In this document: one piece after another, positions 1 to 64,000 of the stretch
How positions within the stretch are numbered: the first letter of the stretch is position 1
Layout: each line of letters opens with the position of its first letter
Source of the DNA: Candidatus Woesearchaeota archaeon
GTDB lineage: Archaea; Nanobdellota; Nanobdellia; Pacearchaeales; GW2011-AR1
Assembly: GCA_964639615.1 (NCBI GenBank)
Contig: CAZXHH010000002.1
Location: 8,290-72,289 of the forward strand
Direction: 5' to 3'
DNA length: 64,000 bases
The notes under the pieces: model-generated
The model's input: only the letters and a program-made list of their open reading frames with translations
Told to the model about the DNA's origin: nothing
Database searches by the model: none
Made by a program: the position numbers and the translations under genes

Positions 1-110
1 ACATTGTTCAACCAATAATTTTAACCGATTAATGAATTTACTGATAGCTATTTTTCTTTAATTGTTCTTTTTTCACTAAGTTTATAAATTCTTTTTACTA
101 ATATAAAAAC

Positions 111-1913
111 ATGGCAAAGGGTGATTATAAAATTGAAAATTTATATCTTGGAGGATATTCTACACTTGACCCAAACAAAGCAGGATATTCAAATTCATTT
201 ACAGGTTATAGAACTTCTGCTGGTTCATTAGGATTAACCACAGATCCAAGAACAGCAAATATGATTAAAGATGCATCTGCAAAATTATCTACAGGTGTAA
301 AACAGATTGAACTTACACTAGTCACTCCAGAATTAATGGATTCAATACCAAAACAACAATTTGGAGAGATGAGAGAACTTGCGCAACTTACAGGTTCAGA
401 AGTTTCAGTCCACGGACCAGTTATTGATACTACTGGTATGACTCAGCAAGGATATAGTGAATTAAACAGAGAATTATCAGAGAGAAAAATAACTCAAACA
501 CTATTAAAAAGCCATGAAATAAATCCAAATGGAAATATTCCTGTAACTTTCCATTCAGCTGAAGGAATCTTAAGTTCAGAATGGAAAACTCTTGGAGATG
601 TAGAAGGTAAGAATCAAAGACAAGCAAGAAGAATTATTGCTGTAGATAAAGAATCGGGGAGAATGATTCCATTAGATCATGAACAAAAATATTATCCTAA
701 GGATAGTTTAATTCCAGGTTCAGAAAATGAAGGCACAAAATATACTCCAGAACAAAATTTGCAAATAGCAAATACAAGTACGTGGGATGAAAAAATTTCT
801 CAATTATTTATAAATAAAGAAAGAGCAGATGAAATTCTTGAACAAAATAGACCTCTTATTCAACCATTATTAGCTGAATTAAATGAAAGACAAAAAAGAG
901 GAGAAGACCTTTACAGTGGTTTAACAGATACTCAAAAGATGGTTCTTAGAAGATATCAAGACGCTGAAAATTATCTTGGAGAGATAACTAAACAAGCAAA
1001 CGGAATCTTCAGTAAAGGATACCAATATGGAACAGAAGAACAAAAACAAGCGTTTAGGCATATTTCAGAGGTGTACAAAAACAGAATTAAGGAAGGAGGT
1101 ACAGACCCATTTCATCAATCAATGGCTGTACAAGAATTACTTAGCAATTTACAAAATCCTGCGCTAGCTCCAGAGATGTTTGTTCCAATTGAAAAATGGG
1201 CTTTAGATAAATCTTCAACAACCTTTAGTAACGCTGCGTTTAATGCATTTAAAACATTCAAAAATGATCCAAATAAAACTCCTATGCTTGTTATAGAAAA
1301 TCCTCCTGCAGGATTTGGATTATCAACGGGTGAAGATTTAAAAAATTTAGTTGTTGAGACAAGAGAAAAATTTGTTAAAAAAGCAGTTGAAAATGGTATT
1401 AGTGAAGGACAAGCACAAGATGCTGCAGAAAAATTAATAGGGGCTACTTGGGATGTCGGACATATTAATATGTTAAGAAGATTTGGATTTGGGGATAAAG
1501 ACATAGTAAAAGAAACTGAAAAAGTAGCACCTTATGTAAAGCATGTCCATCTTTCAGATAATTTTGGTTACGAACACACAGAACTTCCAATGGGAATGGG
1601 AAATGTACCTATGAAAGAAATTATGGCAAAACTTGGTGAAGAAGGATTCGAAGGGAAAAAAGTCATAGAAGCATCAACATGGTGGCAACATTTTCAAACT
1701 GCTCCAGTAAGGGAAACTCTTGAAGGATTGGGCTCTCCAATGTATATGAGTGGGAAGGGTCCGTATTGGAATCAATCTGGAGGTTTTGAACAAGGATATT
1801 TATCTGGATTCGGAATGATGCTTCCACAAAATAGCTATCAAACTTTTGGAGCAGGATTCTCACAACTCCCTGCTGAACTTGGTGGAAATAAACAAAATCA
1901 AAGAATGGAATAA
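111..1913 (+). CDS. Xylose-isomerase-like TIM-barrel (sugar phosphate isomerase/epimerase, AP-endonuclease-2 fold) protein with a ~250 aa insertion and a G/Q-rich tail
   Basis: The C-terminal half has the motifs WDVGHIN and HVHLSDN...ELPMGMGNVP, typical of this fold. The N-terminal part has the IELT strand and a VSVHGP (H-x-P) motif. The region between is a long K/E-rich insertion. Confidence 0.5.
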   Translation: MAKGDYKIENLYLGGYSTLDPNKAGYSNSFTGYRTSAGSLGLTTDPRTANMIKDASAKLSTGVKQIELTLVTPELMDSIPKQQFGEMRELAQLTGSEVSVHGPVIDTTGMTQQGYSELNRELSERKITQTLLKSHEINPNGNIPVTFHSAEGILSSEWKTLGDVEGKNQRQARRIIAVDKESGRMIPLDHEQKYYPKDSLIPGSENEGTKYTPEQNLQIANTSTWDEKISQLFINKERADEILEQNRPLIQPLLAELNERQKRGEDLYSGLTDTQKMVLRRYQDAENYLGEITKQANGIFSKGYQYGTEEQKQAFRHISEVYKNRIKEGGTDPFHQSMAVQELLSNLQNPALAPEMFVPIEKWALDKSSTTFSNAAFNAFKTFKNDPNKTPMLVIENPPAGFGLSTGEDLKNLVVETREKFVKKAVENGISEGQAQDAAEKLIGATWDVGHINMLRRFGFGDKDIVKETEKVAPYVKHVHLSDNFGYEHTELPMGMGNVPMKEIMAKLGEEGFEGKKVIEASTWWQHFQTAPVRETLEGLGSPMYMSGKGPYWNQSGGFEQGYLSGFGMMLPQNSYQTFGAGFSQLPAELGGNKQNQRME

Positions 1914-1915
1914 AA

Positions 1916-2749
1916 ATGCAACTAAAAAGAGAGAATAATCAAATAAAGAATGCAGTTCTTTCTGGAATTGAAGAAATTGTAAAAGAACATCCACGATTTG
2001 AAAATTTTCAGCCATTTTTAATTAAACACATTGATGAAAAAAAGTTACAGGATAAATATTCTGAACTGATAAGTGAAGCTCATAAAAAAAATATGACTCA
2101 AAAAGAAGGTGACGCGTATATTTCAAAAGGTATATCTGATTATGTTGCAAGTGGCTCAGTACTGGACGAAAAAGGAAAGCAAATTATACTAAAAAATGGC
2201 TTAGAAGAAAAATCAAAAAACATTTTTCAAAAATTATTAAATAAACCAAAATTTAATGGTGAAAAATATCTAGACAATACAATGGGAGCATTTCAGGATT
2301 TATATGCTCTATTTAAATCTGGAGATTATTCTGCAAGAATGCCTGAATTAACAAAATCTGTAACAAAATTATATGATTTAAATTTCCTAGACCCTGCAAT
2401 AGATGTGCTTAAGGCATACGGTTTAATTGATAAAAGAAAACATGAATTTCTTAAAACACAAGTTTACAAAAAAACAGGTGAAGAGTCACAAAAAGTTGTA
2501 GGAGGAATTGAAAAATATATTACAGCTGCTCCAGAAAAAATTGCAGCATCTGTCATAGGATTCTTTGGATTTGCATTAATTGTTTTAAATTTAACAATCA
2601 CAGGGAAAGTTGTTGGAGGAACTCTTTCAAGTCCATCAACAGGAATTATTGGATTAGCTATGCTATTTTTAGCCTTAGGAGTTTTAATTAAAAAGAAAAA
2701 AGAACCTTTAAAAACTAAAAGATATATACATAATAATAAAAGATGGTGA
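1916..2749 (+). CDS. Hypothetical protein with two C-terminal TM helices
   Basis: 277 aa ORF immediately after the previous stop. The C-terminus (FFGFALIVLNL..., IIGLAMLFLALGVLI) is hydrophobic and followed by a basic tail. Confidence 0.45.
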   Translation: MQLKRENNQIKNAVLSGIEEIVKEHPRFENFQPFLIKHIDEKKLQDKYSELISEAHKKNMTQKEGDAYISKGISDYVASGSVLDEKGKQIILKNGLEEKSKNIFQKLLNKPKFNGEKYLDNTMGAFQDLYALFKSGDYSARMPELTKSVTKLYDLNFLDPAIDVLKAYGLIDKRKHEFLKTQVYKKTGEESQKVVGGIEKYITAAPEKIAASVIGFFGFALIVLNLTITGKVVGGTLSSPSTGIIGLAMLFLALGVLIKKKKEPLKTKRYIHNNKRW

Positions 2750-3594
2750 AGAAAGCTCATAAAAAGAGTGTTGAAAAAAAGCAAGAAGTCTCAAAAGATG
2801 AAAGCAAAATTCCAACCTTAAATATTAAAACTGAAGAAGGAATTGCAATGGACTTTGCGGTTAAGGTTTATAAAAAATTTAACAAAATAGTAAAATCAAT
2901 AATTCTTTTTGGTTCAACAGCAAAGCAAACAGCAGTTTTAGGATCTGATGTAGATATAATGATTTTAATAGATGATGCTTCTATAAAATGGGATCAGGAA
3001 TTAATTGTTTGGTATAGAGAAGAACTTGAAAAAATAGTTGAATCTAGTCCATATAAAAAAGAATTGCATATTAATACAATAAAATTAACAACTTGGTGGG
3101 AAGATTTGATGAGGGGAGACCCTACAATATTAAATATAATAAGATACGGACAGGCTCTTATTGATTATGGTGGATTCTTTAACCCCTTAAAATATCTTTT
3201 AGTAGAAGGGAAGATACATTCTACACCAGAAGCAATTTATGCTTGCCTTCAGAGAGCACCAATGCATCTTGCAAGAAGTAAATCTGCAGAATTGGGGGCA
3301 ATTGAAGGAGTATATTGGACAATGGTAGATTCGGCTCATGCAGCATTAATTGCAGTTAATGCTCCTCCAGCTTCTCCAGAACACATTGCAGGAGAATTAA
3401 AAGTTAATTTTGTAAATTCGGGAAAATTAAAAGTAAAATATGTAGAATGGTTTAGAGAATTAAATTTGCTTCATAAACAAATTAATCACGGGGAAATAAG
3501 TGATTTGAAAGGAATTCAAATTGATGAATGGCAACAAAGAGCAGAAGAATTCTTAGAAACTATGGCTAAACTAGTAAATGACTCAATAAAATAA
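2743..3594 (+). CDS. Pol-beta-superfamily nucleotidyltransferase domain protein
   Basis: Carries the minimal NTase motif hFGSxxxxxxxxxSDVDImIL (ILFGSTAKQTAVLGSDVDIMILID). It overlaps the upstream gene by 7 nt, which suggests an operon. Confidence 0.55.
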   Translation: MVKKAHKKSVEKKQEVSKDESKIPTLNIKTEEGIAMDFAVKVYKKFNKIVKSIILFGSTAKQTAVLGSDVDIMILIDDASIKWDQELIVWYREELEKIVESSPYKKELHINTIKLTTWWEDLMRGDPTILNIIRYGQALIDYGGFFNPLKYLLVEGKIHSTPEAIYACLQRAPMHLARSKSAELGAIEGVYWTMVDSAHAALIAVNAPPASPEHIAGELKVNFVNSGKLKVKYVEWFRELNLLHKQINHGEISDLKGIQIDEWQQRAEEFLETMAKLVNDSIK

Positions 3595-3831
3595 TTATCT
3601 TAATTTATTAAGGTCCATTGTTCTTTTATAATCTAAAAATCTTTCAGTAAGTCTAAATGCTTTTTCATCAAGTTCTTGAGAATAATCTGCTTTTTCAATA
3701 TCTTTTAAGTCACCAGAATAAACTCTTCTATTTGATTGGATATATGGAGTTATAACTTTTCTAAATGGAATTTCATTTCTTATTGAAATTTCCATAATAC
3801 TTCCTAGATGATTAAATAAATTTTTTCCCAT
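3595..3831 (-). CDS. Hypothetical protein (78 aa)
   Basis: Last gene of a tightly packed five-gene minus-strand cluster. No recognisable motif. Confidence 0.4.
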   Translation of the reverse strand: MGKNLFNHLGSIMEISIRNEIPFRKVITPYIQSNRRVYSGDLKDIEKADYSQELDEKAFRLTERFLDYKRTMDLNKLR

Positions 3832-3880
3832 TTTATTCTTTTTAAAAATTTTTTAGTTGCCTTAATTGCAACTAATTTAA

Positions 3881-4177
3881 TTAGTTTTTCTGAATATCTT
3901 CTAAACTTATTGTTTTTTTTTCAAGAGCGTATTTAAGCACTTCTAGAGTCCTATCTTCTAATCTTGAATCATAAATCTTAAAGTTGTTATTGTTTTCATA
4001 TTCTAAATCATAAACTGTTTTGTTAACTCTACTATAAGCATCTAACATTGATTGAATAGAAACATTATTTTCTTTAGCAAGTGTTATCAAATCCTTTACA
4101 ATTGCCCCTTGTTTAGTTGAATAGCTTTCTGTCATTTTATTCTTTATCCTCCTTTCCATCAATTCTGCATCCATCAT
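3881..4177 (-). CDS. Hypothetical protein (98 aa)
   Basis: ORF in the minus-strand cluster. Its start overlaps the upstream ORF by 41 nt. Confidence 0.4.
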   Translation of the reverse strand: MMDAELMERRIKNKMTESYSTKQGAIVKDLITLAKENNVSIQSMLDAYSRVNKTVYDLEYENNNNFKIYDSRLEDRTLEVLKYALEKKTISLEDIQKN

Positions 4178-4322
4178 ATTCTGGATGTTTTTCCATTTCT
4201 TTGTTAAGATTATCTATTCCTGGAGAAATATATTTTGTATATAACTCTTTAGCAGGATAATACATAAGACTAAGACCTAATGCAATTTTTCCTGTCTCTT
4301 TTAAAATATCAGTTAAACTCAT
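4137..4322 (-). CDS. Hypothetical protein (61 aa)
   Basis: Short ORF in the cluster, overlapping its neighbour. Confidence 0.3.
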   Translation of the reverse strand: MSLTDILKETGKIALGLSLMYYPAKELYTKYISPGIDNLNKEMEKHPEYDGCRIDGKEDKE

Positions 4323-4337
4323 TCTATTTTACCTCTT

Positions 4338-4880
4338 TTACTCCTTTTTCTCCTTTTCAGCTAAAATAGATTCTAATCCTTTAGATATTTCTTTTTGTCT
4401 TAAATCAAGTATTTCCTTAACTACTCCATCTGTCTTCATAGTCATAACTGAGCCAATTATCATTCCAGCTTCTTTTTCATCCAACTGATGTACATACTTA
4501 TCTTTATAGCTTTCTTTAATAGCTCCTTTATATCCGTATTTAGATAAGTCTGAAACTTTAAGGCTTCCAATAGATTCAATTAATATCTTTGCAGAAGTAT
4601 TCTGTATGTAAGGGCTTGTAATTGCACCACTTTCATTTGCAAGTTGCGGATAAAATAATTGTTCGTAAATGCTTTGATCAGGTGTTTTCTTAATTATTTC
4701 ATCATAGAAAGACTGGCTAGCATCAGAAAGTTTACCATATTGTTCAAAAGTGATTAGTTTTGGAGCAGCATATTTCCAGAGAGCACTATCTAAATTCTTC
4801 ATAGCTATATCTCTTGCTTTCTCTTCTTTTGATTTTTCTTTAGGTTGCTCTTTTTCTGCCATTTTAATTATGTCCATCAT
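4338..4880 (-). CDS. Hypothetical protein (180 aa, K/E-rich termini)
   Basis: ORF in the cluster. It overlaps the upstream ORF by 17 nt. Confidence 0.45.
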   Translation of the reverse strand: MMDIIKMAEKEQPKEKSKEEKARDIAMKNLDSALWKYAAPKLITFEQYGKLSDASQSFYDEIIKKTPDQSIYEQLFYPQLANESGAITSPYIQNTSAKILIESIGSLKVSDLSKYGYKGAIKESYKDKYVHQLDEKEAGMIIGSVMTMKTDGVVKEILDLRQKEISKGLESILAEKEKKE

Positions 4881-5121
4881 CCATATGTTTAATCATAAAG
4901 TTTTGATAATCTATAAATGTCTTTCCATCAGCAAATCTAAAATAATTCATATCATCAGCATATCTTATAATATCTGCAATTTTATTAAATGTAAGTTCAT
5001 CAATTTTCTGAGCAGTTAAACCTTGCGTTAAATCATGCAAAGTTGCACCTACTTCTTCCTTGCTCATATCTAATTTAACTTTAGTCATTAGATTATGGTT
5101 TATTGATGTCTTGTTTTCCAT
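4864..5121 (-). CDS. Hypothetical protein (85 aa)
   Basis: First ORF of the minus-strand cluster. Confidence 0.4.
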   Translation of the reverse strand: MENKTSINHNLMTKVKLDMSKEEVGATLHDLTQGLTAQKIDELTFNKIADIIRYADDMNYFRFADGKTFIDYQNFMIKHMDDGHN

Positions 5122-5185
5122 ATTTTTTAGTATTCTCCAAACTTTTTAAATCTTTCTATTTTGTTACCATTTAGGAAAAGTGACA

Positions 5186-5213
5186 AAATGACACATTTAT
5201 TGTGTTGTCATTT
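5186..5213 (-). terminator. Hairpin (8 bp stem AAATGACA/TGTCATTT, 12 nt loop) spanning the L10e stop codon, followed by T-tracts on the minus strand
   Basis: The inverted repeat was read directly from the sequence. Its position at the 3' end of L10e suggests a terminator or regulatory site. Confidence 0.25.
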
Positions 5214-5739
5214 CGTATAAAACTCTTGTTGTACAAGGAAGCTTAGCCTTAATTTCCTTGAATGCTCCTCTTGCAACAGCAACTGCTTTAGGGGTAGAAA
5301 CAGCAATGAAAAATATAGGTGCTCCTGCTTTTAATATTGCAGATTTTCCAATACATTTACCAAAAGATAATTGCATTCCTGTCTGCATTCTATCAGCTCC
5401 TGCACCAGTAAGCATTTTGTTTTCTCTTTGAATATGATGTGGGAATGGAACAACTCTAAAAAAGTACTGTCCTGGAAGCGCTTTATCTAGAATTTTGTTA
5501 ATATACTGTCTACAAGCTTCAAGAGAATTATGTCTTATCTGAACATTTTCATTTGTAACTAAAGTCAATTTATGAGGGAATTTTCCTGATTCGTAAGTCT
5601 TTCCTTCACCCATACTAAACTTAACAATTTTCTGAGGAGGAACTACTTTAATATAAGCCCTATTTTTTCTCTTACTTACACGAGTATAAGGAACAACTAT
5701 TCTCTTTGAATATGCATTAGCTTTTCTAAGTGTTGCCAT
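5197..5739 (-). CDS. rpl10e: Ribosomal protein L10e (uL16)
   Basis: Full-length similarity to the archaeal/eukaryotic L10e family (RVVPFPHHIQRENKMLTGAGADRMQTGM...). Confidence 0.9.
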   Translation of the reverse strand: MATLRKANAYSKRIVVPYTRVSKRKNRAYIKVVPPQKIVKFSMGEGKTYESGKFPHKLTLVTNENVQIRHNSLEACRQYINKILDKALPGQYFFRVVPFPHHIQRENKMLTGAGADRMQTGMQLSFGKCIGKSAILKAGAPIFFIAVSTPKAVAVARGAFKEIKAKLPCTTRVLYEMTTQ

Positions 5740-5740
5740 T

Positions 5741-6001
5741 TTACTTTATATCTACCTTTGTTGTTATAGCTTGTCCTGGCAGTCCTCTTTCAAAAATAGC
5801 TCTAACAACTCCTTTATTTCCGTGAGTAGCAGCAATCTTTCCTGCAATTTCTTTTCCAGCAGGAGATTTCCAAATTACATTTTTACCAACAAATTTTTGA
5901 GCATCTTCTTTTTTAGAAACATTTTCAATTTCAATTAAAAAATGTCTTTCACTTATTGTTTTCTTTCCTCTTCTGAATTGTATAACTTTTCCAGCTGTCA
6001 T
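5741..6001 (-). CDS. rpl35ae: Ribosomal protein L35Ae
   Basis: 86 aa protein with the L35Ae pattern (GKVIQFRRGKKT...VGKNVIWKSPAGKEIAGKI...HGNKGVVRAIFERGLPGQA). Confidence 0.85.
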   Translation of the reverse strand: MTAGKVIQFRRGKKTISERHFLIEIENVSKKEDAQKFVGKNVIWKSPAGKEIAGKIAATHGNKGVVRAIFERGLPGQAITTKVDIK

Positions 6002-6089
6002 GAATATTAATCAAGAAAATTAGTTTAAAAACCTTTACTTAATGTTTTTAGACCGAACGAAGTGATGTCTTTAAAGGTTACTCTTATTA

Positions 6090-7187
6090 TTATTTCATCA
6101 AAACAACAATTTCTCTTCCTACAATTTGATCCTCTCTATATTCTTGTATTGGAAATCCATCTTCAACCTTTAGTCCTGTTTTGTCACAGATTTTCATCAA
6201 ATCTGCTGATACTCTTCCATTTCCTGTAGCTATTGAAGGTAAAGTAAGTACAATCTTTCCAGAAATGTTTCCTTTAAGATTTTTTAAACTATCAATCATA
6301 AGATTTTCAAAATTCTTTATCATTTTTTCAGCTTCTTTTCTATCTGGAAATTTTCTTAATGTGCTGCCAAAGTCTGGTTCACTAACCATAACATTAACTG
6401 GACTTATTTTTAATTTAGTTGAGTCTCCTATAATAAGCTTATAATTTTCACGAGCAAATTTAAACCATTCTAAATTCCTTCTTGCACCTTCCCAAGCTTC
6501 AGAATCTTTATCAATTCCTGTTGCTTTTATATCCATATTTAGTGCTTCAATCATAATTACTCCGATTCCACAAAAAGCATCAAGTAAAACTTCTCCCTCT
6601 TTAACTTCTGAAAGATTAATCATTATTTTAGCAAGTCTTGGAGAAATGCTTAAATCTTCTCTTCTTACAGGTTTCTCCATATCTCTCATTTCAAGAGCTT
6701 TATAATTGCATTTTTGAACTATTCTTCCAAATAGATTATTGAATACAAAAAACTCTTCATGAATTAAACCTGATGAAGGACCAACAACTGTTCCCCCAGA
6801 CTGAGTTTTAATCTGACTATCAAACTTTTTTTCAACTGCTCTTAGTCTTTCAGAGTGAAATCTTCTTCTAAGATAATCTGAAACCTTCTGTGTAGCAGGT
6901 GAAAAATCCCAAAGCAGATAATTAAAACTATTCTGAGTACCATAGTATAATGTCTTTTTATCAATATCTTTTACAGGTGAAATAACAATTCCTATGCCGA
7001 TTGTTCCTCCAAGCAAATCAATTGCTCCAGCATCTAAGGGATTTTCAAGTTCAAGCATTAATCCATTATTTACTCTCTCTTCATCCAGAATAACATTATC
7101 TGTCCTCTTTAGATAACTTCTTATCTCCATTCTTGACAAGTCAGGATTTCTCCCCAAAATAAATAAGTATTTCATGCAAAAAATCAT
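6090..7187 (-). CDS. Trm11-like tRNA (guanine-N2) methyltransferase (THUMP + SAM-MTase)
   Basis: The N-terminus KYLFILGRNPDLSRMEI resembles the Trm11 N-terminus. Motif I is LDAFCGIGV and the amino-MTase motif is SEPDFG (a DPPY-like motif). The real start is probably at MKYLF (7175). Confidence 0.6.
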   Translation of the reverse strand: MIFCMKYLFILGRNPDLSRMEIRSYLKRTDNVILDEERVNNGLMLELENPLDAGAIDLLGGTIGIGIVISPVKDIDKKTLYYGTQNSFNYLLWDFSPATQKVSDYLRRRFHSERLRAVEKKFDSQIKTQSGGTVVGPSSGLIHEEFFVFNNLFGRIVQKCNYKALEMRDMEKPVRREDLSISPRLAKIMINLSEVKEGEVLLDAFCGIGVIMIEALNMDIKATGIDKDSEAWEGARRNLEWFKFARENYKLIIGDSTKLKISPVNVMVSEPDFGSTLRKFPDRKEAEKMIKNFENLMIDSLKNLKGNISGKIVLTLPSIATGNGRVSADLMKICDKTGLKVEDGFPIQEYREDQIVGREIVVLMK

Positions 7188-7243
7188 GAACTCCAGTAAA
7201 TAAATCTTTTGTGATATAAATACAGTGAAAACTTTTGGTTATA

Positions 7244-9052
7244 TTACATCAAAACTTCAAACTCACCAAATTCTTTTTTAATAACCTCAAATACTTTTGA
7301 ATCAAATCTAACATCTTTTTTGTCCTTTTGGGCTTCAACTGCTTCAGAAACTTCATTCATATTTGATTCTTCAATCTTATTTGCAACCTTATAGACCTTA
7401 TTTTCTTTAAATAAAAACGATTTATCTGCTGAAATAAGCAACTCTCCTGAACTATCTTTAAATTTAAGGTTCATCTTTCCTTTTTCAAGAGAAACTAAAT
7501 CACATCTCTGTGAAAATTCTATAAGCTCGTTGATTAGCATACCCGCTTCTTTTCTTACATCATCAACTTTATGAGCAGTTAATTTCTTTTTCTTAAAATC
7601 AGCTTTTGCAGTAATCACATTTTTTAAGATTCTCAAATGCTGTTGTGTCATCTTTCCTTTTTTAACAAGTTCTTTCTCAAAATCTGCAACTAATTGTTCT
7701 ACTGATTTCTTCCCAAATATAGCATGAAGCAAATTTAACACATCAGAATAAATTTTTTCAATTGTGTTTCCTTGGGCTTTTTTATCAATTTGTATTCTAA
7801 GTTCTTTCAATCTCTTAAGATAATCTTCAGTTTCCTTAAGCAAAGTGTCAATTTCTGCACCAGAGATTTCTTTTATTTTCTCGTGTTCATAATCTCTCCA
7901 AGTATTAATCACTTTTTCCATAAAGTCAACGTATTTCTTTTCAATCATCTTTGTATCTAAAAATTCTTTTTTGAAATCTCTAACTAATTCTTTTTTAGCA
8001 TTTGGAGGAGGACATCCATTAAGCATCAACAAAGCTTGTGCAGGAGTTGTAACTCCCCAAAATATATTTACAAAAATTTCAGATAATAGTGTTCTCTTGC
8101 TTCTTGGAATTATACCATCTCCCATACTCATAAACATATCAATTGCTTCAGGTGAAGGCTTAAGCTTACCCATTTTAAGAAGAGCTTTCCAAGGCATGAA
8201 TGTTCCTCTATCATAAATTGGAACTCCATCTCTGATAAAAGTAAACATAACAGGATGAGCATCTTTAACTGCTTCCCAGAAATCTGTTAAAAGATAAATT
8301 TGAGGTTCAAGTTTATTATGAACTCCTGCAAGGGCAGATGCTTCACCAACATACTGATAAATAATACTTCTAAGTCTTTCTTTCAATTCAAGTCTTGGCA
8401 TTCTTTTAACATCAGTATCATTAATTATTACAAAAACATCAACATCAGAATCTTTAGTAGCTTCTCCTCTAATTAAACTTCCACCTAAAACATATGAAAC
8501 AACATATTTTTCAAATTTCTGCAACACAAGAGATTTATGAATTTCTGCAACTCTCATAGCACCTAAAATTCCCTTATCATGCAATGGATAAGACATTGCC
8601 ATTGCACTATACAATTCAAATTTCTGATCCATGCAGATTTCCCAAACTTCAGAAGGTGTTTTCAAATGTATCCAGATATCTTCTTTTGATTTTTCAATCT
8701 GTGCAACAATTTCTTTTTTAATTTCAGGAATCTTCTTGTCTTTTTCATCAGGAACTATAATATTAAGATGAACCTTTTTCAAGAGTTTATCAGTCTGTTC
8801 TTTTGTAAGATTGTCTGTCTCTTCCTCAATAAATTCTTTAATTGATTGCGGAGGAAGTATACTTATTGCTTCAATGAACGGATACTTCTTTACAACAAAA
8901 GTTTTAAGTTTTTCAAGCTCTTTTTTTATTTTGTCTCCTTTTTCTTTTTCAGGAGGAGCTTCTGGCATAGGTATTTTTTTAGAAGTATAATTTTTTTCTA
9001 AATTCATTTCAGGAATATTTGTGTCTTCAGCCATAGTAACAAAAATACCCAA
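7244..9052 (-). CDS. Nucleotidyltransferase-domain protein (602 aa; Pol-beta/class-I CCA-like NTase core)
   Basis: The GSxxxGxxxxxSDVDVFV motif (LGGSLIRGEATKDSDVDVFVIIND) lies near residue 200 and is followed by ~380 aa. A K/E-rich N-terminal extension precedes the motif. Confidence 0.55.
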   Translation of the reverse strand: MGIFVTMAEDTNIPEMNLEKNYTSKKIPMPEAPPEKEKGDKIKKELEKLKTFVVKKYPFIEAISILPPQSIKEFIEEETDNLTKEQTDKLLKKVHLNIIVPDEKDKKIPEIKKEIVAQIEKSKEDIWIHLKTPSEVWEICMDQKFELYSAMAMSYPLHDKGILGAMRVAEIHKSLVLQKFEKYVVSYVLGGSLIRGEATKDSDVDVFVIINDTDVKRMPRLELKERLRSIIYQYVGEASALAGVHNKLEPQIYLLTDFWEAVKDAHPVMFTFIRDGVPIYDRGTFMPWKALLKMGKLKPSPEAIDMFMSMGDGIIPRSKRTLLSEIFVNIFWGVTTPAQALLMLNGCPPPNAKKELVRDFKKEFLDTKMIEKKYVDFMEKVINTWRDYEHEKIKEISGAEIDTLLKETEDYLKRLKELRIQIDKKAQGNTIEKIYSDVLNLLHAIFGKKSVEQLVADFEKELVKKGKMTQQHLRILKNVITAKADFKKKKLTAHKVDDVRKEAGMLINELIEFSQRCDLVSLEKGKMNLKFKDSSGELLISADKSFLFKENKVYKVANKIEESNMNEVSEAVEAQKDKKDVRFDSKVFEVIKKEFGEFEVLM

Positions 9053-9156
9053 TCACTTTTAAATGTTTGGTAATAATCTAAGTAAAATGCTTCATAATTT
9101 AAGAACAAAAAATATTAAACAAAATCTTTAAAAATCATCTTTCTTTATTTTATATT

Positions 9157-9402
9157 ATGGGGTTCAAAAAAGAGTTTAATTTTCTTATTCTCATTTTGGT
9201 TGCATTAGTTGCAATTGTTGCAATTGTATCTATAGTAATTTTAGTTTTAAATTCACAAGAGTATTCCCAACGTTCTGTTATCTCTGGTAATGCTTCTATA
9301 ATTGATAATTGCGTGATTGAAACAGATTCTTCTATTACTGGACAAAGCGTAGTTTCTTGCCCTAATTTTGAAGTTATAGGCGGTACGGTTGTGAGGAGAT
9401 AA
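9157..9402 (+). CDS. Small membrane protein (81 aa)
   Basis: N-terminal TM helix (LILILVALVAIVAIVSIVILVL) followed by a Cys-containing tail. Confidence 0.35.
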   Translation: MGFKKEFNFLILILVALVAIVAIVSIVILVLNSQEYSQRSVISGNASIIDNCVIETDSSITGQSVVSCPNFEVIGGTVVRR

Positions 9403-9420
9403 TCTTTTTGAAGTTTTAAA

Positions 9421-11547
9421 ATGGGACTAGAAACTATTCTTAAAACAATTAAAAAATCTTTTATATTTCCTTCAATCTTTTTTTGCTCTCCTCTTTTTTC
9501 TCAAGATATTCAGCATGATATTCCTCATATTGCAGATTCTATTATAAATTCTGCTTGGAATTATTATGATGCTAATTTGCTTGATTCTTCATTTGTGAAT
9601 TTTGAAAAAGCATATAATTTTTCATCTGAAAATAATAATTTAAATGGTCAGATAAGATCACTTTTGGGATTATCTGAAATTCATGTGCGAAAAGGAGAGT
9701 TTCTATTGGCGTCAGATAAACAACGAATTCTTTTAGAAAAAAGCCTTCTCCAAGGAGATTCTTTACGTATTGCTGATGCAAATTTAAACTTGGGTTTTTC
9801 ATTATATAAATTGGATTCAATTGAAGATGCTCTTAAGAACACTATGTTTGCTCTTAATATGTATGAACATTTACAGGATAAAAAGGGAATGCATCAAGCT
9901 TATACCAATCTCGCAATGTTTATGGCTAATTTTGCTCCTGGCAAGGCTAGAGATTACATACGTCAAGATTCTACTCTTGTTTCGGATTTAATTGCAAATT
10001 CTTCTGGTAGTGAACGTGATTACTTTCAAAGTAAATTTATTTTAGCAGTTGAAAACATTGGTTATACCTTTCATTCCGAAGGATTACTTGATATTGCAAA
10101 GCAATATTATGTTAGTGCAGATTCTCTTGCAAAAGCATGGAATAGAGAATTTAATTTAACTTCCATTTATAATAAATTAGGAAGTCTATCCCAATCTTCT
10201 GGTGATAAAGAAGAAGCATTGAATTATTATCAACAAGCTTGCGATATCGCAAAAAAATATAATGATGATGTAGGTTTAGCATTTACTTTGCTTAATTGGG
10301 CATCTTTGGATTTACTCAACAAAAATACTTCTGAAGCTTCAAAAAAGTTGACTTCTGCAAAAGATTTATTTGGTAACTCTGATGATTCTTTTTTTGAGCG
10401 CGAGTATGCAAATAATAATTATCAATTGTTCGAACAGAAGGGTGATTATAAGAATGCTCTTTTTTATTATCAAAAATTTAATGATTTAAAATTTGAAAAT
10501 CTCTCAAAGAAAAATTCTGCTCTTGTAGGTTTTATAGAAGCAGAATATCAAACTAAAAAGAAAGAAGAAGAAAATATTCGATTAAAACGAGATTTTGAAA
10601 CAAAAAATCGTGAATTAAAACAAAAGAACAAGCTTTTTTTAACAGCATCCGGTGCAGCGTTATCTGTTTCTGCTCTTTTAATGCTTACAGGTGCAATGTA
10701 TCGTAAGAAAAAGCGTTTAAGTAATATGTTAAGTGAGAAAAATAAAGAAATGCATGCTTTGAATAATATCCTTGAACTTCAAAATTCTGAATTAGAACAA
10801 GCTAATAAAGAGATTGATCAAAGTTTAAAATATGCTAGTTATCAGCAACGTGCTATGGCTCCATCTTCTGAGCAATTAGATTCTTTATTGGGACCTCATT
10901 TTTTATTTCAAAAGCCTAAACAAATTGTATCTGGAGATTTTTTATTTGCAAGAAATCATTCGGATTTTGTTTATTTTGGAGTTTGTGATGGAACAGGTCA
11001 TGGGGTTGGAGGAGCATTTACTGCCATATTATCTTCATCATTTTTACATAATTCTTTGATGAAAAAAAATTGCTCTTTACCTAGTGAAATGTTAACCTAT
11101 GCCAGAGATGAATTAATAAATAATTCTTCTTCCAGTGTTGTTGATTCTGGGTTTGATGGAGTAATTTTTAGATATGATAAAAAAAATAATGAGCTCATTT
11201 ATTCTTCTGCCAATAATCCTTTTTTTATTCATAGAGATGGTTCATTGATTATTCATGGAAAAAATCATGTTTCTGTTTCCCCTTGTGATACAAAAGGTGT
11301 TTTTGTTGACCACAAAGTTGATATTATGCCTGGAGATATGTTATACACTTTTTCTGATGGATATAAAGATCAATTTGGTGGACCTTATAACAAAACCTTT
11401 TCAACAAAGCAGTTTAAGGATTTATTAACTAATATTGGGACTAGTTCTCTTGAGGACCAATTAGCTAAATTAGAAAGTTCATTCTCTTCCTGGAAAAAGG
11501 ATGGGGAACAAACTGATGATATTACTGTTTTGGGCGTAAGATTTTAA
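9421..11547 (+). CDS. TPR-repeat protein with TM helix and C-terminal PP2C/SpoIIE-type Ser/Thr phosphatase domain
   Basis: Signal-like N-terminus, TPR-like repeats (NYYQQA..., ALFYYQKF...), a TM helix (LTASGAALSVSALLMLTGAMY) and a coiled coil. The PPM motifs are GVCDGTGHGVGGA, FSDGY and ITVLGVRF. Confidence 0.7.
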   Translation: MGLETILKTIKKSFIFPSIFFCSPLFSQDIQHDIPHIADSIINSAWNYYDANLLDSSFVNFEKAYNFSSENNNLNGQIRSLLGLSEIHVRKGEFLLASDKQRILLEKSLLQGDSLRIADANLNLGFSLYKLDSIEDALKNTMFALNMYEHLQDKKGMHQAYTNLAMFMANFAPGKARDYIRQDSTLVSDLIANSSGSERDYFQSKFILAVENIGYTFHSEGLLDIAKQYYVSADSLAKAWNREFNLTSIYNKLGSLSQSSGDKEEALNYYQQACDIAKKYNDDVGLAFTLLNWASLDLLNKNTSEASKKLTSAKDLFGNSDDSFFEREYANNNYQLFEQKGDYKNALFYYQKFNDLKFENLSKKNSALVGFIEAEYQTKKKEEENIRLKRDFETKNRELKQKNKLFLTASGAALSVSALLMLTGAMYRKKKRLSNMLSEKNKEMHALNNILELQNSELEQANKEIDQSLKYASYQQRAMAPSSEQLDSLLGPHFLFQKPKQIVSGDFLFARNHSDFVYFGVCDGTGHGVGGAFTAILSSSFLHNSLMKKNCSLPSEMLTYARDELINNSSSSVVDSGFDGVIFRYDKKNNELIYSSANNPFFIHRDGSLIIHGKNHVSVSPCDTKGVFVDHKVDIMPGDMLYTFSDGYKDQFGGPYNKTFSTKQFKDLLTNIGTSSLEDQLAKLESSFSSWKKDGEQTDDITVLGVRF

Positions 11548-11560
11548 TGACCAAACAAAT

Positions 11561-11570
11561 TTTTATAAAC
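11561..11570 (+). promoter_or_regulatory. TATA-box-like element (TTTTATAAAC) about 23-32 nt upstream of tRNA-Gly
   Basis: The spacing matches an archaeal BRE/TATA position relative to the mature 5' end of the tRNA. Confidence 0.4.
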
Positions 11571-11592
11571 TAATAAATTTTGTTTTAATTAT

Positions 11593-11663
11593 GCGTTCCT
11601 AGTTTATCGGTAGAATATCTCGTTGCCAACGAGGTGAGCCGGGTCCGACTCCCGGGGAGCGCA
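11593..11663 (+). tRNA. tRNA-Gly (anticodon GCC)
   Basis: Manual cloverleaf: acceptor GCGTTCC/GGAGCGC with a G-T wobble, anticodon stem TCTCG/CGAGG, loop TTGCCAA, T-arm CCGGG-TCCGACT-CCCGG, discriminator A. No CCA is encoded. Confidence 0.8.
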
Positions 11664-11700
11664 TAAATAAATCTTTAAACATGAATCTCTTACATTTAAT

Positions 11701-12009
11701 ATGGTAAAGAAAATTAATATTTATACAGGGTTATATGAAGAAGTTAATGATAATCCATTAACTACAGGCGAAGCATTATATGTTGCACAAAGAATGAGTT
11801 CTGGTATGGCCTGTCCTCGTAATATGGTTGAAAGATTTTATAATCCTCCTGTAGAAAAACCAATAATACCTAAAATACCTCAGATAGATAATAACATAAA
11901 GCTAATAGAGCCTCAAATAAAAATTCATATGGATTCAACATTAAATACAATTAATAATTTCTTAAACGATAAACCAAAAAAGAAAAAGAACATTTGGGAT
12001 ATAGATTAA
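11701..12009 (+). CDS. Hypothetical protein (102 aa)
   Basis: ORF only. Pro-rich middle and basic tail. Confidence 0.35.
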   Translation: MVKKINIYTGLYEEVNDNPLTTGEALYVAQRMSSGMACPRNMVERFYNPPVEKPIIPKIPQIDNNIKLIEPQIKIHMDSTLNTINNFLNDKPKKKKNIWDID

Positions 12010-12157
12010 TTCTAACCTTCCTATATTATATATAAATCTTACAAATAGTTATAAAAGATGTTACTATAAAGATGTCCTAATTATGTAAATAATAGTGTAA
12101 CTTCAAAAGGATAACAAAATAGAAACATTTATAAAGTTCTTTTTTCTCGAAAAAGCT

Positions 12158-13519
12158 ATGAGAAAAACAAAGTCACTTTTAAATGACAAAATAAAGAGCG
12201 TAAAAAATACTCTAGCAGGTTTAGCTATGACTGGACTTGGATTAATTGTTGCTTCACAAGATGTTGATGCACAAAAAACAAAATTTCCAGAAAATCAAGA
12301 TCATGGTGCTGCATTCTATAAAGGAAAAACAAATTCAGTTTACAGCTTAGAAGAAAAAGTATTTTATAATGCAATAACTGGAAAAGAAGAAAGATTCTAT
12401 ATGCAATATGTTGATAAGAATAAATATGCTAATGATTTAGATATTGTTGCTCTTGATTTCTATAAAACTATTCCAAAAATGAATCTTCAAACTGGAAAAG
12501 TTGGAGAATTAAGATCAGAAGATGGAAGTTATTATTTTACACCAGAAAAATTAGCAGATGGTAAAGAAGCTAATTCTATAGTTATAGAAAATTTGCACAT
12601 TGCAGATTGGTGTGATGATCAGATAAGAGAAAGAGCAGGTGTTGAAAAAGGAATAAATTATATTTCAATAACTGATATGGAAAAATTACTTCCAGAACAA
12701 GAAAGATTAAGATTAGGGGATAACAGAAAATTCATAGTCCTTACAGTTCCTAAAGAACTTCAAGTAAAAGGAAAAACAAATTACTATTTAGTTCCAGTTG
12801 ATGCAGAACACGAAATTGGATTCAATCCTGTAACTAAGAAACTTACACTCTATGGAAAAGTATACAGAGGAAATTTAGATGAAACACCAGTAAAAGTTGA
12901 TGCAAAGACAGGTGTTGCTTCTCCTATTGGAACTAATTTAAACAGAGATGAATCTTTTCAAGAATCAAAATCAGATAGTGCAGAAGTAAAACAACCAAAA
13001 GAAAAGAAACCGTCTAAATTATCTTTAATAGTAGGTGGAGAAGGAGATGGTAATGCTTTTTGGACAGGAGAATTAGGAGTTCAATACGGACCTATTGCTA
13101 TTGTAGGAGACATGGGTAAAGGAGCAAATGAATATTTTGCAAAAGACATAACAACAACTGCTTCACCAATAACAGGAAGATACGGATATGGAAGAACAGA
13201 TATTACTGATGTTAAAGTTAAAGGTGCTAAAGCAGAAGTTCATATACTTAATGATAAGGCAATTTCTCCTTTTGCTGCATTTGGATTAAATAATTATAAT
13301 TACAATGTAAAAGATACTGAAGAAATATTAGATGCTAACGGAAATATTGTAAAGCAAAATGTTAATACAAGAACAGATTCAGAAAATTCTATGCAAGGAG
13401 TTGTTGGAACAAACATAAGACTTGGAAAAAACGGAAAAACAAAATTAAGAGTAGAAGCAGGATATGATACTAAAGCTAAATTCTTCGGAGGAGCAGGCTT
13501 TTCTTTTGACATAAATTAA
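12158..13519 (+). CDS. Secreted protein with signal peptide (453 aa)
   Basis: N-terminal signal peptide (LAGLAMTGLGLIVASQDVDAQ). The C-terminal third is Gly-rich and predicted beta-rich (GAGFSFDIN). Confidence 0.5.
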   Translation: MRKTKSLLNDKIKSVKNTLAGLAMTGLGLIVASQDVDAQKTKFPENQDHGAAFYKGKTNSVYSLEEKVFYNAITGKEERFYMQYVDKNKYANDLDIVALDFYKTIPKMNLQTGKVGELRSEDGSYYFTPEKLADGKEANSIVIENLHIADWCDDQIRERAGVEKGINYISITDMEKLLPEQERLRLGDNRKFIVLTVPKELQVKGKTNYYLVPVDAEHEIGFNPVTKKLTLYGKVYRGNLDETPVKVDAKTGVASPIGTNLNRDESFQESKSDSAEVKQPKEKKPSKLSLIVGGEGDGNAFWTGELGVQYGPIAIVGDMGKGANEYFAKDITTTASPITGRYGYGRTDITDVKVKGAKAEVHILNDKAISPFAAFGLNNYNYNVKDTEEILDANGNIVKQNVNTRTDSENSMQGVVGTNIRLGKNGKTKLRVEAGYDTKAKFFGGAGFSFDIN

Positions 13520-13520
13520 A

Positions 13521-15173
13521 ATGAACACTCTTAAACTATTACCTATATTAATATTAAGCATGTTTTTAATTAGCACTGCAAGTGCTGTAGCTGTTTATGG
13601 TGATTGGCAAGGTTCAACTCAAGATGCAACAATCACAGATGGACAAAACATAATGTTTAATACAGATTTTATCTCTGTAAATCCACCTATAACACTTAGT
13701 ATTAAATTATATGATTCTTCATCAAATTTAATTTATTCTTTTGAAAACTCAAAAGTTGTAAATAATTACAGTTTCTTCAATTCATACGAACTTACTGATG
13801 CAATTTATAAAAATCCAGGAAACTATGAAATAGTATTAACTGCTTCAGACAAATATTATTCTGACTCACACACATTAAACTTAAAGGTAAATGATGTTGT
13901 AACAGTAGATACAACTGCTCCTGTAATAACACTTGTTGGAGCAAGTACAATAAATTTAACTTTAGGAACAGCATACACAGAACTTGGAGTAACTGCTACA
14001 GACAATGTTGATGGAGATGTAACAGGAAAAATAGTTATTACAAATCCAGTTAATGTTTTTGCTGTAGGAACTTACACTGTAAGATACAATGTAAAAGATA
14101 GTGCTGGAAATTCTGCTACAGAAGTTACAAGAACAGTTAATGTTTTAGCTGCTGGAACAGATACAACTGCACCAGTTATAACAATTATAGGTGCAAATCC
14201 AATGACTCTTACTTTAGGAACAGCTTATATTGAAGATGGAGCAACTGCTACAGATAATGTTGATGGAGATATAACAGGTCAGATAACAATTACAAATTCT
14301 GTAAATATTTATGCTATAGGAACTTATACTGTTTTATATTCTGTTACAGATAAAGCAGGAAATAAAGGAAATGCTACAAGAATAGTTAATGTTGTTGCTG
14401 GAAACACTACAACTGATACAACTGCTCCTGTAATAACACTTTTAGGAACTAATCCAATAAGTATTGCTCTTGGAAGCACATATGTTGATGCTGGAGCTAC
14501 AGCATTTGATAATTTTGATGGAGATATAACAAGCAAAATTATAGTTGTAAACACTGTAGATACAAGCGCTGTTGGAACTTATGTTATAACTTATAATGTT
14601 AAAGATAATGCAGGAAACAGTGCAACTGAAGTTACAAGAACTGTTGGAGTATACAATCCAACTGATACAACTGCTCCTGTAATTCAAGTAATTTCTCCTA
14701 TTTCAAATAAAAAATACACTACTACTAATTTAGTATTTGAAGTGTTAGTTGATGAAATTGCAGAAGTTCAATTTAGCTTAGATGGAGGAAATAAAACTTC
14801 AATGGACTTTGTTGGAATGTCTGGAACAAAATTAAAATTCACATATAATGCTACACTTACTAAGAGTGCACACACAATAGTATTTTATGCAACAGATACT
14901 GCTGGAAACAATGCAACTAAAACAGTAAGTTTCTCAATGGATACATCAAAATCAACTAGCGGAACTAAGACAAGTTCTAAAGTTATTACAAATAATGACG
15001 ATGAAACTGAATATTTAAAACAATTTGAGAAAAAACAAGTTATCTACTTAGAACAAGATGAAAATACTTCAACAGAAAAAACTAGCGGGCAAAAACTATT
15101 AAACTGGTTAATAGGAATATTAATTGTAATAGTTGTTCTTTTAATTCTTGCTCTTATAAGCTTAAGAAGATAA
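13521..15173 (+). CDS. Surface protein with four tandem Ig-like (DUF5011-type) domains and a C-terminal TM anchor
   Basis: Signal peptide, then four ~80 aa repeats of the form TTAPVITL.G...LTLGTAY.E.GATATDNVDGDITG.I.ITN.V....GTYTV.Y.V.D.AGN.AT..TR.VNV. C-terminal helix GILIVIVVLLILALISL followed by RR. Confidence 0.6.
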   Translation: MNTLKLLPILILSMFLISTASAVAVYGDWQGSTQDATITDGQNIMFNTDFISVNPPITLSIKLYDSSSNLIYSFENSKVVNNYSFFNSYELTDAIYKNPGNYEIVLTASDKYYSDSHTLNLKVNDVVTVDTTAPVITLVGASTINLTLGTAYTELGVTATDNVDGDVTGKIVITNPVNVFAVGTYTVRYNVKDSAGNSATEVTRTVNVLAAGTDTTAPVITIIGANPMTLTLGTAYIEDGATATDNVDGDITGQITITNSVNIYAIGTYTVLYSVTDKAGNKGNATRIVNVVAGNTTTDTTAPVITLLGTNPISIALGSTYVDAGATAFDNFDGDITSKIIVVNTVDTSAVGTYVITYNVKDNAGNSATEVTRTVGVYNPTDTTAPVIQVISPISNKKYTTTNLVFEVLVDEIAEVQFSLDGGNKTSMDFVGMSGTKLKFTYNATLTKSAHTIVFYATDTAGNNATKTVSFSMDTSKSTSGTKTSSKVITNNDDETEYLKQFEKKQVIYLEQDENTSTEKTSGQKLLNWLIGILIVIVVLLILALISLRR

Positions 15174-15174
15174 A

Positions 15175-15447
15175 ATGTTAAATTACATAAAAAAGGGGCA
15201 AAAAGCATATTTTCTACAAACTTACGATGATAGAGGAAAGCCCAAATTTGAAATATACAAATTAAAAGATATATTAAATATAACAGATCATAAAGAAGCA
15301 TGTGGATATGGAAAAGTAATAAGAGAAGAAGATAATATTCTACATCTATATCCAGGAGAAGTAAATCTAGAGCATATTAAAAAATACAATGAATCAAGAA
15401 ATACGAATAAAAGAATAGAAAGAGATCTTGAGTTCAGAATTCATTAA
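15175..15447 (+). CDS. Hypothetical protein (90 aa)
   Basis: ORF directly abutting the upstream stop. Confidence 0.4.
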   Translation: MLNYIKKGQKAYFLQTYDDRGKPKFEIYKLKDILNITDHKEACGYGKVIREEDNILHLYPGEVNLEHIKKYNESRNTNKRIERDLEFRIH

Positions 15448-15463
15448 CAAAATAATTTAATAA

Positions 15464-15610
15464 AAATCATCCAGCTAAGCTTATACCACCTTTAAGAATC
15501 ATTATTATTCCAAAGATAAGAGAAAGCGTACTTGCATGAAATGCTACCATAATTAAGATACCTGCAAGTATATCCAATGCTCCCATAATTCTCAAAAGTA
15601 AGTCACTCAT
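15464..15610 (-). CDS. Small hydrophobic protein (~48 aa), not in the ORF track
   Basis: Manual translation gives MSDLLLRIMGALDILAGILIMVAFHASTLSLIFGIIMILKGGISLAG. Confidence 0.3.
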
Positions 15611-15664
15611 AAGATTACCTAAACTAATTTTATTATAAATTTATCTAAAATAGCAAAAATAATC

Positions 15665-15970
15665 TTAATCTTTCTTATCCTTAAAAGAAGTTTTATCTTC
15701 TAATTCACATCCTAAACTAAGCATATCTTTAGCAAATTCTTTTGCTTTAATGTAGGCAAGATTTATTGCTTCATCTTCATAATCTAATATGCCTAAAATA
15801 GATGTTCCACATGCTTCACCAAAGTCATGTCTTGTCACAACATACTTATCATTAAAACTATCGTGTGCTTCAAACCTAGAATAGAAGTTCTTGGTATCAT
15901 AATTATCTGTATCAGAAACAATGAAGATTTTTTTATTTTCTTCACTAATTAATTTGTCTCTTAAACCCAT
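15665..15970 (-). CDS. Hypothetical protein (101 aa)
   Basis: ORF only. Confidence 0.4.
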   Translation of the reverse strand: MGLRDKLISEENKKIFIVSDTDNYDTKNFYSRFEAHDSFNDKYVVTRHDFGEACGTSILGILDYEDEAINLAYIKAKEFAKDMLSLGCELEDKTSFKDKKD

Positions 15971-16026
15971 GGTTAAAATTATTCATTTGATTATTTAAGG
16001 ATTATTATAATGAAAAATCAAAAAAA

Positions 16027-16097
16027 TGGTCGCAGGAGGAATCGGACCTCCGCCTTCTCGGTGTAAACGAGAGGGTCTACCATTAGCCTATGCGACC
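16027..16097 (-). tRNA. tRNA-Val (anticodon TAC)
   Basis: Reverse complement folds as acceptor GGTCGCA/TGCGACC, anticodon stem TCTCG/CGAGA, loop TTTACAC, T-arm GGAGG-TCCGATT-CCTCC, discriminator A. Confidence 0.8.
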
Positions 16098-16187
16098 TTA
16101 TAAAAAATTGAATTTTTCAACACTTTTAAGCTTTTGCTTTCACAAGCTTTTTAAGAACAATTTTCTTAATTTAAGGAGGTAAAAGAG

Positions 16188-17039
16188 ATGATATATTTTC
16201 CAATTTTAGCTGCACTAGCATTGGCAGGAGGAACTATCTTTGAAAGGGAAATGCTTAAGAAAAAAAGCATGGATATTAAGAAATTTCATGTTCTAGAGTT
16301 TTTTGGAATAGTTGTTGCTATGCTTCCAATTTTATACTTTTTCTGGAAAATAGATTCACAAGCATTTGAACTCAAAAATATAATAATATTCTGTATAATA
16401 ATTGTAATCTCTTTAATCGCAAATATTTTTACTTTTTATTCTATGAAAGGTGAAAAGGTGAATAATTTAGAACCTGCGAAGATGCTAGAACCATTATTTA
16501 CTATTCTTCTTGCAATTATATTTAGCATGTTTTTTAAGGGAGTTTATAAAAGCAACACAAAAATGATTATACCTACCATTATTGCAGGAGCAGCACTTAT
16601 TCTTTCACATGTAAAAAAAGAACATCTAAATTTTAATAAATATTTCTTAGCAGCAATTGTTGGAAGTTTCTTCTTTGCACTTGAACTTGTAATATCTAAT
16701 TTAATATTAGAATTTTACTCCCCTGTAACTTTTTATTTTATAAGATGCTTTGCAATAATGATATTAAGTTGGATTATACTCAGACCAAAATTGAATAGAG
16801 CAGATGGAAAACTTAAATGGAATATTCTTTTTGTAGGAGCGATTTGGGTAGTTTATAGAGTTGCAGCATATTATGGTTATCTTAAAATTGGGATAATATC
16901 AACAACATTAATTTTAATGCTTGGAGCAATATTTACATACATACTTGCAAAAATTGTTTTAAAAGAAAAAATAAGTACAAGAAATATAATTGCATCAGCA
17001 GTAATTTTAGCATGCGTAATTTATGCTAATTTTTTCTAA
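16188..17039 (+). CDS. EamA/DMT-family transporter (10 TM)
   Basis: Polytopic membrane protein built from two repeated five-TM halves, typical of DMT/EamA. Confidence 0.65.
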   Translation: MIYFPILAALALAGGTIFEREMLKKKSMDIKKFHVLEFFGIVVAMLPILYFFWKIDSQAFELKNIIIFCIIIVISLIANIFTFYSMKGEKVNNLEPAKMLEPLFTILLAIIFSMFFKGVYKSNTKMIIPTIIAGAALILSHVKKEHLNFNKYFLAAIVGSFFFALELVISNLILEFYSPVTFYFIRCFAIMILSWIILRPKLNRADGKLKWNILFVGAIWVVYRVAAYYGYLKIGIISTTLILMLGAIFTYILAKIVLKEKISTRNIIASAVILACVIYANFF

Positions 17040-17169
17040 TGAATTCAATCAGCAAAAATACAGAAATTAATTATTAACATTAATCACAATACAACCATGC
17101 TCAACTATTACAAGAATATACTAGTAGTCACAAACGATTAAAATAGAACTGATAATAAATAAAAAGAAA

Positions 17170-18294
17170 TTAAGGTATAATCTCAGGACCAAAATATCTC
17201 TCAAATTCAAAATCCTTCTCTAGAATAACTTTTTTCTCAAGAAGTTCTTTTATTTCAGGTATTCTTTTTTTAAGTTCCTCAATTAAGTGAATTATTGTGC
17301 AACATATTAGCTTTTCTCCTTCAGCAGGCCATAATTTTGCATAATTACTATAAAGACATCTTCCGCCACAAACATTTAGATAACTACAAGAAGTACACGG
17401 TTCTCCAACATAAATTTCTTTTAATTTAGTATTTGGCTTTTCTAAATCACCGCAATAAAAATTCTTTATTCCATTTGATATAGGACAACTTACAATCTTT
17501 CCATTAGTTGAAATAGTATAATTTGCAAATCCAGACCCGCATTGAAGTTTCATTTTTCTATTAAAGTATAGAGATTCAAATATCCCTAAAAAAGGATATA
17601 ATTTCAAAACTTTCTTTTTATTTTTCATGTATTTAATCCAAAAAGTAATTAATTTGTCAATTGAAGAATTGTAATCTGTAACAAACTTGGTAAATTTCTC
17701 TTTATCATAATCAAATTTGTAAAAGCCAGCATCAATCTGCCAGTGAACACTATCAAAAATTCCTTTTTCAATTAAATTTACAAGATGTTTAACCTGCTCA
17801 AAAATATCTGGAAATTCTAAAGTCATTCTTGCAACAATTTCTCCATTAAATCCATTTCTCCTTATCTCCTTCAAATTCTTTAAAACCAAATCATAAGTCC
17901 CTTTTCCCCTATTTTCATCTGTTCTCTCTTTAGTCCCATCGCATGAAACAAGCATCTTAGACAATTTGTTAATATATTCAAAAGGAATTTTATCTAAAAG
18001 TTTACCATTTGTTTGAATACAAAATTTAACATTTTTTTTACTCTTTTCAATTTCATCAATAATCTCTTTCATTTTGTTAAAATTAACAAGTGGCTCTCCA
18101 CCATAAAAAATGAGTGTATCTCCATCTTTCAAAAACTCTGTAACTTTCGAAGGTTCAACATGTGAATCACAAGGAATGTCAAAATCAAAGTCAAATTTCT
18201 TTTCAAGTTCATTGTTAAATTCCTTCATTGATTTCTCATAACAATATTTACACTGAGAATCACATTTTTCTGTTAATATAATATGGTAATGCAT
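17170..18294 (-). CDS. Radical SAM enzyme with C-terminal SPASM-like Cys cluster
   Basis: CDSQCKYCY (CxxxCxxC) near the N-terminus. C-terminal CTSCSYLNVCGGRC. Confidence 0.7.
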   Translation of the reverse strand: MHYHIILTEKCDSQCKYCYEKSMKEFNNELEKKFDFDFDIPCDSHVEPSKVTEFLKDGDTLIFYGGEPLVNFNKMKEIIDEIEKSKKNVKFCIQTNGKLLDKIPFEYINKLSKMLVSCDGTKERTDENRGKGTYDLVLKNLKEIRRNGFNGEIVARMTLEFPDIFEQVKHLVNLIEKGIFDSVHWQIDAGFYKFDYDKEKFTKFVTDYNSSIDKLITFWIKYMKNKKKVLKLYPFLGIFESLYFNRKMKLQCGSGFANYTISTNGKIVSCPISNGIKNFYCGDLEKPNTKLKEIYVGEPCTSCSYLNVCGGRCLYSNYAKLWPAEGEKLICCTIIHLIEELKKRIPEIKELLEKKVILEKDFEFERYFGPEIIP

Positions 18295-18333
18295 AACAAA
18301 AAATTAGAAAATATTCTTTTTAAGTATTTCATA

Positions 18334-18693
18334 TTAAGATTTTGAATAAATACAATCCACAAATTGTGTAAAAGCATAGATCATTTCACAATAAATATCC
18401 TCAAAATTTGCAAATAACTCTTCTGCTTTTCTCTTTGCATAATATTCGCTATGAAATTTAAGAGTTTCAGGAGAATTTGAAATTATATATTTCCCAAAGG
18501 AAGGTGTATATTCTTTATTGACTCCTGTCCTTTTACGTATGTCTGGCATTTCTTCAATTAATTTGTCGAAAATATCTGTTTCATTTAATTGCAAAAATGC
18601 TTCTCTTTCACAATCAGAGGAATTTGAAATACCTGCTACATAGAAATTATCTAAAATTTTTAATGGAAATTTTTTTTCAATATTTTTAGACAT
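18334..18693 (-). CDS. Hypothetical protein (119 aa) downstream of the rSAM/SPASM gene
   Basis: ORF only. Confidence 0.4.
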   Translation of the reverse strand: MSKNIEKKFPLKILDNFYVAGISNSSDCEREAFLQLNETDIFDKLIEEMPDIRKRTGVNKEYTPSFGKYIISNSPETLKFHSEYYAKRKAEELFANFEDIYCEMIYAFTQFVDCIYSKS

Positions 18694-18694
18694 T

Positions 18695-20314
18695 TTACTC
18701 CAAAGAATTCATGAAATCCCCTCGTTCGCCAGCATAATTCATCTTACCTTTTTTATCAGGTCTTGCAGCAATAACATCATCAATTCTCAAAATCATATTT
18801 GCAACCTCAGTTGCTGAATGAATTTCCTGACTTTTTATGCTGTATGGTTCGATTATTTTGGCTTCGAGAACATTTGAGACCTTATTTGTAAATAGATTTA
18901 ACCCAGCATTTTTATCTCCTGAATCGTGTTTTGCTCTTAATTCTGTTAAAACATCTATTGGGTCTAAGCCTGCATTTTCGGCAAGAGTTAAAGGAATAAA
19001 TTCTAAAGCATTTGCAAATTCTTCAACTGCAAGTCTCTCTCTACCAGATAAAGTCTGTCCAAAGTTTTTCAATTTTTTAGATAATTCCATTTCAATAGCT
19101 CCACCACCGGGAACAACTAATCCAGATTTCAAGACACATGAAACATCACCTAATCCATCCCTTATTGCTCTTTCAATTTCATCCATTACATGCTCGCTTC
19201 CGCCATGAATTAAAATTGTAACGGCCTTAGGATTTTTGCACTCTTTAATATAAGTAAAGTTTTCATCTCCTCTCTTCACATGCTCTACAATTTCAGCTGA
19301 ACCCAATTCAAATTGAGTTAAATCATTCAAATTGCTTACAATTTTTCCTCCAGTTGCTTTAGCAATTTTTTGCATATCACTTCTTGCAACTCTCCTACAA
19401 ACATAAATACCATTTCTACTTAATAAAAATCCTGCAAAATCATCTACTCCTTTCTGACAGAAAACAACATTTGCACCAGATTCTTTTACTAAACTCACAA
19501 TTTCTTTAATTGAATTCTCTTCTTGCAAAATAAATTTCTGTAATTGTTCAGGTGATGAAATTGAAACTTCTGTTTTCAATTCTAATGTTTTAAGTTCTAA
19601 AGGAATATCAATTAAAGCTATTCTTGCATTTTTAACAACTTGGGGCATATCCTGTGAAAATTTTCCCTTATCTATAACAATACCTGAAATTAATTCTGTA
19701 TCACCAATTCCATCTCCTTTTGCTTTCTCAATTTTTATACTCTCCAAATCAACATTTCCATTTTCCTGAATCTGTTTAACAGCCTGAACAAGAATAGTAG
19801 AAAGCTTTTCTTTTGAATCTTCAGCACTTTTTCCAGTCATAGCAGTCATTGCTATCTGCTTTAGTACAAAATCATCATCAAATCCAACTTTCATTGCTAA
19901 ATCTTTCAAAATATCCTGTGCTTTTTCAGCAGCAATCCTATATCCTTTTGCAATAACTGTTGGATGAATCTTACTATCAAGAAGTTTTTCAGCATTTTCA
20001 AGAAGTCTTCCTGCAATCATAACTGCTGAAGTTGTACCATCTCCTACTTCAGATTCCTGAGTTTTAGCAATCTCAACCATCATCTTTGCAGCAGGATGTT
20101 CAATTAACATCTCACTTAAGATTGTTGCGCCATCATTTGTAATTATAATATCATTTGTAGGAGAAACAAGCATTTTATCCATTCCTCTAGGACCGAGAGT
20201 TGTCTTAACAACCTCTGCAACCATTTTTGCTGCAGAAATATTATTTCTTTGAGCATCTTTTCCAATTAATCTTTGTATATCTTCTGGCATCAAAGTGATT
20301 GGTTTATCTGTCAT
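18695..20314 (-). CDS. ths: Thermosome subunit (group II chaperonin)
   Basis: [16 protein letters not shown] and VPGGGA motifs. 539 aa. Confidence 0.95.
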
Positions 20315-20315
20315 T

Positions 20316-20597
20316 TTATTTTTTATAATTATCTTCGCTTGTTTTAAGTATTTTTCCTATAAGATTAGCATCCACTTTATCACTAAGTTCAACTCTTCTC
20401 AAAAACCCAAAACATTTTTTTGAGGAAATTTTAACTGCTCGAGTTTTTTCAAGGTCAAGATAAAAGATTATAGATTTTTGGGAAAAAAATCCCTCTTCTC
20501 CTTCAACTCCTGTTGATTGCTGATATAACAATTGAACTGCTCTGTCATATGCATTGTTCAAAATATAAAATTTTGTTTTGTATTCTAACTCTCCCAT
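20316..20597 (-). CDS. Hypothetical protein (93 aa) coupled upstream of the thermosome
   Basis: ORF ending 1 nt before the thermosome start. Confidence 0.4.
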   Translation of the reverse strand: MGELEYKTKFYILNNAYDRAVQLLYQQSTGVEGEEGFFSQKSIIFYLDLEKTRAVKISSKKCFGFLRRVELSDKVDANLIGKILKTSEDNYKK

Positions 20598-20669
20598 ATA
20601 ATCCTATTCAAAAATCTTTTATTTAAGCATTGTTGTTCTAAAAACCAATATTGTAAAATAATATATTCC

Positions 20670-21287
20670 TTGAGTAGTAACCAATCTTTAAAAGCAACAG
20701 AGAATTATAAAATTATGAACAAGATACTCGTCTCAGACATTATGACGCGAGAACCTTTAGTCATAAACCCTGAAGCAACCCTTCTGGAATGTGCTAAAAG
20801 AATGGTTCAAAAAAAAACAGGAAGTCTTCTATTAGTCAATTCTAAGAAACTAATCGGAATAATATCTACAAGCGATATTCTATGGGCACTAGTTAAACAA
20901 TCAAAAGAAGAACTATCAAAAATACGCGCAATAGACATTTCACCAAGAAAGATAGCAGTCATTCGCCCTTCTGCAACTCTTGATGAAGCAATAAAAAAGA
21001 TGAAAGATTCAAAATTTGAAAGATTGCCTGTAGTGGAAAACAATGAATTAGTAGGAATTATTACAATTAGAGATATTTTAAGCTTTAATCCAGAAGTTTA
21101 TCCTGAATTGGAAGAATTTGCAGGAATAAGAGAAGAATCAAAAAAATTAAAGTTAGTTCAAAAAGCTAAAGAAAGGAATTTTGAAGAATTATCAAGTCAA
21201 GAAGGAATATGTGAAGAGTGCGGAAATCATGAAATTTTGTATAGGCATGAAGGCATGCTTTTATGTGAATCCTGCAGAGATTCTTAA
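20670..21287 (+). CDS. CBS-pair domain protein with C-terminal Cys4 zinc ribbon
   Basis: Two CBS motifs (VSDIMTREP..., ERLPVVENNELVGIITIRDIL) and the tail CEECGNHE...CESC. Confidence 0.7.
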   Translation: MSSNQSLKATENYKIMNKILVSDIMTREPLVINPEATLLECAKRMVQKKTGSLLLVNSKKLIGIISTSDILWALVKQSKEELSKIRAIDISPRKIAVIRPSATLDEAIKKMKDSKFERLPVVENNELVGIITIRDILSFNPEVYPELEEFAGIREESKKLKLVQKAKERNFEELSSQEGICEECGNHEILYRHEGMLLCESCRDS

Positions 21288-21425
21288 TAAAAAATTTATC
21301 ATTATTTTACTCATTTTTCAGCCAATTTTTAATTTTATCGACGACAAAACTCCAGAAAGGTTTATAAAAGGACTTTGCTTTTCTATCTCATAATCACAAA
21401 AAAATAGGTCAATCTTAAGGTAAAA

Positions 21426-23312
21426 ATGCCAGAAAAAAGTTATACAGCTGAAGATATTAAAGTATTGGAAGGCTTAGAAGGAGTCAGAAAAAGGCCTGCA
21501 ATGTATATTGGTTCTACAGGTAAAGATGGTTTACACCATCTAGTTTATGAGGTAGTAGACAACTCCGTTGATGAAGCTCTAGGAGGATTTTGTTCAAAAA
21601 TAACAGTCACACTAAATAAAGACGGTTCAGTTACAGTGGATGATGATGGAAGAGGTATTCCAGTAGACATTCATCCCCAATTAAAAATTCCTGCTGTTCA
21701 AGTTGCACTTACAAAATTGCATGCAGGGGGAAAATTTGATAAAAAATCTTATCAGATTTCTGGAGGTTTACACGGAGTAGGTGTTTCTTGTGTAAATGCT
21801 CTATCAAAAAAATTTATTGTTGAAGTAAAAAGAGATGGAAAAATACACCAGCAAGAATATTCGAGAGGGGATCCTCAAACAAAATTAAAAGTAATCGGAA
21901 ATTCTGAAAAGACTGGAACAAAAATTACATTCTGGCCAGATGAACAAATATTCTCAACAACAACTTTTGATTTCAAAGTTCTTGAAACAAGATTTAGGGA
22001 AATAACTTTCTTAAATGCAGGATTAAAAATTGAATTAATAGATAATATGAAGGAAACAAGTCAGGAATTTTTCTCTTCAGGAGGATTAATTGAGTTCGTA
22101 AAATGGATAAACAAATCAAAAGAGGTTCTACACAAACCAATTTACTTCAAAAGAGAGATGGAAAATGGGGCAATTGAAATTTCAATTCAGTATAATTCAA
22201 GCTATCAAGATAATATTTTTGGTTTTGTAAATACAATTAACACTGTTGAAGGTGGAACTCATATCTCTGGTTTCAAGACAGCACTAACAAGAGTAATTAA
22301 TGATTATGCAAAGAAAAAAGAATTGTTAAAAAACGATACTTTTTCTGGAGACGATGTAAGAGAAGGTTTAACAGCAATAGTAAGTGTAAAACTTGCAGAA
22401 CCCCAATTTGAAGGACAAACTAAAACAAAATTAGGTAATTCTGAAATTAAAGGATTTGTTGATTCAATTGTAACCTCTGCACTAACAGAATATTTTGAAG
22501 AAAATCCTCAGATAGCAAAAAAAATTGCTGAAAAATCTTTAGAAGCTGCTAAAGCTAGACTTGCTGCAAAAAAAGCTAAAGAATTAGTAAGAAGAAAAAA
22601 TGCATTCTCACTTGGAGGATTACCTGGAAAACTTGCAGATTGCTCTGATAAAAAATCAGAAGATACAGAATTATATTTAGTAGAAGGGGAATCAGCTGGA
22701 GGCAGTGCAAAAATGGCAAGAAACAAAGAAATGCAAGCTATTCTTCCTCTTAGAGGTAAAATCCTTAATGTTGAAAAAGCAAATCCATCAAAAGCTCTTT
22801 CAAGTGAAGAAATTACAAATATGATTACAGTTATAGGAACTGGAGTTGGAGAACAATTTGATTCTGAAAAAATAAGATATGGAAAAATAGTAATGATGAC
22901 TGATGCTGATGTAGATGGAGAACACATCAAAACTCTTTTATTGACTTTCTTTTTCAGATTTATGCCACAGCTAATAGAAAAAGGACACATTTATGCTGCT
23001 ATGCCTCCATTATATAGAATAAGAAAAGGCCAAAAAGATATTTATGTTTACAGTGATGAAGAATTAAAAAAAACTACTGCTGAATTAGGGGTTACTGAAG
23101 GGGGAGTTACACGTTTCAAAGGTTTAGGAGAGATGAATTCTACTCAGCTATGGGAAACTACTATGAATCCTAAAACAAGAAAGATTAAGAGAATATTTAT
23201 TGAAGATGCAATTGAAGCAGACAGAATGTTTGCAATGTTAATGGGAGACGATGTCCAAGCAAGAAAAGATTTTATTCAAGAAAATGCAAAGGAAGCTAAT
23301 TTAGATGTTTAA
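21426..23312 (+). CDS. gyrB: DNA gyrase subunit B
   Basis: GHKL ATPase motifs (HHLVYEVVDNSVDEA, GLHGVGVS), the Toprim motif EGESAGGSAK and the C-terminal gyrB tail. Confidence 0.95.
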   Translation: MPEKSYTAEDIKVLEGLEGVRKRPAMYIGSTGKDGLHHLVYEVVDNSVDEALGGFCSKITVTLNKDGSVTVDDDGRGIPVDIHPQLKIPAVQVALTKLHAGGKFDKKSYQISGGLHGVGVSCVNALSKKFIVEVKRDGKIHQQEYSRGDPQTKLKVIGNSEKTGTKITFWPDEQIFSTTTFDFKVLETRFREITFLNAGLKIELIDNMKETSQEFFSSGGLIEFVKWINKSKEVLHKPIYFKREMENGAIEISIQYNSSYQDNIFGFVNTINTVEGGTHISGFKTALTRVINDYAKKKELLKNDTFSGDDVREGLTAIVSVKLAEPQFEGQTKTKLGNSEIKGFVDSIVTSALTEYFEENPQIAKKIAEKSLEAAKARLAAKKAKELVRRKNAFSLGGLPGKLADCSDKKSEDTELYLVEGESAGGSAKMARNKEMQAILPLRGKILNVEKANPSKALSSEEITNMITVIGTGVGEQFDSEKIRYGKIVMMTDADVDGEHIKTLLLTFFFRFMPQLIEKGHIYAAMPPLYRIRKGQKDIYVYSDEELKKTTAELGVTEGGVTRFKGLGEMNSTQLWETTMNPKTRKIKRIFIEDAIEADRMFAMLMGDDVQARKDFIQENAKEANLDV

Positions 23313-23898
23313 AATGTTACCAGAAAGTTTTTTTGAAAAATTGAAAGAGAAAGTAAAAAAAGAAGTTGGAGAAAAAGGAAGTCATGACATGGGTCATATT
23401 GAAAGAGTTTACAAATTATCAATTTTAATTTCTAAAGATTTAAACGTAGATATGGATGTGATAAGAGCAGCTGCACTTTTCCATGACATTGCAAAACATA
23501 AAGAAAAGAAAAAAAAGAAGGATCATGCAATGATGGGTGCAAAAGAAGCACTAAAAATTTTGAAAAGAACTGAATTCCCAAAAGAAAAACTAAAGATAGT
23601 AGAAAAATGCATTTTACTTCATAATAAATCTGAAGACATTCCAGAATTAAAAGAAGTTAGAGTATTAAAAGAAGCAGACGGATTAGAATCTATGGGAGCA
23701 ATAGGCATTGCAAGACATTTTGCATATAATGGGGATGAAGAAGATTGGAATAATTCAAACGTGTTAAATGAACTAACAAGAAACTTAAACTTAAATTACT
23801 TTAAGTTACCTATAGCAAAAGAATATGCACAAAGAAGAATTGCAATTACACAATCTTTTTGCACTGAATTTAAGAAGGAGTTTAATTTAACAATATAA
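23305..23898 (+). CDS. HD-domain phosphohydrolase
   Basis: H...HD motif (GHIERV..., AALFHDIAKH). Overlaps the gyrB stop by 8 nt. Confidence 0.7.
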   Translation: MFKMLPESFFEKLKEKVKKEVGEKGSHDMGHIERVYKLSILISKDLNVDMDVIRAAALFHDIAKHKEKKKKKDHAMMGAKEALKILKRTEFPKEKLKIVEKCILLHNKSEDIPELKEVRVLKEADGLESMGAIGIARHFAYNGDEEDWNNSNVLNELTRNLNLNYFKLPIAKEYAQRRIAITQSFCTEFKKEFNLTI

Positions 23899-23899
23899 A

Positions 23900-24223
23900 A
23901 TGGCAAAAAAAGGAAAATTATCAACACCAGAATGGATTTTAGAAGGTTATGATAGCCCAGCAGAATATGCAAAAGCACATGGTGAAAAAGCTCCAGCTGA
24001 AAAAGAAAAAGGAAAAACATTCAAAATAAAGATATGTCCAAAATGTGGAAGTTACGATGTTGCAATTAAATTAAGCAATATGGACTTTGAAGAAGAAAGC
24101 AATACAGGAAAGCAGTGGGAATGTAAAAAATGCAAATGGGTTGGAGAAACTGTAAAAGAAAAGGCACTTAGTGAAGATGATTTCATGAAATATTTAGATG
24201 AAAAAGGGGAGGAAGTTGCATAA
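23900..24223 (+). CDS. Cys4 zinc-ribbon protein (107 aa)
   Basis: CPKCGSY...CKKCKW. Starts 2 nt after the HD gene's stop. Confidence 0.5.
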   Translation: MAKKGKLSTPEWILEGYDSPAEYAKAHGEKAPAEKEKGKTFKIKICPKCGSYDVAIKLSNMDFEEESNTGKQWECKKCKWVGETVKEKALSEDDFMKYLDEKGEEVA

Positions 24224-24528
24224 TGCCAAAAGCACCAATAGAATTTGAATATGTAGATGATGATTCTGATGATGAAGAATTAGAGGAAGATGAAAACGAA
24301 GAATCAGATGTAGAAGTAGAAACAACTTCAGAAGAATACGAACAAATTGAATTTTCTATATCAGATGAAGAAATTGATGAATGGATAAATGAGTTAAAGA
24401 AATTAAAAAGAGAAAAAGAGCCTGTTCACTTACATGTTGGAGAAGATTTAGTATTAAAAATAGATTATTTTGACGAAGATGAAGAATCTGATGATGAGGA
24501 AGAAGACGAAGAGGAGGATGAAGATTAA
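24223..24528 (+). CDS. Extremely acidic protein (101 aa, about half D/E)
   Basis: Its start overlaps the previous stop (ATAATG). It ends 1 nt before the gyrA ATG. Contains long D/E runs. Confidence 0.5.
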   Translation: MPKAPIEFEYVDDDSDDEELEEDENEESDVEVETTSEEYEQIEFSISDEEIDEWINELKKLKREKEPVHLHVGEDLVLKIDYFDEDEESDDEEEDEEEDED

Positions 24529-26967
24529 ATGACACCAAATATTGACCCAAAAGTTGAAGAAGATTTGAAAAAAGGAATTATCCCAACAGAAGTTTCTGAA
24601 GAAATGAAAAAATCTTATCTTGATTATGCAATGAGTGTTATTGTTTCAAGAGCTATTCCTGCAATTGAAGATGGTATGAAACCAGTTCAAAGAAGAATTT
24701 TGTATTCGATGCATCAAATGGGATTAAAACCAAATACTCCTACAAAAAAATCAGCAAGAATTGTCGGAGATGTTATTGGTAAATACCACCCTCACGGAGA
24801 TGTTGCAGTTTATGATGCAATGGTAAGAATGGCTCAAGATTTCTCTTTAAGATATCCTTTAGTTTATGGTCAGGGTAACTTTGGTTCAATAGATGGAGAC
24901 CCTCCAGCTGCTTACAGATATACAGAAGCTAAGCTAATGCCAATTACTCAAGAGTTAATTGAAGATTTAGAAAAAGAAACAGTTGACTTTGTTCCTAATT
25001 TTGATAATTCATTAAAAGAACCTGAATTACTTCCAGGAAAACTTCCTGCATTAATGTTAAACGGTGCATCGGGTATAGCTGTAGGTATGGCAACAAATAT
25101 TCCCCCACATAATCTTGTAGAAGTATGTGATGCAATTAATGCTTATATAAAAAATCCAGAAATAACATTCGAACAAATAGTTGAAATAATTACTGGCCCA
25201 GATTTTCCAACTGGGGGAAGTGTTCAAGGAGACATGCTTGAATTGTATAAAACTGGAAGAGGAAGATTGGTAATGAGAGGTAAAACCTCTACTGAAACAG
25301 TAAAGAACAGAGAAGCTGTTGTTATAACTGAAATTCCATATATGTTAAATAAATCTATGTTAGTTGAACAGATTGCACAATTAGTTTCTGAAAAGAAGAT
25401 AAAAGATGTTTCCGATTTAAGAGATGAATCTTCTAAAGGAAAAACAAGAATTGTTCTTGAATTAAAAAAAGAAGGAGATCCTAAATTCATAATCAATTCA
25501 TTATACAAATACACAAGACTTCAGGATTCTTTCAATGTTAATTTTTTAGCTCTAGAAAATGGAAGTCCTAAAGTAATGAATATCAAAGAAGTTCTTGATG
25601 CTTATGTAAGATACAGAAAAACAATTATTACAAAGAGAACTAAATTTGAATTAAAGAAAGCAAAAGAAAGACAAGAAATTGTTGAAGGATTATTAATTGC
25701 ATTGAAAGACATTGACGGAGTTATTAATTTAATTAAAAAATCAAAGACTGCTGCTGAAGCTTCAGAAGCATTGATGAATAAGTACAAATTATCAAAAAAA
25801 CAGACTCAAGCAATTCTAGAAACTAAATTACAGCAATTAACTTCACTAGAAGTTGAAAAATTAAAGAATGAAGCAATTGAATTAAAAGAAAAAATAAAGG
25901 AACTTGAGATAATTCTTGGAGATATTAAAGAAGTTCTTAAGATAATTACAAAAGAAGTAAACGAAATAAAGAAGGAATATGGTGATGAAAGAAAAACTCA
26001 AATATTAAAGAGCATTAAAGAAATTAAAGAAAAGGACTTGATACAGGAAAAAGATGTAGTAATTACAATAACTGATAAAGGTTATTGTAAAAGAATGGAT
26101 GTTCAGGCTTACAAAGAACAAAATAGAGGGGGAAGAGGAGTAATTGGAAGTGATTTGGCTACAGGAGACTTTGTAAATCAATTAATAACTTGCTCAACAC
26201 ACGATTATCTAATGTTCTTCACAAGCAGAGGAAGAGTTTTATGGCTTAAAGCATACGACATTCCTGTTGCAGAAAGATACAGTAAAGGAAAAGCATTAAT
26301 CAATTTACTTGGATTAAAAGATGAAAAGATAACAAATGTAATTTCAGTTAAGAATTTTGAAGATGGATTATTCATGGCAACAAAGAAAGGAGTTGTCAAG
26401 AAAACGCCTTTAAGCAACTTCTCTAATCCAAGAGCATCTGGAATAAGAGCACTTAATTTACCAAATGATAATTCGGACTTCTTAATTGGAGTTGAAGTAG
26501 TAAAGAAAGGACAAGAAGTTCTTTTGGCTACAAAGCACGGTAAAGCAATTAGATTCAATTCAGATGATGTAAGAGATATGGGAAGATCAAGTTATGGTGT
26601 TACAGGGATGAAATTAGATGCAGGAGATGAAGTTGTAAGCCTTGAAATTTTAGATACTCCAGCAATTTTAACAATAACTGAAAAAGGATACGGTAAAAGA
26701 ACTGAAGTTCAGGATTACAGAAAAACAGCAAGAGCAGGTAAAGGAGTAATTAATGTAAAGATAGGAGATAAAACAGGAAATGTTGTTACAACTGTTTCAG
26801 TTAATGATAAGGACAATATAATTATTACAACAGCTAAGGGAATGGTAATAAGAACTTCTCTTGAAAGTATTAGAGTAATGGGACGTTCAGCACAGGGAGT
26901 TAGAATTGTAAAGCTCCATGAAGGAGATTACGTAACAGATTTAGTAAGAGTAGTTGAAGAGATTTAA
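24529..26967 (+). CDS. gyrA: DNA gyrase subunit A
   Basis: Context around the catalytic Tyr ([10 protein letters not shown]), the GyrA box-like region and C-terminal beta-pinwheel repeats. 812 aa. Confidence 0.95.
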
Positions 26968-26994
26968 AAATAAGAATTAGAAAAATTATTATAA

Positions 26995-28908
26995 TTAGAT
27001 ATCTATTTTTTCATCTTCTAACTTTTTTAAAATGTACTTATGAAGACCTTCTTTTTTCACAGCACCAACATCAATAAGATGTTTTAATCCAAATTTCCAA
27101 CCTTCATTTTTTATTTTTAATTCTCTTACTTTATTCTTGTGTACAGCCCACTCCAAGTCAATTAAATTCCACATTTCATTATTTAATTTATTGCCATCTA
27201 TATGATGTATTTCATTTTTCTTTGGGGTATCTGGAAATTTTTCTAAGTATAATTTTCTATGATAAGCTTTATCAGAATTATTCCAAACAATATAACCATC
27301 ATTATTTATATGTGCTCTTCCTTCTCCACAATAATTTTTTATTGCTAACTCCTCATTTCTTTTTTGTTCTCTTTCAATCTCATCATTTATTTGCTTTAAA
27401 GAATCTGCTTCATCTTTTCTCTTTTTTAATTCTTCAATTTCTATATTCTTTTCTATGATTAATCTATGAAATTTATCTTCATCAATCAAAAAAGCATTCT
27501 CTAAATCTCTTATTCTATCTTGATATTCATCCTTCCTCTTTTCTATTTCTTTATTAATCCTAATCTCTGCTTCTTTATTTGCTTTCTTTTTTTTGTCTTC
27601 TAACTTTTTAATTTCAAGATTTTCTTTTTCTTTCAATTTTTCTAAGTGTATATCAAACTCTTTTTGTTTATCAGAAAAATTCTTTTTTAAACGTTCTTTC
27701 ATCTTCTTTAAATTATTAATTTCTTCTGAGTTTTCTTTTATCTCATTGTTCAAGCTTTCCTTCTCTTTTTTTGCTTCATCCCTCTTTTTTTCTTCACCTT
27801 TCCTTTCTTCAATTGTTGTCCACAACTTATACTTTCCAAAATATAATAGACTAATTAAAAAAATAATAAAAACAAAAACCCAAAAGTAAGTCATTTGTTT
27901 AATACTTGGTTTACAAACTCCCTCTTTTCCTCTCCCAGTCTTACACTCTTGAATACAAAAATATTCTTGCCCTGCTTTCTTCGAAGAAACATTTCTACAT
28001 ATTCCTTCACAAGGCATTGTTCCATTAACGCACTCCCAATTACAAGAATAAGGTTGCCCATCATTTTTAATTGAAGGAAGTAAACAAGAATTATTGCATA
28101 TTTGTTCTCCATTTAAACAACTACCATTCCAATCTCCACAAATTCGTGCAGGATTACAATCTCCAAAAGCACAATCATCATCTATTGAGCAAGGCAAACC
28201 ATTTTTTAGAGCACATACCCCGAAAACATTTTTATAACCAGTACTACATTCTTCAATCCTACATATAGGAGTCTCTCCTAAATTTTTTGAATTTACAATA
28301 ACGCACCTAGTATTATCTGGACATTGAAGTTCATTTTGAGGACAATTACAATTATTCTTATAGCATTTATCTGTTTTTGAACAATTACCTCTTACACAGT
28401 GTTCTCCCCCACATTGCAATGAATCATTACAAGCTTCACCATCATTTAGACAAGTATAATTTCCACATATCTTACAAGTATAATTGTCAATACTAGTCAA
28501 TTCTTTTTTAGCTTCCAAAAATGGAGGGCTATTGACAACAAAATAAATGCTTGATGAATCTAGTCCAGGAGTTGAAGTATCTGAAACAGTACAATATCCA
28601 TTTGGAGAGATAATCGGACAATCAAAAGAATGAAGTGCCCCATAAAATAAATATTTTACAGTTACATTAATATCTAAAGTATATCTGTTGTATACTTTGA
28701 AAGACATAGGATTTGAACTAAAAAAACCAGTACTCCCTTGAATAATATCTCTAATTTCTAAAGCATCATAATCTAGTTTTGAATTATTTTCATAAAAAAG
28801 ATTTCTATATTCTTCATATTGATTATTATCTTTATACTGACAATCCAAAGAATATACCGAATTACATAAAATTATAGAAAAGAATAAAAGAAATGCCCAT
28901 TTCTTCAT
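26995..28908 (-). CDS. Single-pass membrane protein: signal peptide, Cys-rich glycosylated ectodomain, TM, long cytoplasmic coiled coil, C-terminal HNH nuclease domain
   Basis: Signal peptide MKKWAFLLFFSIILCNSVYS. About 60 Cys residues in CxC/CxxC arrays with many N-x-S/T sequons. TM helix YFWVFVFIIFLISLLYF followed by a basic stretch. ~170 aa K/E heptad region. C-terminal motif EIHHIDGNKLNNEMWNLIDLEWAVH (HNH). Confidence 0.6.
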   Translation of the reverse strand: MKKWAFLLFFSIILCNSVYSLDCQYKDNNQYEEYRNLFYENNSKLDYDALEIRDIIQGSTGFFSSNPMSFKVYNRYTLDINVTVKYLFYGALHSFDCPIISPNGYCTVSDTSTPGLDSSSIYFVVNSPPFLEAKKELTSIDNYTCKICGNYTCLNDGEACNDSLQCGGEHCVRGNCSKTDKCYKNNCNCPQNELQCPDNTRCVIVNSKNLGETPICRIEECSTGYKNVFGVCALKNGLPCSIDDDCAFGDCNPARICGDWNGSCLNGEQICNNSCLLPSIKNDGQPYSCNWECVNGTMPCEGICRNVSSKKAGQEYFCIQECKTGRGKEGVCKPSIKQMTYFWVFVFIIFLISLLYFGKYKLWTTIEERKGEEKKRDEAKKEKESLNNEIKENSEEINNLKKMKERLKKNFSDKQKEFDIHLEKLKEKENLEIKKLEDKKKKANKEAEIRINKEIEKRKDEYQDRIRDLENAFLIDEDKFHRLIIEKNIEIEELKKRKDEADSLKQINDEIEREQKRNEELAIKNYCGEGRAHINNDGYIVWNNSDKAYHRKLYLEKFPDTPKKNEIHHIDGNKLNNEMWNLIDLEWAVHKNKVRELKIKNEGWKFGLKHLIDVGAVKKEGLHKYILKKLEDEKIDI

Positions 28909-28946
28909 AAAATTTAATGATATTAAAGCCTTTAAATTTAACTATC

Positions 28947-29213
28947 TCACAAATTTCTCGATTTCATATACGCCTTGAAAGCTTCCTTATTCTCTTTATC
29001 TTTTTCATCAATATCTTTCTTAACATGTTTATACTTGGATTTCAAAGTTTTATATCTTGTATATTGAGCTAATGAACCAAGATAATCTCTTTTCTTATTA
29101 ACATATCCGTAAACTTTTTGTCCTTGTATATCAAAAGGGGCATTCCCTTCAAATGTTTCTGCTAATTTTTCAAGTTCTCCAAGTTCTACATTTTTTTCAG
29201 ACGTATTTCGCAT
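28947..29213 (-). CDS. Hypothetical protein (88 aa) immediately upstream of the HNH-membrane gene
   Basis: ORF 38 nt upstream on the same strand. Confidence 0.4.
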   Translation of the reverse strand: MRNTSEKNVELGELEKLAETFEGNAPFDIQGQKVYGYVNKKRDYLGSLAQYTRYKTLKSKYKHVKKDIDEKDKENKEAFKAYMKSRNL

Positions 29214-29477
29214 TCTACTAAAAGTTATTGATGTTTTTTAAAAATTTTGTATATTTCTGTTGCACTATCTTATCAAACTAAGAGCTTTAGCTTTTTCCAT
29301 CCTATGATGGTGCCTTCTTTTCTGTCTTTGTATTTCAGATACAATCCAAATAACAAGAAATATTACTAAACCTGATAAAAGAATTGCAATGTAAGAAAGT
29401 GCATTCAAATGAATTCCTAAATAATCTACCATCTCAAATAAATAAAATTTACCTTTTTATTAATTATTATACTGTAA

Positions 29478-29675
29478 TTATTCCTTTTCTTTATATACAG
29501 AAAAAGCATATTTTTTATCTTCAGGAGAGTATTTTAAATGAATAAGATAGTTTTCTTTAACATCTTTTAGATTGAGATTATCCAAATTTATACTTCCTTG
29601 AAAATTCCCTCCAACATGCCCCTCAGCTACAGCACGCTCAAGTTCAAATTTTTTTAACAATTTATTCTTCTTCAT
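29478..29675 (-). CDS. Hypothetical protein (65 aa)
   Basis: ORF only. Confidence 0.3.
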   Translation of the reverse strand: MKKNKLLKKFELERAVAEGHVGGNFQGSINLDNLNLKDVKENYLIHLKYSPEDKKYAFSVYKEKE

Positions 29676-29863
29676 AGACTAAAAAATAAAAATTCATTTT
29701 TAAAAATTATTGTGCAAAAAGTAATCTATTAGCGTTAAGCATTAATCAATGCCAAAATAGTTGCAACTAAAATTAAAACAAACAATAAACGAAAAAGAAC
29801 TTTCTTATCTACCTCTCTCTTCATAAACATAAAAAGAAAATATCATTTATAAATTTATTTTTA

Positions 29864-30088
29864 TCACTCAGAACTTTCTTCATCATCAATAATTTCTAAT
29901 TTTTTTATAGAACTAAAAGGAATAAAACCTTTGAATTTTCCATCTTCAATTAATTCAACAATCTTCTTATCATCATTAATAATCCCTTCAACTTCATCAC
30001 TATCTTCTTCTGAAGTAATAAATTCTATTCTAAATTTCTGAGTATCTTTTGGCATCTTATTTTTTAATTTCAATAACTTTTTTTCCAC
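29864..30088 (-). CDS. Acidic hypothetical protein (74 aa)
   Basis: ORF overlapping the serS start. Confidence 0.35.
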   Translation of the reverse strand: MEKKLLKLKNKMPKDTQKFRIEFITSEEDSDEVEGIINDDKKIVELIEDGKFKGFIPFSSIKKLEIIDDEESSE

Positions 30089-31337
30089 CCATATAAGGTT
30101 GCAGAACTTTTGGAATTTTTATTGAACCGTCTTTTTGTTGATTATTTTCCATAACTGCGATTAATGCTCGTGGAGAAGCTAAAACTGTATTATTCAATGT
30201 GTGAGCAAAATATCTTTTTCCTTTGTTTTCTATTTTTATATCTAATCTTCTTGCCTGAGCTTCTGTTAAATTAGAACATGAACCAACTTCGTAATACTTT
30301 TTTTGTCTTGGGCTCCAAGCTTCAACATCTGCTGATTTTGCTTTTAAGTCTGCTAAATCTCCAGAACAACATTCCAAAGTTCTTACAGGGACATCTAAAT
30401 TTTTGAAAACATCAACTGTGTACTGAAGAATTTTGTCATACCATTTATAAGAATCTTCAGGTTCACAAATAACAATCATCTCCTGTTTTTCAAACTGATG
30501 AAGTCTGTAAAATCCTTTTTCTTCAATACCATGCGCTCCAATTTCTTTTCTAAAACACGGACTATAACTTGTTAAAATTACAGGTATCTCTTTTCCTGTT
30601 AAAGTTTTTCCAATAAATCTCCCAATCATTGAATGTTCTGATGTTCCAATCATGTACAAATCCTCTCCTTCAATTTTATACATCATATTTTCCATTTCAG
30701 CAAAGCTCATAACACCTTCAACAACTTTTCTTCTTATCATAAAAGGAGGAACAACATATGTAAATCCCTGTTTAATCATATAATCTCTTGCATAAGCAAG
30801 AAGTGCAGAATGTAAAACAGCTATATCTCCTGTTAAAAAATAAAATCCATTTCCAGATGTTTCTCTTGCAGAATCAAAATCAACTCCATTTAATTTTTCA
30901 GCTAATTCTGCATGATTTAAAATTTCATAATTAGGAACTTCAGGTTTTCCTATTTTTTTAATTTCAACATTCTCTGAAGAGTCTTTTCCCATAGGTACAG
31001 ACTCGTGAATTATATTTGGAATTTTATACATAATCTGCTTTATCTGCTCTTCAAGTTCCTTTCTTTTCTCTTCAATTTCTGCTATTTTTTCAGGAATTTG
31101 CTTTGCTCTCTTAAGTTCTTTATCTGCATTTTTCTTTTCTTTTTTTAGCTTATTAATTTCTTCAGAAACTTTATTTCTTTCACTTCTTAAACTATCTTCC
31201 TCGTATTTTAATTTTCTCCATTTATCATCAAGAGAGATAACTTCATCAACTAACTTAATCTTATCATTCTGAAACTTTTTTTTCATATTCTCTTTTACAA
31301 GAGAAGGATTTTCTCTAATCAGTTTAATGTCAATCAT
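30057..31337 (-). CDS. serS: Seryl-tRNA synthetase
   Basis: N-terminal coiled-coil arm plus a class-II aaRS core (FRKEIGAHGIE..., GSCSNLTEAQARRL). Confidence 0.9.
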   Translation of the reverse strand: MIDIKLIRENPSLVKENMKKKFQNDKIKLVDEVISLDDKWRKLKYEEDSLRSERNKVSEEINKLKKEKKNADKELKRAKQIPEKIAEIEEKRKELEEQIKQIMYKIPNIIHESVPMGKDSSENVEIKKIGKPEVPNYEILNHAELAEKLNGVDFDSARETSGNGFYFLTGDIAVLHSALLAYARDYMIKQGFTYVVPPFMIRRKVVEGVMSFAEMENMMYKIEGEDLYMIGTSEHSMIGRFIGKTLTGKEIPVILTSYSPCFRKEIGAHGIEEKGFYRLHQFEKQEMIVICEPEDSYKWYDKILQYTVDVFKNLDVPVRTLECCSGDLADLKAKSADVEAWSPRQKKYYEVGSCSNLTEAQARRLDIKIENKGKRYFAHTLNNTVLASPRALIAVMENNQQKDGSIKIPKVLQPYMGGKKVIEIKK

Positions 31338-31390
31338 AAATTTATTAGAAAAAGATTATATTTAAATTTATTGAGTTAAATAAATGCAAA

Positions 31391-32923
31391 TCAGTAACCA
31401 TACTCCATATATCTCTGATGTTGCCTAAACTTCCATATTCCAAATCCTATTCCTCCTAGAAGAATAATTCCGCCAAGAATATACAATCCAGTGTTTTTCT
31501 TTTTCTCTTTTATCTTAATATTAGGTTTAGAAGAATTCGTTGTTGAATTTACAGTAGAGCTTGCTTTAATAGCATCTCTTACTGCTTGAGGAATTTCTTC
31601 ATTTATTTCCTTAAAAACCATTCTTGAACTATTGGTATAAGTTATATTTACTAAAGAAACTTGTAAATCATAAAAAGCATCATTATTCGCATTTATCTTT
31701 AATGTATAATTATTCCAAACAGAATAATTAGTATTATTGAAAGAGAAAGTAACATTCATAAGATTTCTATTTATTTCTTTTATCTGGACAATATAAGTTA
31801 TATTTGACAGATTTAATCTAATTATATCGCTTTTTCTAAAATATCCTTCAAATCCAACCTGCAATTGAGAAGTAGTTGGTTTGAATATCATTACTTCGTC
31901 TACATTCTCTTCGTCAGACGAACTCACACTATCTTCTTCAGCTTCTGAAGTTTTTAAAGTATAAATTGGTGTTGAATTCTTATTTCCAAAATTATCTGTA
32001 AAATACCATCTATATCCAATTATTTTATCAACATCTGAACTTAATATTTTTGTAACAATTATTGTTGCAGGGGTTGAAGTAAAGCTAACTGCACTATTAT
32101 TTGCCCAGCTTCCAGAATTATTTGTTGAAAAAATGTATTGCCCAGATGGATTTAATGCCAAATTATCATTTACTGTTATAGAAAACTTAGTGATTTGCCC
32201 AGCATCTGTATTATTAACACTCTTTGAAGAATAATTTGGTGAAACTAAATCTGCTGTAGTATTTAATGTATAAATTGAAGTAAAGTTTAAGTTTCCTGCA
32301 CTATCATTAAAATACCATCTGTAACCAACAAAAGTTCCAACAGTTGAATTTAATGTTTTTGTAACATCTGCCCAACTAGGGGTTGATGTGAAATTAACTG
32401 CACTATCATTAATCCAAGTTCCTGTGTTGTTTGTTGAAAAAATGTATTGTCCATTTGGATTCAATGCAAAATTATCATTTATGTATATTGAAAAACGAGT
32501 TAATTGCCCAGCATAACTATTATTTGAAGAATTTAAACTGGCTGTTGGGAAAGTTGTATCTGCTGTAGTAAAAAAACTGTAAATTGGGGTTGAGTTTGTT
32601 ATTGAAGAATTATCACTAGAATACCATCTAAAACCAATTAATATTCCTGGATTAGAATTTAAAATTTTTACACTAGTTATTGTTTGGGGAGTTGAAGTAA
32701 AATTAACTGCACTATCATTAATCCAAGTTCCTGTGTTGTTTGTTGAAAAAATGTATTGCCCTAATTGCTCCAAGGAAGAACTATCAGAAACTACAACACT
32801 AAACAAAGCAGGTTGTCTAGCAATAGTAACATTCACTTCAGTTGAATCAAAAGTTGGTTCAGCAACTAAAAAACCCAACAAAAATATTGTTAAAAAAATA
32901 ATAAACATCCATCTTTTTCTCAT
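31391..32923 (-). CDS. Surface (S-layer-like) glycoprotein with three ~103 aa tandem repeats and a C-terminal TM anchor
   Basis: Signal peptide. Three copies of GQYIFSTNN(T/S)G(T/S)W(I/A)N(D/N)SAV(N/S)FTSTP. Dense N-x-S/T sequons. C-terminal helix LYILGGIILLGGIGFGIW. Confidence 0.6.
   Translation of the reverse strand: MRKRWMFIIFLTIFLLGFLVAEPTFDSTEVNVTIARQPALFSVVVSDSSSLEQLGQYIFSTNNTGTWINDSAVNFTSTPQTITSVKILNSNPGILIGFRWYSSDNSSITNSTPIYSFFTTADTTFPTASLNSSNNSYAGQLTRFSIYINDNFALNPNGQYIFSTNNTGTWINDSAVNFTSTPSWADVTKTLNSTVGTFVGYRWYFNDSAGNLNFTSIYTLNTTADLVSPNYSSKSVNNTDAGQITKFSITVNDNLALNPSGQYIFSTNNSGSWANNSAVSFTSTPATIIVTKILSSDVDKIIGYRWYFTDNFGNKNSTPIYTLKTSEAEEDSVSSSDEENVDEVMIFKPTTSQLQVGFEGYFRKSDIIRLNLSNITYIVQIKEINRNLMNVTFSFNNTNYSVWNNYTLKINANNDAFYDLQVSLVNITYTNSSRMVFKEINEEIPQAVRDAIKASSTVNSTTNSSKPNIKIKEKKKNTGLYILGGIILLGGIGFGIWKFRQHQRYMEYGY
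32391..32449. repeat. 59-nt exact direct repeat, copy 1 (copy 2 at 32700-32758; diverged third copy near 32074-32143), period ~309 nt
   Basis: The identical string aaattaactgcactatcattaatccaagttcctgtgttgtttgttgaaaaaatgtattg occurs at both positions inside the surface-protein gene. Confidence 0.85.
32700..32758. repeat. 59-nt exact direct repeat, copy 2
   Basis: See copy 1 at 32391-32449. Confidence 0.85.
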
Positions 32924-32963
32924 ATTAGCGTTAGTTAATTTTTATATTTAAAGTTTATGAGAA

Positions 32964-34676
32964 TTATCCTTTCTCTGTTCTTGGGTGTTCGTGCCCTTTT
33001 CTTGCTGCCTCTTTAAGCATTTTAATATGATTTTCTTTTTCAACTTCATAGCCTTTAGCATTTGTCTTCAAATCACTTACCATTTTGGAAACATACTCGC
33101 CTCCCAAGAAATGAGGGGTTACAACATAATCTGCACCTTTTTTGTATAAATCAAGAGCATCATCAATTAACTGTGCTCTAACTATTATTATTGCTTCCTT
33201 GTTAATTTTCCTTATTGCATTAAGCAAAATAACATTAGTATCATATTCGGGAACTGTTGAAATTATTATTTTTGCTTTATCTAGTGGAAGTTCATTTAAG
33301 AAATCAATATCATCAACATCTCCGTATAAAGAAGGTACTCCAAGTTTATTCAATCCAGCTATTGTTTCTGGATTAAAATCAACAACAAGATATTTTTTAT
33401 TTGAATGTTTTAATGAATTTAAAATACTAAATCCAATTCTATTATATCCGAATAAAATTGCATAATATTCTTTGTTCAACTTTATTTCTTTATTCTTAAC
33501 ATCTTTTCTTTCAAACAACCCCGCAAACTTCCTCATTTTATCATAGAATTTTTCAGAATAAATTACCATATAAGTAGAAAAGAAAATAGTGATTATCATT
33601 GTTAAAATTAATGTGTGCAATACCTGACTTCCAACATGACCTAATGAAACTGCCATGAACAAGACAATTAATGAAAATTCTGATATTTGCGCAAGACTTG
33701 TCCCAACAAGGAAATTTGTTCTCTTAGTATAACCAAAGAATCCAGAAAGTGCCATTAAAATTACTGGCTTTAAGATAAGTACAACTGCTGACAAAATAAC
33801 TGCATTTAATAAAACACTTGGGATTGCAGAAAGCTCAACATTAAATCCTAAAATTATGAAGAAAATGATTATGAAAAAATCCCTTAATGGACTAATTCTT
33901 GAACTGATTTCTGCACTATAAGGAGTTAAAGAAAGAACAACTCCTGCTACTAATGCTCCAATCTCAATTGAAAATCCTAAAATACTAAAAAGAGCTGCAA
34001 TAACAAAACACCAGCATATTGAAAATAAGAAAAGTAATTCCTGAGATTTTGCAAGATTCTTAGTAAAAAATTGCAGTACAAAATAACCAATTAAAAAAAG
34101 CGCAATTATAATTCCAAATCCAAGCAATAAATTAGTTGTTGCAAATGTTGATGAAACTGGTTCAATTGAATTTGAAGAAATGAACATTAAAACTCCTGCT
34201 GCAACCAAATTCTGGAAAATCAAAACACCTATAGATATTTTTGCATAAAGTGATTCTAAATCTTCTTTATCAGAAAATAATTTCATGATTAAAATTGTAC
34301 TTGAAAATGAAAGTGCAAGTCCAATATAAACAGATTCAATTGTTGAAAAACCTAAAAAGCTATTTGCTATTAAGAAAGAAACTGCAAATGTTAATATAAT
34401 CTGGAAAAATCCTATAAAAAATGAAGATGCTCCTATTTCTTTAAGTGTTTTTGGATTTAGGCGTAAACCTACCATAAACAAAAGGAAAGCTATTCCAAAC
34501 TTAGATAAAACAGTTATAACATCTGTAGAAATACCAAATTTTATAATAAAAGGACTAATTAAAATACCTGCAATAATATATCCAATTAAAATTGGCTGCT
34601 TGAATAAGCTTACAATATAAGAAACTATGAAAGCTATAAGCAAAATAATTGCAAGTTCTATAAATATCTGCTCCAT
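32964..34676 (-). CDS. CPA2-family cation/H+ antiporter with C-terminal TrkA-N (RCK) domain
   Basis: About 12 TM helices, then a Rossmann-type RCK domain (ILFGYNRIGFSI...VVDFNPE). Paralogous to the gene at 38254. Confidence 0.8.
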   Translation of the reverse strand: MEQIFIELAIILLIAFIVSYIVSLFKQPILIGYIIAGILISPFIIKFGISTDVITVLSKFGIAFLLFMVGLRLNPKTLKEIGASSFFIGFFQIILTFAVSFLIANSFLGFSTIESVYIGLALSFSSTILIMKLFSDKEDLESLYAKISIGVLIFQNLVAAGVLMFISSNSIEPVSSTFATTNLLLGFGIIIALFLIGYFVLQFFTKNLAKSQELLFLFSICWCFVIAALFSILGFSIEIGALVAGVVLSLTPYSAEISSRISPLRDFFIIIFFIILGFNVELSAIPSVLLNAVILSAVVLILKPVILMALSGFFGYTKRTNFLVGTSLAQISEFSLIVLFMAVSLGHVGSQVLHTLILTMIITIFFSTYMVIYSEKFYDKMRKFAGLFERKDVKNKEIKLNKEYYAILFGYNRIGFSILNSLKHSNKKYLVVDFNPETIAGLNKLGVPSLYGDVDDIDFLNELPLDKAKIIISTVPEYDTNVILLNAIRKINKEAIIIVRAQLIDDALDLYKKGADYVVTPHFLGGEYVSKMVSDLKTNAKGYEVEKENHIKMLKEAARKGHEHPRTEKG

Positions 34677-34796
34677 GATTCTTTTTTACCTGTAAAAGGA
34701 TCAGACGGAAATTTCTTATTTCCAGTTTTTCACCTCCAAAAAAAGAAGGAATCATCCTATAAAAAGCTTTTTAAACCATTTCTCAATAAATGTACT

Positions 34797-35105
34797 ATGG
34801 CAAAAGTAAGAATCAAACTCAACAGTACAAACATTGAAATGCTTAATACTATCTGCGATTCAATCAAGGATATAGCTAAAAAATCAGGCATTACAATCAG
34901 TGGACCTGTTCCTTTACCAACAAAAAAGCTCAAGGTAACTACAAGAAAATCTCCTTGTGGAAATGGTACAGCTACATTCGACCATTTTGAAATGAGAATC
35001 CACAAAAGATTAATTGATTTGCCAGCAAATGAAAAAATACTTCATCATATTGTTAGAATGCAGATACCAAAATCTGTAAATGTTAAGATTGAAATGAAGG
35101 ATTAA
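34797..35105 (+). CDS. rps10: Ribosomal protein S10 (uS10)
   Basis: KVRIKL.S.N...L...C..I...A...G....GPVPLP and RIHKRLIDL are diagnostic for S10. Confidence 0.9.
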   Translation: MAKVRIKLNSTNIEMLNTICDSIKDIAKKSGITISGPVPLPTKKLKVTTRKSPCGNGTATFDHFEMRIHKRLIDLPANEKILHHIVRMQIPKSVNVKIEMKD

Positions 35106-35166
35106 TTTCTGATAACTATCAAATTTTATTAAAAAGATTTAAAATATACAATTAATCTTTTATCAT

Positions 35167-35736
35167 ATGAAAAATTTAAAAACATTCATTATTATTTTTA
35201 TTGTAATAGCTCTAATTATTTTGGCTATAATATTCGTACCTCAATTAACAGGAAACACAATGGCAAAATCAACAGGAACAAAAGTTAAGCTTGAAACAAA
35301 TTATGGAGATATAATTATACAACTTTATTCTGATATGCCCGTGACCGCGTCTAATTTTGAAAAATTAGCATCTCAAGGATTTTATGACAATACAATCTTC
35401 CACAGAGTAATTGAAGGATTCATGATTCAGGGAGGAGACCCAAAAGGAACAGGAATGGGTGGTCCCGGATATAATATAAAAGACGAATTCACACATGCAG
35501 GCGGAAATAAAAATAACAGGGGGACAATATCAATGGCAAATGCAGGTCCAAACACAGGCGGCTCACAATTTTTTATTAATTTGGTAAATAATAATTATCT
35601 TGATGGAAAACATCCAACTTTTGGAGAAGTTGTAAAAGGAATGGATGTTGTTGATAAAATTGCTTCTGTTTCAACTGATGCAGGCGACAGACCACTTAAG
35701 CCAGTTATAATTAAGAAAGCTGTTGTTATGAAATAA
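35167..35736 (+). CDS. Cyclophilin-type peptidyl-prolyl cis-trans isomerase with N-terminal TM/signal anchor
   Basis: FHRVIEGFMIQGGDP and GTISMANAGPNTGGSQFFI motifs. N-terminal hydrophobic segment. Confidence 0.9.
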   Translation: MKNLKTFIIIFIVIALIILAIIFVPQLTGNTMAKSTGTKVKLETNYGDIIIQLYSDMPVTASNFEKLASQGFYDNTIFHRVIEGFMIQGGDPKGTGMGGPGYNIKDEFTHAGGNKNNRGTISMANAGPNTGGSQFFINLVNNNYLDGKHPTFGEVVKGMDVVDKIASVSTDAGDRPLKPVIIKKAVVMK

Positions 35737-35859
35737 TTATTTTGGATTAATTTTAATTTTAGTTATCTTTAAACTGAATTAGAATTTTGTTAACTATTAA
35801 TTTAATTTACTCACTAACTACTTCTTTATAAATTATTAATAATTGCTAATAAAAATTTA

Positions 35860-36000
35860 TATTTTAATTTTAGAATCAGCTACTTTATCAGAATGAACAT
35901 CCATTTTTCCGTCTTGTAGGCAATCCCAACAAGTATGAATACTTCCATCCTTCTCTTTTACTATTCCGGTTCCACCACATTTTGGACAATTATTTCCCAT
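35860..36000 (-). CDS. Small Cys4 zinc-ribbon protein (46 aa), not in the ORF track
   Basis: Manual translation gives MGNNCPKCGGTGIVKEKDGSIHTCWDCLQDGKMDVHSDKVADSKIKI. Confidence 0.4.
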
Positions 36001-36135
36001 GTATTTTTTAATTAATTACACTATTTAAAATTATTTGCTTTCAAAAATATACACAAAACTGAAGATTTTACAAAAACATTTATAAAACATCTTTATTTGA
36101 TTTTATTATGTTTGGAGACATAGTAGATTGGTAAA

Positions 36136-36459
36136 ATGGAAAAAGATATAGGAAAATTAAGAAAAAACGATACAACAGATATTGTTGTTAGAATTGATGA
36201 TTTCGGTGGAAGAAAAGGATTAACAATTAGAGAATATGTTACAAGTGATAGATACACTGGTTTCACAAAGGCTGGAGTAAGAATAGGAGCAGCTGATTTT
36301 AAAAAATTCAAAGAAATGATTAATTCTGTGGCTGAAGAAGATTTAGAAGGTGAAGCTGAAAGTTCACCTTCAGAACCAAAAGAAAGAAAATCTTTTTCAA
36401 AAAAGTCTCCTCCGAAAAAAACTGCACCAGCAGATGATGAAGAATTACCTGATTACTAA
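36136..36459 (+). CDS. PC4/YdbC-like ssDNA-binding protein with a disordered acidic/basic tail
   Basis: IVVRIDDFGGRKGLTIREYV....GFTKAGVRIG...F..FKEMI matches the PC4 C-terminal-domain pattern (DIREY...G...PTKKGISL). Confidence 0.5.
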   Translation: MEKDIGKLRKNDTTDIVVRIDDFGGRKGLTIREYVTSDRYTGFTKAGVRIGAADFKKFKEMINSVAEEDLEGEAESSPSEPKERKSFSKKSPPKKTAPADDEELPDY

Positions 36460-36523
36460 TACTTTTGTAATATCTAGTTAAAATTATAATAATTCTTTTA
36501 AAGAAATATTTCATAAAATTTTT

Positions 36524-36895
36524 ATGGAAAAAATAATTCTAATGGGAGAGAATGGATATTATTATCAAGCAGAAAAAAATAAAGATAATTTCAATCTAGA
36601 ACAATCAAAAAAACTCATGAAAATAAATGCAGGATCGGTTGTTCCATATGGTTTTGCTTTTGAATTTGGACCATCAAAAGAAGTAAGATTCACACTAGGA
36701 AAATATCATTCTGAAAATATAGCATTAACAGAAAAAGACGTAACTAAAAAGAATTTTGAATTTACAATTAACAGTCTTGAAAAAATGGTTGAAGATAAAG
36801 GAGCAGATTATATTCTAGTAGATAATTTTCATAGAAATCATGAAGATTTTTATGGAAAAGCTCAACTTTTGTTAAAACTTCCTTGTGCAGATTAA
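36524..36895 (+). CDS. Hypothetical protein (123 aa)
   Basis: ORF only. Confidence 0.4.
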   Translation: MEKIILMGENGYYYQAEKNKDNFNLEQSKKLMKINAGSVVPYGFAFEFGPSKEVRFTLGKYHSENIALTEKDVTKKNFEFTINSLEKMVEDKGADYILVDNFHRNHEDFYGKAQLLLKLPCAD

Positions 36896-36944
36896 TTAAC
36901 TATTTTTTACAAAAGTATTAAAACACATTTTAACTCAATTAAGT

Positions 36945-37349
36945 ATGAATAAAAAAAAGAAGAGTACAATTGTTACATCTGCAATAATACTTGGAATACT
37001 TCTTTTAATTGTAATAATTTTTTCATTAACAAAAAATCCCTCTTCAAGTCTTGTTGATGCACAAACTGCTCAATGCATAGGAAACAAATCTCATTTATAT
37101 GTTCAACTTGGATGTCCTGCATGTAAAGTTCAGGAAGATATGTTTGGAAAAAATTACAAGTATCTTAATACGACAGACTGCAGAGTAAATATGCAACCAT
37201 GCACTGCTGCAAATATAACTGCAACTCCAACTTGGAAAGTAGGAAATAAAACTTACATTGGGGTTCAATCAATTGATAATTTGAAAAATTTTACTGGTTG
37301 TAGATTAGATTCAGGAAATGATACAAATAATTCCAACACAAGTAATTAA
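36945..37349 (+). CDS. Membrane-anchored thioredoxin-fold (CxxC) protein, probably extracytoplasmic
   Basis: N-terminal TM helix, GCPACK active-site-like motif and a downstream TPTW motif (cis-Pro-like). Also carries N-x-T sequons. Confidence 0.5.
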   Translation: MNKKKKSTIVTSAIILGILLLIVIIFSLTKNPSSSLVDAQTAQCIGNKSHLYVQLGCPACKVQEDMFGKNYKYLNTTDCRVNMQPCTAANITATPTWKVGNKTYIGVQSIDNLKNFTGCRLDSGNDTNNSNTSN

Positions 37350-37423
37350 CTCGTCGATAAAAATTAAAAAATAATAACCTTTTTAAATAAAAGATTACTA
37401 AAAATCCAAGTAATGATTGACCT

Positions 37424-37903
37424 ATGAAAAAATCAGAAGAACCGCCCTCCAAATTCGTGGGCAAAAAAGACTCCAAAAAAAACGTGGAAAATATTTCTCA
37501 ATTATTAACACTATTGAAAAATTCTAAGAAAAAAATTCAAGTTTCAGAAAAAAATATTGAAACAAGGGTTAGTTCAAATGAGAAATTCCCAATTAATGAT
37601 TATACAAAATCTTCTGAATATTTTAGTGAAGATATTTCGCTAACAAATAAACCTATAGAGTTTACAAAAACAAGAAAAGATTCTAATTTCAACAGATTAA
37701 ATCAAAATTATCTTCAAGACGAAAACACTTCTTTAAGCCAAAAAAGTCCTGAAAAATTTTATCAATTTAAATCATCCTATTCTTTTTTGCAGCAAAATGA
37801 AGAAAAGAAAGAAAATTTTGATTATGAAAAGCCAAAAGAAGTAATTTACAACTTGTTTGATGAAGAAAATGCAGAAGAAGAAAGCTTACAAATTGCACTA
37901 TAA
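37424..37903 (+). CDS. Low-complexity K/S/N-rich hypothetical protein
   Basis: ORF only. No motifs. Confidence 0.35.
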   Translation: MKKSEEPPSKFVGKKDSKKNVENISQLLTLLKNSKKKIQVSEKNIETRVSSNEKFPINDYTKSSEYFSEDISLTNKPIEFTKTRKDSNFNRLNQNYLQDENTSLSQKSPEKFYQFKSSYSFLQQNEEKKENFDYEKPKEVIYNLFDEENAEEESLQIAL

Positions 37904-37964
37904 AAAAGTTTAAAAAGAAAATTATTTTATTTCTTTAAAAGATTGCCAAAAAAAGGAGGATACC

Positions 37965-38186
37965 ATGGAAGCAAACTATATACAAGAAAGGATGTCTGAA
38001 ATTCAAAAGAGTGATGATCTATCTAAAGTCATGGGTAAACTTCTCTCTGGAAAAGCAGGATACAAAGCCGTCATTGAAAAAAAGAAAGAAGTAATAAGAT
38101 GTAGTGGATGCGGATTAATGTTCGAAAATCCTGTGAAATTTTGCCCTGAATGTGGGACAAAAATGGAAATGCCTAAGAAGCAATAA
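37965..38186 (+). CDS. Zinc-ribbon protein (73 aa)
   Basis: CSGCG...CPECG near the C-terminus. Confidence 0.45.
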   Translation: MEANYIQERMSEIQKSDDLSKVMGKLLSGKAGYKAVIEKKKEVIRCSGCGLMFENPVKFCPECGTKMEMPKKQ

Positions 38187-38253
38187 TTATTTACTATAAT
38201 CTAATTTTTTTAAGACCAAGTAAATTTATAAAATGTATTTGCATAATAACTAA

Positions 38254-39945
38254 ATGGTTCAAGAGGTGTTAATATCAATCAGCATTGTAATTGCTGTTGC
38301 TGCATTTCTAACTATTTTAGGCAGGATGGTTAAACAACCTCCTATAATTTCTTATTTAATTGCCGGAATTCTTGTTGGACCTTTATTTCTAAATGTTCTC
38401 TCTCAAGAATCAATTAGCATGGTGCAAACATTTGCCCATATTGGGGTTGCATTCTTATTGTTTATTGTAGGACTAAATTTGGATGTTAGAGTTCTAAAAG
38501 AAATAGGAGGAGTTTCAACTTTTGCAGGTATTTCGGAGATTCTGTTAGCAGGAGGAATAGGTGCATTAATTGCTATAGCAATGGGCTTCTCAAACACTAC
38601 TGCATTATACATTGGAGCTGCACTTGCATTTTCTTCAACTGTAGTTGTTGTTAAAATTCTATCTGATAAAAAAGAAATCGATACTTTACATGGGAGAATA
38701 GCATTAGGGATACTAATAGTGGAAGACTTTGTTGCTGCAATTGCATTAATGATAATTCCTTTGGTTCAGGAATCAAAAGGAATCTGGCCAATATTAAGTG
38801 AATTTTTAATTGGCATTGGTTTAATCTTCCTAGTTTTCTTAATTTCTGCTTTACTATTTAATAAACTTATGAATTATCTTGCAAGAAGTCAGGAAGTTCT
38901 GTTCTTGTTTGGAATTGCCTGGGCTTTAATTCTGGCTTCAGTTTTTGATATGTTAGGATTTTCACTTGAAATAGGTGCTTTAATTGCAGGTATGTCTTTA
39001 GCTTCTTCTAAATATTCTCTTGATTTAGGAGGAAAAATTAAACCTCTTAGAGATTTCTTTGTTGTTCTTTTCTTTGTTTTCTTTGGAAGTCAACTTGCTG
39101 GAACAATAGATGGTAAATTAATTTTGCATGCTGTTTTATTTTCTCTATTTATTGTAATTGGAAAACCAATTATTGTAATGACTGTTTTAAGAATAAGAGG
39201 CTACAAAAAGAGAACAAATTTCCTTGCAGGTGCAACAATAGCACAAATAAGTGAATTCTCTTTAATCATTATATTACTTGGCTTCACACTAGGACAGTTA
39301 AGTCAGGAAGTTATGAGCCTTATTATTCTAGTTGCTTTAATGACAATAGGATTAAGCAGTTATAGCATTTATTATTCACATTGGATTTTCAATAAACTAT
39401 CAAATATCCTAGAAATATTCGAAGGAAAAATGCACAAGAAAGAAGAAAAAAGAGAGCACAATTATGATGTTCTTTTATTAGGCTATCATAGAATTGGATA
39501 CAAAATAATGAAAGCCCTTGAAAAATCTGGAAATAGTTTTGCAATTGTAGATTATAATCCTAAAGTAATATTAAATTTAGGAAAGGAAAAAATAAACTGC
39601 ATTTATGGGGATGTTGCAGAAAAAGAATTGCTTAGGGAATTAAACCTTCATAAAGTAAAAATAATAATCTCTACAATTCCAGATGCAAGTGTAAATTATG
39701 CTGTAACAAGTTATCTAAAAGAAATCAAATCAAATGCAATATTCTTGGCAACAACAGAGCATTCTAAAGAAGCATTGGAACTTTACGACCAAGGCGTAGA
39801 CTTTGTAATTGTGCCCCAGCATCTTGGAGGAAACTATGTTGCAGACATGATTCAAAAATACGGTTTAGATAAAAAATCTTATCAGAAAGAAGGACAAACA
39901 CATCTTAGAGAAATCAAAGAAAGTAAAAAAGACGTGTATAAATAA
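38254..39945 (+). CDS. CPA2-family cation/H+ antiporter with C-terminal TrkA-N (RCK) domain
   Basis: Polytopic membrane domain plus LLLGYHRIGYKI...IVDYNP. Paralogous to the gene at 32964. Confidence 0.8.
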   Translation: MVQEVLISISIVIAVAAFLTILGRMVKQPPIISYLIAGILVGPLFLNVLSQESISMVQTFAHIGVAFLLFIVGLNLDVRVLKEIGGVSTFAGISEILLAGGIGALIAIAMGFSNTTALYIGAALAFSSTVVVVKILSDKKEIDTLHGRIALGILIVEDFVAAIALMIIPLVQESKGIWPILSEFLIGIGLIFLVFLISALLFNKLMNYLARSQEVLFLFGIAWALILASVFDMLGFSLEIGALIAGMSLASSKYSLDLGGKIKPLRDFFVVLFFVFFGSQLAGTIDGKLILHAVLFSLFIVIGKPIIVMTVLRIRGYKKRTNFLAGATIAQISEFSLIIILLGFTLGQLSQEVMSLIILVALMTIGLSSYSIYYSHWIFNKLSNILEIFEGKMHKKEEKREHNYDVLLLGYHRIGYKIMKALEKSGNSFAIVDYNPKVILNLGKEKINCIYGDVAEKELLRELNLHKVKIIISTIPDASVNYAVTSYLKEIKSNAIFLATTEHSKEALELYDQGVDFVIVPQHLGGNYVADMIQKYGLDKKSYQKEGQTHLREIKESKKDVYK

Positions 39946-39962
39946 CAAAAGGGATAATTAAT

Positions 39963-40520
39963 TCACAATTTAATTTCCCGAAGTTCAATAGCATTTTTAG
40001 TAAAAAAATCTTTCATATTTACAATACCGTAAAAAACTCCGTTTTCAGTATCAATTTTAATTTCATCAAATTTATCTTTGAAATATCTATATCCAACATG
40101 ATAGCCAATCCCATATTGTTTTGCATCATGATATTCTTTTAACTCGTTTTTATTTTCCCAAATTTCTTTTATATCTGCTCTCTTAAAATAATCTCCTCCA
40201 TCAAAGCATCCTAAAGCAAATTTATCTGGATGTGTAAACAAACTAAAAAGAGTTGGGCTTTCATCCTTGGAACCTCCGTGCCATCTTGAATTTTTAATTA
40301 TCTCCCTAATTGCAACATAATGCTGATTTCCAATTTTTAGTTCTCCTTTTGTATACAAGTCGTAGTACCTGTCTAAAGTCCACATAGCAGAATAAAGAAC
40401 AGAGTTACTCAAATCTTTTGAGAATTTTGGAGGTAGAAAATAATGTAGCTGTTCAAAATTTAAATGAGTTTTATCAAAAAGCGCATTTGATAGAGAAAAT
40501 ATTTTTTCAACATCCATCAT
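39963..40520 (-). CDS. Hypothetical protein (185 aa)
   Basis: ORF only. Aromatic-rich. Confidence 0.45.
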   Translation of the reverse strand: MMDVEKIFSLSNALFDKTHLNFEQLHYFLPPKFSKDLSNSVLYSAMWTLDRYYDLYTKGELKIGNQHYVAIREIIKNSRWHGGSKDESPTLFSLFTHPDKFALGCFDGGDYFKRADIKEIWENKNELKEYHDAKQYGIGYHVGYRYFKDKFDEIKIDTENGVFYGIVNMKDFFTKNAIELREIKL

Positions 40521-40567
40521 ATTCCTTAAAGCTTAATATTTAAAAACAAATTCACACTCTAAAATAT

Positions 40568-42343
40568 ATGACAGAAAATGGAGATAATACACAAATACGA
40601 CAACCAATAGTCACAGTCTGCGGACATGTAGACCACGGAAAAACATCTATTTTAGATTGCCTTAGAGGTAGCTGTGTCCAAGCAGGAGAGTGCGGAGGGA
40701 TTACTCAAAAGATTTCATTTACTTCTTATCCTGCAAATCAATTAAGGTCTTCCTGCTATTTAATTGAAAAATCGGGAATAAAATTAAACATTCCAGGATT
40801 CTTGTTAATTGATACTCCAGGACACGCTGCATTTACAAATTTAAGAAAGCGTGGTGGAAGCTTAGCAGACTTAGCAATACTTGTAATTGATATAAATGAG
40901 GGAATAAAACCACAAACTGCAGAAGTAATACAAATTTTAAGATTAAACAAAACACCTTTCTTAATTGCACTAAACAAAATAGATAACATCTCTGGATGGA
41001 GAACTAATTTAGACAAATCTCTCAAAGAAAGTATAGAGGCACAGGCAATGAATGTTAAACAAGTATTTGATGAAAGATATATGACACTAATCGGAGCATT
41101 AAATTCCCATGGATTTGACTCAGATTTATATTATAATATTTCAGATTTTACAAAAAAGATTGCGCTAATTCCATGCTCTGCTAGAACTAAAGAAGGGGTA
41201 CCTGAATTAATAATGATGCTCTGTGGAATAAGTCAAAAATATTTAGCAGATAAACTAAAAATAGGAAAAGAACCAAAAGGAGTTTTACTTGAAATAAAAA
41301 AAGAGAAAACAACAAATTACATTGAAGCGATACTTTACGATGGAGAACTAAAAAAATCAGATGAAATAGCAATTGCCAATTTTAATTCAGATAAAGACCC
41401 AATAATAACAAAAATAAGAGTTCTTGAAGAAATTGAACCTCTATGTGCAAAATTTAGTCCAAAAGAAAAAGTTACTGCTTCAACAGGAATTAGAATGCAA
41501 TTAATTGAAAAAGAAGAAGTTTTACCTGGAATGCCTTTTGAAATTTATAAAAACAATCTTGCAGAATTAAAAGAAAAATTCAAAAAAGAAATATCAGAAA
41601 AAATTAAAACAAAACCTCAAGGAATAATTGCAAAAGCAGATTCTCTTGGAAGTTTAGAAGCTTTGCTTTTCCTTTTAGAAAATCAAAATATTCCTGTATT
41701 AAAAGCAGGAATTGGAAGCATAAATAAAACAGATGTAATATCTGCAAAAGCAAATTTAGAAATTAATGAATTAGATGCAATAATAATTGGTTTTAATGTT
41801 CAGATTGATGATGATGCAAAAGAATTAATAAAAGACCAAGGTAAAAAAATTAAAGTTCTCACAGATGAAGTGGTTTACAAACTAATTGAAAATTTAACAG
41901 ACTGGAGATTAGAAAAACAAAGAGAAATAGAAAAAAAGAGATTAATGGAACTTTCTAGTATCTGTAAAATACAAATTTTACATCAATACGTTTTCAGAAA
42001 TACAAACCCTGCAATTTTTGGAGTAAGAATTGAAGCTGGTAAAATCCATCAGCAAACAAATTTAATTGATGAAAAAGGGGAAAAGGTTGGGAAAATAAAG
42101 AATATTCAAGCAGACAAAAAAACTGTGCAAGAAGCAAATGAAGGAATGGAAGTAGCAGTTTCAATGTCTGGAATTAATTTTGAGAGAGCAATGAAAGACA
42201 GAAACTTCTTATATTCAGACTTAAGTGAATCTCAATTCAGGACTTTCAAAAAAAATAAGGATTTACTTTCAGGACCTGAAATGAAAATTCTTCAGGAAAT
42301 TGCAGAGATTAAAAGAAAAGAAAAAGCAGACTGGGGAAAATAA
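40568..42343 (+). CDS. infB: Translation initiation factor aIF5B (IF2 homologue)
   Basis: G1-G4 GTPase motifs (VCGHVDHGKTS, DTPGH, NKID) and the domain II/IV layout. 591 aa. Confidence 0.9.
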   Translation: MTENGDNTQIRQPIVTVCGHVDHGKTSILDCLRGSCVQAGECGGITQKISFTSYPANQLRSSCYLIEKSGIKLNIPGFLLIDTPGHAAFTNLRKRGGSLADLAILVIDINEGIKPQTAEVIQILRLNKTPFLIALNKIDNISGWRTNLDKSLKESIEAQAMNVKQVFDERYMTLIGALNSHGFDSDLYYNISDFTKKIALIPCSARTKEGVPELIMMLCGISQKYLADKLKIGKEPKGVLLEIKKEKTTNYIEAILYDGELKKSDEIAIANFNSDKDPIITKIRVLEEIEPLCAKFSPKEKVTASTGIRMQLIEKEEVLPGMPFEIYKNNLAELKEKFKKEISEKIKTKPQGIIAKADSLGSLEALLFLLENQNIPVLKAGIGSINKTDVISAKANLEINELDAIIIGFNVQIDDDAKELIKDQGKKIKVLTDEVVYKLIENLTDWRLEKQREIEKKRLMELSSICKIQILHQYVFRNTNPAIFGVRIEAGKIHQQTNLIDEKGEKVGKIKNIQADKKTVQEANEGMEVAVSMSGINFERAMKDRNFLYSDLSESQFRTFKKNKDLLSGPEMKILQEIAEIKRKEKADWGK

Positions 42344-42367
42344 ATTCAAAACCTTTAAAAACAAATT

Positions 42368-43252
42368 TTGCAATATATAATAATGAAAAAAGGAAATTTG
42401 GTGGTACTTACATTTTTAGCATTAAGTTTATCTTTAATTGGAATTATGTCTGCAGCAACCTGTGATGTAAATGTTGCTCTTCTAAATCAAGACCCTTATC
42501 CTGCAATACCAGGAGAATATGTTAAGGTTGTATTTCAAATTACAGGACTTGAAAATACTGCTTGTGGAACAGTAACTTTCGGTGTTAAAGAAGAATATCC
42601 TATTTCTCTTGACCCAGATACTAAAAATCCAATAACAATAAACTCAGGAACCTTCAAAAGAGATTATGGCTCATCATTTCAAGCACCATTTAGATTAAGA
42701 ATGGATGAAAATGCACTTGATGGAGAAAATCCAATTGAAGTTTATTATTCAACAGCACAAGCAAGTAATATAATTAAGCAATTTAATATAAATGTTGAAG
42801 ATACAAGAGCAAATTTTGAAATAAATGTTAAAGAATATGATTATGCTACAAGAGCATTAACCTTTGAAATATTAAATATTGAAAAAACAGATGTTCAAGC
42901 ACTTACATTGGAAATACCCAAGCAAGATTCAATAACTGTTAAAGGAACAAACAGAGTTGTTGTTGGAGATTTAGATTCAAATGAATACACAACTGCAGAC
43001 TTTGAAGCAATACTTCCTGAAGGAGAAAGCAGAATAACATTGAATATACTTTACACAGATTCAGCAAATGTAAGAAGAGAAACACAAAAAGTTGTTGATT
43101 TTGATTCTTCATATTTTACTGGCAGAGAAATAAAAAAGAAAACTCCTTGGGCAATAATAGTTGTAGTAGTTGTAGTTATTGCTTTTTTAGTTTGGAGAAG
43201 AATTGTTAAAAAGAAAAGAGAAGAAGAAAGAAGAAAAAGACATTCTGCTTAA
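42368..43252 (+). CDS. Surface protein with signal peptide, C-terminal TM anchor and a basic cytoplasmic tail
   Basis: Signal peptide LVVLTFLALSLSLIGIMSAA. C-terminal AIIVVVVVVIAFLVW followed by RRIVKKKREEERRKR. Confidence 0.55.
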   Translation: MQYIIMKKGNLVVLTFLALSLSLIGIMSAATCDVNVALLNQDPYPAIPGEYVKVVFQITGLENTACGTVTFGVKEEYPISLDPDTKNPITINSGTFKRDYGSSFQAPFRLRMDENALDGENPIEVYYSTAQASNIIKQFNINVEDTRANFEINVKEYDYATRALTFEILNIEKTDVQALTLEIPKQDSITVKGTNRVVVGDLDSNEYTTADFEAILPEGESRITLNILYTDSANVRRETQKVVDFDSSYFTGREIKKKTPWAIIVVVVVVIAFLVWRRIVKKKREEERRKRHSA

Positions 43253-43380
43253 TTATTCTATTCATTAGAGATATTTAATTTTAATACTAAATTTTTATTA
43301 TCTGAATCCAGATTATTAATTATTTTCCACTAATAAATAAAATCAACAATCATTTGACTAATAACAACTGTTACAGATAA

Positions 43381-44580
43381 CTACTCGTATCTCAATGCAT
43401 CAACTGGATTTGTCTTTGAAGCTTTAATTGCTGGAAGAGCTCCAGAAATTGCTCCTGTTAAAGTTGCAAATATCAAACATCCTGCAAACAACCATGCTGA
43501 GAATTGAGGTTGTAAAAATCCATATCCTAAACTTGTTAAAATTTTACCTGCAGTTAAACTAATAAGCCAACCAAATAACACTCCTAAACATCCTGCGACA
43601 AATCCTAAGAAAGAACTTTCAAATAAAAATATTTTGAATATTTCAGAATTCTCTGCTCCAATTGATTTCATAACCCCAATTTCTTTTACTCTTTCCAATA
43701 CAGAAGTTATCATAGTATTTGCAGTATTCACAGCTGAAACAAGAACAGAAATTAATGCAATTAAAATAATAAATCCAATTACAATATCCAAAGCAGTGGA
43801 ATAAGATTCAATCATATCATTAAATGACTGAACATAAAAATCTTCTTTTCCTTCATCGAGTCCTCTTTCATTTCTTAAATTTCTTTCAATATCCTTAGAA
43901 ATTTTCTCTATATTTGAAGGGTCAACTTTTGCAACAAGCCAATTGTATTTTAGAGATTCATTTGAATAAAGCTCTTTCATAAAATCATTTGTAACATAAA
44001 TTTGTGCATCATCTGCAGGATTTCCTATTGGCTGATAGAATCCAATTATCTTAACTTTTTTTCCATTAAGAATTATATTATCATTTAACTGATAAGGTTT
44101 TGCAAATATTTTATCTGGAATTAAATAATTATATCCGAGTACAACTCCTCTGTCACCTGGCTGCAACTTTCTTCCAGAATAAGTCTCTAAATTAAAAACA
44201 TCCATAATTAGAGGTTTTTTCGGATCATAAGATATCAAAAATGGGAACTTCTTAATATCATTTTTTTGAACTTCAACATTTTTAAAATAAACTCCTGTTG
44301 CTTCATATACTCCAGAAGTTCTTTCTACAACTTTCAACTCACTTTCACTAAAAGAAAAAGTAGGATCCATTCCTCCAAATCCTTTTGGCTGGATGAGAAC
44401 TTTATCTGCAGACGATGAACTTGACAAATCTTCAATATAACTATATAATCCCAAACCAAAGCTAACAAAAATAAAAATTGTAATAATTCCAACCATGATT
44501 GAAATTATTGTAAAAGCACTTCTAGTTTTTCTCTGCTTTAAATTTCTAAGCGAATATTTTATTGATTCATTTGATATCAT
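43381..44580 (-). CDS. ABC transporter permease, FtsX/MacB-like
   Basis: N-terminal TM, large extracytoplasmic domain and three C-terminal TM helices with an FtsX-like motif. Confidence 0.8.
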   Translation of the reverse strand: MISNESIKYSLRNLKQRKTRSAFTIISIMVGIITIFIFVSFGLGLYSYIEDLSSSSSADKVLIQPKGFGGMDPTFSFSESELKVVERTSGVYEATGVYFKNVEVQKNDIKKFPFLISYDPKKPLIMDVFNLETYSGRKLQPGDRGVVLGYNYLIPDKIFAKPYQLNDNIILNGKKVKIIGFYQPIGNPADDAQIYVTNDFMKELYSNESLKYNWLVAKVDPSNIEKISKDIERNLRNERGLDEGKEDFYVQSFNDMIESYSTALDIVIGFIILIALISVLVSAVNTANTMITSVLERVKEIGVMKSIGAENSEIFKIFLFESSFLGFVAGCLGVLFGWLISLTAGKILTSLGYGFLQPQFSAWLFAGCLIFATLTGAISGALPAIKASKTNPVDALRYE

Positions 44581-44581
44581 T

Positions 44582-45808
44582 TCATCCTCTCAGCGCCTCA
44601 ACTGGATGCTGTTTAGCTGCTTTCATTGCAGGAAGAATTCCTGCTAAAGCTCCTATTAAAAAACTTCCAAGAAGTGCAAAGAAAATCAACACAAAATTAA
44701 TTTGAGGATTAATCTCTGTACCTAAGAAATTATTTATTCCAGAAATTCCAGCATAACCGACAGCAACTCCAAGTATAACTCCTATTACTCCACCAATTAA
44801 TCCCAATACTCCAGACTCAACAAAAAATTGCATGAATATCTGCGAGTTCCTTGCACCAATTGCTTTCATTATCCCTATTTCTTTTCTTCTTTCAAGAACA
44901 GAAGTAGTCATAGTATTAATTATTCCAATTGCTCCAATGAATATTGAAATAGATGCAACAATTACAACAAAAATCTGTATTGCGTTTAAGATGCTATTAA
45001 CCTGTTTTAATGAACCTTCAGGAGTTGAGACAGTAAAATCTTCTGAACCAACTTTCACATCCCTTCTTTGTCTTAATAATTTTTCAATATCTACTTTTGT
45101 TTTTTCCATATTATCTTTATCAGTTGGAAGTACAGCTATTGCATTTAGCTCATCTCCATAATCGAATAAAGATTGCATATCAGCATCATTCATAAAAACA
45201 AGATTATCAAAAATGAAACTTCCTTTTTTTTCAAGAATTCCAATAACCTCAAAACTCTTTCCATTAATTATAACTTTATTTCCAGGAATAACTGCTTTTC
45301 CAAGTCCAACTTTATCTGCATAAAAATTATATCCTAAAAATACTTTTCCTGTTTCCCCGTCTTTTAATAATCTCCCTGCTTCTGGTTTTGCTTCAAGTTG
45401 ACTGTAAATAAATTTTCTATCTTCTCCATTAGGAATATTCGTTGCATATCCAAATATGAGCTTATTATTAAATTCAAGTTTACCAGACACAATAATTTTA
45501 CCAACAGCCGCTTTAACGCTACTTAATCTTTCAATTGCTGCCAAATCATCTGTGGTTAAAGGATGAATTGTATCTGTTCCAGGAGGGCCAAAACTTCCTC
45601 CACTTGCTTCAACAGTTATGACTTCTGTAGATGCAACTCCAAATTGAGAACCAACAGCAAGTTTAAGTCCATTTCCTAGACTAATTAAAGAAACTACTGC
45701 AAGTATACCTATACATATTCCAAGAAGAGTTAGATAACTTCTAATTCCTTTTTTCTTTAAATTTCTATATGCAAAAATGAAGTAGTTCATTTTACTTTTT
45801 CCTACCAA
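44582..45808 (-). CDS. ABC transporter permease, FtsX/MacB-like (paralogue)
   Basis: Same architecture. Ends 1 nt before the downstream permease start. Confidence 0.8.
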   Translation of the reverse strand: MVGKSKMNYFIFAYRNLKKKGIRSYLTLLGICIGILAVVSLISLGNGLKLAVGSQFGVASTEVITVEASGGSFGPPGTDTIHPLTTDDLAAIERLSSVKAAVGKIIVSGKLEFNNKLIFGYATNIPNGEDRKFIYSQLEAKPEAGRLLKDGETGKVFLGYNFYADKVGLGKAVIPGNKVIINGKSFEVIGILEKKGSFIFDNLVFMNDADMQSLFDYGDELNAIAVLPTDKDNMEKTKVDIEKLLRQRRDVKVGSEDFTVSTPEGSLKQVNSILNAIQIFVVIVASISIFIGAIGIINTMTTSVLERRKEIGIMKAIGARNSQIFMQFFVESGVLGLIGGVIGVILGVAVGYAGISGINNFLGTEINPQINFVLIFFALLGSFLIGALAGILPAMKAAKQHPVEALRG

Positions 45809-46613
45809 TAATCATCATATGCTGACTAAATTCGGCTACCATTGGGTTTGTACATAACTTATCATGCATTTCTAACCAATTCTTCCAAGCTTTCGGATTT
45901 TTCTTTGCTAACTTATTTATTTCCTCTTCAGCCGGTGTTGCCAATCCTTCCAAACCAATAGCATTCAAAAATTCAACTTTGTTAGCGAATAAAGATTTTA
46001 ATTCTTCTAACTCAAAGAAATGACAATAGTGTTTTCCACACCAATTATAATCTTCTCCATTAATATAAAAATTCTTAAAATTTTTATTATCTTCAACTTC
46101 ATCTACCCATCTATGAAACATTGTAACTGTCCCAAGTTTACCCATTACTGAAATAAAAATTGGAGAATTTTTCTTTGCAACTCTTGTTAATTCAGAAACA
46201 GCTATCTTTCTATCTTTATCAGAATGAACGTGACTTAAGGGACCGCCAAGACAAATTACAGCATCAAATGTTTTATCCTTAAATCTAGATAAATCAATTA
46301 TTGAACCTTCAATTATTTCTTTTACTTTAGATTCAATTTTTTCTTTTTTTATTTTAATCTTTGCTAGTTCTAAATGTTTTGGAGTAAAATCTAATAACAC
46401 AACTTCATAACCTATCTTAGCTAACTCAATAGTGTATCTTCCAGGACCTCCTCCTGCATCTAAAATTAAACCTTTTTTAGGAAGATATTTTTTAAGAAAT
46501 TTCATTGTAGTATCAAATTCTAATCTATGGAAAGCATCTTGTTGAAGTCTATTCCATTCTTTATTAACGTCTTTTGAATAAAATTCTTTTGTTAATTTAG
46601 CTTCCTTTTTCAT
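45792..46613 (-). CDS. Class I SAM-dependent methyltransferase
   Basis: Motif I LDAGGGPGRYTIELA. Lies between the ABC ATPase gene and the permease genes. Confidence 0.7.
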   Translation of the reverse strand: MKKEAKLTKEFYSKDVNKEWNRLQQDAFHRLEFDTTMKFLKKYLPKKGLILDAGGGPGRYTIELAKIGYEVVLLDFTPKHLELAKIKIKKEKIESKVKEIIEGSIIDLSRFKDKTFDAVICLGGPLSHVHSDKDRKIAVSELTRVAKKNSPIFISVMGKLGTVTMFHRWVDEVEDNKNFKNFYINGEDYNWCGKHYCHFFELEELKSLFANKVEFLNAIGLEGLATPAEEEINKLAKKNPKAWKNWLEMHDKLCTNPMVAEFSQHMMIIGRKK

Positions 46614-46614
46614 T

Positions 46615-47355
46615 CTACCTCTTCCTCTCTTTTGTTACTTTCTCAATTCTTCCGTCCTTAAGCCAATAAATAGTATGAGCATATTTTTTAGCAAGTTCAG
46701 GAGAGTGAGTTACAAAAACAACTGTTCTTCCCTCTTTATTCAAATCAGTTAAAAAATCCATAACTTTCAAACCAGTTTTAGTATCTAAATTTCCAGTCGG
46801 TTCATCTGCAAGAATAACTTCAGGGTCATTTGCAAGAGCACGTGCAATTGCAACTCTCTGCTGCTGTCCTCCTGAAATTTGATTTGGATAGTGATTTCTT
46901 CTATCATATAATTCAAGTTTGTGGAGAATTTTATCTGCTTTATCTTCTCTTTCATATTCGTCAACACCCTGCAGAGTCATCGGCAAAATAACATTCTCTT
47001 TAACAGTAAGTGTGGGAATTAAATTAAACTGTTGAAAAATAAATCCAATATGTTTTCCTCTAATCTGTGCTAATTCAGATTCATCTAAAAGAGAAATATC
47101 CTCTTTATTCAAAAAAATATGGCCCTTAGATGGAGTATCCAAACTTCCAATTAAATTCATTGCAGTAGATTTTCCAGAACCAGAAGGTCCCATAACAGCC
47201 ACAAAATCTCCTTTTTTTATGTTAATACTTATTCCATCTACAGCTTTTACAATATTATCCCCCATCCAATAATGTTTTGCAGCATCATGAAGATGAATTA
47301 TAACATCATCATCAAGTTTCCTCTTCTTTTCCATAATGTAAAAAAAGAAATACAA
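46615..47355 (-). CDS. ABC transporter ATP-binding protein (MacB/LolD-like)
   Basis: Walker [10 protein letters not shown], signature [15 protein letters not shown] and Walker [12 protein letters not shown]. The start is probably at MEKKRKL (47334). Confidence 0.9.
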
Positions 47356-47381
47356 TTAATAAAGGTTTTTGTGAATAAGAA

Positions 47382-49040
47382 TTATTGTCTTCCTTTAATA
47401 AATTCCTTAATTAATTCAAAAACCTGCTTTTGTTTATTAGGCAAAAAAGTGATTGAACCTGCATTCTTATGTCCTCCACCTTCAACAAATGCTTCAGGAA
47501 CTTTTTTATCCAAAAAGTGTATTAACTCATGAACAGAAAAATTAGCTTCATCTGTAGCTCTAATTGTGACTGATGTTGCCAACACTCCGACTGTAACTAA
47601 ATTTGTAATTCCTTTTTCTGTCTGAAGAGAATCATGAACAAGTCCAACAATTCTTCCAGGTTTAGGGAAAAATCCAAATCCAGGGAAAAATTCTTCAAAG
47701 TATAAAACTTGAAGATTAACAGCACCGATTTTTTCTAATTTAGCATTTGATTTTCCAATCTTAAATCCTTTCTTATCAAGTTCTTTTATATATGGAGCCA
47801 TAAGTCCTACAAGATGTTTCTGTTTATCTCTAGGTTCACCAAATAAAACTTCAATATACTCTCTTGCTTCCATGAATTTAACTTTTGAAGAGACATAATC
47901 TATAACTAAAGAAATATCTGCAAGTAATTCTTTAGTATATCCTTGAGATTGAGCAATTTTCATATAACTTTCCATTACTTTTGGATTTGCAATGTCTATT
48001 CTGTCTGCAAAACCAGCTAATGCTGGAATTTGTTCCACATTTTTTACTTCCGGATTTATGAATCTTGCAAGTTCTGCACAAAGCATTCCTGCAGAAAACT
48101 TTGCTCCATCTTCATCGACTAAAAAAGGATTGATATGAACTAAAACTTCTTCTGAAATAACATCTTTATCAAAAAAATGATGATCTATAACAATGAAATC
48201 TGCTCCATGAACTTTTCCTTGTTTTATTGCCATTAAATCTTCAGGAGAAGAACCATTGTCTGCAATTATAATTAAAGGCATTTTATTTGAGTGCTTTGCA
48301 ACATTTCTCAAAGACAAAGCCATGTCTCTTATTGAATCATCTATTTCGTAAAAAGGTGCAGCACAAGGAGCTCTCATAAAAAATTCCCATCCTGCTTTTT
48401 CTGAACTATGTTGTTTTTCAATTAAAGGAAGAATTGCCCTCTCTAATGCAAATCCTGAACTATAACCATCTGTATCATTGTGATGTCTTACAATTACAGG
48501 TCTGTCCTGAATTACAGCAAGTCTTATCTGAGTTGCAGCATCAATAAAACTATTTCTTAATTTTGCAAGAATAGTACTCTCTGCTAAAAAATTTGGAGGA
48601 GTTACTTTTGCTCTTTTTTCCTGAATCTCTTCCATTCCCTTAAGGAAATGTTTTTTATTTGCTTCATCAACTATTTTTATTGACTTTATTTCTCCTTCAA
48701 CTTCTCCCTGAAAATCTCCAATTTCAACAACTGCCTTGACAATCATACCTTCGATTAATTCTGGGTAAGCTCTGACTCCAGGCTTAACAAACCCTTTAAG
48801 AGCAAGATTTCCTGTTCCATCAGAAACAACAAAAACTGTAGGCCCCCCTGTCTGAACAATCTTGTTAATTTGTGCTGTGATTGAAATTATTTCTTTTGAA
48901 CCTTCTATATCCCCTATTTTCTTTTCTTCAGCTTTCTCATAAGAGCTAGAGCTAGAATTAGGAAATTTACTAAATTTCTGATTTTGTTTAAAATTTCCTC
49001 CTGAAAAATTCTTCTTAAAATTTTTTTTATTCTTGTCCAT
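47382..49040 (-). CDS. DHH-family phosphoesterase, archaeal RecJ/GAN-like nuclease with N-terminal OB-fold-like region
   Basis: DHH motifs (VRHHNDTDG, IIADNGSS, IVIDHHF) and a DHHA1-like C-terminus (GGGHKNAGS). Confidence 0.7.
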   Translation of the reverse strand: MDKNKKNFKKNFSGGNFKQNQKFSKFPNSSSSSYEKAEEKKIGDIEGSKEIISITAQINKIVQTGGPTVFVVSDGTGNLALKGFVKPGVRAYPELIEGMIVKAVVEIGDFQGEVEGEIKSIKIVDEANKKHFLKGMEEIQEKRAKVTPPNFLAESTILAKLRNSFIDAATQIRLAVIQDRPVIVRHHNDTDGYSSGFALERAILPLIEKQHSSEKAGWEFFMRAPCAAPFYEIDDSIRDMALSLRNVAKHSNKMPLIIIADNGSSPEDLMAIKQGKVHGADFIVIDHHFFDKDVISEEVLVHINPFLVDEDGAKFSAGMLCAELARFINPEVKNVEQIPALAGFADRIDIANPKVMESYMKIAQSQGYTKELLADISLVIDYVSSKVKFMEAREYIEVLFGEPRDKQKHLVGLMAPYIKELDKKGFKIGKSNAKLEKIGAVNLQVLYFEEFFPGFGFFPKPGRIVGLVHDSLQTEKGITNLVTVGVLATSVTIRATDEANFSVHELIHFLDKKVPEAFVEGGGHKNAGSITFLPNKQKQVFELIKEFIKGRQ

Positions 49041-49127
49041 TTTCTTTTTTTAGAAGTAAAAATTCATTTAAAAAGCTTTGTTACAAGCAACCAAATAGTT
49101 TAAAAACCATTTTTCAATCTAAATATC

Positions 49128-49574
49128 ATGGCATTCAAAATTAATATTGGTACAAAAGAAGGAAAAACTTATAAAATAGAAACAGAAGCTGAAGAATTAA
49201 TTGGAAAATCTTTAGGCGATACAATCAAAGGAAAAGAAATTTCTAAAGATTTTGACGGTTATGAATTTGAAATAAAGGGAACAAGCGATGGTTCTGGTTT
49301 TACTTCAATGGCAAATGTTGAAGGAATTGGATTAAAAAAATCATTATTAACATATGGAAAAGGTATGCACAAGCGTTCTAAAAGAGAAGGAAAAAGAAAA
49401 AGATCAAATCCAACTCCAAATGGATTAAGATTGAGAAAGACAGTAAGAGGAAAAGTAATTTCCCCTGCTATTGTGCAGATTAATTTAAAGTTGTTAAAAG
49501 AGGGATCAAAAAAGCTTTCTGAAATATTCCCTGATCAAAACAAATCTGCTGAAAATGCAGAAGCTCAGGCTTAA
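49128..49574 (+). CDS. rps6e: Ribosomal protein S6e
   Basis: FKINI....GK...IE.....L.GK.IGD...G......GYEF.I.GGSD..GF matches the S6e pattern. Confidence 0.85.
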   Translation: MAFKINIGTKEGKTYKIETEAEELIGKSLGDTIKGKEISKDFDGYEFEIKGTSDGSGFTSMANVEGIGLKKSLLTYGKGMHKRSKREGKRKRSNPTPNGLRLRKTVRGKVISPAIVQINLKLLKEGSKKLSEIFPDQNKSAENAEAQA

Positions 49575-49597
49575 ACAATTAAACAAACCTAATTGAA

Positions 49598-49783
49598 ATG
49601 GCAAAGAAAAATTTAGAAGAAGAGTTATCTCCTGAAGAATTAGAAGATTTGGAAAATGGTATTGTTCCAGTGGATAGAATGGTAAACAATGCTGCAAAAG
49701 AATTTTATCAAGGAAACCAAACTTCAAAGTATAACTTGTCTCAAGACGAAACACTTGAAAGCTATAAAGAATTCAATGAATAA
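49598..49783 (+). CDS. Small acidic hypothetical protein (61 aa) between S6e and aIF2-gamma
   Basis: ORF only. Confidence 0.35.
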   Translation: MAKKNLEEELSPEELEDLENGIVPVDRMVNNAAKEFYQGNQTSKYNLSQDETLESYKEFNE

Positions 49784-49804
49784 TCTTAAAAACTCTTTCT
49801 CCAA

Positions 49805-51013
49805 TTGAATTATATGGTTAAATCAGAATTAAATAATATCCAAGAGATTAATGTTGGAGTAGTCGGGCATATAGACCACGGAAAAACAACCCTTCTTAGC
49901 AAATTAACAGGAAAATTTACAGATACTCACTCTGAAGAATTAAAAAGAGGAATTACAATTAAATTGGGTTATGCTGAAATTGTAATATACAAAGACTCAA
50001 ATAATAAATATAATACAAAAAGTGGAACTCCGCAAAGATATGTTTCTTTTATTGATGCTCCTGGACACGAAATGCTCATGGCAAACATGCTTTCAGGTGC
50101 TGCAATAATTGATGCTGCAATTCTTGTTGTTGCTGCAAATGAAGGAATTAAACCTCAAACAAGAGAACATTTCATGGCTCTGCAAGCTAAAGGCATAAAA
50201 AATATTATAATAATACAAAATAAAATTGATTTAGTCACAAAAGAAAAAGCTCTTGAAAATTTCAAAAAAATAAAAGAGTTTGTTAAAGGGACAGTTGCTG
50301 AAAATTCTCCTATTATACCTGTCTCAGCACAGCAGGAAATTAATATAGATAAAATACTAGAAGAGATATGTAAATTAGAAATTCCAAAAAGAGATACAGA
50401 AGCAAAACCAATTTTCCTTGTTGCAAGAAGTTTTGATATTAATAGACCTGGGACAACAATTAAGGGACTTAAAGGTGCAGTTTTAGGCGGAATATTAAAG
50501 AAAGGAAAATTAAAAGTAGGAGATGAAATAGAAATCAAACCTGGTTTAAGTATAAAAAAGGCAAATCAAACAACTTATCAAACACTTACCACAAAAATAA
50601 TTTCGCTTTACAAAAGTTCTCAGTCTATTGATGAAGTTCTTCCTGGAGCAAGCATCTCAATTGAAACTTCTTTAGACCCCTTACTTTCAAAGGCAGATTC
50701 TTTAACAGGTTGTGTAATTTCTTCAAAAGGAAATCTCCCAGAATTAAGCCAGAAGCTTTCAATTAAAACAAAACTATTTGAAGAAGTTTTAGGAACAGAA
50801 CAAAGGCAAAAAGTAGAATCTCTTAAAACAAAAGAAGTATTAATGCTCTCTGTAAATACAACAATTGCTATAGGGATTGTAGATAAAATTGCAAAAGACC
50901 ATATTGAAGTTAATTTAAGTAGTCCAATTGTTGCACTAAAAGGAGATAATACGGGAATTGCAAGAAATATTAACAATCACTGGAGACTAATTGGCTTTGG
51001 TGAGATAATATAA
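49805..51013 (+). CDS. eif2g: Translation initiation factor aIF2 gamma subunit
   Basis: VGVVGHIDHGKTTL, DAPGHE and NKIDL GTPase motifs plus the domain II/III layout. 402 aa. Confidence 0.9.
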   Translation: MNYMVKSELNNIQEINVGVVGHIDHGKTTLLSKLTGKFTDTHSEELKRGITIKLGYAEIVIYKDSNNKYNTKSGTPQRYVSFIDAPGHEMLMANMLSGAAIIDAAILVVAANEGIKPQTREHFMALQAKGIKNIIIIQNKIDLVTKEKALENFKKIKEFVKGTVAENSPIIPVSAQQEINIDKILEEICKLEIPKRDTEAKPIFLVARSFDINRPGTTIKGLKGAVLGGILKKGKLKVGDEIEIKPGLSIKKANQTTYQTLTTKIISLYKSSQSIDEVLPGASISIETSLDPLLSKADSLTGCVISSKGNLPELSQKLSIKTKLFEEVLGTEQRQKVESLKTKEVLMLSVNTTIAIGIVDKIAKDHIEVNLSSPIVALKGDNTGIARNINNHWRLIGFGEII

Positions 51014-51076
51014 CAACTCTTCTAATATATTTGAAATCATAAAAATCTTTATAAATAATGCGAACTACGAATAATT

Positions 51077-52144
51077 ATGAAAAAAGGTTTGGTTATTGCA
51101 ACATTTATGCTATTATTAGCAAGTTTAGTTCTATTAGCTGCACAAGCAAATATAGATATGGGGGCTTCTAATGAAAACGCACCAGTTTTATATGCTCAAC
51201 TTAATGAAACAGGCGGAGATACTCCTTTAGTTGGAGAATCTTGTGGAACTGTTACACCTGGAACAGAAAATGAATGTTGTATAAATAAGGGATATTCTGG
51301 ATGGGATGCTGAAAAATTCGATTGTGTAAATCAAGAAGATGAAGAAGATTTAGAAGCAGCGTATGTCTGTAAAGATGCTGCTGCTGGAACAAAAACACAA
51401 TGTTGTGTTCAAGAAGGATATTCTGGATGGGACCAAAAAAAAGGAAAGTGTGTAGGTGAAAGAAGAGAAATTACTAGAGAAAAACCAGATTGTGAAGCTT
51501 GGACATGCACAGAATGGGGTGCATGTGAAAAATGGGAAAAAACAAGAAGATGTTCAAGAAATTTAAGCTGCACTGTTGGGGATTTAGAAAAACCAAAAGT
51601 AGTAAAAGATTGTGAAGTAAAAGAAAAGATAAATTTCTATAATAAATCAGCAGATTGCCCCGAAGCATGTAAATGTTCAGGTTCAACAGTTAAATGCTCA
51701 CTTGATGATGGAACAAGAGTAATGACGGTTTATGCAGGAAATTCTGGAAATATGATTGTTCAAGTTAAAGATATTAATATGTCAACAAATGTTGTTTTAT
51801 ACAAAGGTGGTGATGGAAAGGTTTATGCTGTATTAAAAGACAATGAAACTAAAGAAATAATTCTTCCTGATAAAGCTAAAGAAAGACTTCAAGAACATTT
51901 CAAAGCAAGACTATACAATGAATCAGTTAATTTAACAGAAGACGGTTACTATCAAATTCAAACTAAAAAGAAAGCAAGATTATTCTTGATTGTTCCTGTA
52001 AGAGAGCATTTAGAAGCACAAGTTAATGCTGAAACAGGCGAAGTTGTAAGAATAAGAAATCCTTGGTGGGGATTTTTAGCTAAGGATACAGTAGAAGAAG
52101 AAACAGAAACTGAAGAAAACACTTCAGAAGTTCAGACTGAGTAA
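51077..52144 (+). CDS. Secreted Cys-rich protein with a duplicated CC(I/V)xxGYSGWD motif
   Basis: Signal peptide. Two copies of ECCINKGYSGWDAEKFDCV and QCCVQEGYSGWDQKKGKCV. Further CxC pairs and an acidic C-terminus. Confidence 0.5.
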   Translation: MKKGLVIATFMLLLASLVLLAAQANIDMGASNENAPVLYAQLNETGGDTPLVGESCGTVTPGTENECCINKGYSGWDAEKFDCVNQEDEEDLEAAYVCKDAAAGTKTQCCVQEGYSGWDQKKGKCVGERREITREKPDCEAWTCTEWGACEKWEKTRRCSRNLSCTVGDLEKPKVVKDCEVKEKINFYNKSADCPEACKCSGSTVKCSLDDGTRVMTVYAGNSGNMIVQVKDINMSTNVVLYKGGDGKVYAVLKDNETKEIILPDKAKERLQEHFKARLYNESVNLTEDGYYQIQTKKKARLFLIVPVREHLEAQVNAETGEVVRIRNPWWGFLAKDTVEEETETEENTSEVQTE

Positions 52145-52200
52145 ATTAATTTATTCTACAACTCACAAATATTTATAATATCTAATATTTTGCCTAACTC

Positions 52201-53085
52201 ATGAAAATGAAGGTGTATTCGCATTCTAAATTAGGTACTTTTGAGCAATGCCCTTTAAAATTTAAATTCAAATATATAGATAAATTAAAACCAGTTATTG
52301 AAAAAACAATTGAAGCACATTTAGGAAGTGCTGTTCATGATACTCTTGAATGGGTTTACAATACTGTAAAAGAGAAATCGAAAGAAGCAAATTATATTCC
52401 TCCTTCACTTGATGAGATAATGATGCACTTTGTAAAAGCCTGGCAAAAAGATTTGTCAGAACAGGTCCTAATAGTAAAAAAACAATATACCCAAAAGGAT
52501 TACTTAAACAAAGGAATTCAGTTCTTAGCAGATTACTATCAACAACACTATCCATTCAAAGATGGAACAATTGAATGTGAAAAAGAAATAGCAATTACTC
52601 TTGACGAAAATACTAAAATAATCGGCTTTATTGACCGTCTTGTACATAATGTTGAAAAAAATAGATATGAAATTCACGACTACAAGACAGCAGGAACTCT
52701 TCCTTCACAAGAAAAAATGAATGAGGACAAACAACTTGCATTATATTCTATTGCAATAAAAGAATTATTTGGGGAAGATAAAGAAGTTCTTTTAGTCTGG
52801 CATTATCTAGCTTATAATCAAAAAATAATTTCAAGAAGAACAGATGAGCAGCTTGAAAAATTAAAGGAAGAAACAAAGAAGTTAATTAAGGAAATAGAAG
52901 AAACTAAAGAATTTATTTCTAGAAAATCTATTCTTTGTGAATGGTGCGAATTTAAACCAGTCTGTCCAGAATTTAATATTAAAATAGATACAACATTAAC
53001 AGATAAGATTCTTGCAAAACAGATAAGTAAAGTCAATCCGTTTCCAGATTTCGAAGCTGCAAATAAGCAGTTGGATATTTATTAA
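52201..53085 (+). CDS. Cas4-like PD-(D/E)xK (RecB-family) nuclease with Fe-S Cys cluster, standalone
   Basis: N-terminal YSHSKLGTFEQCPLKFKFKYI. Motifs IGFIDRL, EIHDYKT (E-x-K) and QLALY (QxxxY). C-terminal CEWCEFKPVCPE. Confidence 0.65.
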   Translation: MKMKVYSHSKLGTFEQCPLKFKFKYIDKLKPVIEKTIEAHLGSAVHDTLEWVYNTVKEKSKEANYIPPSLDEIMMHFVKAWQKDLSEQVLIVKKQYTQKDYLNKGIQFLADYYQQHYPFKDGTIECEKEIAITLDENTKIIGFIDRLVHNVEKNRYEIHDYKTAGTLPSQEKMNEDKQLALYSIAIKELFGEDKEVLLVWHYLAYNQKIISRRTDEQLEKLKEETKKLIKEIEETKEFISRKSILCEWCEFKPVCPEFNIKIDTTLTDKILAKQISKVNPFPDFEAANKQLDIY

Positions 53086-53291
53086 CCTACAAATATCGTC
53101 TTAAGCTCCAAGGCAGATTCAACATCTCTCTTTCTTTGTGCTAATAAAAACTCTCCTAATCCCCCATTCATTTGCTCAGCCATATAAAGATTTTCTTCAT
53201 CTGTAAATTTACGCACAGGACCAGATTCAGCAGCAATTCTGTTTAATTCTACCCTATAAGCTTCATCACGCGTTAATTTTTTATATTGCAT
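53082..53291 (-). CDS. Hypothetical protein (69 aa)
   Basis: ORF only. Confidence 0.35.
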   Translation of the reverse strand: MQYKKLTRDEAYRVELNRIAAESGPVRKFTDEENLYMAEQMNGGLGEFLLAQRKRDVESALELKTIFVG

Positions 53292-53300
53292 AATATATAA

Positions 53301-54419
53301 TTACTTTAACAATTTAAAAAGATTTTTATTCACAACCTCTTCTTCTTTATGCTTCTTTAAATTAATTAAATTAATCTGATTTGTTGAGCCTAATCTCATT
53401 GGAGGACCCCAAGTTCCTGTTCCTGGAGAAGTTATAACAGCTGAATTTTTTGATTTGTAATACCCTGAAGGATAAGGATAAAATAATCCTACAAACAAAT
53501 TCATTGGAAAAATCTGTCCATTATGAGTATGTCCTGCAAGATGTAAATCAATTCCGTGTTTCTCAAGTTTCTTAAGCCTAAATATTGGAGCATGATAAAG
53601 AAGTATATTCTTGTATTTCTTGCTCAATCCCATTTTATTAAGTTTAATTAAAATTTTTCTTCTTGAATCATTATAATCAATACCTATAATATTAAGCTCT
53701 CCTAATTTACTCTGTTGACCTCTTAAAATTTTCATCTTTGTTTTATTAAGTATAGGGAGAACTCTATCTAATCCTTCATAAATTTCATGATTTCCAACAC
53801 AGAAATATACAGGTGCTTTTATCTTATTTATAGGAGAAAATAAATCTGTACTTATTTTTGTACTACCATCAACTATATCTCCTGTAATTACAACTGCATC
53901 TGGATTTAATGAATTTGTCTCCTTAACAACTCTTTCAAGGAATTCTTTTTGATGTATTGCGCCAATATGCAAATCACTCAAATGAACCAGACTCATTTCT
54001 TTTTTCAATCCCCTAATTGGAACATCTATTGGCTTGATATTTAGTCTTTTTCCATTAATTATAGATACTACAGACATAATTACAATAACTGAAAGTACAA
54101 CTGCTGAACCTATCTGATCATTAAATTTGAAAAATAATTTAATTGCTCTATAAATTACAAATGTTATTAATGAGAAAAATGCAATACCTATCCAAATTGA
54201 AGCTATTCTATAAAACAATTTAGTGGTCATCATTGGCCACAATCTTTCAAATACAACTGTAATAGGATAAGAAAATGAAAGTAAAAAAAGAATAGTATAA
54301 AATAACGGTCCTTGATTCCATCTAAAAGATTCAAAAATATTAGACAAAGAAAAATAATTTAATGCTAAAAATAATAAAACAAAAAATGAGATAAATAAAA
54401 CAAATCTCCCCTTTTTCAT
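53301..54419 (-). CDS. Membrane-anchored calcineurin-like metallophosphoesterase
   Basis: About four N-terminal TM helices, then the motifs HLSDLHIG, GDIVD, GNHE and GHTHNG. Confidence 0.75.
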   Translation of the reverse strand: MKKGRFVLFISFFVLLFLALNYFSLSNIFESFRWNQGPLFYTILFLLSFSYPITVVFERLWPMMTTKLFYRIASIWIGIAFFSLITFVIYRAIKLFFKFNDQIGSAVVLSVIVIMSVVSIINGKRLNIKPIDVPIRGLKKEMSLVHLSDLHIGAIHQKEFLERVVKETNSLNPDAVVITGDIVDGSTKISTDLFSPINKIKAPVYFCVGNHEIYEGLDRVLPILNKTKMKILRGQQSKLGELNIIGIDYNDSRRKILIKLNKMGLSKKYKNILLYHAPIFRLKKLEKHGIDLHLAGHTHNGQIFPMNLFVGLFYPYPSGYYKSKNSAVITSPGTGTWGPPMRLGSTNQINLINLKKHKEEEVVNKNLFKLLK

Positions 54420-54478
54420 ATTATAATAAGCAAAAATATTCTTTTAAAGCTTTTGATAAACACTCTATTTTAAAATTT

Positions 54479-55738
54479 TTATCTTCTTCCTCTTCCAAAA
54501 TTATTTCCTCTTCTTGGGTTTCTATTCCCTCTGCTTCTATCCCTATTTTCATCTCTATCTCTGTTTTGTTCTCTTCCACTAAATCTATTTCTTTTTCCAG
54601 AATCTAAGATTACTCTAACCATTTGAATTTCAGGTAATTCTTCAGAAGTTATCTCAACATCTTTAGAACTTAATAAATTTCTAAAATTATCATAATCTCT
54701 ACTTGCAAGAATTGTTATAGCTTTTCCATCTTCCCCTGCTCTTGCTGTTCTTCCTACTCTATGAACATAATCACTAGAATCTGAAGGAATATCATAATTA
54801 TACACATGGCTAACTCCTTTGATATCAAGTCCTCTTGAAGCAACATCTGTGCAAATTAAAACGCCTAATCCTTTTTTATGAAATTCATCAAGAACCTTTA
54901 TTCTTTTATTTTGCTCCATACCCCCATGAATAGCTTTTGCATTAATTCCTAATGAAATTAAATTTCTAGCTACAAAATCAACATTCCTTCTTGTGTTGCA
55001 AAAAATCATTACTAGATTAGCATCTTCTTTCTTTAACAATCCAACAAGCAATGAGAATTTTTGATAATCTGGAACATCATAATAAATTTGTTTTAATTTA
55101 GAAGAATCAACTTGGGATTGAACAGATACTCTTACAGCATCATGAGTATATTTATTTGAAAGATAATCTATTTCAGGAGATAATGTTGCAGAGAACATTA
55201 AAGTTTGCCTTATTTTTGGGCATTCATTAATTATATTTTCAACATCTCTTCTAAATCCCATATCAAACATTCTGTCAACTTCATCTAATACAAGAAATTT
55301 TATTTTGTCTAATCTTAAAGTTCTTCTTTTTAGATGGTCCAATATTCTTCCTGGAGTACCGACAAGAATATCTGTATAATAAAGATCTCTTATCTGAGAA
55401 TTAATATTTACCCCTCCATAAATTGGAGTAACATTCAATCTTTTATTCTTTCCAAAATCTCTTATTGATTTTGAAACTTGTTCTGCAAGCTCTCTTGTTG
55501 GAGTTAATACAATAGCTTGAATTTCTCCTCTTTCAGGTTTTATATTTTCTAAAATTGTTGAAGCAAAAACTAGAGTTTTACCGCTTCCAGTCATAGCTCC
55601 TCCAATAACATCTCTTCCAGCTAGTGCTAAAGGTATTGCTTTCTCCTGAATTTCAGATGGTTCTTTAAAACCAAATTGTTTCAAAACATCTGTCAATTCT
55701 TGGCTTAATCCTAATTTTGTGAATTGTTCCATTTTCAA
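54479..55738 (-). CDS. DEAD-box ATP-dependent RNA helicase with RG-rich C-terminal tail
   Basis: Q-motif, AMTGSGKT, PTRELA, DEVD, SAT and HRVGRTAR motifs. Tail RGNRNPRRGNNFGRGRR. Confidence 0.9.
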   Translation of the reverse strand: MKMEQFTKLGLSQELTDVLKQFGFKEPSEIQEKAIPLALAGRDVIGGAMTGSGKTLVFASTILENIKPERGEIQAIVLTPTRELAEQVSKSIRDFGKNKRLNVTPIYGGVNINSQIRDLYYTDILVGTPGRILDHLKRRTLRLDKIKFLVLDEVDRMFDMGFRRDVENIINECPKIRQTLMFSATLSPEIDYLSNKYTHDAVRVSVQSQVDSSKLKQIYYDVPDYQKFSLLVGLLKKEDANLVMIFCNTRRNVDFVARNLISLGINAKAIHGGMEQNKRIKVLDEFHKKGLGVLICTDVASRGLDIKGVSHVYNYDIPSDSSDYVHRVGRTARAGEDGKAITILASRDYDNFRNLLSSKDVEITSEELPEIQMVRVILDSGKRNRFSGREQNRDRDENRDRSRGNRNPRRGNNFGRGRR

Positions 55739-55872
55739 TACTACATTATAACTAACAAAAACTTCAAGAAATATCCTTGAGCGTAAGTCATTATAAACAT
55801 TTTACTGCTCAAGACTCACTGACCTGTTCGTTACATACTTAACGAGTTTTAAGGGTTTATAAGGTTGAGTGT

Positions 55873-57390
55873 TTAGCCCCTATGACCCAAAACTCTTCTC
55901 TGGTCCTTTTTATCCTTGTAAGAACGAGGAACATAAATTGGTTTCTTATTTTTAGGATTTAATCCAGTATAATACATGCAAGTTGAATCAGTCATAGGAG
56001 TCGGAGTAAATATCTGAACAGATTTTGTATTTTTCAAACCTTTCATTTTATCTGCAAGTTCTCTTGCTTCTTTCATTGTAGTTCCAGGATGTCCAACCAT
56101 AAAATAAAAAGACAACTCTCCACAACCCAATTTTCTAAATCTCTCCATAAATTCCTCTAAACTTCCTTTATTTTTATTCATTAATTCCAAAACATCTGAA
56201 TTAACATGCTCTGGAGCAATTTTTAATGTTCCAGAAATATGAGGTTTTAATTCTTTCAGATATTCGTCTGTCGCTAAATCATATCTAACACCACTTCTTA
56301 CAAAAAGTTTCTTGACTTCTTTTATTTTTCTTATCTCTTTCAATAAATGAATTAATTTTGAATGAGTTCTATCAAGATTCTTACAATTTAAGCAATTATT
56401 TCCTGCACATTTCTTGCAATCCATTCCATACATATTAGCTGAAGGTCCACCCAAATCATCTATATTTCCCTTAAAGTTAGGCAATTTGGTTAGATATTTA
56501 ATCTCACGTAAAATAGATTCCTCTGACCTTGAAACAATTTTACTAGGAAACATTAATCTTAAAGAACAAAAACTACAATTCCCTATACATCCTCTATGTG
56601 TAACAACACTAAATTCGAAACCTTTCAGATTACTATCAGAAACTTTTCTTGTAAAAGGCAATTCATAATATTCATCTAAATCTTTGGAAAAATATTCTGG
56701 AAATTTATATTGCAAAATATAGAAAGAACTATCTTTTTGAGCAAGATTTTTATCACTTGCTAACAAATTCTGCATATCACAAAATTTTTCTTTTGATTTT
56801 AAAACTTCTTCATGGCTTGGCAACAATACAAAATCTAAACCTTTTGGAAGCTCTCTATCTTTTACACAAGTTCCATCTATTCCAATAAGGTTTTCTTTTT
56901 TAGCAAGTCTTTTAGAAATCTCTAATATTTGCTTCTCTCCATATCCATAAACTAAAATATCTGCTCTAGAATCAAGTAAAATTGACCTTCTTAATGAATC
57001 TGACCAGTAATCATAATGGGTAAATCTCCTTAAAGAACTTTCAACTCCGCCAATAACAATTGGAACATCCTTGAAATGCTTTTTTATCCAATTACTATAA
57101 ACAATAATAGCTCTATCTGGAACTTCTTTTGTATATTTTACATTCTTATCTTCTGCTCTGCTTTTTTTAAGTGCATTATAATTTCTAAGCATAGAATCAA
57201 TACTCCCTGAACTTACTCCAAAGAACAATCTTGGTTTTCCTAACTTCTTTATCTCTTCTTCGTTTTTAGGAATATCAATTACACCTACACTAAAATTATT
57301 CTTCTCCAGATATCTTTTCAGCAAAGCAACTCCACAAAGCGGATGATCAGAGTATCTCTCCCCCGAAATAAAGATTATATCATATTCCAT
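55873..57390 (-). CDS. YgiQ-family (UPF0313) radical SAM protein
   Basis: N-terminus MEYDIIFISGERYSDHP is typical of YgiQ, and a CxxxCxxC-like cluster is present. The tracked ORF extends to 57453, but that upstream part overlaps tRNA-Asp, so the start is set at the internal Met at 57390. Confidence 0.75.
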   Translation of the reverse strand: MEYDIIFISGERYSDHPLCGVALLKRYLEKNNFSVGVIDIPKNEEEIKKLGKPRLFFGVSSGSIDSMLRNYNALKKSRAEDKNVKYTKEVPDRAIIVYSNWIKKHFKDVPIVIGGVESSLRRFTHYDYWSDSLRRSILLDSRADILVYGYGEKQILEISKRLAKKENLIGIDGTCVKDRELPKGLDFVLLPSHEEVLKSKEKFCDMQNLLASDKNLAQKDSSFYILQYKFPEYFSKDLDEYYELPFTRKVSDSNLKGFEFSVVTHRGCIGNCSFCSLRLMFPSKIVSRSEESILREIKYLTKLPNFKGNIDDLGGPSANMYGMDCKKCAGNNCLNCKNLDRTHSKLIHLLKEIRKIKEVKKLFVRSGVRYDLATDEYLKELKPHISGTLKIAPEHVNSDVLELMNKNKGSLEEFMERFRKLGCGELSFYFMVGHPGTTMKEARELADKMKGLKNTKSVQIFTPTPMTDSTCMYYTGLNPKNKKPIYVPRSYKDKKDQRRVLGHRG

Positions 57391-57421
57391 AATAATTAGT
57401 AAGAATTTGAATTTATAAATA

Positions 57422-57493
57422 CGCCCAGACCGAGAATCGAACTCGGGACTCAACCGTGACAGGGTTGTGTTTTAGCCACTAAACTACCTAGGC
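57422..57493 (-). tRNA. tRNA-Asp (anticodon GTC)
   Basis: Reverse complement folds as acceptor GCCTAGG/TCTGGGC with two G-T wobbles, D-arm GTTT/AAAC, anticodon stem CAACC/GGTTG, loop CTGTCAC, T-arm CCGAG-TTCGATT-CTCGG. Confidence 0.8.
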
Positions 57494-57612
57494 TCCATCT
57501 TTAAACATAAATACGTATCAATTTCAATTTTTAAAGCTTACTCTGTTCTATTGTATACTCAAAAAATACTATTTAACAACAGATTTATAATATAAAAAAA
57601 TAATAAATACCT

Positions 57613-58518
57613 ATGAACATGAAATCATTTTTTGCAATACTATTCTTTATATTAGTATTATTTTTGCTAATTTTTTACTGGTTTGTCCCTTATAATTCAA
57701 TAAATTTAGGTTCTTCATCAAATTCAAACTTTACAATGAATAGCTCAATAAATGAAAGCTTACAATTCTATCCAAATATGAGATTTGCTGAAAAAGATAT
57801 CTCTTATCAAATAGAGAATTGCCCCTTACAAAGAAAAAATGATATGGAACAAGCATTTGCATTAATAGAAAACAATACAGAGCTAGATTTCTCTCCTACA
57901 ATTAGCAAACCAGAAATAATTGTAACTTGTGATGAAAAAACCAAAATTGAAGGAAACCTCTTTATAGCAGGTGAAGGTGGACCAACAAACATTACAGTTG
58001 CAGGAACATTTAATGTTATTGAAAGTGGAAAAATACTTCTTCTTGACAATTCAAAATGTGAAAGACCAAATGTTGCAATACACGAATTACTTCATGTACT
58101 TGGATTTACGCACTCAAAAAACCCAAATAATATTATGTATGAAATAAGTGAATGTCAACAGACAATAGGAGAGGATATAGTAATTTTCCTTAATGAAATA
58201 TATTCCATTCCAAGTGAACCAGATTTAGTATTTGAAAATGCTTCTGCTTTCTTGCATGGAAAATACTTGGATGTAAACTTCACCCTAAGAAATGATGGAT
58301 TGAGAGATTCTGGAAAATCTATTGTTAAATTATACGTCGATAATAAAGTAATTAAAGAAATTTCAATACCTGAAGTTCAAATTGGATATGGAAGGAAGAT
58401 AAGCTTAGCAAATTTATGGGTTCCTCAAGTCAATATTGAAGAAATAAAATTTGTAATAGAAAATGATTTCTCTGAACTGGATAAAGCAAACAATGAAGTT
58501 TCTCTTAAAGTAAAATAA
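57613..58518 (+). CDS. Secreted zinc metalloprotease (metzincin-type HExxHxxGxxH)
   Basis: N-terminal TM/signal anchor. Motif HELLHVLGFTHS. Confidence 0.6.
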   Translation: MNMKSFFAILFFILVLFLLIFYWFVPYNSINLGSSSNSNFTMNSSINESLQFYPNMRFAEKDISYQIENCPLQRKNDMEQAFALIENNTELDFSPTISKPEIIVTCDEKTKIEGNLFIAGEGGPTNITVAGTFNVIESGKILLLDNSKCERPNVAIHELLHVLGFTHSKNPNNIMYEISECQQTIGEDIVIFLNEIYSIPSEPDLVFENASAFLHGKYLDVNFTLRNDGLRDSGKSIVKLYVDNKVIKEISIPEVQIGYGRKISLANLWVPQVNIEEIKFVIENDFSELDKANNEVSLKVK

Positions 58519-58753
58519 AAAAATAAAAGAAATAAAAAAGATTATTCATCAAGACCCATTTCATCAATAAATTGGTCTAGATCCTCATCTTCTTCGATAA
58601 GGTCTACTTTTTCTTTAATATCTTGCCTCATTTTTATGAATTTTTATATCATTTTTAGTTTTTAAATTCTTCTATTTTATATAGGATATATTAAAAAATC
58701 TGTTTCAAATTGATAATTTTACCGACGATGATTTTTATTATTTCTATTATATT

Positions 58754-59659
58754 TTATTCAAACAACTTACTAACCTCTTCCAAAAATTTATCTTCCATTT
58801 TTTTGCAATATCCATGGATACATCCTTCTGCAATGAAGAAATCTTTTGGCTCTTTTGCAAGATTAAATGTATATTCTGCATCTTTTAATTCCACAATTGT
58901 ATCATTATCTCCCTGAAACATAAAAATAGGTCTTGGAGAAATTTTTGTAATATAATTATCTGGGTCAATTGATAAAAGATAGGCAGTATACGGCTGTTTT
59001 TCATCTTTAAAATGATAACCAGAAGAACTTATTGCAATTGCTCCGTTTAATTTATCCTCCAAAGCTGTTGCAATTATAGAGTATCTTCCTCCCATGCTCT
59101 CTCCAATTAAAGCAATAGAGTTTTTATCCACTTCTTTAATATCCTTTAAAACATCAAAAGCAACTAAAGCATCATAAACAGATAAATGTAGAATTGATTC
59201 TTTCCCTGATGAAAAGATTTCATAATCCTGCTGCATTGATGGAAAAGCTCCCCCTGTTTGCCCAATCCCCCTCTGATCAAGGATTAAAACAGCATATCCT
59301 AAGTTTGCAAGTTGCATGGCTCGAATAGAAAATCCTTCTTTAGCAACTCCTCCTCCAGGAAGCATAATTAATCCTGGAACTTTTTCACTGATATTTTTTG
59401 GAATAAATAATAATCCATAAATTGTTGCAGATTTATCATTCATAAAACCTAAACTCTTGTAATTTAAAGAATAAACTTCAACTGAATTGTTTGTGTAATT
59501 AAGATTCATTTCATAATCAGGTGCAGGTCTGTGTAAATAATATTTTGGATAACCATCAACAAGTTTTCCTTTATTAGCTGATTGAATTAAATAAAAAGCA
59601 GATAATAAAATAACTAAAATTATAACTCCAAAAAATATTTTCTCTTTTACTCTTTTCAT
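58754..59659 (-). CDS. Alpha/beta-hydrolase (dienelactone hydrolase / S9-like) with N-terminal membrane anchor
   Basis: GxSxG nucleophile elbow IALIGESMGGRYS. N-terminal helix. Confidence 0.7.
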   Translation of the reverse strand: MKRVKEKIFFGVIILVILLSAFYLIQSANKGKLVDGYPKYYLHRPAPDYEMNLNYTNNSVEVYSLNYKSLGFMNDKSATIYGLLFIPKNISEKVPGLIMLPGGGVAKEGFSIRAMQLANLGYAVLILDQRGIGQTGGAFPSMQQDYEIFSSGKESILHLSVYDALVAFDVLKDIKEVDKNSIALIGESMGGRYSIIATALEDKLNGAIAISSSGYHFKDEKQPYTAYLLSIDPDNYITKISPRPIFMFQGDNDTIVELKDAEYTFNLAKEPKDFFIAEGCIHGYCKKMEDKFLEEVSKLFE

Positions 59660-59723
59660 TTTTGAAAAAAATCCCTCTATGCAAATGTTTACATGAGCAT
59701 TGTTGAGATGTTCTGAAAGAACA

Positions 59724-59882
59724 TCCCTCCACCAAGAATCGAACTTGGGATCTCTCGGGTTCTGCTTTAATCAGATTCCTTAAGGAATGGCTTATCACGT
59801 TTCATCCTGTCCATATAGAATGGAATGTCCACGCTAGATAATTTTCTACAGCCAAGCGCTCTAGCCACTGAGCTATGGAGGG
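59724..59882 (-). tRNA. tRNA-Tyr (anticodon GTA) containing an ~86 nt intron at the canonical 37/38 position
   Basis: Exon 1 is CCCTCCATAGCTCAGTGGCTAGAGCGCTTGGCTGTAG. Exon 2 is ACCCGAGAGATCCCAAGTTCGATTCTTGGTGGAGGGA. The anticodon stem CTTGG/CCGAG forms only after the intron is removed. T-loop TTCGATT. Confidence 0.7.
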
Positions 59883-59940
59883 TTTATTCTTTAAATTTAA
59901 GATAAATTTTGTTTTTAAAAGTTATTGTTATAAAAGATAT

Positions 59941-61899
59941 CTAATCTGCCTTCCAAGAAGCATACAAAGGTCCAATAATCTCCTTGCCTGAGTCTGTTAT
60001 GCTTACAGGATAAATCTCTATTTTAAGCAATTTTCCTTCAAGCTTTCCTGTCAAATCAAAATTATAATTGACTGTTACAAGCTGATTATTCAGTCTGTCT
60101 ACTCTTTCAATATAAGAAGAAGTAGAATTTGAAAATTTAATCATGATGTGATTAACATTAGTAATTGCTGTTGAAGAACTTGTAATAGCATTTACAACCT
60201 GCTGATAAATTTCAATTAAAGAGCTTATATTTATAGCAGAATAATAATTTCCTTCTCCACATATAGAAATATTTTTCAAAGCTTCTTCATTTACAAGTTC
60301 TCCTGCTCCAATAGCATGAACAACTAAATCCCCTAAAAGAGTTACAGCATCGCAAGCAGATTGAGTTGCATCTGTAATTGCATCGCCTGTATTTTGTTCT
60401 GGACACTCCTGCCCAGCTTCTCCATCACTCATCACAATAATCTTTTTTGATTTCTCTTCACTCGATTGCAAATCTAATTTATCTGCAGCCTCATTTATTC
60501 CGCAACAAATACAAGTTCCAGTATAGGGTTGCCAAGCATCAATTGTTTGATTTAACAATGCTCCATTGTTTGTTAAGTCTACACTTTCGGAATCTAAAAA
60601 GCTAGTGCTATATGCAACTAAACCTACCCTATTTTGATTTGATGCACTTAGAAGAGAGACTGCCATCTGTTTGTTTGCTTCTTTTGTAGGAGTTAACATA
60701 TCTACCCAACTTGCATTCTTATAAAAAACAACAGGTGTAGAATAGCCTGCTGTTGAAAGTCCAGAGATAATTGTAGAATTTGCATTCCATCTATTTTGAG
60801 AAACACTCCAGACATATCCATTAAATGCAGAACTTAATTCTCCTGAAATCATATATAAGGAAGAATCTTTGTAAAAAACATAAGGAGTTGACCTATCTCC
60901 AATATCTACTAAATTACTTACAATAGTTGAATTAACAATCCAATTTGTCCCATTCCAAATAAATCCATTAAATGTTCCAGCACTATTTCCTGAAATTAAA
61001 TATAAATTTGCACCTTTGTAAAATACTGTTGGTGCAGAATTGCTTCCTATATCAGGTAAAGAAGCATTAACTGTGAAATTAATTTCCCAATGATCAAGAT
61101 TCCAGCTAAATCCATTAAATGTTCCTGCACTATTTCCTGAGATCAAATATAAATTTGCACCTTTGTAAAATATAGCAGGTGTAGAATAATCTCCTACATC
61201 TGGAAGAGAAGCATTTATTATTGAATCAGGGACCCAATTTAAAAAATCCCAAATATATCCATTAAAATTACCTGTAGACTCTCCAGACAATAAATATAAA
61301 GAATTATTCTTATAAAAAACAGCAGGTGCTGAATTAGAACCAATATCTGCTAGGTTAGTTGTTATTCCCGAATTTGAAGCCCAAGTAGTATCAAAACTAA
61401 ATCCATTAAACAAACCACTACTTCTTCCTCTTATTAAATACCAGCTTCCAGAACATCCTGGAGCAGAAAGACAATTTGTTCCTTGATCAGTATCTGCACC
61501 ATAACCTATTCTATTATCAGAATTATAACTTGTTCCATGAATTATATTTGTACGACAACTACTCGATACACCAATACACTGAGTCATGCTACCAGATAAA
61601 TCTACAACAGAATAAACATCTGTTGGAACAACTTCAGTTATGATAGTAATATTTTTCTTTTGTGTTACATTAACTTTCTCGCCTTCAATTTTTATTAGAG
61701 AGATATTAACCAAAGGCTCATTAATTCTAACAGACATTTCGACTCTCTCATTAAAAAATTCTTTTCTCAAAGCAACTCCTTCAGATTGACTGATTATTAA
61801 ATTTTTAACAACAACCCAAATTATCATGATTGCAATGAAAGTTAACATTATAATTAGAAGAGTTGCTATTATTGACGACATTCCCCTCTTTTTTATCAT
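59941..61899 (-). CDS. Pilin-like (class III signal peptide) adhesin with ~49 aa tandem repeats and a C-terminal vWA domain
   Basis: N-terminus MIKKRGMSSIIATLLIIMLTFIAIMIIWVVV (basic residues, then Gly, then a hydrophobic stretch). At least five repeats of (S/A)(T/A)P.VFYK...LY.ISG.S.G.FNG. vWA motifs VGLVAYST and IIVMSDGEA. Confidence 0.6.
   Translation of the reverse strand: MIKKRGMSSIIATLLIIMLTFIAIMIIWVVVKNLIISQSEGVALRKEFFNERVEMSVRINEPLVNISLIKIEGEKVNVTQKKNITIITEVVPTDVYSVVDLSGSMTQCIGVSSSCRTNIIHGTSYNSDNRIGYGADTDQGTNCLSAPGCSGSWYLIRGRSSGLFNGFSFDTTWASNSGITTNLADIGSNSAPAVFYKNNSLYLLSGESTGNFNGYIWDFLNWVPDSIINASLPDVGDYSTPAIFYKGANLYLISGNSAGTFNGFSWNLDHWEINFTVNASLPDIGSNSAPTVFYKGANLYLISGNSAGTFNGFIWNGTNWIVNSTIVSNLVDIGDRSTPYVFYKDSSLYMISGELSSAFNGYVWSVSQNRWNANSTIISGLSTAGYSTPVVFYKNASWVDMLTPTKEANKQMAVSLLSASNQNRVGLVAYSTSFLDSESVDLTNNGALLNQTIDAWQPYTGTCICCGINEAADKLDLQSSEEKSKKIIVMSDGEAGQECPEQNTGDAITDATQSACDAVTLLGDLVVHAIGAGELVNEEALKNISICGEGNYYSAINISSLIEIYQQVVNAITSSSTAITNVNHIMIKFSNSTSSYIERVDRLNNQLVTVNYNFDLTGKLEGKLLKIEIYPVSITDSGKEIIGPLYASWKAD
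60965..61025. repeat. ~60 nt near-identical direct repeat, copy 1 (copy 2 at 61111-61172), period ~147 nt
   Basis: ccattaaatgttcc(a/t)gcactatttcctga(a/g)at(t/c)aaatataaatttgcacctttgtaaaata occurs twice within the adhesin gene. Confidence 0.8.
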
Positions 61900-62115
61900 A
61901 AACTATTAAGGAAATACGAATATATTAAGTTTATCTTTGTAGAATTAATTATTCTCCTTACACCAAAGTATAGAGTTTCCTGAGAAATGTTAAATTAGCA
62001 TAATAAAATTCTATCGATTATTATAGTGTCAAATATATTGAGCAACTAATATCAATATGACAAACCACTGTTATAGATAACTAATTCATTCTGAAGAACG
62101 CAAATTTATTTTAAT

Positions 62116-63507
62116 CTAATTATTCTCTTCTTCTAAATCTCTTCTTGTTCTAGGTTCAAGCATGAAGAAAGCCTGATTTGAATGAGCTTCTTTTACTTTT
62201 CCTTCTCTTTCATAAACTGCAGTTGTAGAAGGCAAAGCAAACTTACCTAAAACTCCAATCTTTGAATAAATTATATATGAGAAAACTCTTCTTTCTCCTG
62301 GTTGCATTCTTTCAAAATTCCATTCAATTCTTCTGTTCTTTTCATCTATTCTTGAAGGTCTTTCTCCTCCAAACTTCTCGTGTACTTTTGCAATAAATGG
62401 AAGTCTATCAATTACACTTATTTTTTCTATGAAATTCTTAGCTTCAACTAAAACCATAACCTTAAGTGCAAATTCTCCACCTTTAGCATTAACAAACATT
62501 ACTTTCTTCTTTAATACAATATTTCTATTTGAAGTTAATTTAACAACAATTACAACTAATACAATCAATAAGATAATTGCAAAAGGGAGTATCCAATTAG
62601 TTCTAACAGTTATTGTTAATGCCTCTCCAGGAGGGATTTCATTAGACCAAGTATAGTATACTAAAAAGCCATTTCTTTCAACAGTATTTGGCTCTGGGCT
62701 AAAATGAGTGAATAGTCTTGAAACAACATTTTTTCTAATAACAGTTTCTGTCTTTGCAAGCACATTTCCTTCATTCACTTTTTCAATTACATTTGTATTT
62801 ATTATAACTCCATAAGTCTTTTTATTTGTTGTAAGAATATCTTTTTCTGTAAACTTAAGTGTGCCTTCAAGATTTCCATTTAAGCCTTTAGCCTCAACAT
62901 CTGCATGGAAAGTATAATATCCTGCCATCAATTTTTTGAAATCATCTTTATTAAGAGTTATTGAAAAATCATTTCTCTGGTTTGGACCTAAACTAAATTC
63001 TTTTTCAAAATCAAAAAATGCAGAAGTAAAATGAACATTTACATTTTCAAAGTTATAATTTACTTTATTATGAATATATACTGTAAGTGTTGTTGAATCT
63101 GGGTCAAACTCAGCAGAGCCTATTTCAAATGCATCTGCAAAATTTAAAATATCTAATGTTAAGGGGTTTTGAATTGAATCTCCTTCAGAATCTCTTATAA
63201 AATAATCAAAAGTATAATATCCTGCTTTAATTTTTTCAGGAGGATAGATTTCAAGAGCAATATCTTTTGTTTCTCTTGTATTTAATAAAACAGCTCCTTT
63301 AGGATTTAAATCCTGACTAAAATAGCTATAAAAGAAAATATTTTGTTCTGAACCTTTATTAGTAACTTCTAAATTAAAAACTGCAGGGTCATCTAATCCA
63401 ATAATATAAACCTCATTAGAACTCTTTTTTTCAACATTAATATTTAATGCGAACATGAACGGCATTACTAAAATCAATGCTGCAAATAATACAAACACCT
63501 TTTTCAT
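62116..63507 (-). CDS. Surface protein: signal peptide, large ectodomain, one TM, ~120 aa cytoplasmic domain
   Basis: Signal peptide VFVLFAALILVMPFMFA. TM helix ILPFAIILLIVLVVIVV followed by KLTSNR. Confidence 0.5.
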   Translation of the reverse strand: MKKVFVLFAALILVMPFMFALNINVEKKSSNEVYIIGLDDPAVFNLEVTNKGSEQNIFFYSYFSQDLNPKGAVLLNTRETKDIALEIYPPEKIKAGYYTFDYFIRDSEGDSIQNPLTLDILNFADAFEIGSAEFDPDSTTLTVYIHNKVNYNFENVNVHFTSAFFDFEKEFSLGPNQRNDFSITLNKDDFKKLMAGYYTFHADVEAKGLNGNLEGTLKFTEKDILTTNKKTYGVIINTNVIEKVNEGNVLAKTETVIRKNVVSRLFTHFSPEPNTVERNGFLVYYTWSNEIPPGEALTITVRTNWILPFAIILLIVLVVIVVKLTSNRNIVLKKKVMFVNAKGGEFALKVMVLVEAKNFIEKISVIDRLPFIAKVHEKFGGERPSRIDEKNRRIEWNFERMQPGERRVFSYIIYSKIGVLGKFALPSTTAVYEREGKVKEAHSNQAFFMLEPRTRRDLEEENN

Positions 63508-63556
63508 GAGAAAATTAAATAAAATTCATATTTAAGTATTTCGGTTCTCTTATTTA

Positions 63557-63946
63557 TTATTTCTTTCCCTCTAAATCCAAGAATGCCTTAGCTTGTCCAA
63601 GGAATTCATTGCAATCAGAAACAAGTTTTCCTTCATATTCTTTTATTCTAGAGACAATAACCCACTTTTCATAAATCCCTCTCATAAATTTCTGAGTAGA
63701 AGTTTTTTCAAATTTACCGTCATAATCTCTAATTAAAGTACCTTTAATTGCAACTTCGATACTTCCTTTATTCATCTTTATTTTTTTGTTATCTTTTGTA
63801 ATCTCAACATTAGTTAAACCTAAAACTTCAAACTTAACATCCACCTGGAATTTGAAATAATCAGTTACTTTTCTTCCACCACTCCATTCAACTTTTATAT
63901 TCTTTGCATCTCCCGATATTTTCTCTGCATATTTGTTTTCAATCAT
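63557..63946 (-). CDS. Hypothetical protein (129 aa)
   Basis: ORF only. Confidence 0.4.
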   Translation of the reverse strand: MIENKYAEKISGDAKNIKVEWSGGRKVTDYFKFQVDVKFEVLGLTNVEITKDNKKIKMNKGSIEVAIKGTLIRDYDGKFEKTSTQKFMRGIYEKWVIVSRIKEYEGKLVSDCNEFLGQAKAFLDLEGKK

Positions 63947-64000
63947 ATCAAACCCTGCTTCTTCTGCAAGCCACTGATAACAGAATTTGTAAAAACTCTT

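Follow-up and report, generated by a model that had tools for sequence, protein, structure and literature searches.

The interval 3595-5121 of the 64 kb window (the whole stretch of DNA analysed here) harbours a compact cluster of five small genes on the minus strand, ORF1 to ORF5, located between the gene for ribosomal protein uL16 (rpl10e) and a convergent nucleotidyltransferase (NTase) gene (Table 1). A longest-ORF listing yields products of 85, 180, 61, 98 and 78 aa, with overlaps of 17 nt between ORF1 and ORF2 and 41 nt between ORF3 and ORF4, and reproduces the coordinates, lengths and overlaps given in an earlier note on this DNA. With these five ORFs of at least 60 aa, 95.8% of the interval is covered on one strand. 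Across 2000 first-order Markov resamplings of the interval, ORFs of at least 60 aa covered 1.0% on average and 30.5% at most, and no resampling contained more than two of them. The in-frame codon-usage scores of the five ORFs are 0.27-0.48 bits/codon, compared with 0.40-0.59 for the known genes of the window; of the five alternative frames, four score clearly negative and the fifth near zero (at most +0.08). Because the coverage is far above chance and the codon usage is gene-like, the five ORFs are real genes.

The earlier note had described a compact unit without recognizable motifs, and this description holds. The genes are co-directional and coupled, as judged from the junctions described below, and none of the five products matches Pfam, NCBIfam, PHROGs or PADLOC, where searches returned sub-threshold noise only. 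A literature search found nothing specific to these protein families. All five proteins are hydrophilic and lack a transmembrane segment.

Table 1 Features of the cluster and its neighbours (positions in the window)
Feature	Position	Strand	Basis or context
Inverted repeat TTGTCAC-N12-GTAACAA	5161..5186	-	Flanking T-runs; between uL16 stop and promoter
Predicted BRE/TATA promoter TAGAAAGA TTTAAAAA	5143..5158	-	21 nt 5' of ORF1 ATG
ORF1, 85 aa, acidic (pI 5.4), orphan first operon gene	4864..5121	-	Stop coupled to ORF2 start (TAAaATG)
ORF2, 174 aa, all-alpha, pI 6.0, conserved anchor gene	4338..4862	-	Homologues, synteny
ORF3, 61 aa, orphan	4137..4322	-	Stop coupled to ORF4 start (TAAaATG)
ORF4, 84 aa, one ~65 aa three-helix domain (family A)	3881..4135	-	Family alignments, phmmer
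8-bp hairpin, then T5 run and TTTTTAAAAAG	3853..3875	-	Terminator-like scan; 49 nt ORF4-ORF5 spacer
ORF5, 78 aa (or 66 aa from ATG 3795), pI 9.3, family A paralogue	3595..3831	-	phmmer, AF2
NTP_transf_2 gene, 283 aa	2743-3594	+	Convergent with ORF5
NTP_transf_2 gene, 602 aa	7244-9052	-	~2 kb upstream, beyond three housekeeping genes
Tail-anchored membrane protein, 277 aa, uncharacterised family	1916-2749

Gene starts and junctions

The lengths of 180 and 98 aa, both overlaps and the 'MMD' starts listed in the earlier note proved to be artefacts that arise when every ORF is run out to its first ATG. By public gene calls and homologues, the products of ORF1 to ORF4 measure 85, 174, 61 and 84 aa, and that of ORF5 66 or 78 aa. 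No gene for a 180 aa ORF2 product is on record. The 174 aa product starting with MAEKE (4862) is, and all 17 of 17 homologues share this start. ORF4 is on record as an 84 aa protein (P0019) starting with MTESY (4135), and its homologues P0021 and P0022 begin at the same point.

With the corrected starts, the ORF1/ORF2 and ORF3/ORF4 junctions both read TAAaATG, with a 1 nt spacer, and are identical to the L35Ae/uL16 junction upstream. Judging from this motif, translation of ORF2 is coupled to that of ORF1, and translation of ORF4 to that of ORF3. The 15 nt spacer between ORF2 and ORF3 carries a Shine-Dalgarno-like GAGGT motif, and GGAGG lies 13-17 nt upstream of the ORF4 start. For ORF5, gene callers choose the ATG at 3795 (66 aa). 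Around the ATG at 3831, the 13 nt AAAGAATAAAATG are a duplicate of the ORF4 start, and the alignment of family A takes in the 12 extra N-terminal residues. The start of ORF5 is ambiguous, and these two observations favour the 78 aa version.

The 41 nt overlap of the longest-ORF versions of ORF3 and ORF4 (4137-4322 and 3881-4177), which lie in different frames, had raised the question of whether a frameshift or an assembly error has broken a single gene in two. This is almost certainly not so. The homologues of ORF4 (75-84 aa) are complete stand-alone proteins beginning at ATG 4135, ORF3 matches nothing, including the N-termini of longer family A members, and GGAGG followed by TAAaATG is a canonical coupled restart. 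Contigs from independent runs also carry the junction, one at 100% identity (L002) and two with a single mismatch each at an unmapped position (L003, L004); the strain variant L001 has no mismatch at the junction. The ORF4 homologues, the orphan ORF3 and the independent assemblies together refute the single-gene idea.

Promoter and other expression signals

The spacer upstream of the first gene was aligned for 12 loci. The alignment is ungapped from the promoter motif to the first ATG, regardless of which ORF it belongs to, and (C)GAAAGATTTAWAWA is its sole near-invariant block. In the window, TTTAAAAA occupies 5143-5150, and its 21 nt spacing to the ATG at 5121 is the same in all 12 loci. Archaeal TATA boxes lie at about -26 from the transcription start, and the start site of the operon was placed by this known position. 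As in leaderless archaeal promoters, the TATA element is centred ~26 nt 5' of the start and a BRE adjoins it. The BRE/TATA box predicts a separate leaderless mRNA starting at the ORF1 ATG. This sharply conserved leaderless promoter and the adjacent palindrome are defined here.

The palindrome occurs once in the window, against an expectation of 0.04 matches. Of the 12 aligned loci, 8 clearly conserve its sequence, and the four most distant (L022, L025, L028, L030) have degraded or partial versions. It may terminate the ribosomal-protein operon, serve as an operator, or do both. The succession of an inverted repeat with T-runs and, at a fixed distance, a BRE/TATA element points to a transcript separate from that of the ribosomal-protein genes. 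A sub-threshold Rfam match of the palindrome to CRISPR-DR27 was rejected, as the element occurs once and forms no array.

In its mode of expression the cluster resembles archaeal operons with a leaderless BRE/TATA promoter and TAAnATG coupling, such as ribosomal-protein operons, with which it shares the TATA position ~26 nt 5', the purine-rich BRE and the 1 nt internal spacers seen at the adjacent L35Ae/uL16 junction. The likeness is confined to expression mode; the cluster products are unrelated to any known protein. Within the cluster, the hairpin between ORF4 and ORF5 could, on weak indications, act in attenuation or termination, and an internal promoter may accompany it. A SNP at 3872 disrupts its stem in the strain variant L001.

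ORF2 and its small neighbours

ORF2 has 18 close homologues with 47-65% identity, and its family comprises 180 cluster representatives at E<=1e-3, corresponding to about 180 clusters at 50% identity. Searches of Pfam, NCBIfam and PDB sequences with the single sequence and with a profile gave no match, and 106 + 33 family members compared with Pfam/NCBIfam pointed to no consistent family. The AF2 model contains seven helices and is of medium confidence (pLDDT 70.5, falling below 50 in the most conserved motif, residues 70-82). Foldseek found no fold match for it in PDB or BFVD, with nothing better than E 0.36. The invariant residues of the family are W, Y, P, G, F, Q, L, A, T, S, I and K, and no His, Asp, Glu, Arg or Cys occurs in an invariant column. 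Conserved residues of ORF2 include the motif PQL..EGGAITSPY. As the invariant residues lack side chains of catalytic type, ORF2 is likely to be non-enzymatic, and its conservation pattern argues against an enzyme role.

At least 17 non-redundant loci have the gene order uL16 -> ORF2 -> <- NTase (~290 aa) <- TIM-barrel protein, and it is kept at ORF2 identities of 35%, 27% and 23% (L028, L030 and L031, respectively). In most loci with upstream sequence, uL16 and ORF2 are on the same strand and either adjacent or 1-2 small genes apart. DPANN archaea have tiny genomes, so genes that hold a fixed position across deep divergence likely matter. The ORF2 family as defined here appears to be an undescribed all-helical family of ~180 clusters, conserved in synteny and locked in position to rpl10e and the NTase/TIM-barrel pair. 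Neither ORF2 nor family A has a second copy elsewhere in the 64 kb window.

ORF2 also has paralogues with a membrane anchor, P0009 and P0025. Their C-terminal helix, G[LI]E motif and anchor are common to the family of the 277 aa neighbour, and the p277 HMM matches an ORF2-TM paralogue with E 3.5e-32 over residues 138-239. At one locus (L014), an ORF2-TM paralogue occupies the position of the 277 aa gene. The 277 aa family thus has its last helix and the G[LI]E motif in common with ORF2 and its complete two-helix anchor (LN.TG.VIGG ... LRPLKKSFKK) in common with the two paralogues, whereas in the ORF2 of the window a K/E-rich tail replaces the anchor. Comparison of the ORF2 and 277 aa families with hhalign found no global homology, and their soluble domains are dissimilar. 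The same method detected no similarity between family A and ORF2. A relationship of family A to the 277 aa family was considered and dismissed, as hhalign gave only E 0.018 and 2.6% probability.

By sequence comparison, ORF4 and ORF5 are a tandem pair of paralogues, each with one copy of a three-helix domain of ~65 aa. In phmmer searches ORF4 matches members from four loci (L009, L015, L019, L027) with E 1e-5 to 3.5e-10, and ORF5 matches family A members with E 1e-7 to 1e-12; a word-based homologue search with ORF4 alone returned only ORF4 itself. The AF2 model of ORF5 (pLDDT 78.6, pTM 0.69) shows three long antiparallel helices (residues 2-19, 23-41 and 52-77), reminiscent of three-helix-bundle adaptor domains. 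Foldseek found no significant match for this model in the PDB (best E 2.6). Its best neighbours there, the C-terminal domain of Sld7 (3x38_D, TM-score 0.53) and the N-terminal domain of SigE (8b3z_D), are non-significant, with E 2.6 or worse and 9-15% identity, and indicate a resemblance of fold class, not homology or shared function. A PDB sequence search with family A gave no match, and 10 members compared with Pfam/NCBIfam pointed to no consistent family. We rejected a role of ORF4 and ORF5 as helix-turn-helix (HTH) regulators: the helices of 18, 19 and 26 residues do not form a compact HTH, Foldseek gave no significant match, and the one of 10 members that hit HTH_Tnp_ISL3 did so at E=0.08, with no HTH family match.

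In relatives, the family A domain occurs singly, as a fused tandem (L006, L014, L016, P0020) or not at all. It is present in at least 10 loci spanning about 50-65% ORF2 identity and is missing from the distant ORF2 loci L022, L025, L028, L030 and L031, so ORF2 does not need family A. No fusion protein of ORF2 and family A was found. Family A is defined here as a three-helix domain family that has been repeatedly duplicated, fused and lost beside ORF2. The conservation across relatives that the earlier note had proposed to check is borne out for part of the cluster only, namely ORF2 and the ORF4/ORF5 domain.

ORF1 and ORF3, by contrast with these recurring genes, are related to none of 31 small ORFs taken from 17 loci, and profiles of the small-ORF families B, C and D do not match them. 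Identical contigs stem from the runs SRR6837554, SRR10083294/96 and SRR16308651/53. Records of ORF1 come from 5 contigs of 4-5 samples, and its slot is taken by unrelated small ORFs at three loci (L012, L015, L020). At L009 and L015 an ORF4-like gene directly follows ORF2, so ORF3 is a lineage-specific insertion. As far as these comparisons go, both are species-level orphans, and they could be young genes of no consequence.

Functional interpretation

The earlier note had correctly placed an NTase gene on either side of the cluster, as both match NTP_transf_2, and had seen in this arrangement a typical setting for toxin-antitoxin or defence modules or for structural complexes. The defence idea would make the small ORFs a toxin-antitoxin or anti-virus module with the flanking NTases, in the manner of MNT-HEPN (MntA-HepT, type VII). 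The likeness consists of minimal NTP_transf_2 domains beside small helical proteins, which here are fast-evolving and of unassigned function. Through their generic NTase fold, the two neighbours give weak matches to MntA, PADLOC PDC-S09 and cyclase models. In PADLOC-DB v2, however, these NTase domains alone match (PDC-S09, PDC-M05A, cyclase models) and none of the five ORFs does, as in Pfam and NCBIfam; against the MntA model NF047752 the NTases score 25.5 and 24.2 bits, well short of the cutoff of 60 bits. A conserved Rx4-6H motif of HEPN type is absent from all five ORFs. MNT-HEPN systems consist of an adjacent, co-transcribed NTase-HEPN pair with a sporadic distribution, whereas the NTases here are conserved full-length two-domain paralogues of each other that lie outside the operon in fixed syntenic positions. 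Neither is an operon partner of the cluster, since one is convergent and the other (7244-9052) lies behind three housekeeping genes, encoding a methyltransferase, L35Ae and uL16. The locus belongs to vertically inherited core genome, down to 23% ORF2 identity, and no relatives were found in IMG/VR and phage records. It appears not to be mobile; the nearest tRNA gene is at 11592, more than 6 kb from the cluster. A defence role is thus very improbable. These results bear on curation: they correct the gene starts, dispose of the frameshift idea and advise against entering the locus as a defence or toxin-antitoxin island.

The 'structural complex' half of the earlier proposal fares better and is possible. 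Our data suggest, tentatively and with a little less than even confidence, a lineage-specific core operon of Woesearchaeota-type DPANN archaea whose products form a helical complex, with ORF2 as the core and exchangeable small partners; a non-enzymatic helical complex is weakly favoured as the function. The operon's own BRE/TATA promoter, just 3' of rpl10e, would give rise to a leaderless mRNA from the ORF1 ATG, and the products would come together as a small hetero-oligomer in the cytoplasm. In it ORF2 would provide the constant core, with the three-helix proteins as accessory or adaptor subunits that are exchangeable and coupled in dosage. This assembly would probably act at the inner face of the membrane, because the two-helix C-terminal anchor of the 277 aa neighbour also occurs in ORF2 paralogues, which are found in the slot of that neighbour. 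Probable partners would be three convergent neighbours that are conserved to the same degree: the NTase of ~290 aa, the TIM-barrel protein of AP_endonuc_2 type (~600 aa) and the tail-anchored protein of 277 aa. A conserved convergent neighbourhood is weaker evidence of a functional link than co-transcription.

The position of ORF2 raises the alternative that this protein, alone or together with its small partners, is a factor specific to the lineage that acts on ribosomes or tRNA. ORF2 is co-directional with uL16, directly 3' of it or after 1-2 small genes in most loci, the neighbourhood is RNA-related (a UPF0020 methyltransferase of tRNA/rRNA type, L35Ae, uL16 and two NTases), and the K/E-rich termini of ORF2 would fit a translation role. 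The cluster shows the co-directional adjacency to rpl35ae-rpl10e expected of a ribosomal-operon member but not the homology or the basic composition: ORF2 is near-neutral and three small proteins are acidic (pI 5.1-6.0 for ORF1 to ORF4; 9.3 for ORF5), unlike ribosomal proteins such as uL16 (pI 10.4), and ORF2 has no sequence or fold match to a ribosomal or translation protein in the PDB. The operon also has its own conserved promoter and is parted from uL16 by the inverted repeat with T-runs, and at L031 a UDG gene and a 165 aa ORF split uL16 from ORF2 while the ORF2-NTase link stays. We therefore consider a translation-associated role unlikely. We give similarly little credence to the view that only ORF2 matters and that the slot after the promoter and the gap between ORF2 and the NTase gene are permissive sites of orphan-gene turnover. 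This gap holds 0 to 5 unrelated small genes, varying by lineage and drawn from four small families and orphans, and homologues of ORF1 and ORF3 are lacking. GC content is lowest in the ORF4-ORF5 region (24-25%, compared with 29-33% in the flanks), and differences between strains cluster in ORF5 and downstream of it, with 4 synonymous and 3 non-synonymous SNPs in ORF5 of L001 and an indel of ~100 nt. Against this, family A persists at 10 or more loci and has repeatedly been duplicated or fused, which suggests selection, and the codon usage (+0.31 for ORF1, +0.48 for ORF3) and coupling signals of all four small ORFs are gene-like. In these compact genomes the gap shrinks to 0 nt in some relatives, so it is not simply a tolerated spacer.

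A more far-reaching form of the helical-complex reading would make ORF2 the core of an undescribed Woesearchaeota-type DPANN complex, whose three-helix adaptors, variable between lineages, would tune or target the NTase/TIM-barrel/tail-anchored set in a new membrane-proximal nucleotidyl-transfer or envelope-modification pathway of these episymbiotic archaea. This form is distinctly improbable, jointly with the assignment of ORF4 and ORF5 as the adaptors; ORF1 and ORF3 would perhaps be included. The evidence so far holds no pointer to a new mechanism. In the window, the stop codons of ORF5 and of the convergent NTase gene abut, 0 nt apart. A distant ORF2 homologue, P0054, is encoded in a wholly different, TPR-rich operon.

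A compact unit of five genes

Listing the open reading frames of the window recovers the minus-strand ORFs with both overlaps, as the earlier note gave them. Five ORFs of at least 60 aa, all on one strand, cover 95.8% of the interval 3595-5121; under Markov resampling (n = 2000) coverage averaged 1.0% and reached at most 30.5%, with never more than two ORFs. In-frame codon-usage log-odds, computed with 26 long window genes as the training set, are +0.27 to +0.48 bits/codon for all five (known genes, +0.40 to +0.59), and alternative frames score clearly negative in four cases and near zero in the fifth (at most +0.08). The five ORFs are real genes, not chance products.

Gene callers in four or five independent assemblies report overlap-free products of 85, 174, 61, 84 and 66 aa. 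Homologues of ORF2 all start at the MAEKE position, and its product is recorded in public assemblies in a 174 aa form, the 180 aa form being absent from these records; ORF4 homologues start at MTESY. The overlaps and the 'MMD' starts are thus artefacts of choosing the longest ORF. With corrected starts, the ORF1/ORF2 and ORF3/ORF4 junctions carry the same TAAAATG heptamer as the L35Ae/uL16 junction directly upstream, while GAGGT precedes ORF3 and GGAGG precedes ORF4. The five genes form one compact, coupled unit. A 13 nt repeat, AAAGAATAAAATG, spans the start codons of ORF4 and ORF5 (3831), which favours the 78 aa form of ORF5 over the 66 aa gene-caller form and is consistent with a local tandem duplication.

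Features of the cluster and its surroundings (window positions)
Feature	Position	Strand	Remark
TIM-barrel protein	111-1913	plus	600 aa
Tail-anchored protein	1916-2749	plus	277 aa
NTase	2743-3594	plus	283 aa; NTP_transf_2 (Pfam)
ORF5	3595-3831 (or from 3795)	minus	family A
ORF4	3881-4135	minus	family A
ORF3	4137-4322	minus	orphan
ORF2	4338-4862	minus	conserved family
ORF1	4864-5121	minus	orphan
Inverted repeat TTTGTYAC-N12-GTAACAAA with T-runs	5161-5186	minus	just upstream of BRE/TATA box
uL16/L10e	5197-5739	minus	upstream of operon, same strand
L35Ae	5741-6001	minus	upstream of operon, same strand
UPF0020 methyltransferase	6090-7187	minus	upstream of operon, same strand
NTase	7244-9052	minus	NTP_transf_2 (Pfam)
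TPR-like/phosphatase protein	9421-11547	plus	708 aa

The ORF2 family and its small partners

A word-indexed search gave 18 relatives of ORF2 at 47-65% identity, and an exhaustive profile search gave 180 at E ≤ 1e-3 (82 at E ≤ 1e-10), each representing a 50%-identity cluster, nearly all 170-200 aa long and matched over their full length. ORF2 and 139 family members show no consistent match to a Pfam or NCBIfam family, and single-sequence and profile searches against PDB sequences were both empty. The AlphaFold2 model, based on the 18-sequence alignment, is all-helical with seven helices (pLDDT 70.5, pTM 0.59) and has low confidence in part of the most conserved motif, PQL..EGGAITSPYLQ.TS; Foldseek returned no PDB match (best E 0.36, TM about 0.2) and none in BFVD. 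The earlier reading of the ORFs as lacking a recognisable motif stands. ORF2 represents a conserved family without known relatives. Every invariant position holds an aromatic or aliphatic residue or one of Gly, Pro, Gln, Ser, Thr and Lys; His, Asp, Glu, Arg and Cys do not occur in this set, which would suit a protein that binds or scaffolds rather than an enzyme. GLE..L belongs to the small number of features that hardly vary across the whole family. Past this motif and a charged tail, several distant members (P0016, P0076, P0116, P0135, P0145, P0158 and P0159) end in AA (for example RAA, QAA or KAA); ORF2 of the window ends in EKEKKE.

Comparing 31 small ORFs of 17 loci all against all places ORF4 and ORF5 in one family of ~65 aa domains (family A; motif L..h.-hA..N.h....V...Y..FN ... 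Y.P.L.-KA..LT..Y), with phmmer E-values between members of 1e-5 to 1e-14; the two are paralogues. Family A occurs as a single domain in loci L009, L015, L019, L020 and L027 and as a fused tandem of 156-163 aa in L006, L014, L016, L023/24/26 and P0020, and is absent from the more distant L022, L025, L028, L030 and L031. The same comparison detected no relatives of ORF1 or ORF3, which are orphans, and unrelated small ORFs hold the slot before ORF2 in L012, L015 and L020. Conservation of the cluster is partial: the synteny of ORF2 persists and family A recurs, but ORF1 and ORF3 do not. A helix-turn-helix assignment for ORF5 was rejected; its model has three long helices (pLDDT 78.6, pTM 0.69) and no significant PDB neighbour. 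All five products are hydrophilic (pI 5.4, 6.0, 5.1, 5.1 and 9.3 for ORF1 to ORF5) and none has a transmembrane segment. Insertion of small genes is not restricted to the region after ORF2, as the rpl35ae-rpl10e pair of some relatives is itself interrupted, by a 108 aa ORF of unknown function in L016, L023, L024 and L026 and a 55 aa one in L025.

Spacer and predicted promoter elements

Past the stop codon of uL16, the aligned loci show striking conservation of the 75 nt spacer. Its inverted repeat occurs just once in the 64 kb of the window; 8 of the 12 loci have it in clear form and the four most distant in degraded form. Besides the window, the homologous spacers of L006, L009, L012, L013, L015, L016 and L019 carry it. 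The sequence is kept, not only the pairing, and the left arm varies between C and T, so that the operon strand has a C.A mismatch where the opposite strand forms a G.U pair. The element could serve a dimeric regulator as its operator, terminate the ribosomal-protein operon or form an antisense RNA hairpin. An Rfam CRISPR-DR27 match over it is sub-threshold (28.6 vs 35 bits). Downstream of the repeat, (C)GAAAGATTTAWAWA lies exactly 21 nt from the ATG of the first ORF in all 12 loci; ORF1 takes this first place in the window, ORF2 in most relatives. Since the TATA box of archaea has its centre near -26, this spacing predicts a leaderless transcript from the ATG, and the operon would have its own promoter. 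Within the 49 nt between ORF4 and ORF5 are a hairpin of 8 bp, a T5 run and a TATA-like TTTTTAAAAAG; we give this element little weight because a strain variant disrupts the stem.

Conserved surroundings and possible roles

Most loci with enough flank share one order: L35Ae and uL16, up to two small ORFs, ORF2, up to five small ORFs, and a convergent NTase gene (~285-300 aa). In most longer loci (exception, L025) the NTase is followed by a TIM-barrel protein of AP_endonuc_2 type (~600-640 aa), often with a tail-anchored protein of ~270-290 aa in between. The order is kept at 35%, 27% and 23% ORF2 identity (P0040/L028, P0060/L030 and P0165/L031); in L031, uL16 and ORF2 are set apart by a UDG gene and a further ORF, with the ORF2-NTase-TIM-barrel link intact. 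The MAGs that supply the loci are labelled Candidatus Woesearchaeota or Nanobdellota, apart from one Diapherotrites and one Omnitrophota; IMG/VR and phage records hold no relatives, and no tRNA gene lies within 6 kb of the cluster. The locus is a vertically inherited core-genome block, not a mobile island. The Omnitrophota case, L017 (DATJPO010000029.1, labelled Candidatus Omnitrophota bacterium), has the archaeal ORF2 - NTase - TIM-barrel arrangement and is probably mis-binned.

Over window positions 3400-5800, L001 (SRR6837554) shows mosaic strain divergence: the compared uL16 segment has 10 SNPs in its final ~70 nt, ORF1-ORF4 (about 1.4 kb) have one and ORF5 has seven, and L001 carries ~100 nt of inserted sequence between ORF5 and the stop of the NTase gene. 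This pattern suggests recombination breakpoints at the cluster edges.

A possible link to the membrane comes from two ORF2 paralogues, P0009 and P0025 (239-245 aa), with a C-terminal two-helix anchor (...LN.TGAVIGGDS...LRPLKKSFKK) like that of the 277 aa protein (LN.TG.VIGG ... LRPLKKSFKK). Anchor, preceding helix and G[LI]E motif all have counterparts at the C-terminus of the 277 aa family, whose HMM finds the anchored paralogue at E 3.5e-32 (residues 138-239). The soluble domains of the two families have no detectable relationship, so one tail anchor is common to two unrelated soluble domains. In L014 an anchored paralogue (4328-5047) stands where the 277 aa gene would otherwise be, and a soluble ORF2 copy follows uL16.

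The feature is a real, conserved, uncharacterised operon, a new and unannotated case of a familiar situation in which a lineage-restricted conserved hypothetical gene is accompanied by fast-evolving small partner genes. The products may be helical, non-enzymatic proteins that assemble around ORF2, possibly with a functional tie at the membrane to the convergent NTase, TIM-barrel and tail-anchored gene set; that they form a new complex in which adaptors serve the NTase/TIM-barrel pair we consider unlikely. Alternatively, the small ORFs could turn over largely neutrally around a single important gene. The position of ORF2 would favour a ribosome- or translation-associated factor, against which stand its composition, the predicted separate promoter and L031.

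Two further proposals are effectively excluded. The NTase genes that the earlier note placed on both sides are indeed there, but the toxin-antitoxin or defence module it raised finds no such signature in this core-genome locus: the NTases are mutual paralogues (28% identity over 246 aa, E 1e-24, aligned over both the NTase domain and a helical domain at the C-terminus), keep fixed places in the gene order throughout the clade and score far below the MntA cutoff. A single frameshifted gene comprising ORF3 and ORF4 is opposed by the MTESY start of ORF4 homologues, by the orphan status of ORF3 and by L009 and L015, where a family A gene directly follows ORF2, making ORF3 a lineage-specific insertion. 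Independently assembled contigs also agree fully or almost fully across the junction: L002 is 100% identical, L003 and L004 have one mismatch apiece at an unmapped position, and L001 has no mismatch at the junction.

The 283 aa NTase family conserves LQRAP.H.ARSK, an Rx3H motif that differs from the canonical HEPN motif, Rx4-6H. Its constant partner in nearly all loci, the 600 aa protein, combines an AP_endonuc_2 (xylose-isomerase-like TIM-barrel) C-terminal half with a helical insertion of ~200 aa and carries no more specific family assignment. A distant ORF2-family member, P0054 (236 aa; L033 6001-6711, GCA_975968385.1, 203 kb contig), has a coiled-coil N-terminal extension and lies in a long co-directional operon with many TPR proteins, two PP-binding (ACP-like) domain proteins and a GXGXG-motif protein, a context wholly unlike the ribosomal-protein one. 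The 708 aa protein of the window, as read from its translation, combines TPR-like repeats with a transmembrane segment and, at its C-terminus, a phosphatase motif of PP2C/SpoIIE-like type (GVCDGTGHG ... DDITVLGV); this looks like a bacterial-type architecture within an archaeal contig.

Follow-up and report, generated by a model that had tools for sequence, protein, structure and literature searches.

Attachment to other cells is the way of life of DPANN archaea; to our knowledge, they are unable to make their own nucleotides, and their proteins are almost entirely uncharacterised. The phage enzyme I-HmuI is a homing nickase, soluble and free-standing, that acts in a site-specific manner and ends in a helix-turn-helix domain. 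In teneurins and polymorphic toxins, the C-terminal HNH-like nuclease is located outside the cell that makes it and is passed on to a different one; an immunity gene is encoded downstream. The SPEARE proteins of Nanohaloarchaeota (650-8,500 aa) combine, within DPANN, extracellular adhesion domains and a transmembrane segment with a restriction-enzyme domain inside the cell. The latter is of type III and occurs together with laminin-G, serine-protease and toxin-like domains; degradation of DNA entering the symbiont has been proposed as the role of these proteins, as a hypothesis only (PMC6642349). Zorya systems are bacterial and multi-protein, and are composed of ZorAB together with ZorC/D or with the HNH protein ZorE; they contain a 5:2 MotAB-like proton motor and a peptidoglycan-binding domain, and the effector of Zorya II is an HNH nickase (PMC11946911, PMC11890865).

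The gene described here was found in a stretch of archaeal DNA of 64,000 nucleotides, analysed as a whole and referred to below as the window. Literature searches for the membrane-HNH family to which its product belongs returned no prior description. The preliminary description of the locus held nucleases connected to an extracellular sensor to be rare; this needs qualifying, since adhesion domains are already paired with an intracellular restriction-enzyme domain in SPEARE (PMC6642349).

Architecture and membrane topology

The coding sequence is complete (637 aa plus stop, 26995..28908, minus strand, TAA at 26995-26997) and agrees with the ORF list. The protein is identical to a 637-aa product on record for a 162-kb NCBI contig and was aligned end to end with full-length homologues. 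The ORF is real, and the architecture of signal peptide, ectodomain, transmembrane helix, tether and HNH domain given in the preliminary description holds. The gene is flanked by gyrA and serS, with gyrB/gyrA nearby; the window was assigned to an archaeon because a thermosome, aIF5B and an intron-containing tRNA are encoded in it. Judged from its sequence, the encoded product, which belongs to a DPANN archaeon, is predicted to be a type I membrane protein with a single pass. A possible TATA-like box (TTTAAA, 28931..28936, minus strand) lies 23-28 nt 5' of the ATG; it was read from the sequence and carries no statistical weight in DNA of 28% G+C.

The N-terminal hydrophobic, signal-like segment that had been proposed is present (residues 5-23). 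Residues 1-20 (MKKWAFLLFFSIILCNSVYS, 28849..28908, minus strand) were assigned to the signal peptide with an inferred cleavage site, and the mature protein is predicted to begin with LDCQY, directly after MKKWAFLLFFSIILCNSVYS; in almost every homologue, an LDCQY or ACQY motif comes directly after the hydrophobic segment. The ectodomain is acidic (pI 4.8) and is composed of a membrane-distal beta-sandwich domain (residues 21-145, 28474..28848, minus strand) and a cysteine-rich stalk (residues 146-335, 27904..28473, minus strand; pLDDT 62-89 in the model), the latter delimited from the positions of cysteines and sequons.

About 60 cysteines in CxC, CxxC and EGF-like spacings had been reported for this domain. 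The count was found to be 34, of which 32 (an even number) belong to the mature ectodomain and 28 of these to the stalk. CxC and CxxC are rare, with one of each in the ectodomain, the usual spacing being 4-7 residues, and neither EGF nor any other cysteine-rich family was matched when the ectodomain, stalk included, was scanned against Pfam. The reported enrichment in N-glycosylation sequons was borne out (10 in the ectodomain versus 4.1 +/- 1.8 in shuffled sequences, P=0.002); seven of the ten are located in the stalk, and a further one, at N142, just N-terminal of it. Among homologues the number of cysteine-rich modules differs, giving 10-42 cysteines, and the beta-sandwich tip is the most divergent region. 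The ectodomain is disulfide-capable, with a fast-evolving beta-sandwich tip mounted on a stalk of variable length.

Kyte-Doolittle averages above 1.6 were obtained at the N-terminus and at residues ~339-361 only; the latter segment (MTYFWVFVFIIFLISLLYFGKYK, 27826..27894, minus strand) is the single internal transmembrane helix noted previously, and all full-length homologues contain one such helix. It is followed by an E/K-rich, alpha-helical tether (residues ~365-530, 27319..27816, minus strand), assigned from composition and heptad enrichment. The charged heptad linker of ~170 aa that had been described was recovered in both respects: the segment contains 21% E and 20.5% K (42% E+K), no Pro and three Gly, and hydrophobic residues are enriched at heptad positions a and d (z=3.8 versus shuffles). 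The tether may form a coiled coil and/or an ER/K single helix, and would span as much as ~25 nm in a fully extended state; its length across the family is 12-277 aa (median 116). The PADLOC matches on the tether were limited to spurious SMC, JetC and LmuB coiled-coil matches.

Cysteines and sequons occur almost exclusively N-terminal to the transmembrane helix, both here, where two N-x-S/T sequons fall in the cytoplasmic part, and family-wide (median of 18 cysteines outside and none inside). This asymmetry places the HNH domain in the cytoplasm rather than outside the cell and supports a type I topology, in which the cysteine- and sequon-rich domain would be exposed and the tether and HNH domain would lie inside. 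A polymorphic toxin or teneurin-like protein was rejected on the same grounds, the HNH domain being placed in the cytoplasm by signal peptide, transmembrane helix and cysteine/sequon asymmetry; no conserved gene is present downstream at the related loci.

HNH domain and family

The C-terminal part begins with a beta-beta-alpha-metal nuclease core (residues ~532-595, 27124..27315, minus strand) carrying the motif I-H568-H569-I-D571 ... N576 ... N581-L582 ... H590. The HNH signature of the preliminary description was corroborated both by Pfam and by the predicted structure. HNH_3 (PF13392), the only Pfam family matched by the 637-aa protein, aligns with residues 548-582 (E=3.4e-6, 27 bits, cut-off 24.8); the isolated C-terminal domain scored 29 bits against the same cut-off, and HNH_3 matched each of the 15 C-terminal sequences aligned from the family, among them a stand-alone protein of 127 aa, with a best E of 9.6e-14. 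The AF2 model of the domain (pLDDT 92.7) shows the beta-beta-alpha-metal fold. Helices 596-602, 604-613 and 624-632 of the model form a C-terminal extension with a W-x-x-G-x-x-x-L motif (residues 596-637, 26998..27123, minus strand), which is present in about two thirds of the family and absent from a short-tailed third.

When the PDB was searched by sequence, the family profile matched I-HmuI only, and the full protein gave only spurious transmembrane/coiled-coil matches to NavAb channels. The HNH domain shares with I-HmuI (PDB 1u3e) the beta-beta-alpha-metal core with N-terminal beta strands; in contrast to I-HmuI, it is part of a membrane protein, whose cytoplasmic end it forms, uses H-H...N...H in place of D-H...N...N, carries a different helical C-terminal extension and is not found in an intron or mobile-element context. 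Among 124 HNH sequences of <=50% identity, H569, N581 and L582 are conserved in all 124, H590 in 121, H568 in 120, D571 in 114 and N576 in 112. In the alignment, H569 falls on the general base of I-HmuI, and H568 and H590 on its Asp and Asn metal ligands. The C-terminus is accordingly described as a basic (pI 9.0), I-HmuI-like HNH domain, in which the putative general base (His), the structural Asn and the His metal ligand are conserved, and is a predicted nuclease.

The family was collected by an exhaustive search with an ectodomain profile, which matched 306 cluster representatives (clusters at 50% identity); a word-indexed search with the C-terminal profile returned a single protein of 127 aa. 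Family members have 400-700 aa, the named sources are Woesearchaeota, Pacearchaeota or Nanoarchaeota MAGs, and the family as such is absent from Pfam and NCBIfam. The same HNH domain was present in 123 of the 156 representatives inspected, most of the others stopping at contig edges.

These 123 representatives stem from independent assemblies, share 23-40% identity and show the same domain order, and the survey of related genomes called for earlier thereby excludes a fusion caused by a sequencing or assembly error; the ectodomain-TM-HNH fusion is real. HNH_3 domains typically occur in homing endonucleases of phages and introns, PADLOC returned 'HEase' matches, and three loci have LAGLIDADG genes close to the family gene, all of which would suit a homing-endonuclease gene that had landed in a surface-protein gene. 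The ORF is one uninterrupted frame with no frameshift, and the HNH domain is invariably C-terminal, past the transmembrane helix and tether. A selfish insertion of this kind, or a mis-assembled fusion, is therefore considered extremely improbable, and a homing endonuclease of the mobile, intron or intein type was rejected, as in all 123 representatives the domain ends one and the same membrane protein, and gyrA and serS border the gene here.

P0136 carries a different, classical CxxC-type HNH domain in place of the family one, and this swap suggests that selection acts on having a nuclease at all. Non-nuclease C-termini are rare (P0156, with a weak DnaJ match; P0125, with an unassigned helical tail). 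These rare C-termini, the basic character of the HNH domain on its long spacer and the presence of DNA-metabolism neighbours (gyrB/gyrA here, PolB and UvrB elsewhere) would be in keeping with a non-degradative role, in which the domain would anchor the chromosome, or else a plasmid, at the membrane, or would be released by regulated proteolysis as a Notch-like or anti-sigma-like signal. We consider this improbable: near-perfect conservation of the catalytic positions in 124 divergent sequences favours catalysis over mere binding, and P0136 acquired another type of nuclease, not another DNA binder.

Gene neighbourhood

The basic 88-aa ORF (pI 9.4) reported directly upstream on the same strand is present (28947..29213), but has no homologue at any of 36 related loci and was removed from the feature. 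The 55-, 65- and 74-aa ORFs beyond it were rejected as partners, no counterpart being present at related loci.

The only recurrent neighbour is a gene for a CopG-like RHH protein, which overlaps the start codon of the family gene in 7-8 of 21 lineages; the overlap amounts to 4 nt in L004, L015, L017, L020, L027, L028 and L033. The gene is absent in 13 of 21 lineages, the window included, despite enough upstream sequence. Searched against the PDB, the RHH profile matched CopG and ORF56 (E ~1e-3; CopG 1.3e-3); weak matches to CopG_antitoxin and RelB-like models were also obtained, all below the family cut-offs. The RHH protein has a C-terminal extension of ~50 aa, as do many antitoxins. The C-terminal extension of the HNH domain is found in all RHH-linked members; most RHH-less members also have it, and a comparison of the two features is for this reason uninformative.

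Start-codon overlap, CopG/ORF56 likeness and the antitoxin-like extension together would fit an addiction module, in which the HNH domain would be a toxin parked at the membrane and neutralised by the RHH protein encoded upstream, with the ectodomain as a mere anchor. The RHH matches are sub-cut-off, however, and the protein could be a plain transcriptional regulator; a conserved, sequon-rich ectodomain of 300 aa would be left unexplained, and no coupled upstream RHH gene is present in the window or in the other lineages lacking it. Such a module is judged a poor prospect.

Neighbourhoods are otherwise unconserved and mostly housekeeping, with PolB, UvrB and ProRS-like genes at other loci. Restriction-modification, toxin-antitoxin or nuclease genes were counted beside the family gene in ~8 of 21 lineages, a raw count with no control loci: a HaeIII R-M system adjoins it at L001, SNase, HNH_2 and D12 methylase genes at L009, type I HsdR at L014, and MazE/PIN genes at L007, L008 and L033. 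With PADLOC and NCBIfam, no defence or curated family was matched; only the LmuB, JetC and SMC noise and the 'HEase' matches were returned. These data bear on a signal-gated suicide (abortive-infection) effector, in which a virus would engage the ectodomain and the HNH domain would then destroy the cell's own chromosome. The defence-type neighbours just listed, the overlapping antitoxin-like RHH gene and the architecture with its conserved active site are consistent with it; the defence models of PADLOC remained unmatched beyond coiled-coil noise, the neighbourhood is unconserved and in many cases made up of housekeeping genes (gyrA/serS here), and I-HmuI, the nearest relative by fold, is a site-specific nickase, which fits bulk genome degradation poorly. 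We regard a suicide effector as unlikely.

Proposed function

The reading that we tentatively favour is that of a membrane-tethered nuclease with a surface-binding domain, which would cut DNA at sites of contact or entry by a SPEARE-like logic. The ectodomain would bind a surface ligand on a host cell or virus particle, binding would concentrate or dimerise the protein at the contact site by way of the helical tether, and the HNH domain would nick or cut DNA at, or entering through, that membrane patch. The target would be foreign DNA, and the purpose defence and/or nucleotide scavenging. The gene or the nuclease is probably under the control of the RHH protein, which is translationally coupled in about one third of lineages; in the window, the family gene has no such partner.

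The analogy with SPEARE is one of architecture and of proposed logic. Both groups are from DPANN, both are mostly extracytoplasmic with a transmembrane segment toward the C-terminus and a cytoplasmic nuclease (the topology here being read from sequence), and in both the nuclease domain is conserved and the ectodomain variable. In contrast to SPEARE, the present proteins are of 400-700 aa and consist of a beta-sandwich and cysteine-rich stalk, a long helical tether and an HNH domain; no ResIII, laminin-G or protease domain was matched by Pfam in the 637-aa protein. They are much smaller than the giant proteins of the SPEARE group, for which the same idea has been proposed, and also easier to work with. 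Such a widespread family, linking a putative surface-binding domain to a nuclease that appears catalytically intact, offers a small, expressible handle on how symbionts deal with DNA at a cell-cell or cell-virus interface, on whether defence, DNA scavenging or both are served, and on whether a single-pass receptor can signal outside-in to a nuclease.

Membrane tethering alone leaves the sparing of self-DNA unexplained, because the chromosome also lies near the membrane in tiny cells. The tether may be a single alpha-helix instead of a dimerising coiled coil. A further reading, which we hold to be doubtful, is that of a single-chain transmembrane immune or contact sensor: a virus or host ligand bound at the variable tip would cause clustering or dimerisation through the tether, and the paired HNH nickases would introduce double-strand breaks into DNA entering there; in some lineages, the RHH protein would serve as a safety lock. 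On this reading the protein would be an archaeal counterpart of Zorya-type defence, which it resembles in concept: an envelope sensor signals, along an extended cytoplasmic helical tail, to a nuclease acting locally on invading DNA. It differs from Zorya in having one transmembrane helix and the nuclease on the same polypeptide, and in belonging to an archaeon without peptidoglycan. Membership of Zorya itself was rejected, given the single transmembrane helix and the lack of a genuine Zor match in PADLOC, where the protein of the window matched none of ZorA, ZorB and ZorE; one homologue gave a ZorB match (E=0.016), located on its transmembrane/coiled-coil region.

Layout and topology of the 637-aa protein

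The protein is encoded by the minus-strand ORF 26995..28908. Its N-terminus resembles a signal peptide (MKKWAFLLFFSIILCNSVYS) and continues with LDCQY, and residues ~339-361 form its only other strongly hydrophobic stretch, so that the signal peptide and single TM helix of the preliminary description were both recovered. The many ectodomain sequons noted there were likewise borne out: residues 21-335 hold 10 N-x-S/T sequons, versus 4.1 ± 1.8 in composition-preserving shuffles (P=0.002). The same residues contain 32 of the 34 Cys, and the cytoplasmic 275 residues one Cys and two sequons. The earlier figure of about 60 Cys in CxC/CxxC spacings was wrong, because 34 Cys with one CxC and one CxxC were counted; the usual spacing is 4-7 residues.

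The ectodomain model (pLDDT 82.9) comprises a confident all-beta domain (residues 21-145) and, after it, small modules of the disulfide type, and the number of Cys-rich modules varies among members of the family formed by this protein and its homologues. The modelled layout resembles a variable tip on a variable-length stalk, as in an adhesin or receptor. On the other side of the membrane, the tether (residues ~365-530) consists of 42% Glu+Lys with no Pro, and its hydrophobic enrichment at heptad positions a and d lies 3.8 sd over shuffles. These properties are compatible with a coiled coil, with a single ER/K helix or with elements of both; of the charged heptad coiled coil of ~170 aa originally described, charge and heptad pattern were retained, and a single helix fits too. 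The whole is predicted to be a type I membrane protein in which an extracellular glycoprotein-like binding module is joined to a cytoplasmic HNH domain on a long helical tether.

The HNH domain and its fusion to the ectodomain

The C-terminal HNH proposed from inspection was checked against Pfam, and HNH_3 (PF13392) matched residues 548-582 at 27 bits, above the curated cut-off of 24.8. All 15 aligned family C-termini matched this model (best E 9.6e-14). The AlphaFold2 model of the C-terminus, built on the 15-sequence alignment (mean pLDDT 92.7), contains two N-terminal strands, a helix, a strand (565-569) with H568-H569 at its end, a loop with N576 and N581, a further strand (582-586) and a helix (587-593) with H590; the modelled fold is a beta-beta-alpha-metal finger. 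Foldseek ranked I-HmuI, Cap5, ScoMcrA and I-PpoI highest, none of them significantly, and I-HmuI was the sole PDB sequence match of the family HNH profile (E 0.088).

Residues were counted over 124 family sequences sharing at most 50% identity: H569, N581 and L582 were present in all 124, H590 in 121, H568 in 120, D571 in 114 and N576 in 112. From the alignment to I-HmuI and the established roles of its residues, we take H569 to be the general base, with H568 and H590 presumably in place of the Asp/Asn metal ligands of I-HmuI. Profile, modelled fold and active site all assign the domain to HNH_3, and it is predicted to be catalytically intact and I-HmuI-like. Judged by the aligned sequences, strong purifying selection acts on the active site, and a role as a catalytically dead binding module is therefore unlikely.

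The first database search returned only seven relatives, with identical part order in all full-length ones; 27 further loci came from scanning contigs of genomes and metagenomes. An exhaustive HMMER search with the ectodomain profile against 1.84 billion cluster representatives gave 306 proteins at E<=1e-3 (258 at E<=1e-10), and at this breadth an artefact or selfish insertion is effectively excluded. The family HNH was present in 123 of 156 inspected sequences, and most of the others end at the TM helix or within the tether, as expected of contig ends. Two proteins from the search keep ectodomain, TM helix and tether with another C-terminus: P0136 (540 aa) ends in a classical zinc-finger-type HNH (CxxC...HH...N...CxxCH) and P0156 (440 aa) in a weak DnaJ/J-domain match. 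Because P0136 swaps one nuclease family for another, the comparison suggests that nuclease as such is the selected output; that the C-terminus instead serves as a non-degradative DNA tether, or as an output released by proteolysis, is improbable.

Across the family, the Cys median is 18 extracellularly versus 0 intracellularly, tether length ranges from 12 to 277 residues, and mean pairwise identity is 22.8% in the membrane-distal beta-sandwich, the least conserved part, versus 34.7% in the HNH core. One copy (L019:7953-9402), in pieces of 145 and 185 aa, is apparently frameshifted or pseudogenised; a related MAG has an intact copy in the syntenic position (L014:7953-9362), and a type I restriction HsdR gene adjoins both.

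Genomic setting and neighbouring genes

The window (G+C ~30%) encodes a group II chaperonin, aIF5B, gyrB/gyrA and SerRS, and the genome records with homologues, where named, are nearly all Woesearchaeota, Nanoarchaeota or Pacearchaeota MAGs; two labelled Omnitrophica and Methanosarcinales are probably mis-binned. The family gene thus belongs to the chromosome of a DPANN archaeon. The ORF converges on gyrA, and T-runs lie past its 3' end. In the gyrB-gyrA region (21426-26967, plus strand), three small genes of the same orientation lie between the two, and they abut or overlap by a few bases; their products are a 197-aa HD-domain protein, a 107-aa zinc-ribbon protein and a 101-aa protein that is extremely acidic, with long D/E runs. 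Paralogous Na+/H+ exchanger + TrkA_N genes (32964-34676, minus; 38254-39945, plus) lie <5 kb apart on opposite strands, and a 159-nt tRNA gene (59724-59882, minus), found by Rfam and missed by ARAGORN, implies a long intron (~88 nt).

Related loci were grouped into 21 lineages and all neighbours within 5 kb were clustered. The sole broadly recurring neighbour encodes a ~98-aa protein directly upstream on the same strand, in seven lineages (eight with the short contig L025), and usually has a 4-nt overlap with the family start codon. Over its first 45 residues the protein is, by sequence matching, a CopG-type ribbon-helix-helix (RHH; PDB 1b01, E 1.3e-3; Sulfolobus ORF56, E 1.4e-3), followed by a conserved C-terminal extension of ~50 aa. 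The gene was located at L004:4400-4696, L007:6077-6373, L015:7708-8004, L017:7279-7587, L027:188-511, L028:1713-2009 and L033:6648-6944; in roughly one lineage in three it is, by its position, translationally coupled to the family gene. A toxin-antitoxin-like module with RHH as antitoxin has a slim chance of being correct: the protein gives weak, sub-threshold matches to RHH_1, CopG_antitoxin, RelB-like and aCcr1 models, and its gene is missing from the window and 12 other lineages in which upstream sequence is available. None of the related loci carries a homologue of the 88-aa basic upstream ORF, which the preliminary description had placed beside the family gene; this ORF is probably unrelated.

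A PD-(D/E)XK nuclease gene lies directly downstream in two lineages (L013:7912-8601, L032:5375-6064, L030:2072-2734), overlapping the family stop codon in L030. Restriction-modification, TA or nuclease genes adjoin the family gene at several loci and housekeeping genes flank others; a self-destructive abortive-infection effector is an unlikely reading of the protein.

Proposed role and other surface proteins

The family protein belongs to none of the homing endonucleases, SPEARE proteins, Zorya components, canonical TA toxins or polymorphic toxins, since for each of these classes a defining feature was tested and found lacking. Pfam and NCBIfam hold no model dedicated to the family, its members are annotated as 'HNH endonuclease' at best or as 'hypothetical protein', and no account of it was found in the searchable literature. 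From sequence and models, its members are predicted to be surface proteins of DPANN archaea that carry a nuclease on the inside. The family merits attention: it is large, its predicted active site is intact, and the protein is small enough for direct experiments.

By analogy, the best explanation, held tentatively, is a surface-engaged, membrane-tethered HNH that cuts incoming foreign DNA. The ectodomain would engage a host-cell or virus surface, whereby the protein would be localised or oligomerised, and the tethered HNH would then cut incoming foreign DNA at the engaged membrane patch, for protection and/or nucleotide salvage. The same logic has been put forward, as a hypothesis, for the giant nanohaloarchaeal SPEARE proteins, in which an adhesion part outside the cytoplasm is combined with a TM helix towards the C-terminus and a conserved restriction-enzyme domain inside the cell (PMC6642349); the family protein, its topology being predicted, resembles them in having a putative adhesion part outside, a TM helix and a nuclease inside. 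In Zorya, nucleases, among them the HNH protein ZorE, are guided to invading DNA by a sensor in the envelope that has a long cytoplasmic tail (PMC11946911, PMC11890865), and this principle of envelope sensing, long tail and nuclease resembles the mechanism proposed here.

A 510-aa predicted surface protein (31391-32923, minus) has a signal peptide, a C-terminal TM anchor, three internal repeats of ~100 aa (QYIFSTNN(T/S)G(T/S)W(I/A)N(D/N)SAV(N/S)FTSTP...) and a very high N-x-S/T sequon density; it has no Pfam match and is probably glycosylated and exposed at the surface. Two more proteins predicted to lie at the surface, one Ig-like/HYR/PKD and one VWA-domain, are encoded at 13521-15173 (plus) and 59941-61899 (minus), which indicates a genome rich in surface proteins, as expected for an episymbiont.

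Follow-up and report, generated by a model that had tools for sequence, protein, structure and literature searches.

The locus and its neighbours

The window, as we call the whole 64-kb stretch of DNA analysed here, carries near one end a minus-strand gene at 59941..61899, confirmed in the ORF listing as a genuine ORF. Its 652-aa product combines a class III, pilin-like signal with nested vWA and beta-propeller domains. The source organism is a small-genome, Pacearchaeota-like DPANN archaeon. On the same strand, 58 nt 3′ of the stop codon and outside the protein, lies a tRNA-Tyr(GTA) gene with an 86-nt intron (59724..59882; Rfam RF00005, 49 bits; ARAGORN with its intron option). An earlier sequence-only reading had correctly noted the tRNA, its intron and its proximity, but had reversed the order in placing the protein gene directly downstream of the tRNA.

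On the other side, and again on the minus strand, is a 463-aa ORF (62116..63507; ORF listing and sequence analysis) with a signal-peptide-like N-terminus, a beta-rich ectodomain of ~280 aa, a TM helix at about aa 305-327 and a C-terminal domain of ~130 aa. This agrees with the description of a second large, TM-anchored surface protein beside the first. The 463-aa gene is always preceded by one for a 167-aa product that has no family match; its 3′ part occupies 63557..64000 (minus strand), where it is cut by the window end, and the full product is found in L001, L003, L009 and L010.

The same reading proposed that the vWA gene and its 463-aa neighbour form a dedicated two-component attachment apparatus. 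The two adjoin on the same strand in the window and in L001, L003, L007 and L008, and in L003 the gap between them is only 36 nt. In the window, the gap is 216 nt. The family of the 463-aa protein numbers more than 1,390 DPANN members (53-78% identity), against about 50 vWA-pilins, and its genes (~460 aa) are always paired with the 167-aa upstream gene. In two more distant genomes (L009 and L010), this pair abuts the same M10/CARDB protease gene and the vWA gene is absent, and distant vWA-pilin genes (L002 and L005) have other neighbours. Since the pair is far more widespread than the vWA gene and occurs without it, we regard a joint apparatus as improbable. The 463-aa protein is a conserved DPANN protein of unassigned function and no obligate partner of the vWA-pilin.

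Three modules nested in one protein

The protein begins with a basic leader, MIKKRG, followed by a long hydrophobic helix, alpha1 (aa 1-48; 61756..61899, minus strand). Cleavage is predicted after Gly6, giving MIKKRG/MSSIIATLLIIMLTFIAIMIIWVVV, where the slash marks the site. The sole hydrophobic segment of the protein is aa 5-39, and AlphaFold2 models a 42-residue N-terminal helix at aa 7-48. The profile TIGR02537 (arch_flag_Nterm) matches aa 4-31 with 22.7 bits (E 5e-5), which clears the cutoff of 20 bits by only 2.7 bits on a model of just 33 positions. Across the family the motif [KR][GA]/[LM]S is kept, with K/R at -2, G/A at -1, L/M at +1 and S at +2 in homologues; the query has KKRG/MSSIIATLL. 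A short basic leader ending in Gly or Ala, followed by at least about 20 hydrophobic residues (alpha1), is the mark of archaeal type IV pilin-like proteins and is present here, so the class III signal called from the sequence is upheld by profile and by conservation. Pfam Pilin_N (PF07790) has no match in the query and matches one paralogue below threshold. Archaeal class III signals serve non-filament surface proteins too.

Helix alpha1 leads into the N-terminal half of a pilin-head beta-sandwich, comprising its first two strands and a linker (aa 49-88; 61636..61755, minus strand; strands at aa 52-60 and 63-72 in the AlphaFold2 model). The strands that complete the sandwich are found at the C-terminus (aa 580-652; 59944..60162, minus strand; strands within aa 584-650 by AlphaFold2, supported by motif alignment). 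These C-terminal strands, KIEIYPVSITDSGKEIIG, align with KISITPIFMRDSGKELIG, the end of a contiguous head domain in P0047, P0062 and P0003. Joining aa 1-88 to aa 575-652 yields a sequence that BLASTP aligns colinearly, in one segment, with residues 7-141 of the propeller-pilin P0047 (33% identity, E 1e-15). The head domain is uninterrupted in P0047; in the query the vWA domain is an insertion into the pilin beta-sandwich.

The vWA domain is itself interrupted. Pfam PF00092 matches aa 406-566 with 35.7 bits, well above its gathering score of 23.8, which confirms the domain predicted earlier, yet it covers profile positions 21-173 only. Strand beta1 and the MIDAS motif D100-x-S102-x-S104 lie upstream of the repeats, at aa 93-105 (61585..61623, minus strand), immediately followed by the inserted Cys-rich loop and repeats (aa 106-400). 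Once this insert is deleted in silico, the PF00092 score rises from 35.7 to 49.5 bits and the match grows from positions 21-173 to 1-173; the beta1 segment also gives a weak Integrin_beta match. The rest of the domain, alpha1 to alpha6, occupies aa 401-573 (60181..60699, minus strand) at pLDDT above 90. Across 40 aligned sequences, D100, S102, S104, T462 and D492 never vary, and they make up a complete DxSxS + Thr + Asp set, with T462 and D492 assigned to the MIDAS by fold position and not from a structure. The statement that the protein ends in a vWA domain thus stands as to the domain and falls as to its place: beta1 and DxSxS precede the repeats, and a beta domain of ~80 aa follows the vWA.

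Two elements fill the beta1-alpha1 loop. The first is a Cys-rich subdomain (aa 106-151; 61447..61584, minus strand; pLDDT 85-91) with cysteines at positions 108, 115, 143 and 149 out of ten in the whole protein; most of the ~400-aa homologues have such a loop. The second consists of five repeats (aa 152-400; 60700..61446, minus strand) between CSGSW and VDML. The period is 147 nt, or 49 aa, and the five units accord with the earlier count of at least five. The reading had also inferred recent duplication from two repeats ~95% identical in nucleotides. The two most alike units, aa 240-288 and aa 289-337, share 65% protein identity; at the DNA level the identity is 71% in that register, rising to 78% in the register set by TRF, and 95% is reached only in a 60-nt core, to which the claim must be confined. 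Modelled alone, the insert gives pLDDT 92.1 and pTM 0.88 (AlphaFold2), with four 4-stranded blades and a further blade made from its N- and C-terminal strands, closing the ring of a five-bladed beta-propeller.

The domain layout is therefore nested and not serial: the propeller sits within the vWA domain and the vWA domain within the pilin head, an arrangement overlooked in the first reading. The full AlphaFold2 model has a pTM of 0.56, so how the domains are oriented to one another is uncertain. N-X-S/T sequons number 15, against 10.9 +/- 2.8 in shuffled sequences, and are not enriched.

Repeats misassemble easily, and one orthologue (P0002) has only three blades, too few to close a propeller alone, both of which could point to a chimera or other assembly artefact. 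Four of four independent assemblies nevertheless agree on 652 aa and five blades: the window itself, two Logan assemblies (L007 and L008) in which the gene is nucleotide-identical to that of the window, and an ENA contig (L001) in which it is 98% identical, with 38 scattered substitutions and no change in length. The reading frame is intact and the insert folds at pLDDT 92, so that an artefact is scarcely credible.

A variable loop and a mobile propeller

The direct parent family consists of DPANN proteins of ~400 aa, annotated as 'VWA domain-containing protein' or 'flagellin-like protein' in Pacearchaeota, Woesearchaeota and Nanoarchaeota MAGs (for example, P0010 and P0022). They share with the query the N-terminus, split pilin head, Cys-rich loop, MIDAS and C-terminal strands, at 38-52% identity outside the insert. 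They differ in lacking the 249-aa propeller, and their genes often come two in tandem, where this genome has just one long gene. About 50 such homologues align across the gap, with C-G-x-W followed by VDRL and nothing between. The propeller insert is restricted to this lineage and the one three-bladed orthologue.

Among 78 GTDB loci, the spacing from the MIDAS to TCICCG is 67-70, 110-125, 215-256 or 362 residues. In relatives this loop is either free of inserts or holds just the Cys-rich subdomain, a larger Cys knot or a galactose-binding-like domain. The last is represented by two paralogues in L034 whose insert matches F5_F8_type_C_2, with 26.6 bits (E 9.5e-6) in one and 17.0 bits (E 0.009) in the other, neither reaching the gathering score of 27.8. 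Judged from these comparisons, the beta1-alpha1 (MIDAS) loop is an insertion hotspot in the DPANN pilin-vWA family.

The propeller has a distribution of its own. Dozens of DPANN proteins contain one or two copies of it, each a discrete unit of 230-270 aa, and about ten of these proteins carry KGLSTIVATLL N-termini. Its family has 384 representatives among 1.84 billion proteins. Searches by phmmer and by profile found no sequence relatives in Pfam, NCBIfam or the PDB. It is a mobile module that this protein has in common with other DPANN class III-signal proteins.

Structural comparison places this module near lectins in fold. Foldseek matches the insert with probability 1.0 to the RSL/AAL/AFL fucose lectins, to LGI1 EPTP and to five-bladed GH43 enzymes, and the fucose lectins and PLL/PHL lectins are among its best matches alongside LGI1 EPTP. 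This likeness is at the generic fold level only (TM 0.5-0.59, identity at most 16%). The lectins have six or seven blades against five in the query, and the GH43 enzymes match about equally well. Judged by eye against the RSL sequence, the blades of ~45-50 aa seem to share a W-x-G-x-x-W-like strand motif with RSL, whereas the fucose-binding Arg and Glu seem to have no equivalents in the repeat consensus. The propeller has no Pfam (Fungal_lectin and relatives), NCBIfam or PDB sequence match that would place it in the AAL/RSL family.

A probable modular pilin-like adhesin

Foldseek with the full AlphaFold2 model retrieves PilB of Streptococcus sanguinis (7b7p), the pilus tip adhesin SpaC (6m3y) and ANTXR vWA domains. 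Modular pilins, including the vWA module of PilB, have been described (PMC8179133), and were defined by Raynaud et al. (2021) as a pilin module with at least one extra non-pilus domain; the query has a pilin N-terminus and head with both a vWA domain and a propeller. PilB resembles it in having a class III-type N-terminus, a pilin module and a vWA/MIDAS domain (Foldseek E 1.8e-8), and both can be read as a pilin bearing a grafted effector module that is probably displayed at the tip of the filament. The MIDAS of PilB is functional in adhesion, while that of the query is predicted from sequence. PilB is bacterial, with the N-methylation motif IPR012902; its vWA domain is C-terminal via a short linker and not nested in the pilin beta-sheet, its MIDAS loop carries neither propeller nor Cys-rich insert, and no relationship at sequence level is apparent beyond the vWA fold. 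The published census of modular pilins was based on that bacterial motif, and its main text does not contain the word 'archaea' (PMC8179133).

Other systems combine the same parts differently. PilY1/PilC of bacterial type IVa pili, which act in pilus-mediated adhesion and surface sensing, also pair a vWA domain with a beta-propeller (PMC9210963, PMC8179133). They differ from the query in that they are not pilins and have tandem domains, with the vWA N-terminal and, at the C-terminus, a propeller of the PilY1/PilC family (IPR008707); the Neisseria_PilC / PilY1-type propeller family has no Pfam match in the query at E up to 1. The PilY1 propeller is seven-bladed and has a Ca site. In integrin alpha subunits, a vWA (I) domain is inserted into a propeller and the two jointly form the ligand-binding head; the query likewise nests a vWA/MIDAS domain and a propeller, but the topology is inverted, with the propeller inside the vWA. 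TadG of bacterial Tad/Flp pili, which we set beside the query by description only, is a filament-associated vWA protein with a pseudopilin-like N-terminal hydrophobic segment (PMC4858521). It resembles the query in pairing these two parts and differs in being bacterial, in lying inside a tad operon and in having no propeller.

Some vWA proteins act in complex assembly or stress tolerance and not in adhesion, and a BatA/BatB-like or MoxR-associated protein has points in its favour: NCBIfam VWA_BatA_Lepto gives a weak match (E 0.0018, far below cutoff), and Foldseek retrieves BatB (3ibs and 4jdu). Against this, the full-length BatA/BatB profile NF047508 scores 17.3 bits where the cutoff is 380, MoxR/DUF58 genes are absent from all neighbourhoods examined, the N-terminus is of pilin type, and the ten cysteines, like the lectin-like propeller, fit an extracellular location. 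We consider this explanation very unlikely.

A more serious alternative is a surface receptor or adhesin that stays anchored in the membrane and never polymerises, its N-terminal helix, cleaved or not, just tethering the vWA/propeller head. Such a protein would resemble the Sulfolobus bindosome-type substrate-binding proteins with class III signals, or a plain signal anchor. The genomic setting is in line with it, as the gene stands alone and the neighbourhoods of vWA-pilin genes vary among genomes. The 64-kb window yielded no gene for a prepilin peptidase, pilus ATPase or platform protein (ten large ORFs by Pfam, the rest by eye from the ORF list), and no other class III-type ORF. A crude motif search reaching 10 kb from each of 78 family loci gave no PilB/FlaI Walker A motif (GxTGSGKT[TS] in an ORF of suitable size) and no A24 signature, nor are TFF ATPase or platform genes present in precomputed Pfam annotations of nine neighbourhoods; across window, neighbourhoods and loci, no genomic link emerges between the family and a TFF assembly ATPase or platform protein. 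The bulky head of about 65 kDa is also a poor fit for a filament. According to Makarova et al., substrate-binding proteins that are not pilins are also processed by the prepilin peptidase PibD, and an A24 peptidase is absent from two nanoarchaea that encode a secretion ATPase (PMC4858521).

However, the conserved cleavage-type motif and the TIGR02537 match would be unexpected for a plain anchor, and the same N-terminus and head domain recur in a family of paralogous pilin-like proteins. Linkage to machinery is not obligatory for archaeal pilins, whose genes commonly stand alone (PMC4858521), and one paper reports that Pacearchaeota have type IV pilus loci (PMC11291902), although an earlier preprint described type IV pilus components as missing in DPANN (10.1101/2020.05.14.094862). 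Non-polymerised tethering is thus a possible reading, and the less probable one. We lean, with modest confidence, towards a modular type IV pilin-like surface adhesin of three nested modules in a Pacearchaeota-like DPANN archaeon. The label of pilin-like vWA adhesin given from sequence is borne out by the class III N-terminus and its conserved motif, the complete MIDAS, and the matches of the model to PilB and SpaC.

As a modular pilin, the protein would be processed by a class III signal (prepilin) peptidase that removes the MIKKRG leader, after which alpha1 (aa 7-48) would serve as its anchor, set either in the membrane or in a type IV filament core. With a head of about 65 kDa, it would be a subunit of low abundance or one at the tip, as has been proposed for bacterial modular pilins. 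Sequence and model together indicate an Ig-like beta-sandwich, contiguous in related pilins, with the vWA domain inserted after the second strand. At the MIDAS, a bound divalent cation presumably bridges to an acidic residue on a ligand protein. The disulfide-rich loop and propeller lie directly after DxSxS, in the beta1-alpha1 loop of the ligand-binding face. Here, the propeller would most likely either gate the metal site or offer a further site of binding, with glycans as its probable ligands, and in both cases ligand specificity would change.

Modular pilin adhesins themselves are known from bacteria; what is new here is the vWA domain nested in the pilin head and the propeller in the MIDAS loop. 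A role in host contact is plausible for the 652-aa protein, and Pacearchaeota are enriched in the host-attached size fraction (10.1101/2020.05.14.094862). We speculate, tentatively, that the MIDAS loop is a cassette hotspot into which lectin-like modules have been nested independently, a propeller here and a galactose-binding-like domain elsewhere, giving triple-nested adhesins of pilin, vWA and lectin. Their composite metal-plus-glycan site might then determine which hosts or surfaces episymbiotic Pacearchaeota recognise, with blade number (three versus five) perhaps tuned by intragenic recombination.

The gene and its pilin-type N-terminus

The best-supported reading of the 652-aa protein is that of a modular pilin-like adhesin, and its extracellular display is well supported. 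Its gene occupies 59941..61899 on the minus strand of the window, in which G+C is ~30% throughout. A tRNA-Tyr(GTA) gene with an 86-nt intron in the anticodon loop (59724..59882, minus strand) lies 58 nt past the stop codon; it was found by Rfam and by ARAGORN with the intron option, and was missed by default ARAGORN. Beside the locus, in the opposite orientation, is a gene for an M10/astacin-like secreted metalloprotease with a CARDB domain (57613-58518, plus strand), an arrangement seen in most neighbourhoods examined. The closest relatives of the window are MAGs labelled Pacearchaeota, Woesearchaeota or Nanoarchaeota, and a scan of GTDB genomes gave a top match of 51% identity. Two independent Logan assemblies carry the gene in nucleotide-identical form, and the copy in an ENA contig is 98% identical, with 38 substitutions, 9 amino-acid changes and no change in length. 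Since the same gene recurs in independent Logan and ENA assemblies, it is not an assembly artefact. Further, repeat copy number is stable across sources, with the same number of blades in all four (the window, the two Logan assemblies and the ENA contig).

The sequence-only reading had recognised a class III (type IV pilin-like) signal at the N-terminus, and profile and homologue evidence agree with it. MIKKRG and the succeeding MSSIIATLLIIMLTFIAIMIIWVVV match the NCBIfam archaellin/type IV pilin N-terminal domain TIGR02537 at 22.7 bits (cutoff 20). This stretch contains the sole hydrophobic segment of the protein, and AlphaFold2 predicts an N-terminal helix of 42 residues. The predicted cleavage site is constrained among homologues, with K/R and G/A before the cut and L/M and S after it. 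Such constraint goes beyond what a plain anchor needs and points to a class III signal peptidase site. The case for the predicted signal is good but not conclusive, because the TIGR02537 profile is short and the score margin small. Every other ORF of the window lacks a class III-type N-terminus. N-X-S/T sequons in the 652-aa protein number 15, against 10.9 ± 2.8 in shuffled sequences, an enrichment that is not significant.

Nested domains and a variable MIDAS loop

A vWA domain had been assigned to the C-terminus. The domain itself is real, with a Pfam match to PF00092 at aa 406-566, but this match starts only at profile position 21. The missing first strand and its DxSxS motif lie N-terminal to the repeats, at aa 93-105 ('VYSVVDLSGSM'), and strands of the pilin head (aa 584-650) follow the vWA, so the protein does not simply end in this domain. 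In ~50 homologues (363-424 aa), the DxSxS segment leads into a Cys-rich loop of ~45 aa with C-G-x-W at its end, after which 'VDRL...' (helix alpha1) begins directly; in the 652-aa protein, 249 residues intervene between 'CSGSW' and 'VDML'. Deleting aa 106-400 in silico raised the PF00092 score from 35.7 to 49.5 bits, with profile positions 1-173 all matched. None of D100, S102, S104, T462 and D492 varies in an alignment of 40 sequences, and several cysteines are likewise invariant. Invariance of these five residues argues that the metal-dependent adhesion site (MIDAS) is complete, and its predicted integrity is well supported. In the vWA fold, the beta1-alpha1 loop bears the DxSxS residues and sits on the ligand-binding face. 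An insert in this loop would therefore, from fold topology, be placed at the binding site.

The vWA domain is in turn enclosed by the pilin head. Propeller-pilins that lack a vWA (the database relatives P0047, P0003 and P0062) have a contiguous ~100-aa beta domain after helix alpha1, ending '...KISITPIFMRDSGKELIG'. In the 652-aa protein, the first two strands of this head span aa 52-72 and the rest, at aa 584-650, lies beyond the vWA ('...KIEIYPVSITDSGKEIIG'). Once joined, aa 1-88 and aa 575-652 form one colinear BLASTP alignment with aa 7-141 of P0047 (33% identity, E 1e-15). Consequently, the architecture is a pilin head containing a vWA, which itself contains the Cys-rich loop and the propeller; this three-level nesting is well supported. 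PilB of S. sanguinis likewise combines a pilin module with a vWA (PMC8179133), and Foldseek matches it to the model of our protein. The non-pilin adhesin PilY1 also has a vWA and a propeller, but only in the 652-aa protein are the two nested. Integrin alpha subunits show the reverse nesting order, whereas here the propeller lies inside the vWA.

The same loop is a hotspot for insertions, with a length that varies widely among relatives. Across 78 loci from GTDB species representatives, the spacing from DxSxS to the conserved TCICCG motif is 67-70 residues where the Cys-rich loop is absent, 110-125 where it is present, and 215-256 in one gene of each of three loci (L034, L059 and L062), compared with 362 in the 652-aa protein; the propeller insert itself occurs in none of the GTDB representatives. 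L034, from a Woesearchaeota-labelled MAG, encodes tandem pilin-vWA paralogues (6809-8494 and 9956-11815) with an insert in the same beta1-alpha1 loop. Against F5_F8_type_C_2 (NedA-like galactose-binding; gathering score 27.8), these inserts score 26.6 bits (E 9.5e-6) and 17.0 bits (E 0.009). The 26.6-bit paralogue has no exact TCICCG, and hence no spacing value, and also has a sub-threshold Pilin_N match.

Other DPANN vWA proteins were encountered in these neighbourhoods. Those at L059:8507-11350 and L062:1703-4627 are ~950 aa long, and their MIDAS loop has grown into an extremely Cys-rich knot of ~150 aa. A separate DPANN family (L031-L088, including P0084, P0102 and P0108), with members of ~850 aa, carries the same Cys-loop vWA in mid-protein, between large flanking domains. 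Its N-terminus, K[KR]G followed by YYFSxDALIAL, differs from that of the 652-aa protein and may be another class III-type signal.

A five-bladed propeller and its repeats

At least five repeats of ~49 aa had been noted, and five units were indeed found, with a period of 147 nt (49 aa). Separate alignments (A2 and A3) were used for two structure predictions, as a joint vWA-pilin/propeller alignment (A1) misaligned the repeats onto the vWA. The insert alone, modelled from 51 sequences, was predicted with a pLDDT of 92.1 and a pTM of 0.88. Four of its blades are complete, with four strands each, and the fifth is composed of three N-terminal strands and the C-terminal strand. Because both termini share this fifth blade, the ends of the insert are adjacent, as they must be for a domain that is nested in a loop.

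Foldseek relates the insert to RSL/AAL/AFL/SapL1 fucose lectins, LGI1 EPTP, five-bladed GH43 enzymes and PHL/PLL lectins, all weakly (TM scores 0.5-0.59, identity at most 16%). That the propeller is a lectin is a reasonable guess. It has no sequence relatives in Pfam, NCBIfam or the PDB, the last searched with zero matches both as a single sequence and with the 51-sequence profile, and we therefore regard it as an undescribed family. An exhaustive phmmer search of 1.84 billion proteins recovered only 384 representatives. A blade HMM finds the module in dozens of DPANN proteins, each with one or two discrete units of 230-270 aa; ~10 of these proteins begin with the pilin-type 'KGLSTIVATLL'. PF19624 (DUF6129) reached 25.7 bits on the insert as a whole-sequence sum with no single stretch passing, and was discounted as a chance match summed over the repeats; matches of propeller proteins to WYL, BACON and Coatomer were all sub-threshold.

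Two of the repeats had been described as ~95% identical in nucleotide sequence. This figure applies to a 60-nt core encoding FYKGANLYLISGNSAGTFNGF in the two central units, but not to the whole units, which are 71% identical in DNA (78% in the TRF register) and 65% identical in protein. The only other protein with a propeller insert, the orthologue P0002 (from an 8.7-kb contig of an NCBI Pacearchaeota MAG), has three blades. Its blades are 69-71% identical to each other and those of the 652-aa protein up to 61%, with identities between the two proteins of 40-61%, overlapping the range within the 652-aa protein. Blades more alike inside one protein than across orthologues point to intragenic recombination or conversion, not to a single recent duplication, as the probable source of their similarity. 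Three blades alone cannot close a ring, so P0002 represents either a collapsed assembly repeat or a propeller that needs oligomerisation.

Neighbouring genes, pilus machinery and host contact

The upstream 463-aa protein (62116..63507, minus strand) starts with a signal-peptide-like segment and has a TM helix at about aa 305-327, followed by a C-terminal domain of ~130 aa; it contains neither Cys nor N-X-S/T sequons. It has no family match in Pfam or NCBIfam and no match in the PDB. Its >1,390 homologues are 53-78% identical and nearly constant in length. Wherever gene calls are intact (L001, L003, L007, L009 and L010), its gene is preceded by that of a 167-aa soluble protein (63557-64000, minus strand, in the window), for which PDB matches are at chance level (E 0.11 or worse). 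The function of this DPANN-conserved 167-aa and ~460-aa pair looks like a core one. In L009 (7455-9383) and L010 (7437-9383), the M10/CARDB protease gene comes immediately after the pair and the vWA gene is absent, while closer relatives have one or two vWA-pilin genes in between. Occupation of this site by the vWA gene is thus lineage-specific, and the proposal that the 652-aa and 463-aa proteins form one attachment apparatus was not borne out. In L006 (7958-9829), a long ENA contig, the pair is split into six short ORFs, probably by long-read frameshift error.

Elsewhere in the window, two adjacent surface-type proteins are encoded at 12158-15173 (plus strand), the first (453 aa) without a family match and the second (550 aa) with Bact_surface_Ig-like, HYR, PKD and Big_13 domains. 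A 637-aa protein (26995-28908, minus strand) oddly pairs a signal-peptide-like N-terminus with a C-terminal HNH_3 endonuclease domain. Candidate gyrB and gyrA genes, called from N-terminal sequences only, are parted by three small ORFs of 197, 107 and 101 aa (21426-26967, plus strand).

The main rival to a filament-borne adhesin is a membrane-tethered receptor that is never polymerised, which we consider rather unlikely. No pilus machinery was identified in the window (Pfam scans of ten large ORFs, inspection of the remainder in the ORF list) or in Pfam-annotated neighbourhoods of relatives. A regex search for the PilB/FlaI Walker A and A24 'G[GAS][GA]D[VAILM]K' motifs over 1.4 Mb around family loci found none, a weak negative from a crude search. 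It is normal for archaeal pilin genes to stand alone (PMC4858521). According to Hamm et al., several DPANN lineages, Pacearchaeota among them, have two conserved type IV pilus loci (PMC11291902), and TFF system 1, 4A and Aap-like systems are assigned to DPANN in a 2026 survey (10.64898/2026.04.22.720090). He et al. disagree with Hamm et al., stating that DPANN lack pilus components, while reporting Pacearchaeota to be strongly host-attached (10.1101/2020.05.14.094862). For the modular pilin-like adhesin that we favour, we infer leader cleavage, filament incorporation, glycan binding by the propeller and a role in host contact.

Metabolism is minimal in DPANN archaea such as Pacearchaeota, which presumably live attached to hosts through contact molecules that are largely unknown. 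The 652-aa protein is a concrete, expressible candidate for such a molecule, which joins a pilin-type anchor to a complete metal-dependent adhesion site and has, at a position predicted to lie on the binding face, a propeller of a family that lacks known relatives. Its double domain nesting, with a propeller within a vWA, is unusual, and the protein extends to archaea a 'modular pilin' principle whose surveys have so far covered only bacteria. Variable inserts at one loop among its relatives suggest a simple evolutionary route to new ligand specificity.
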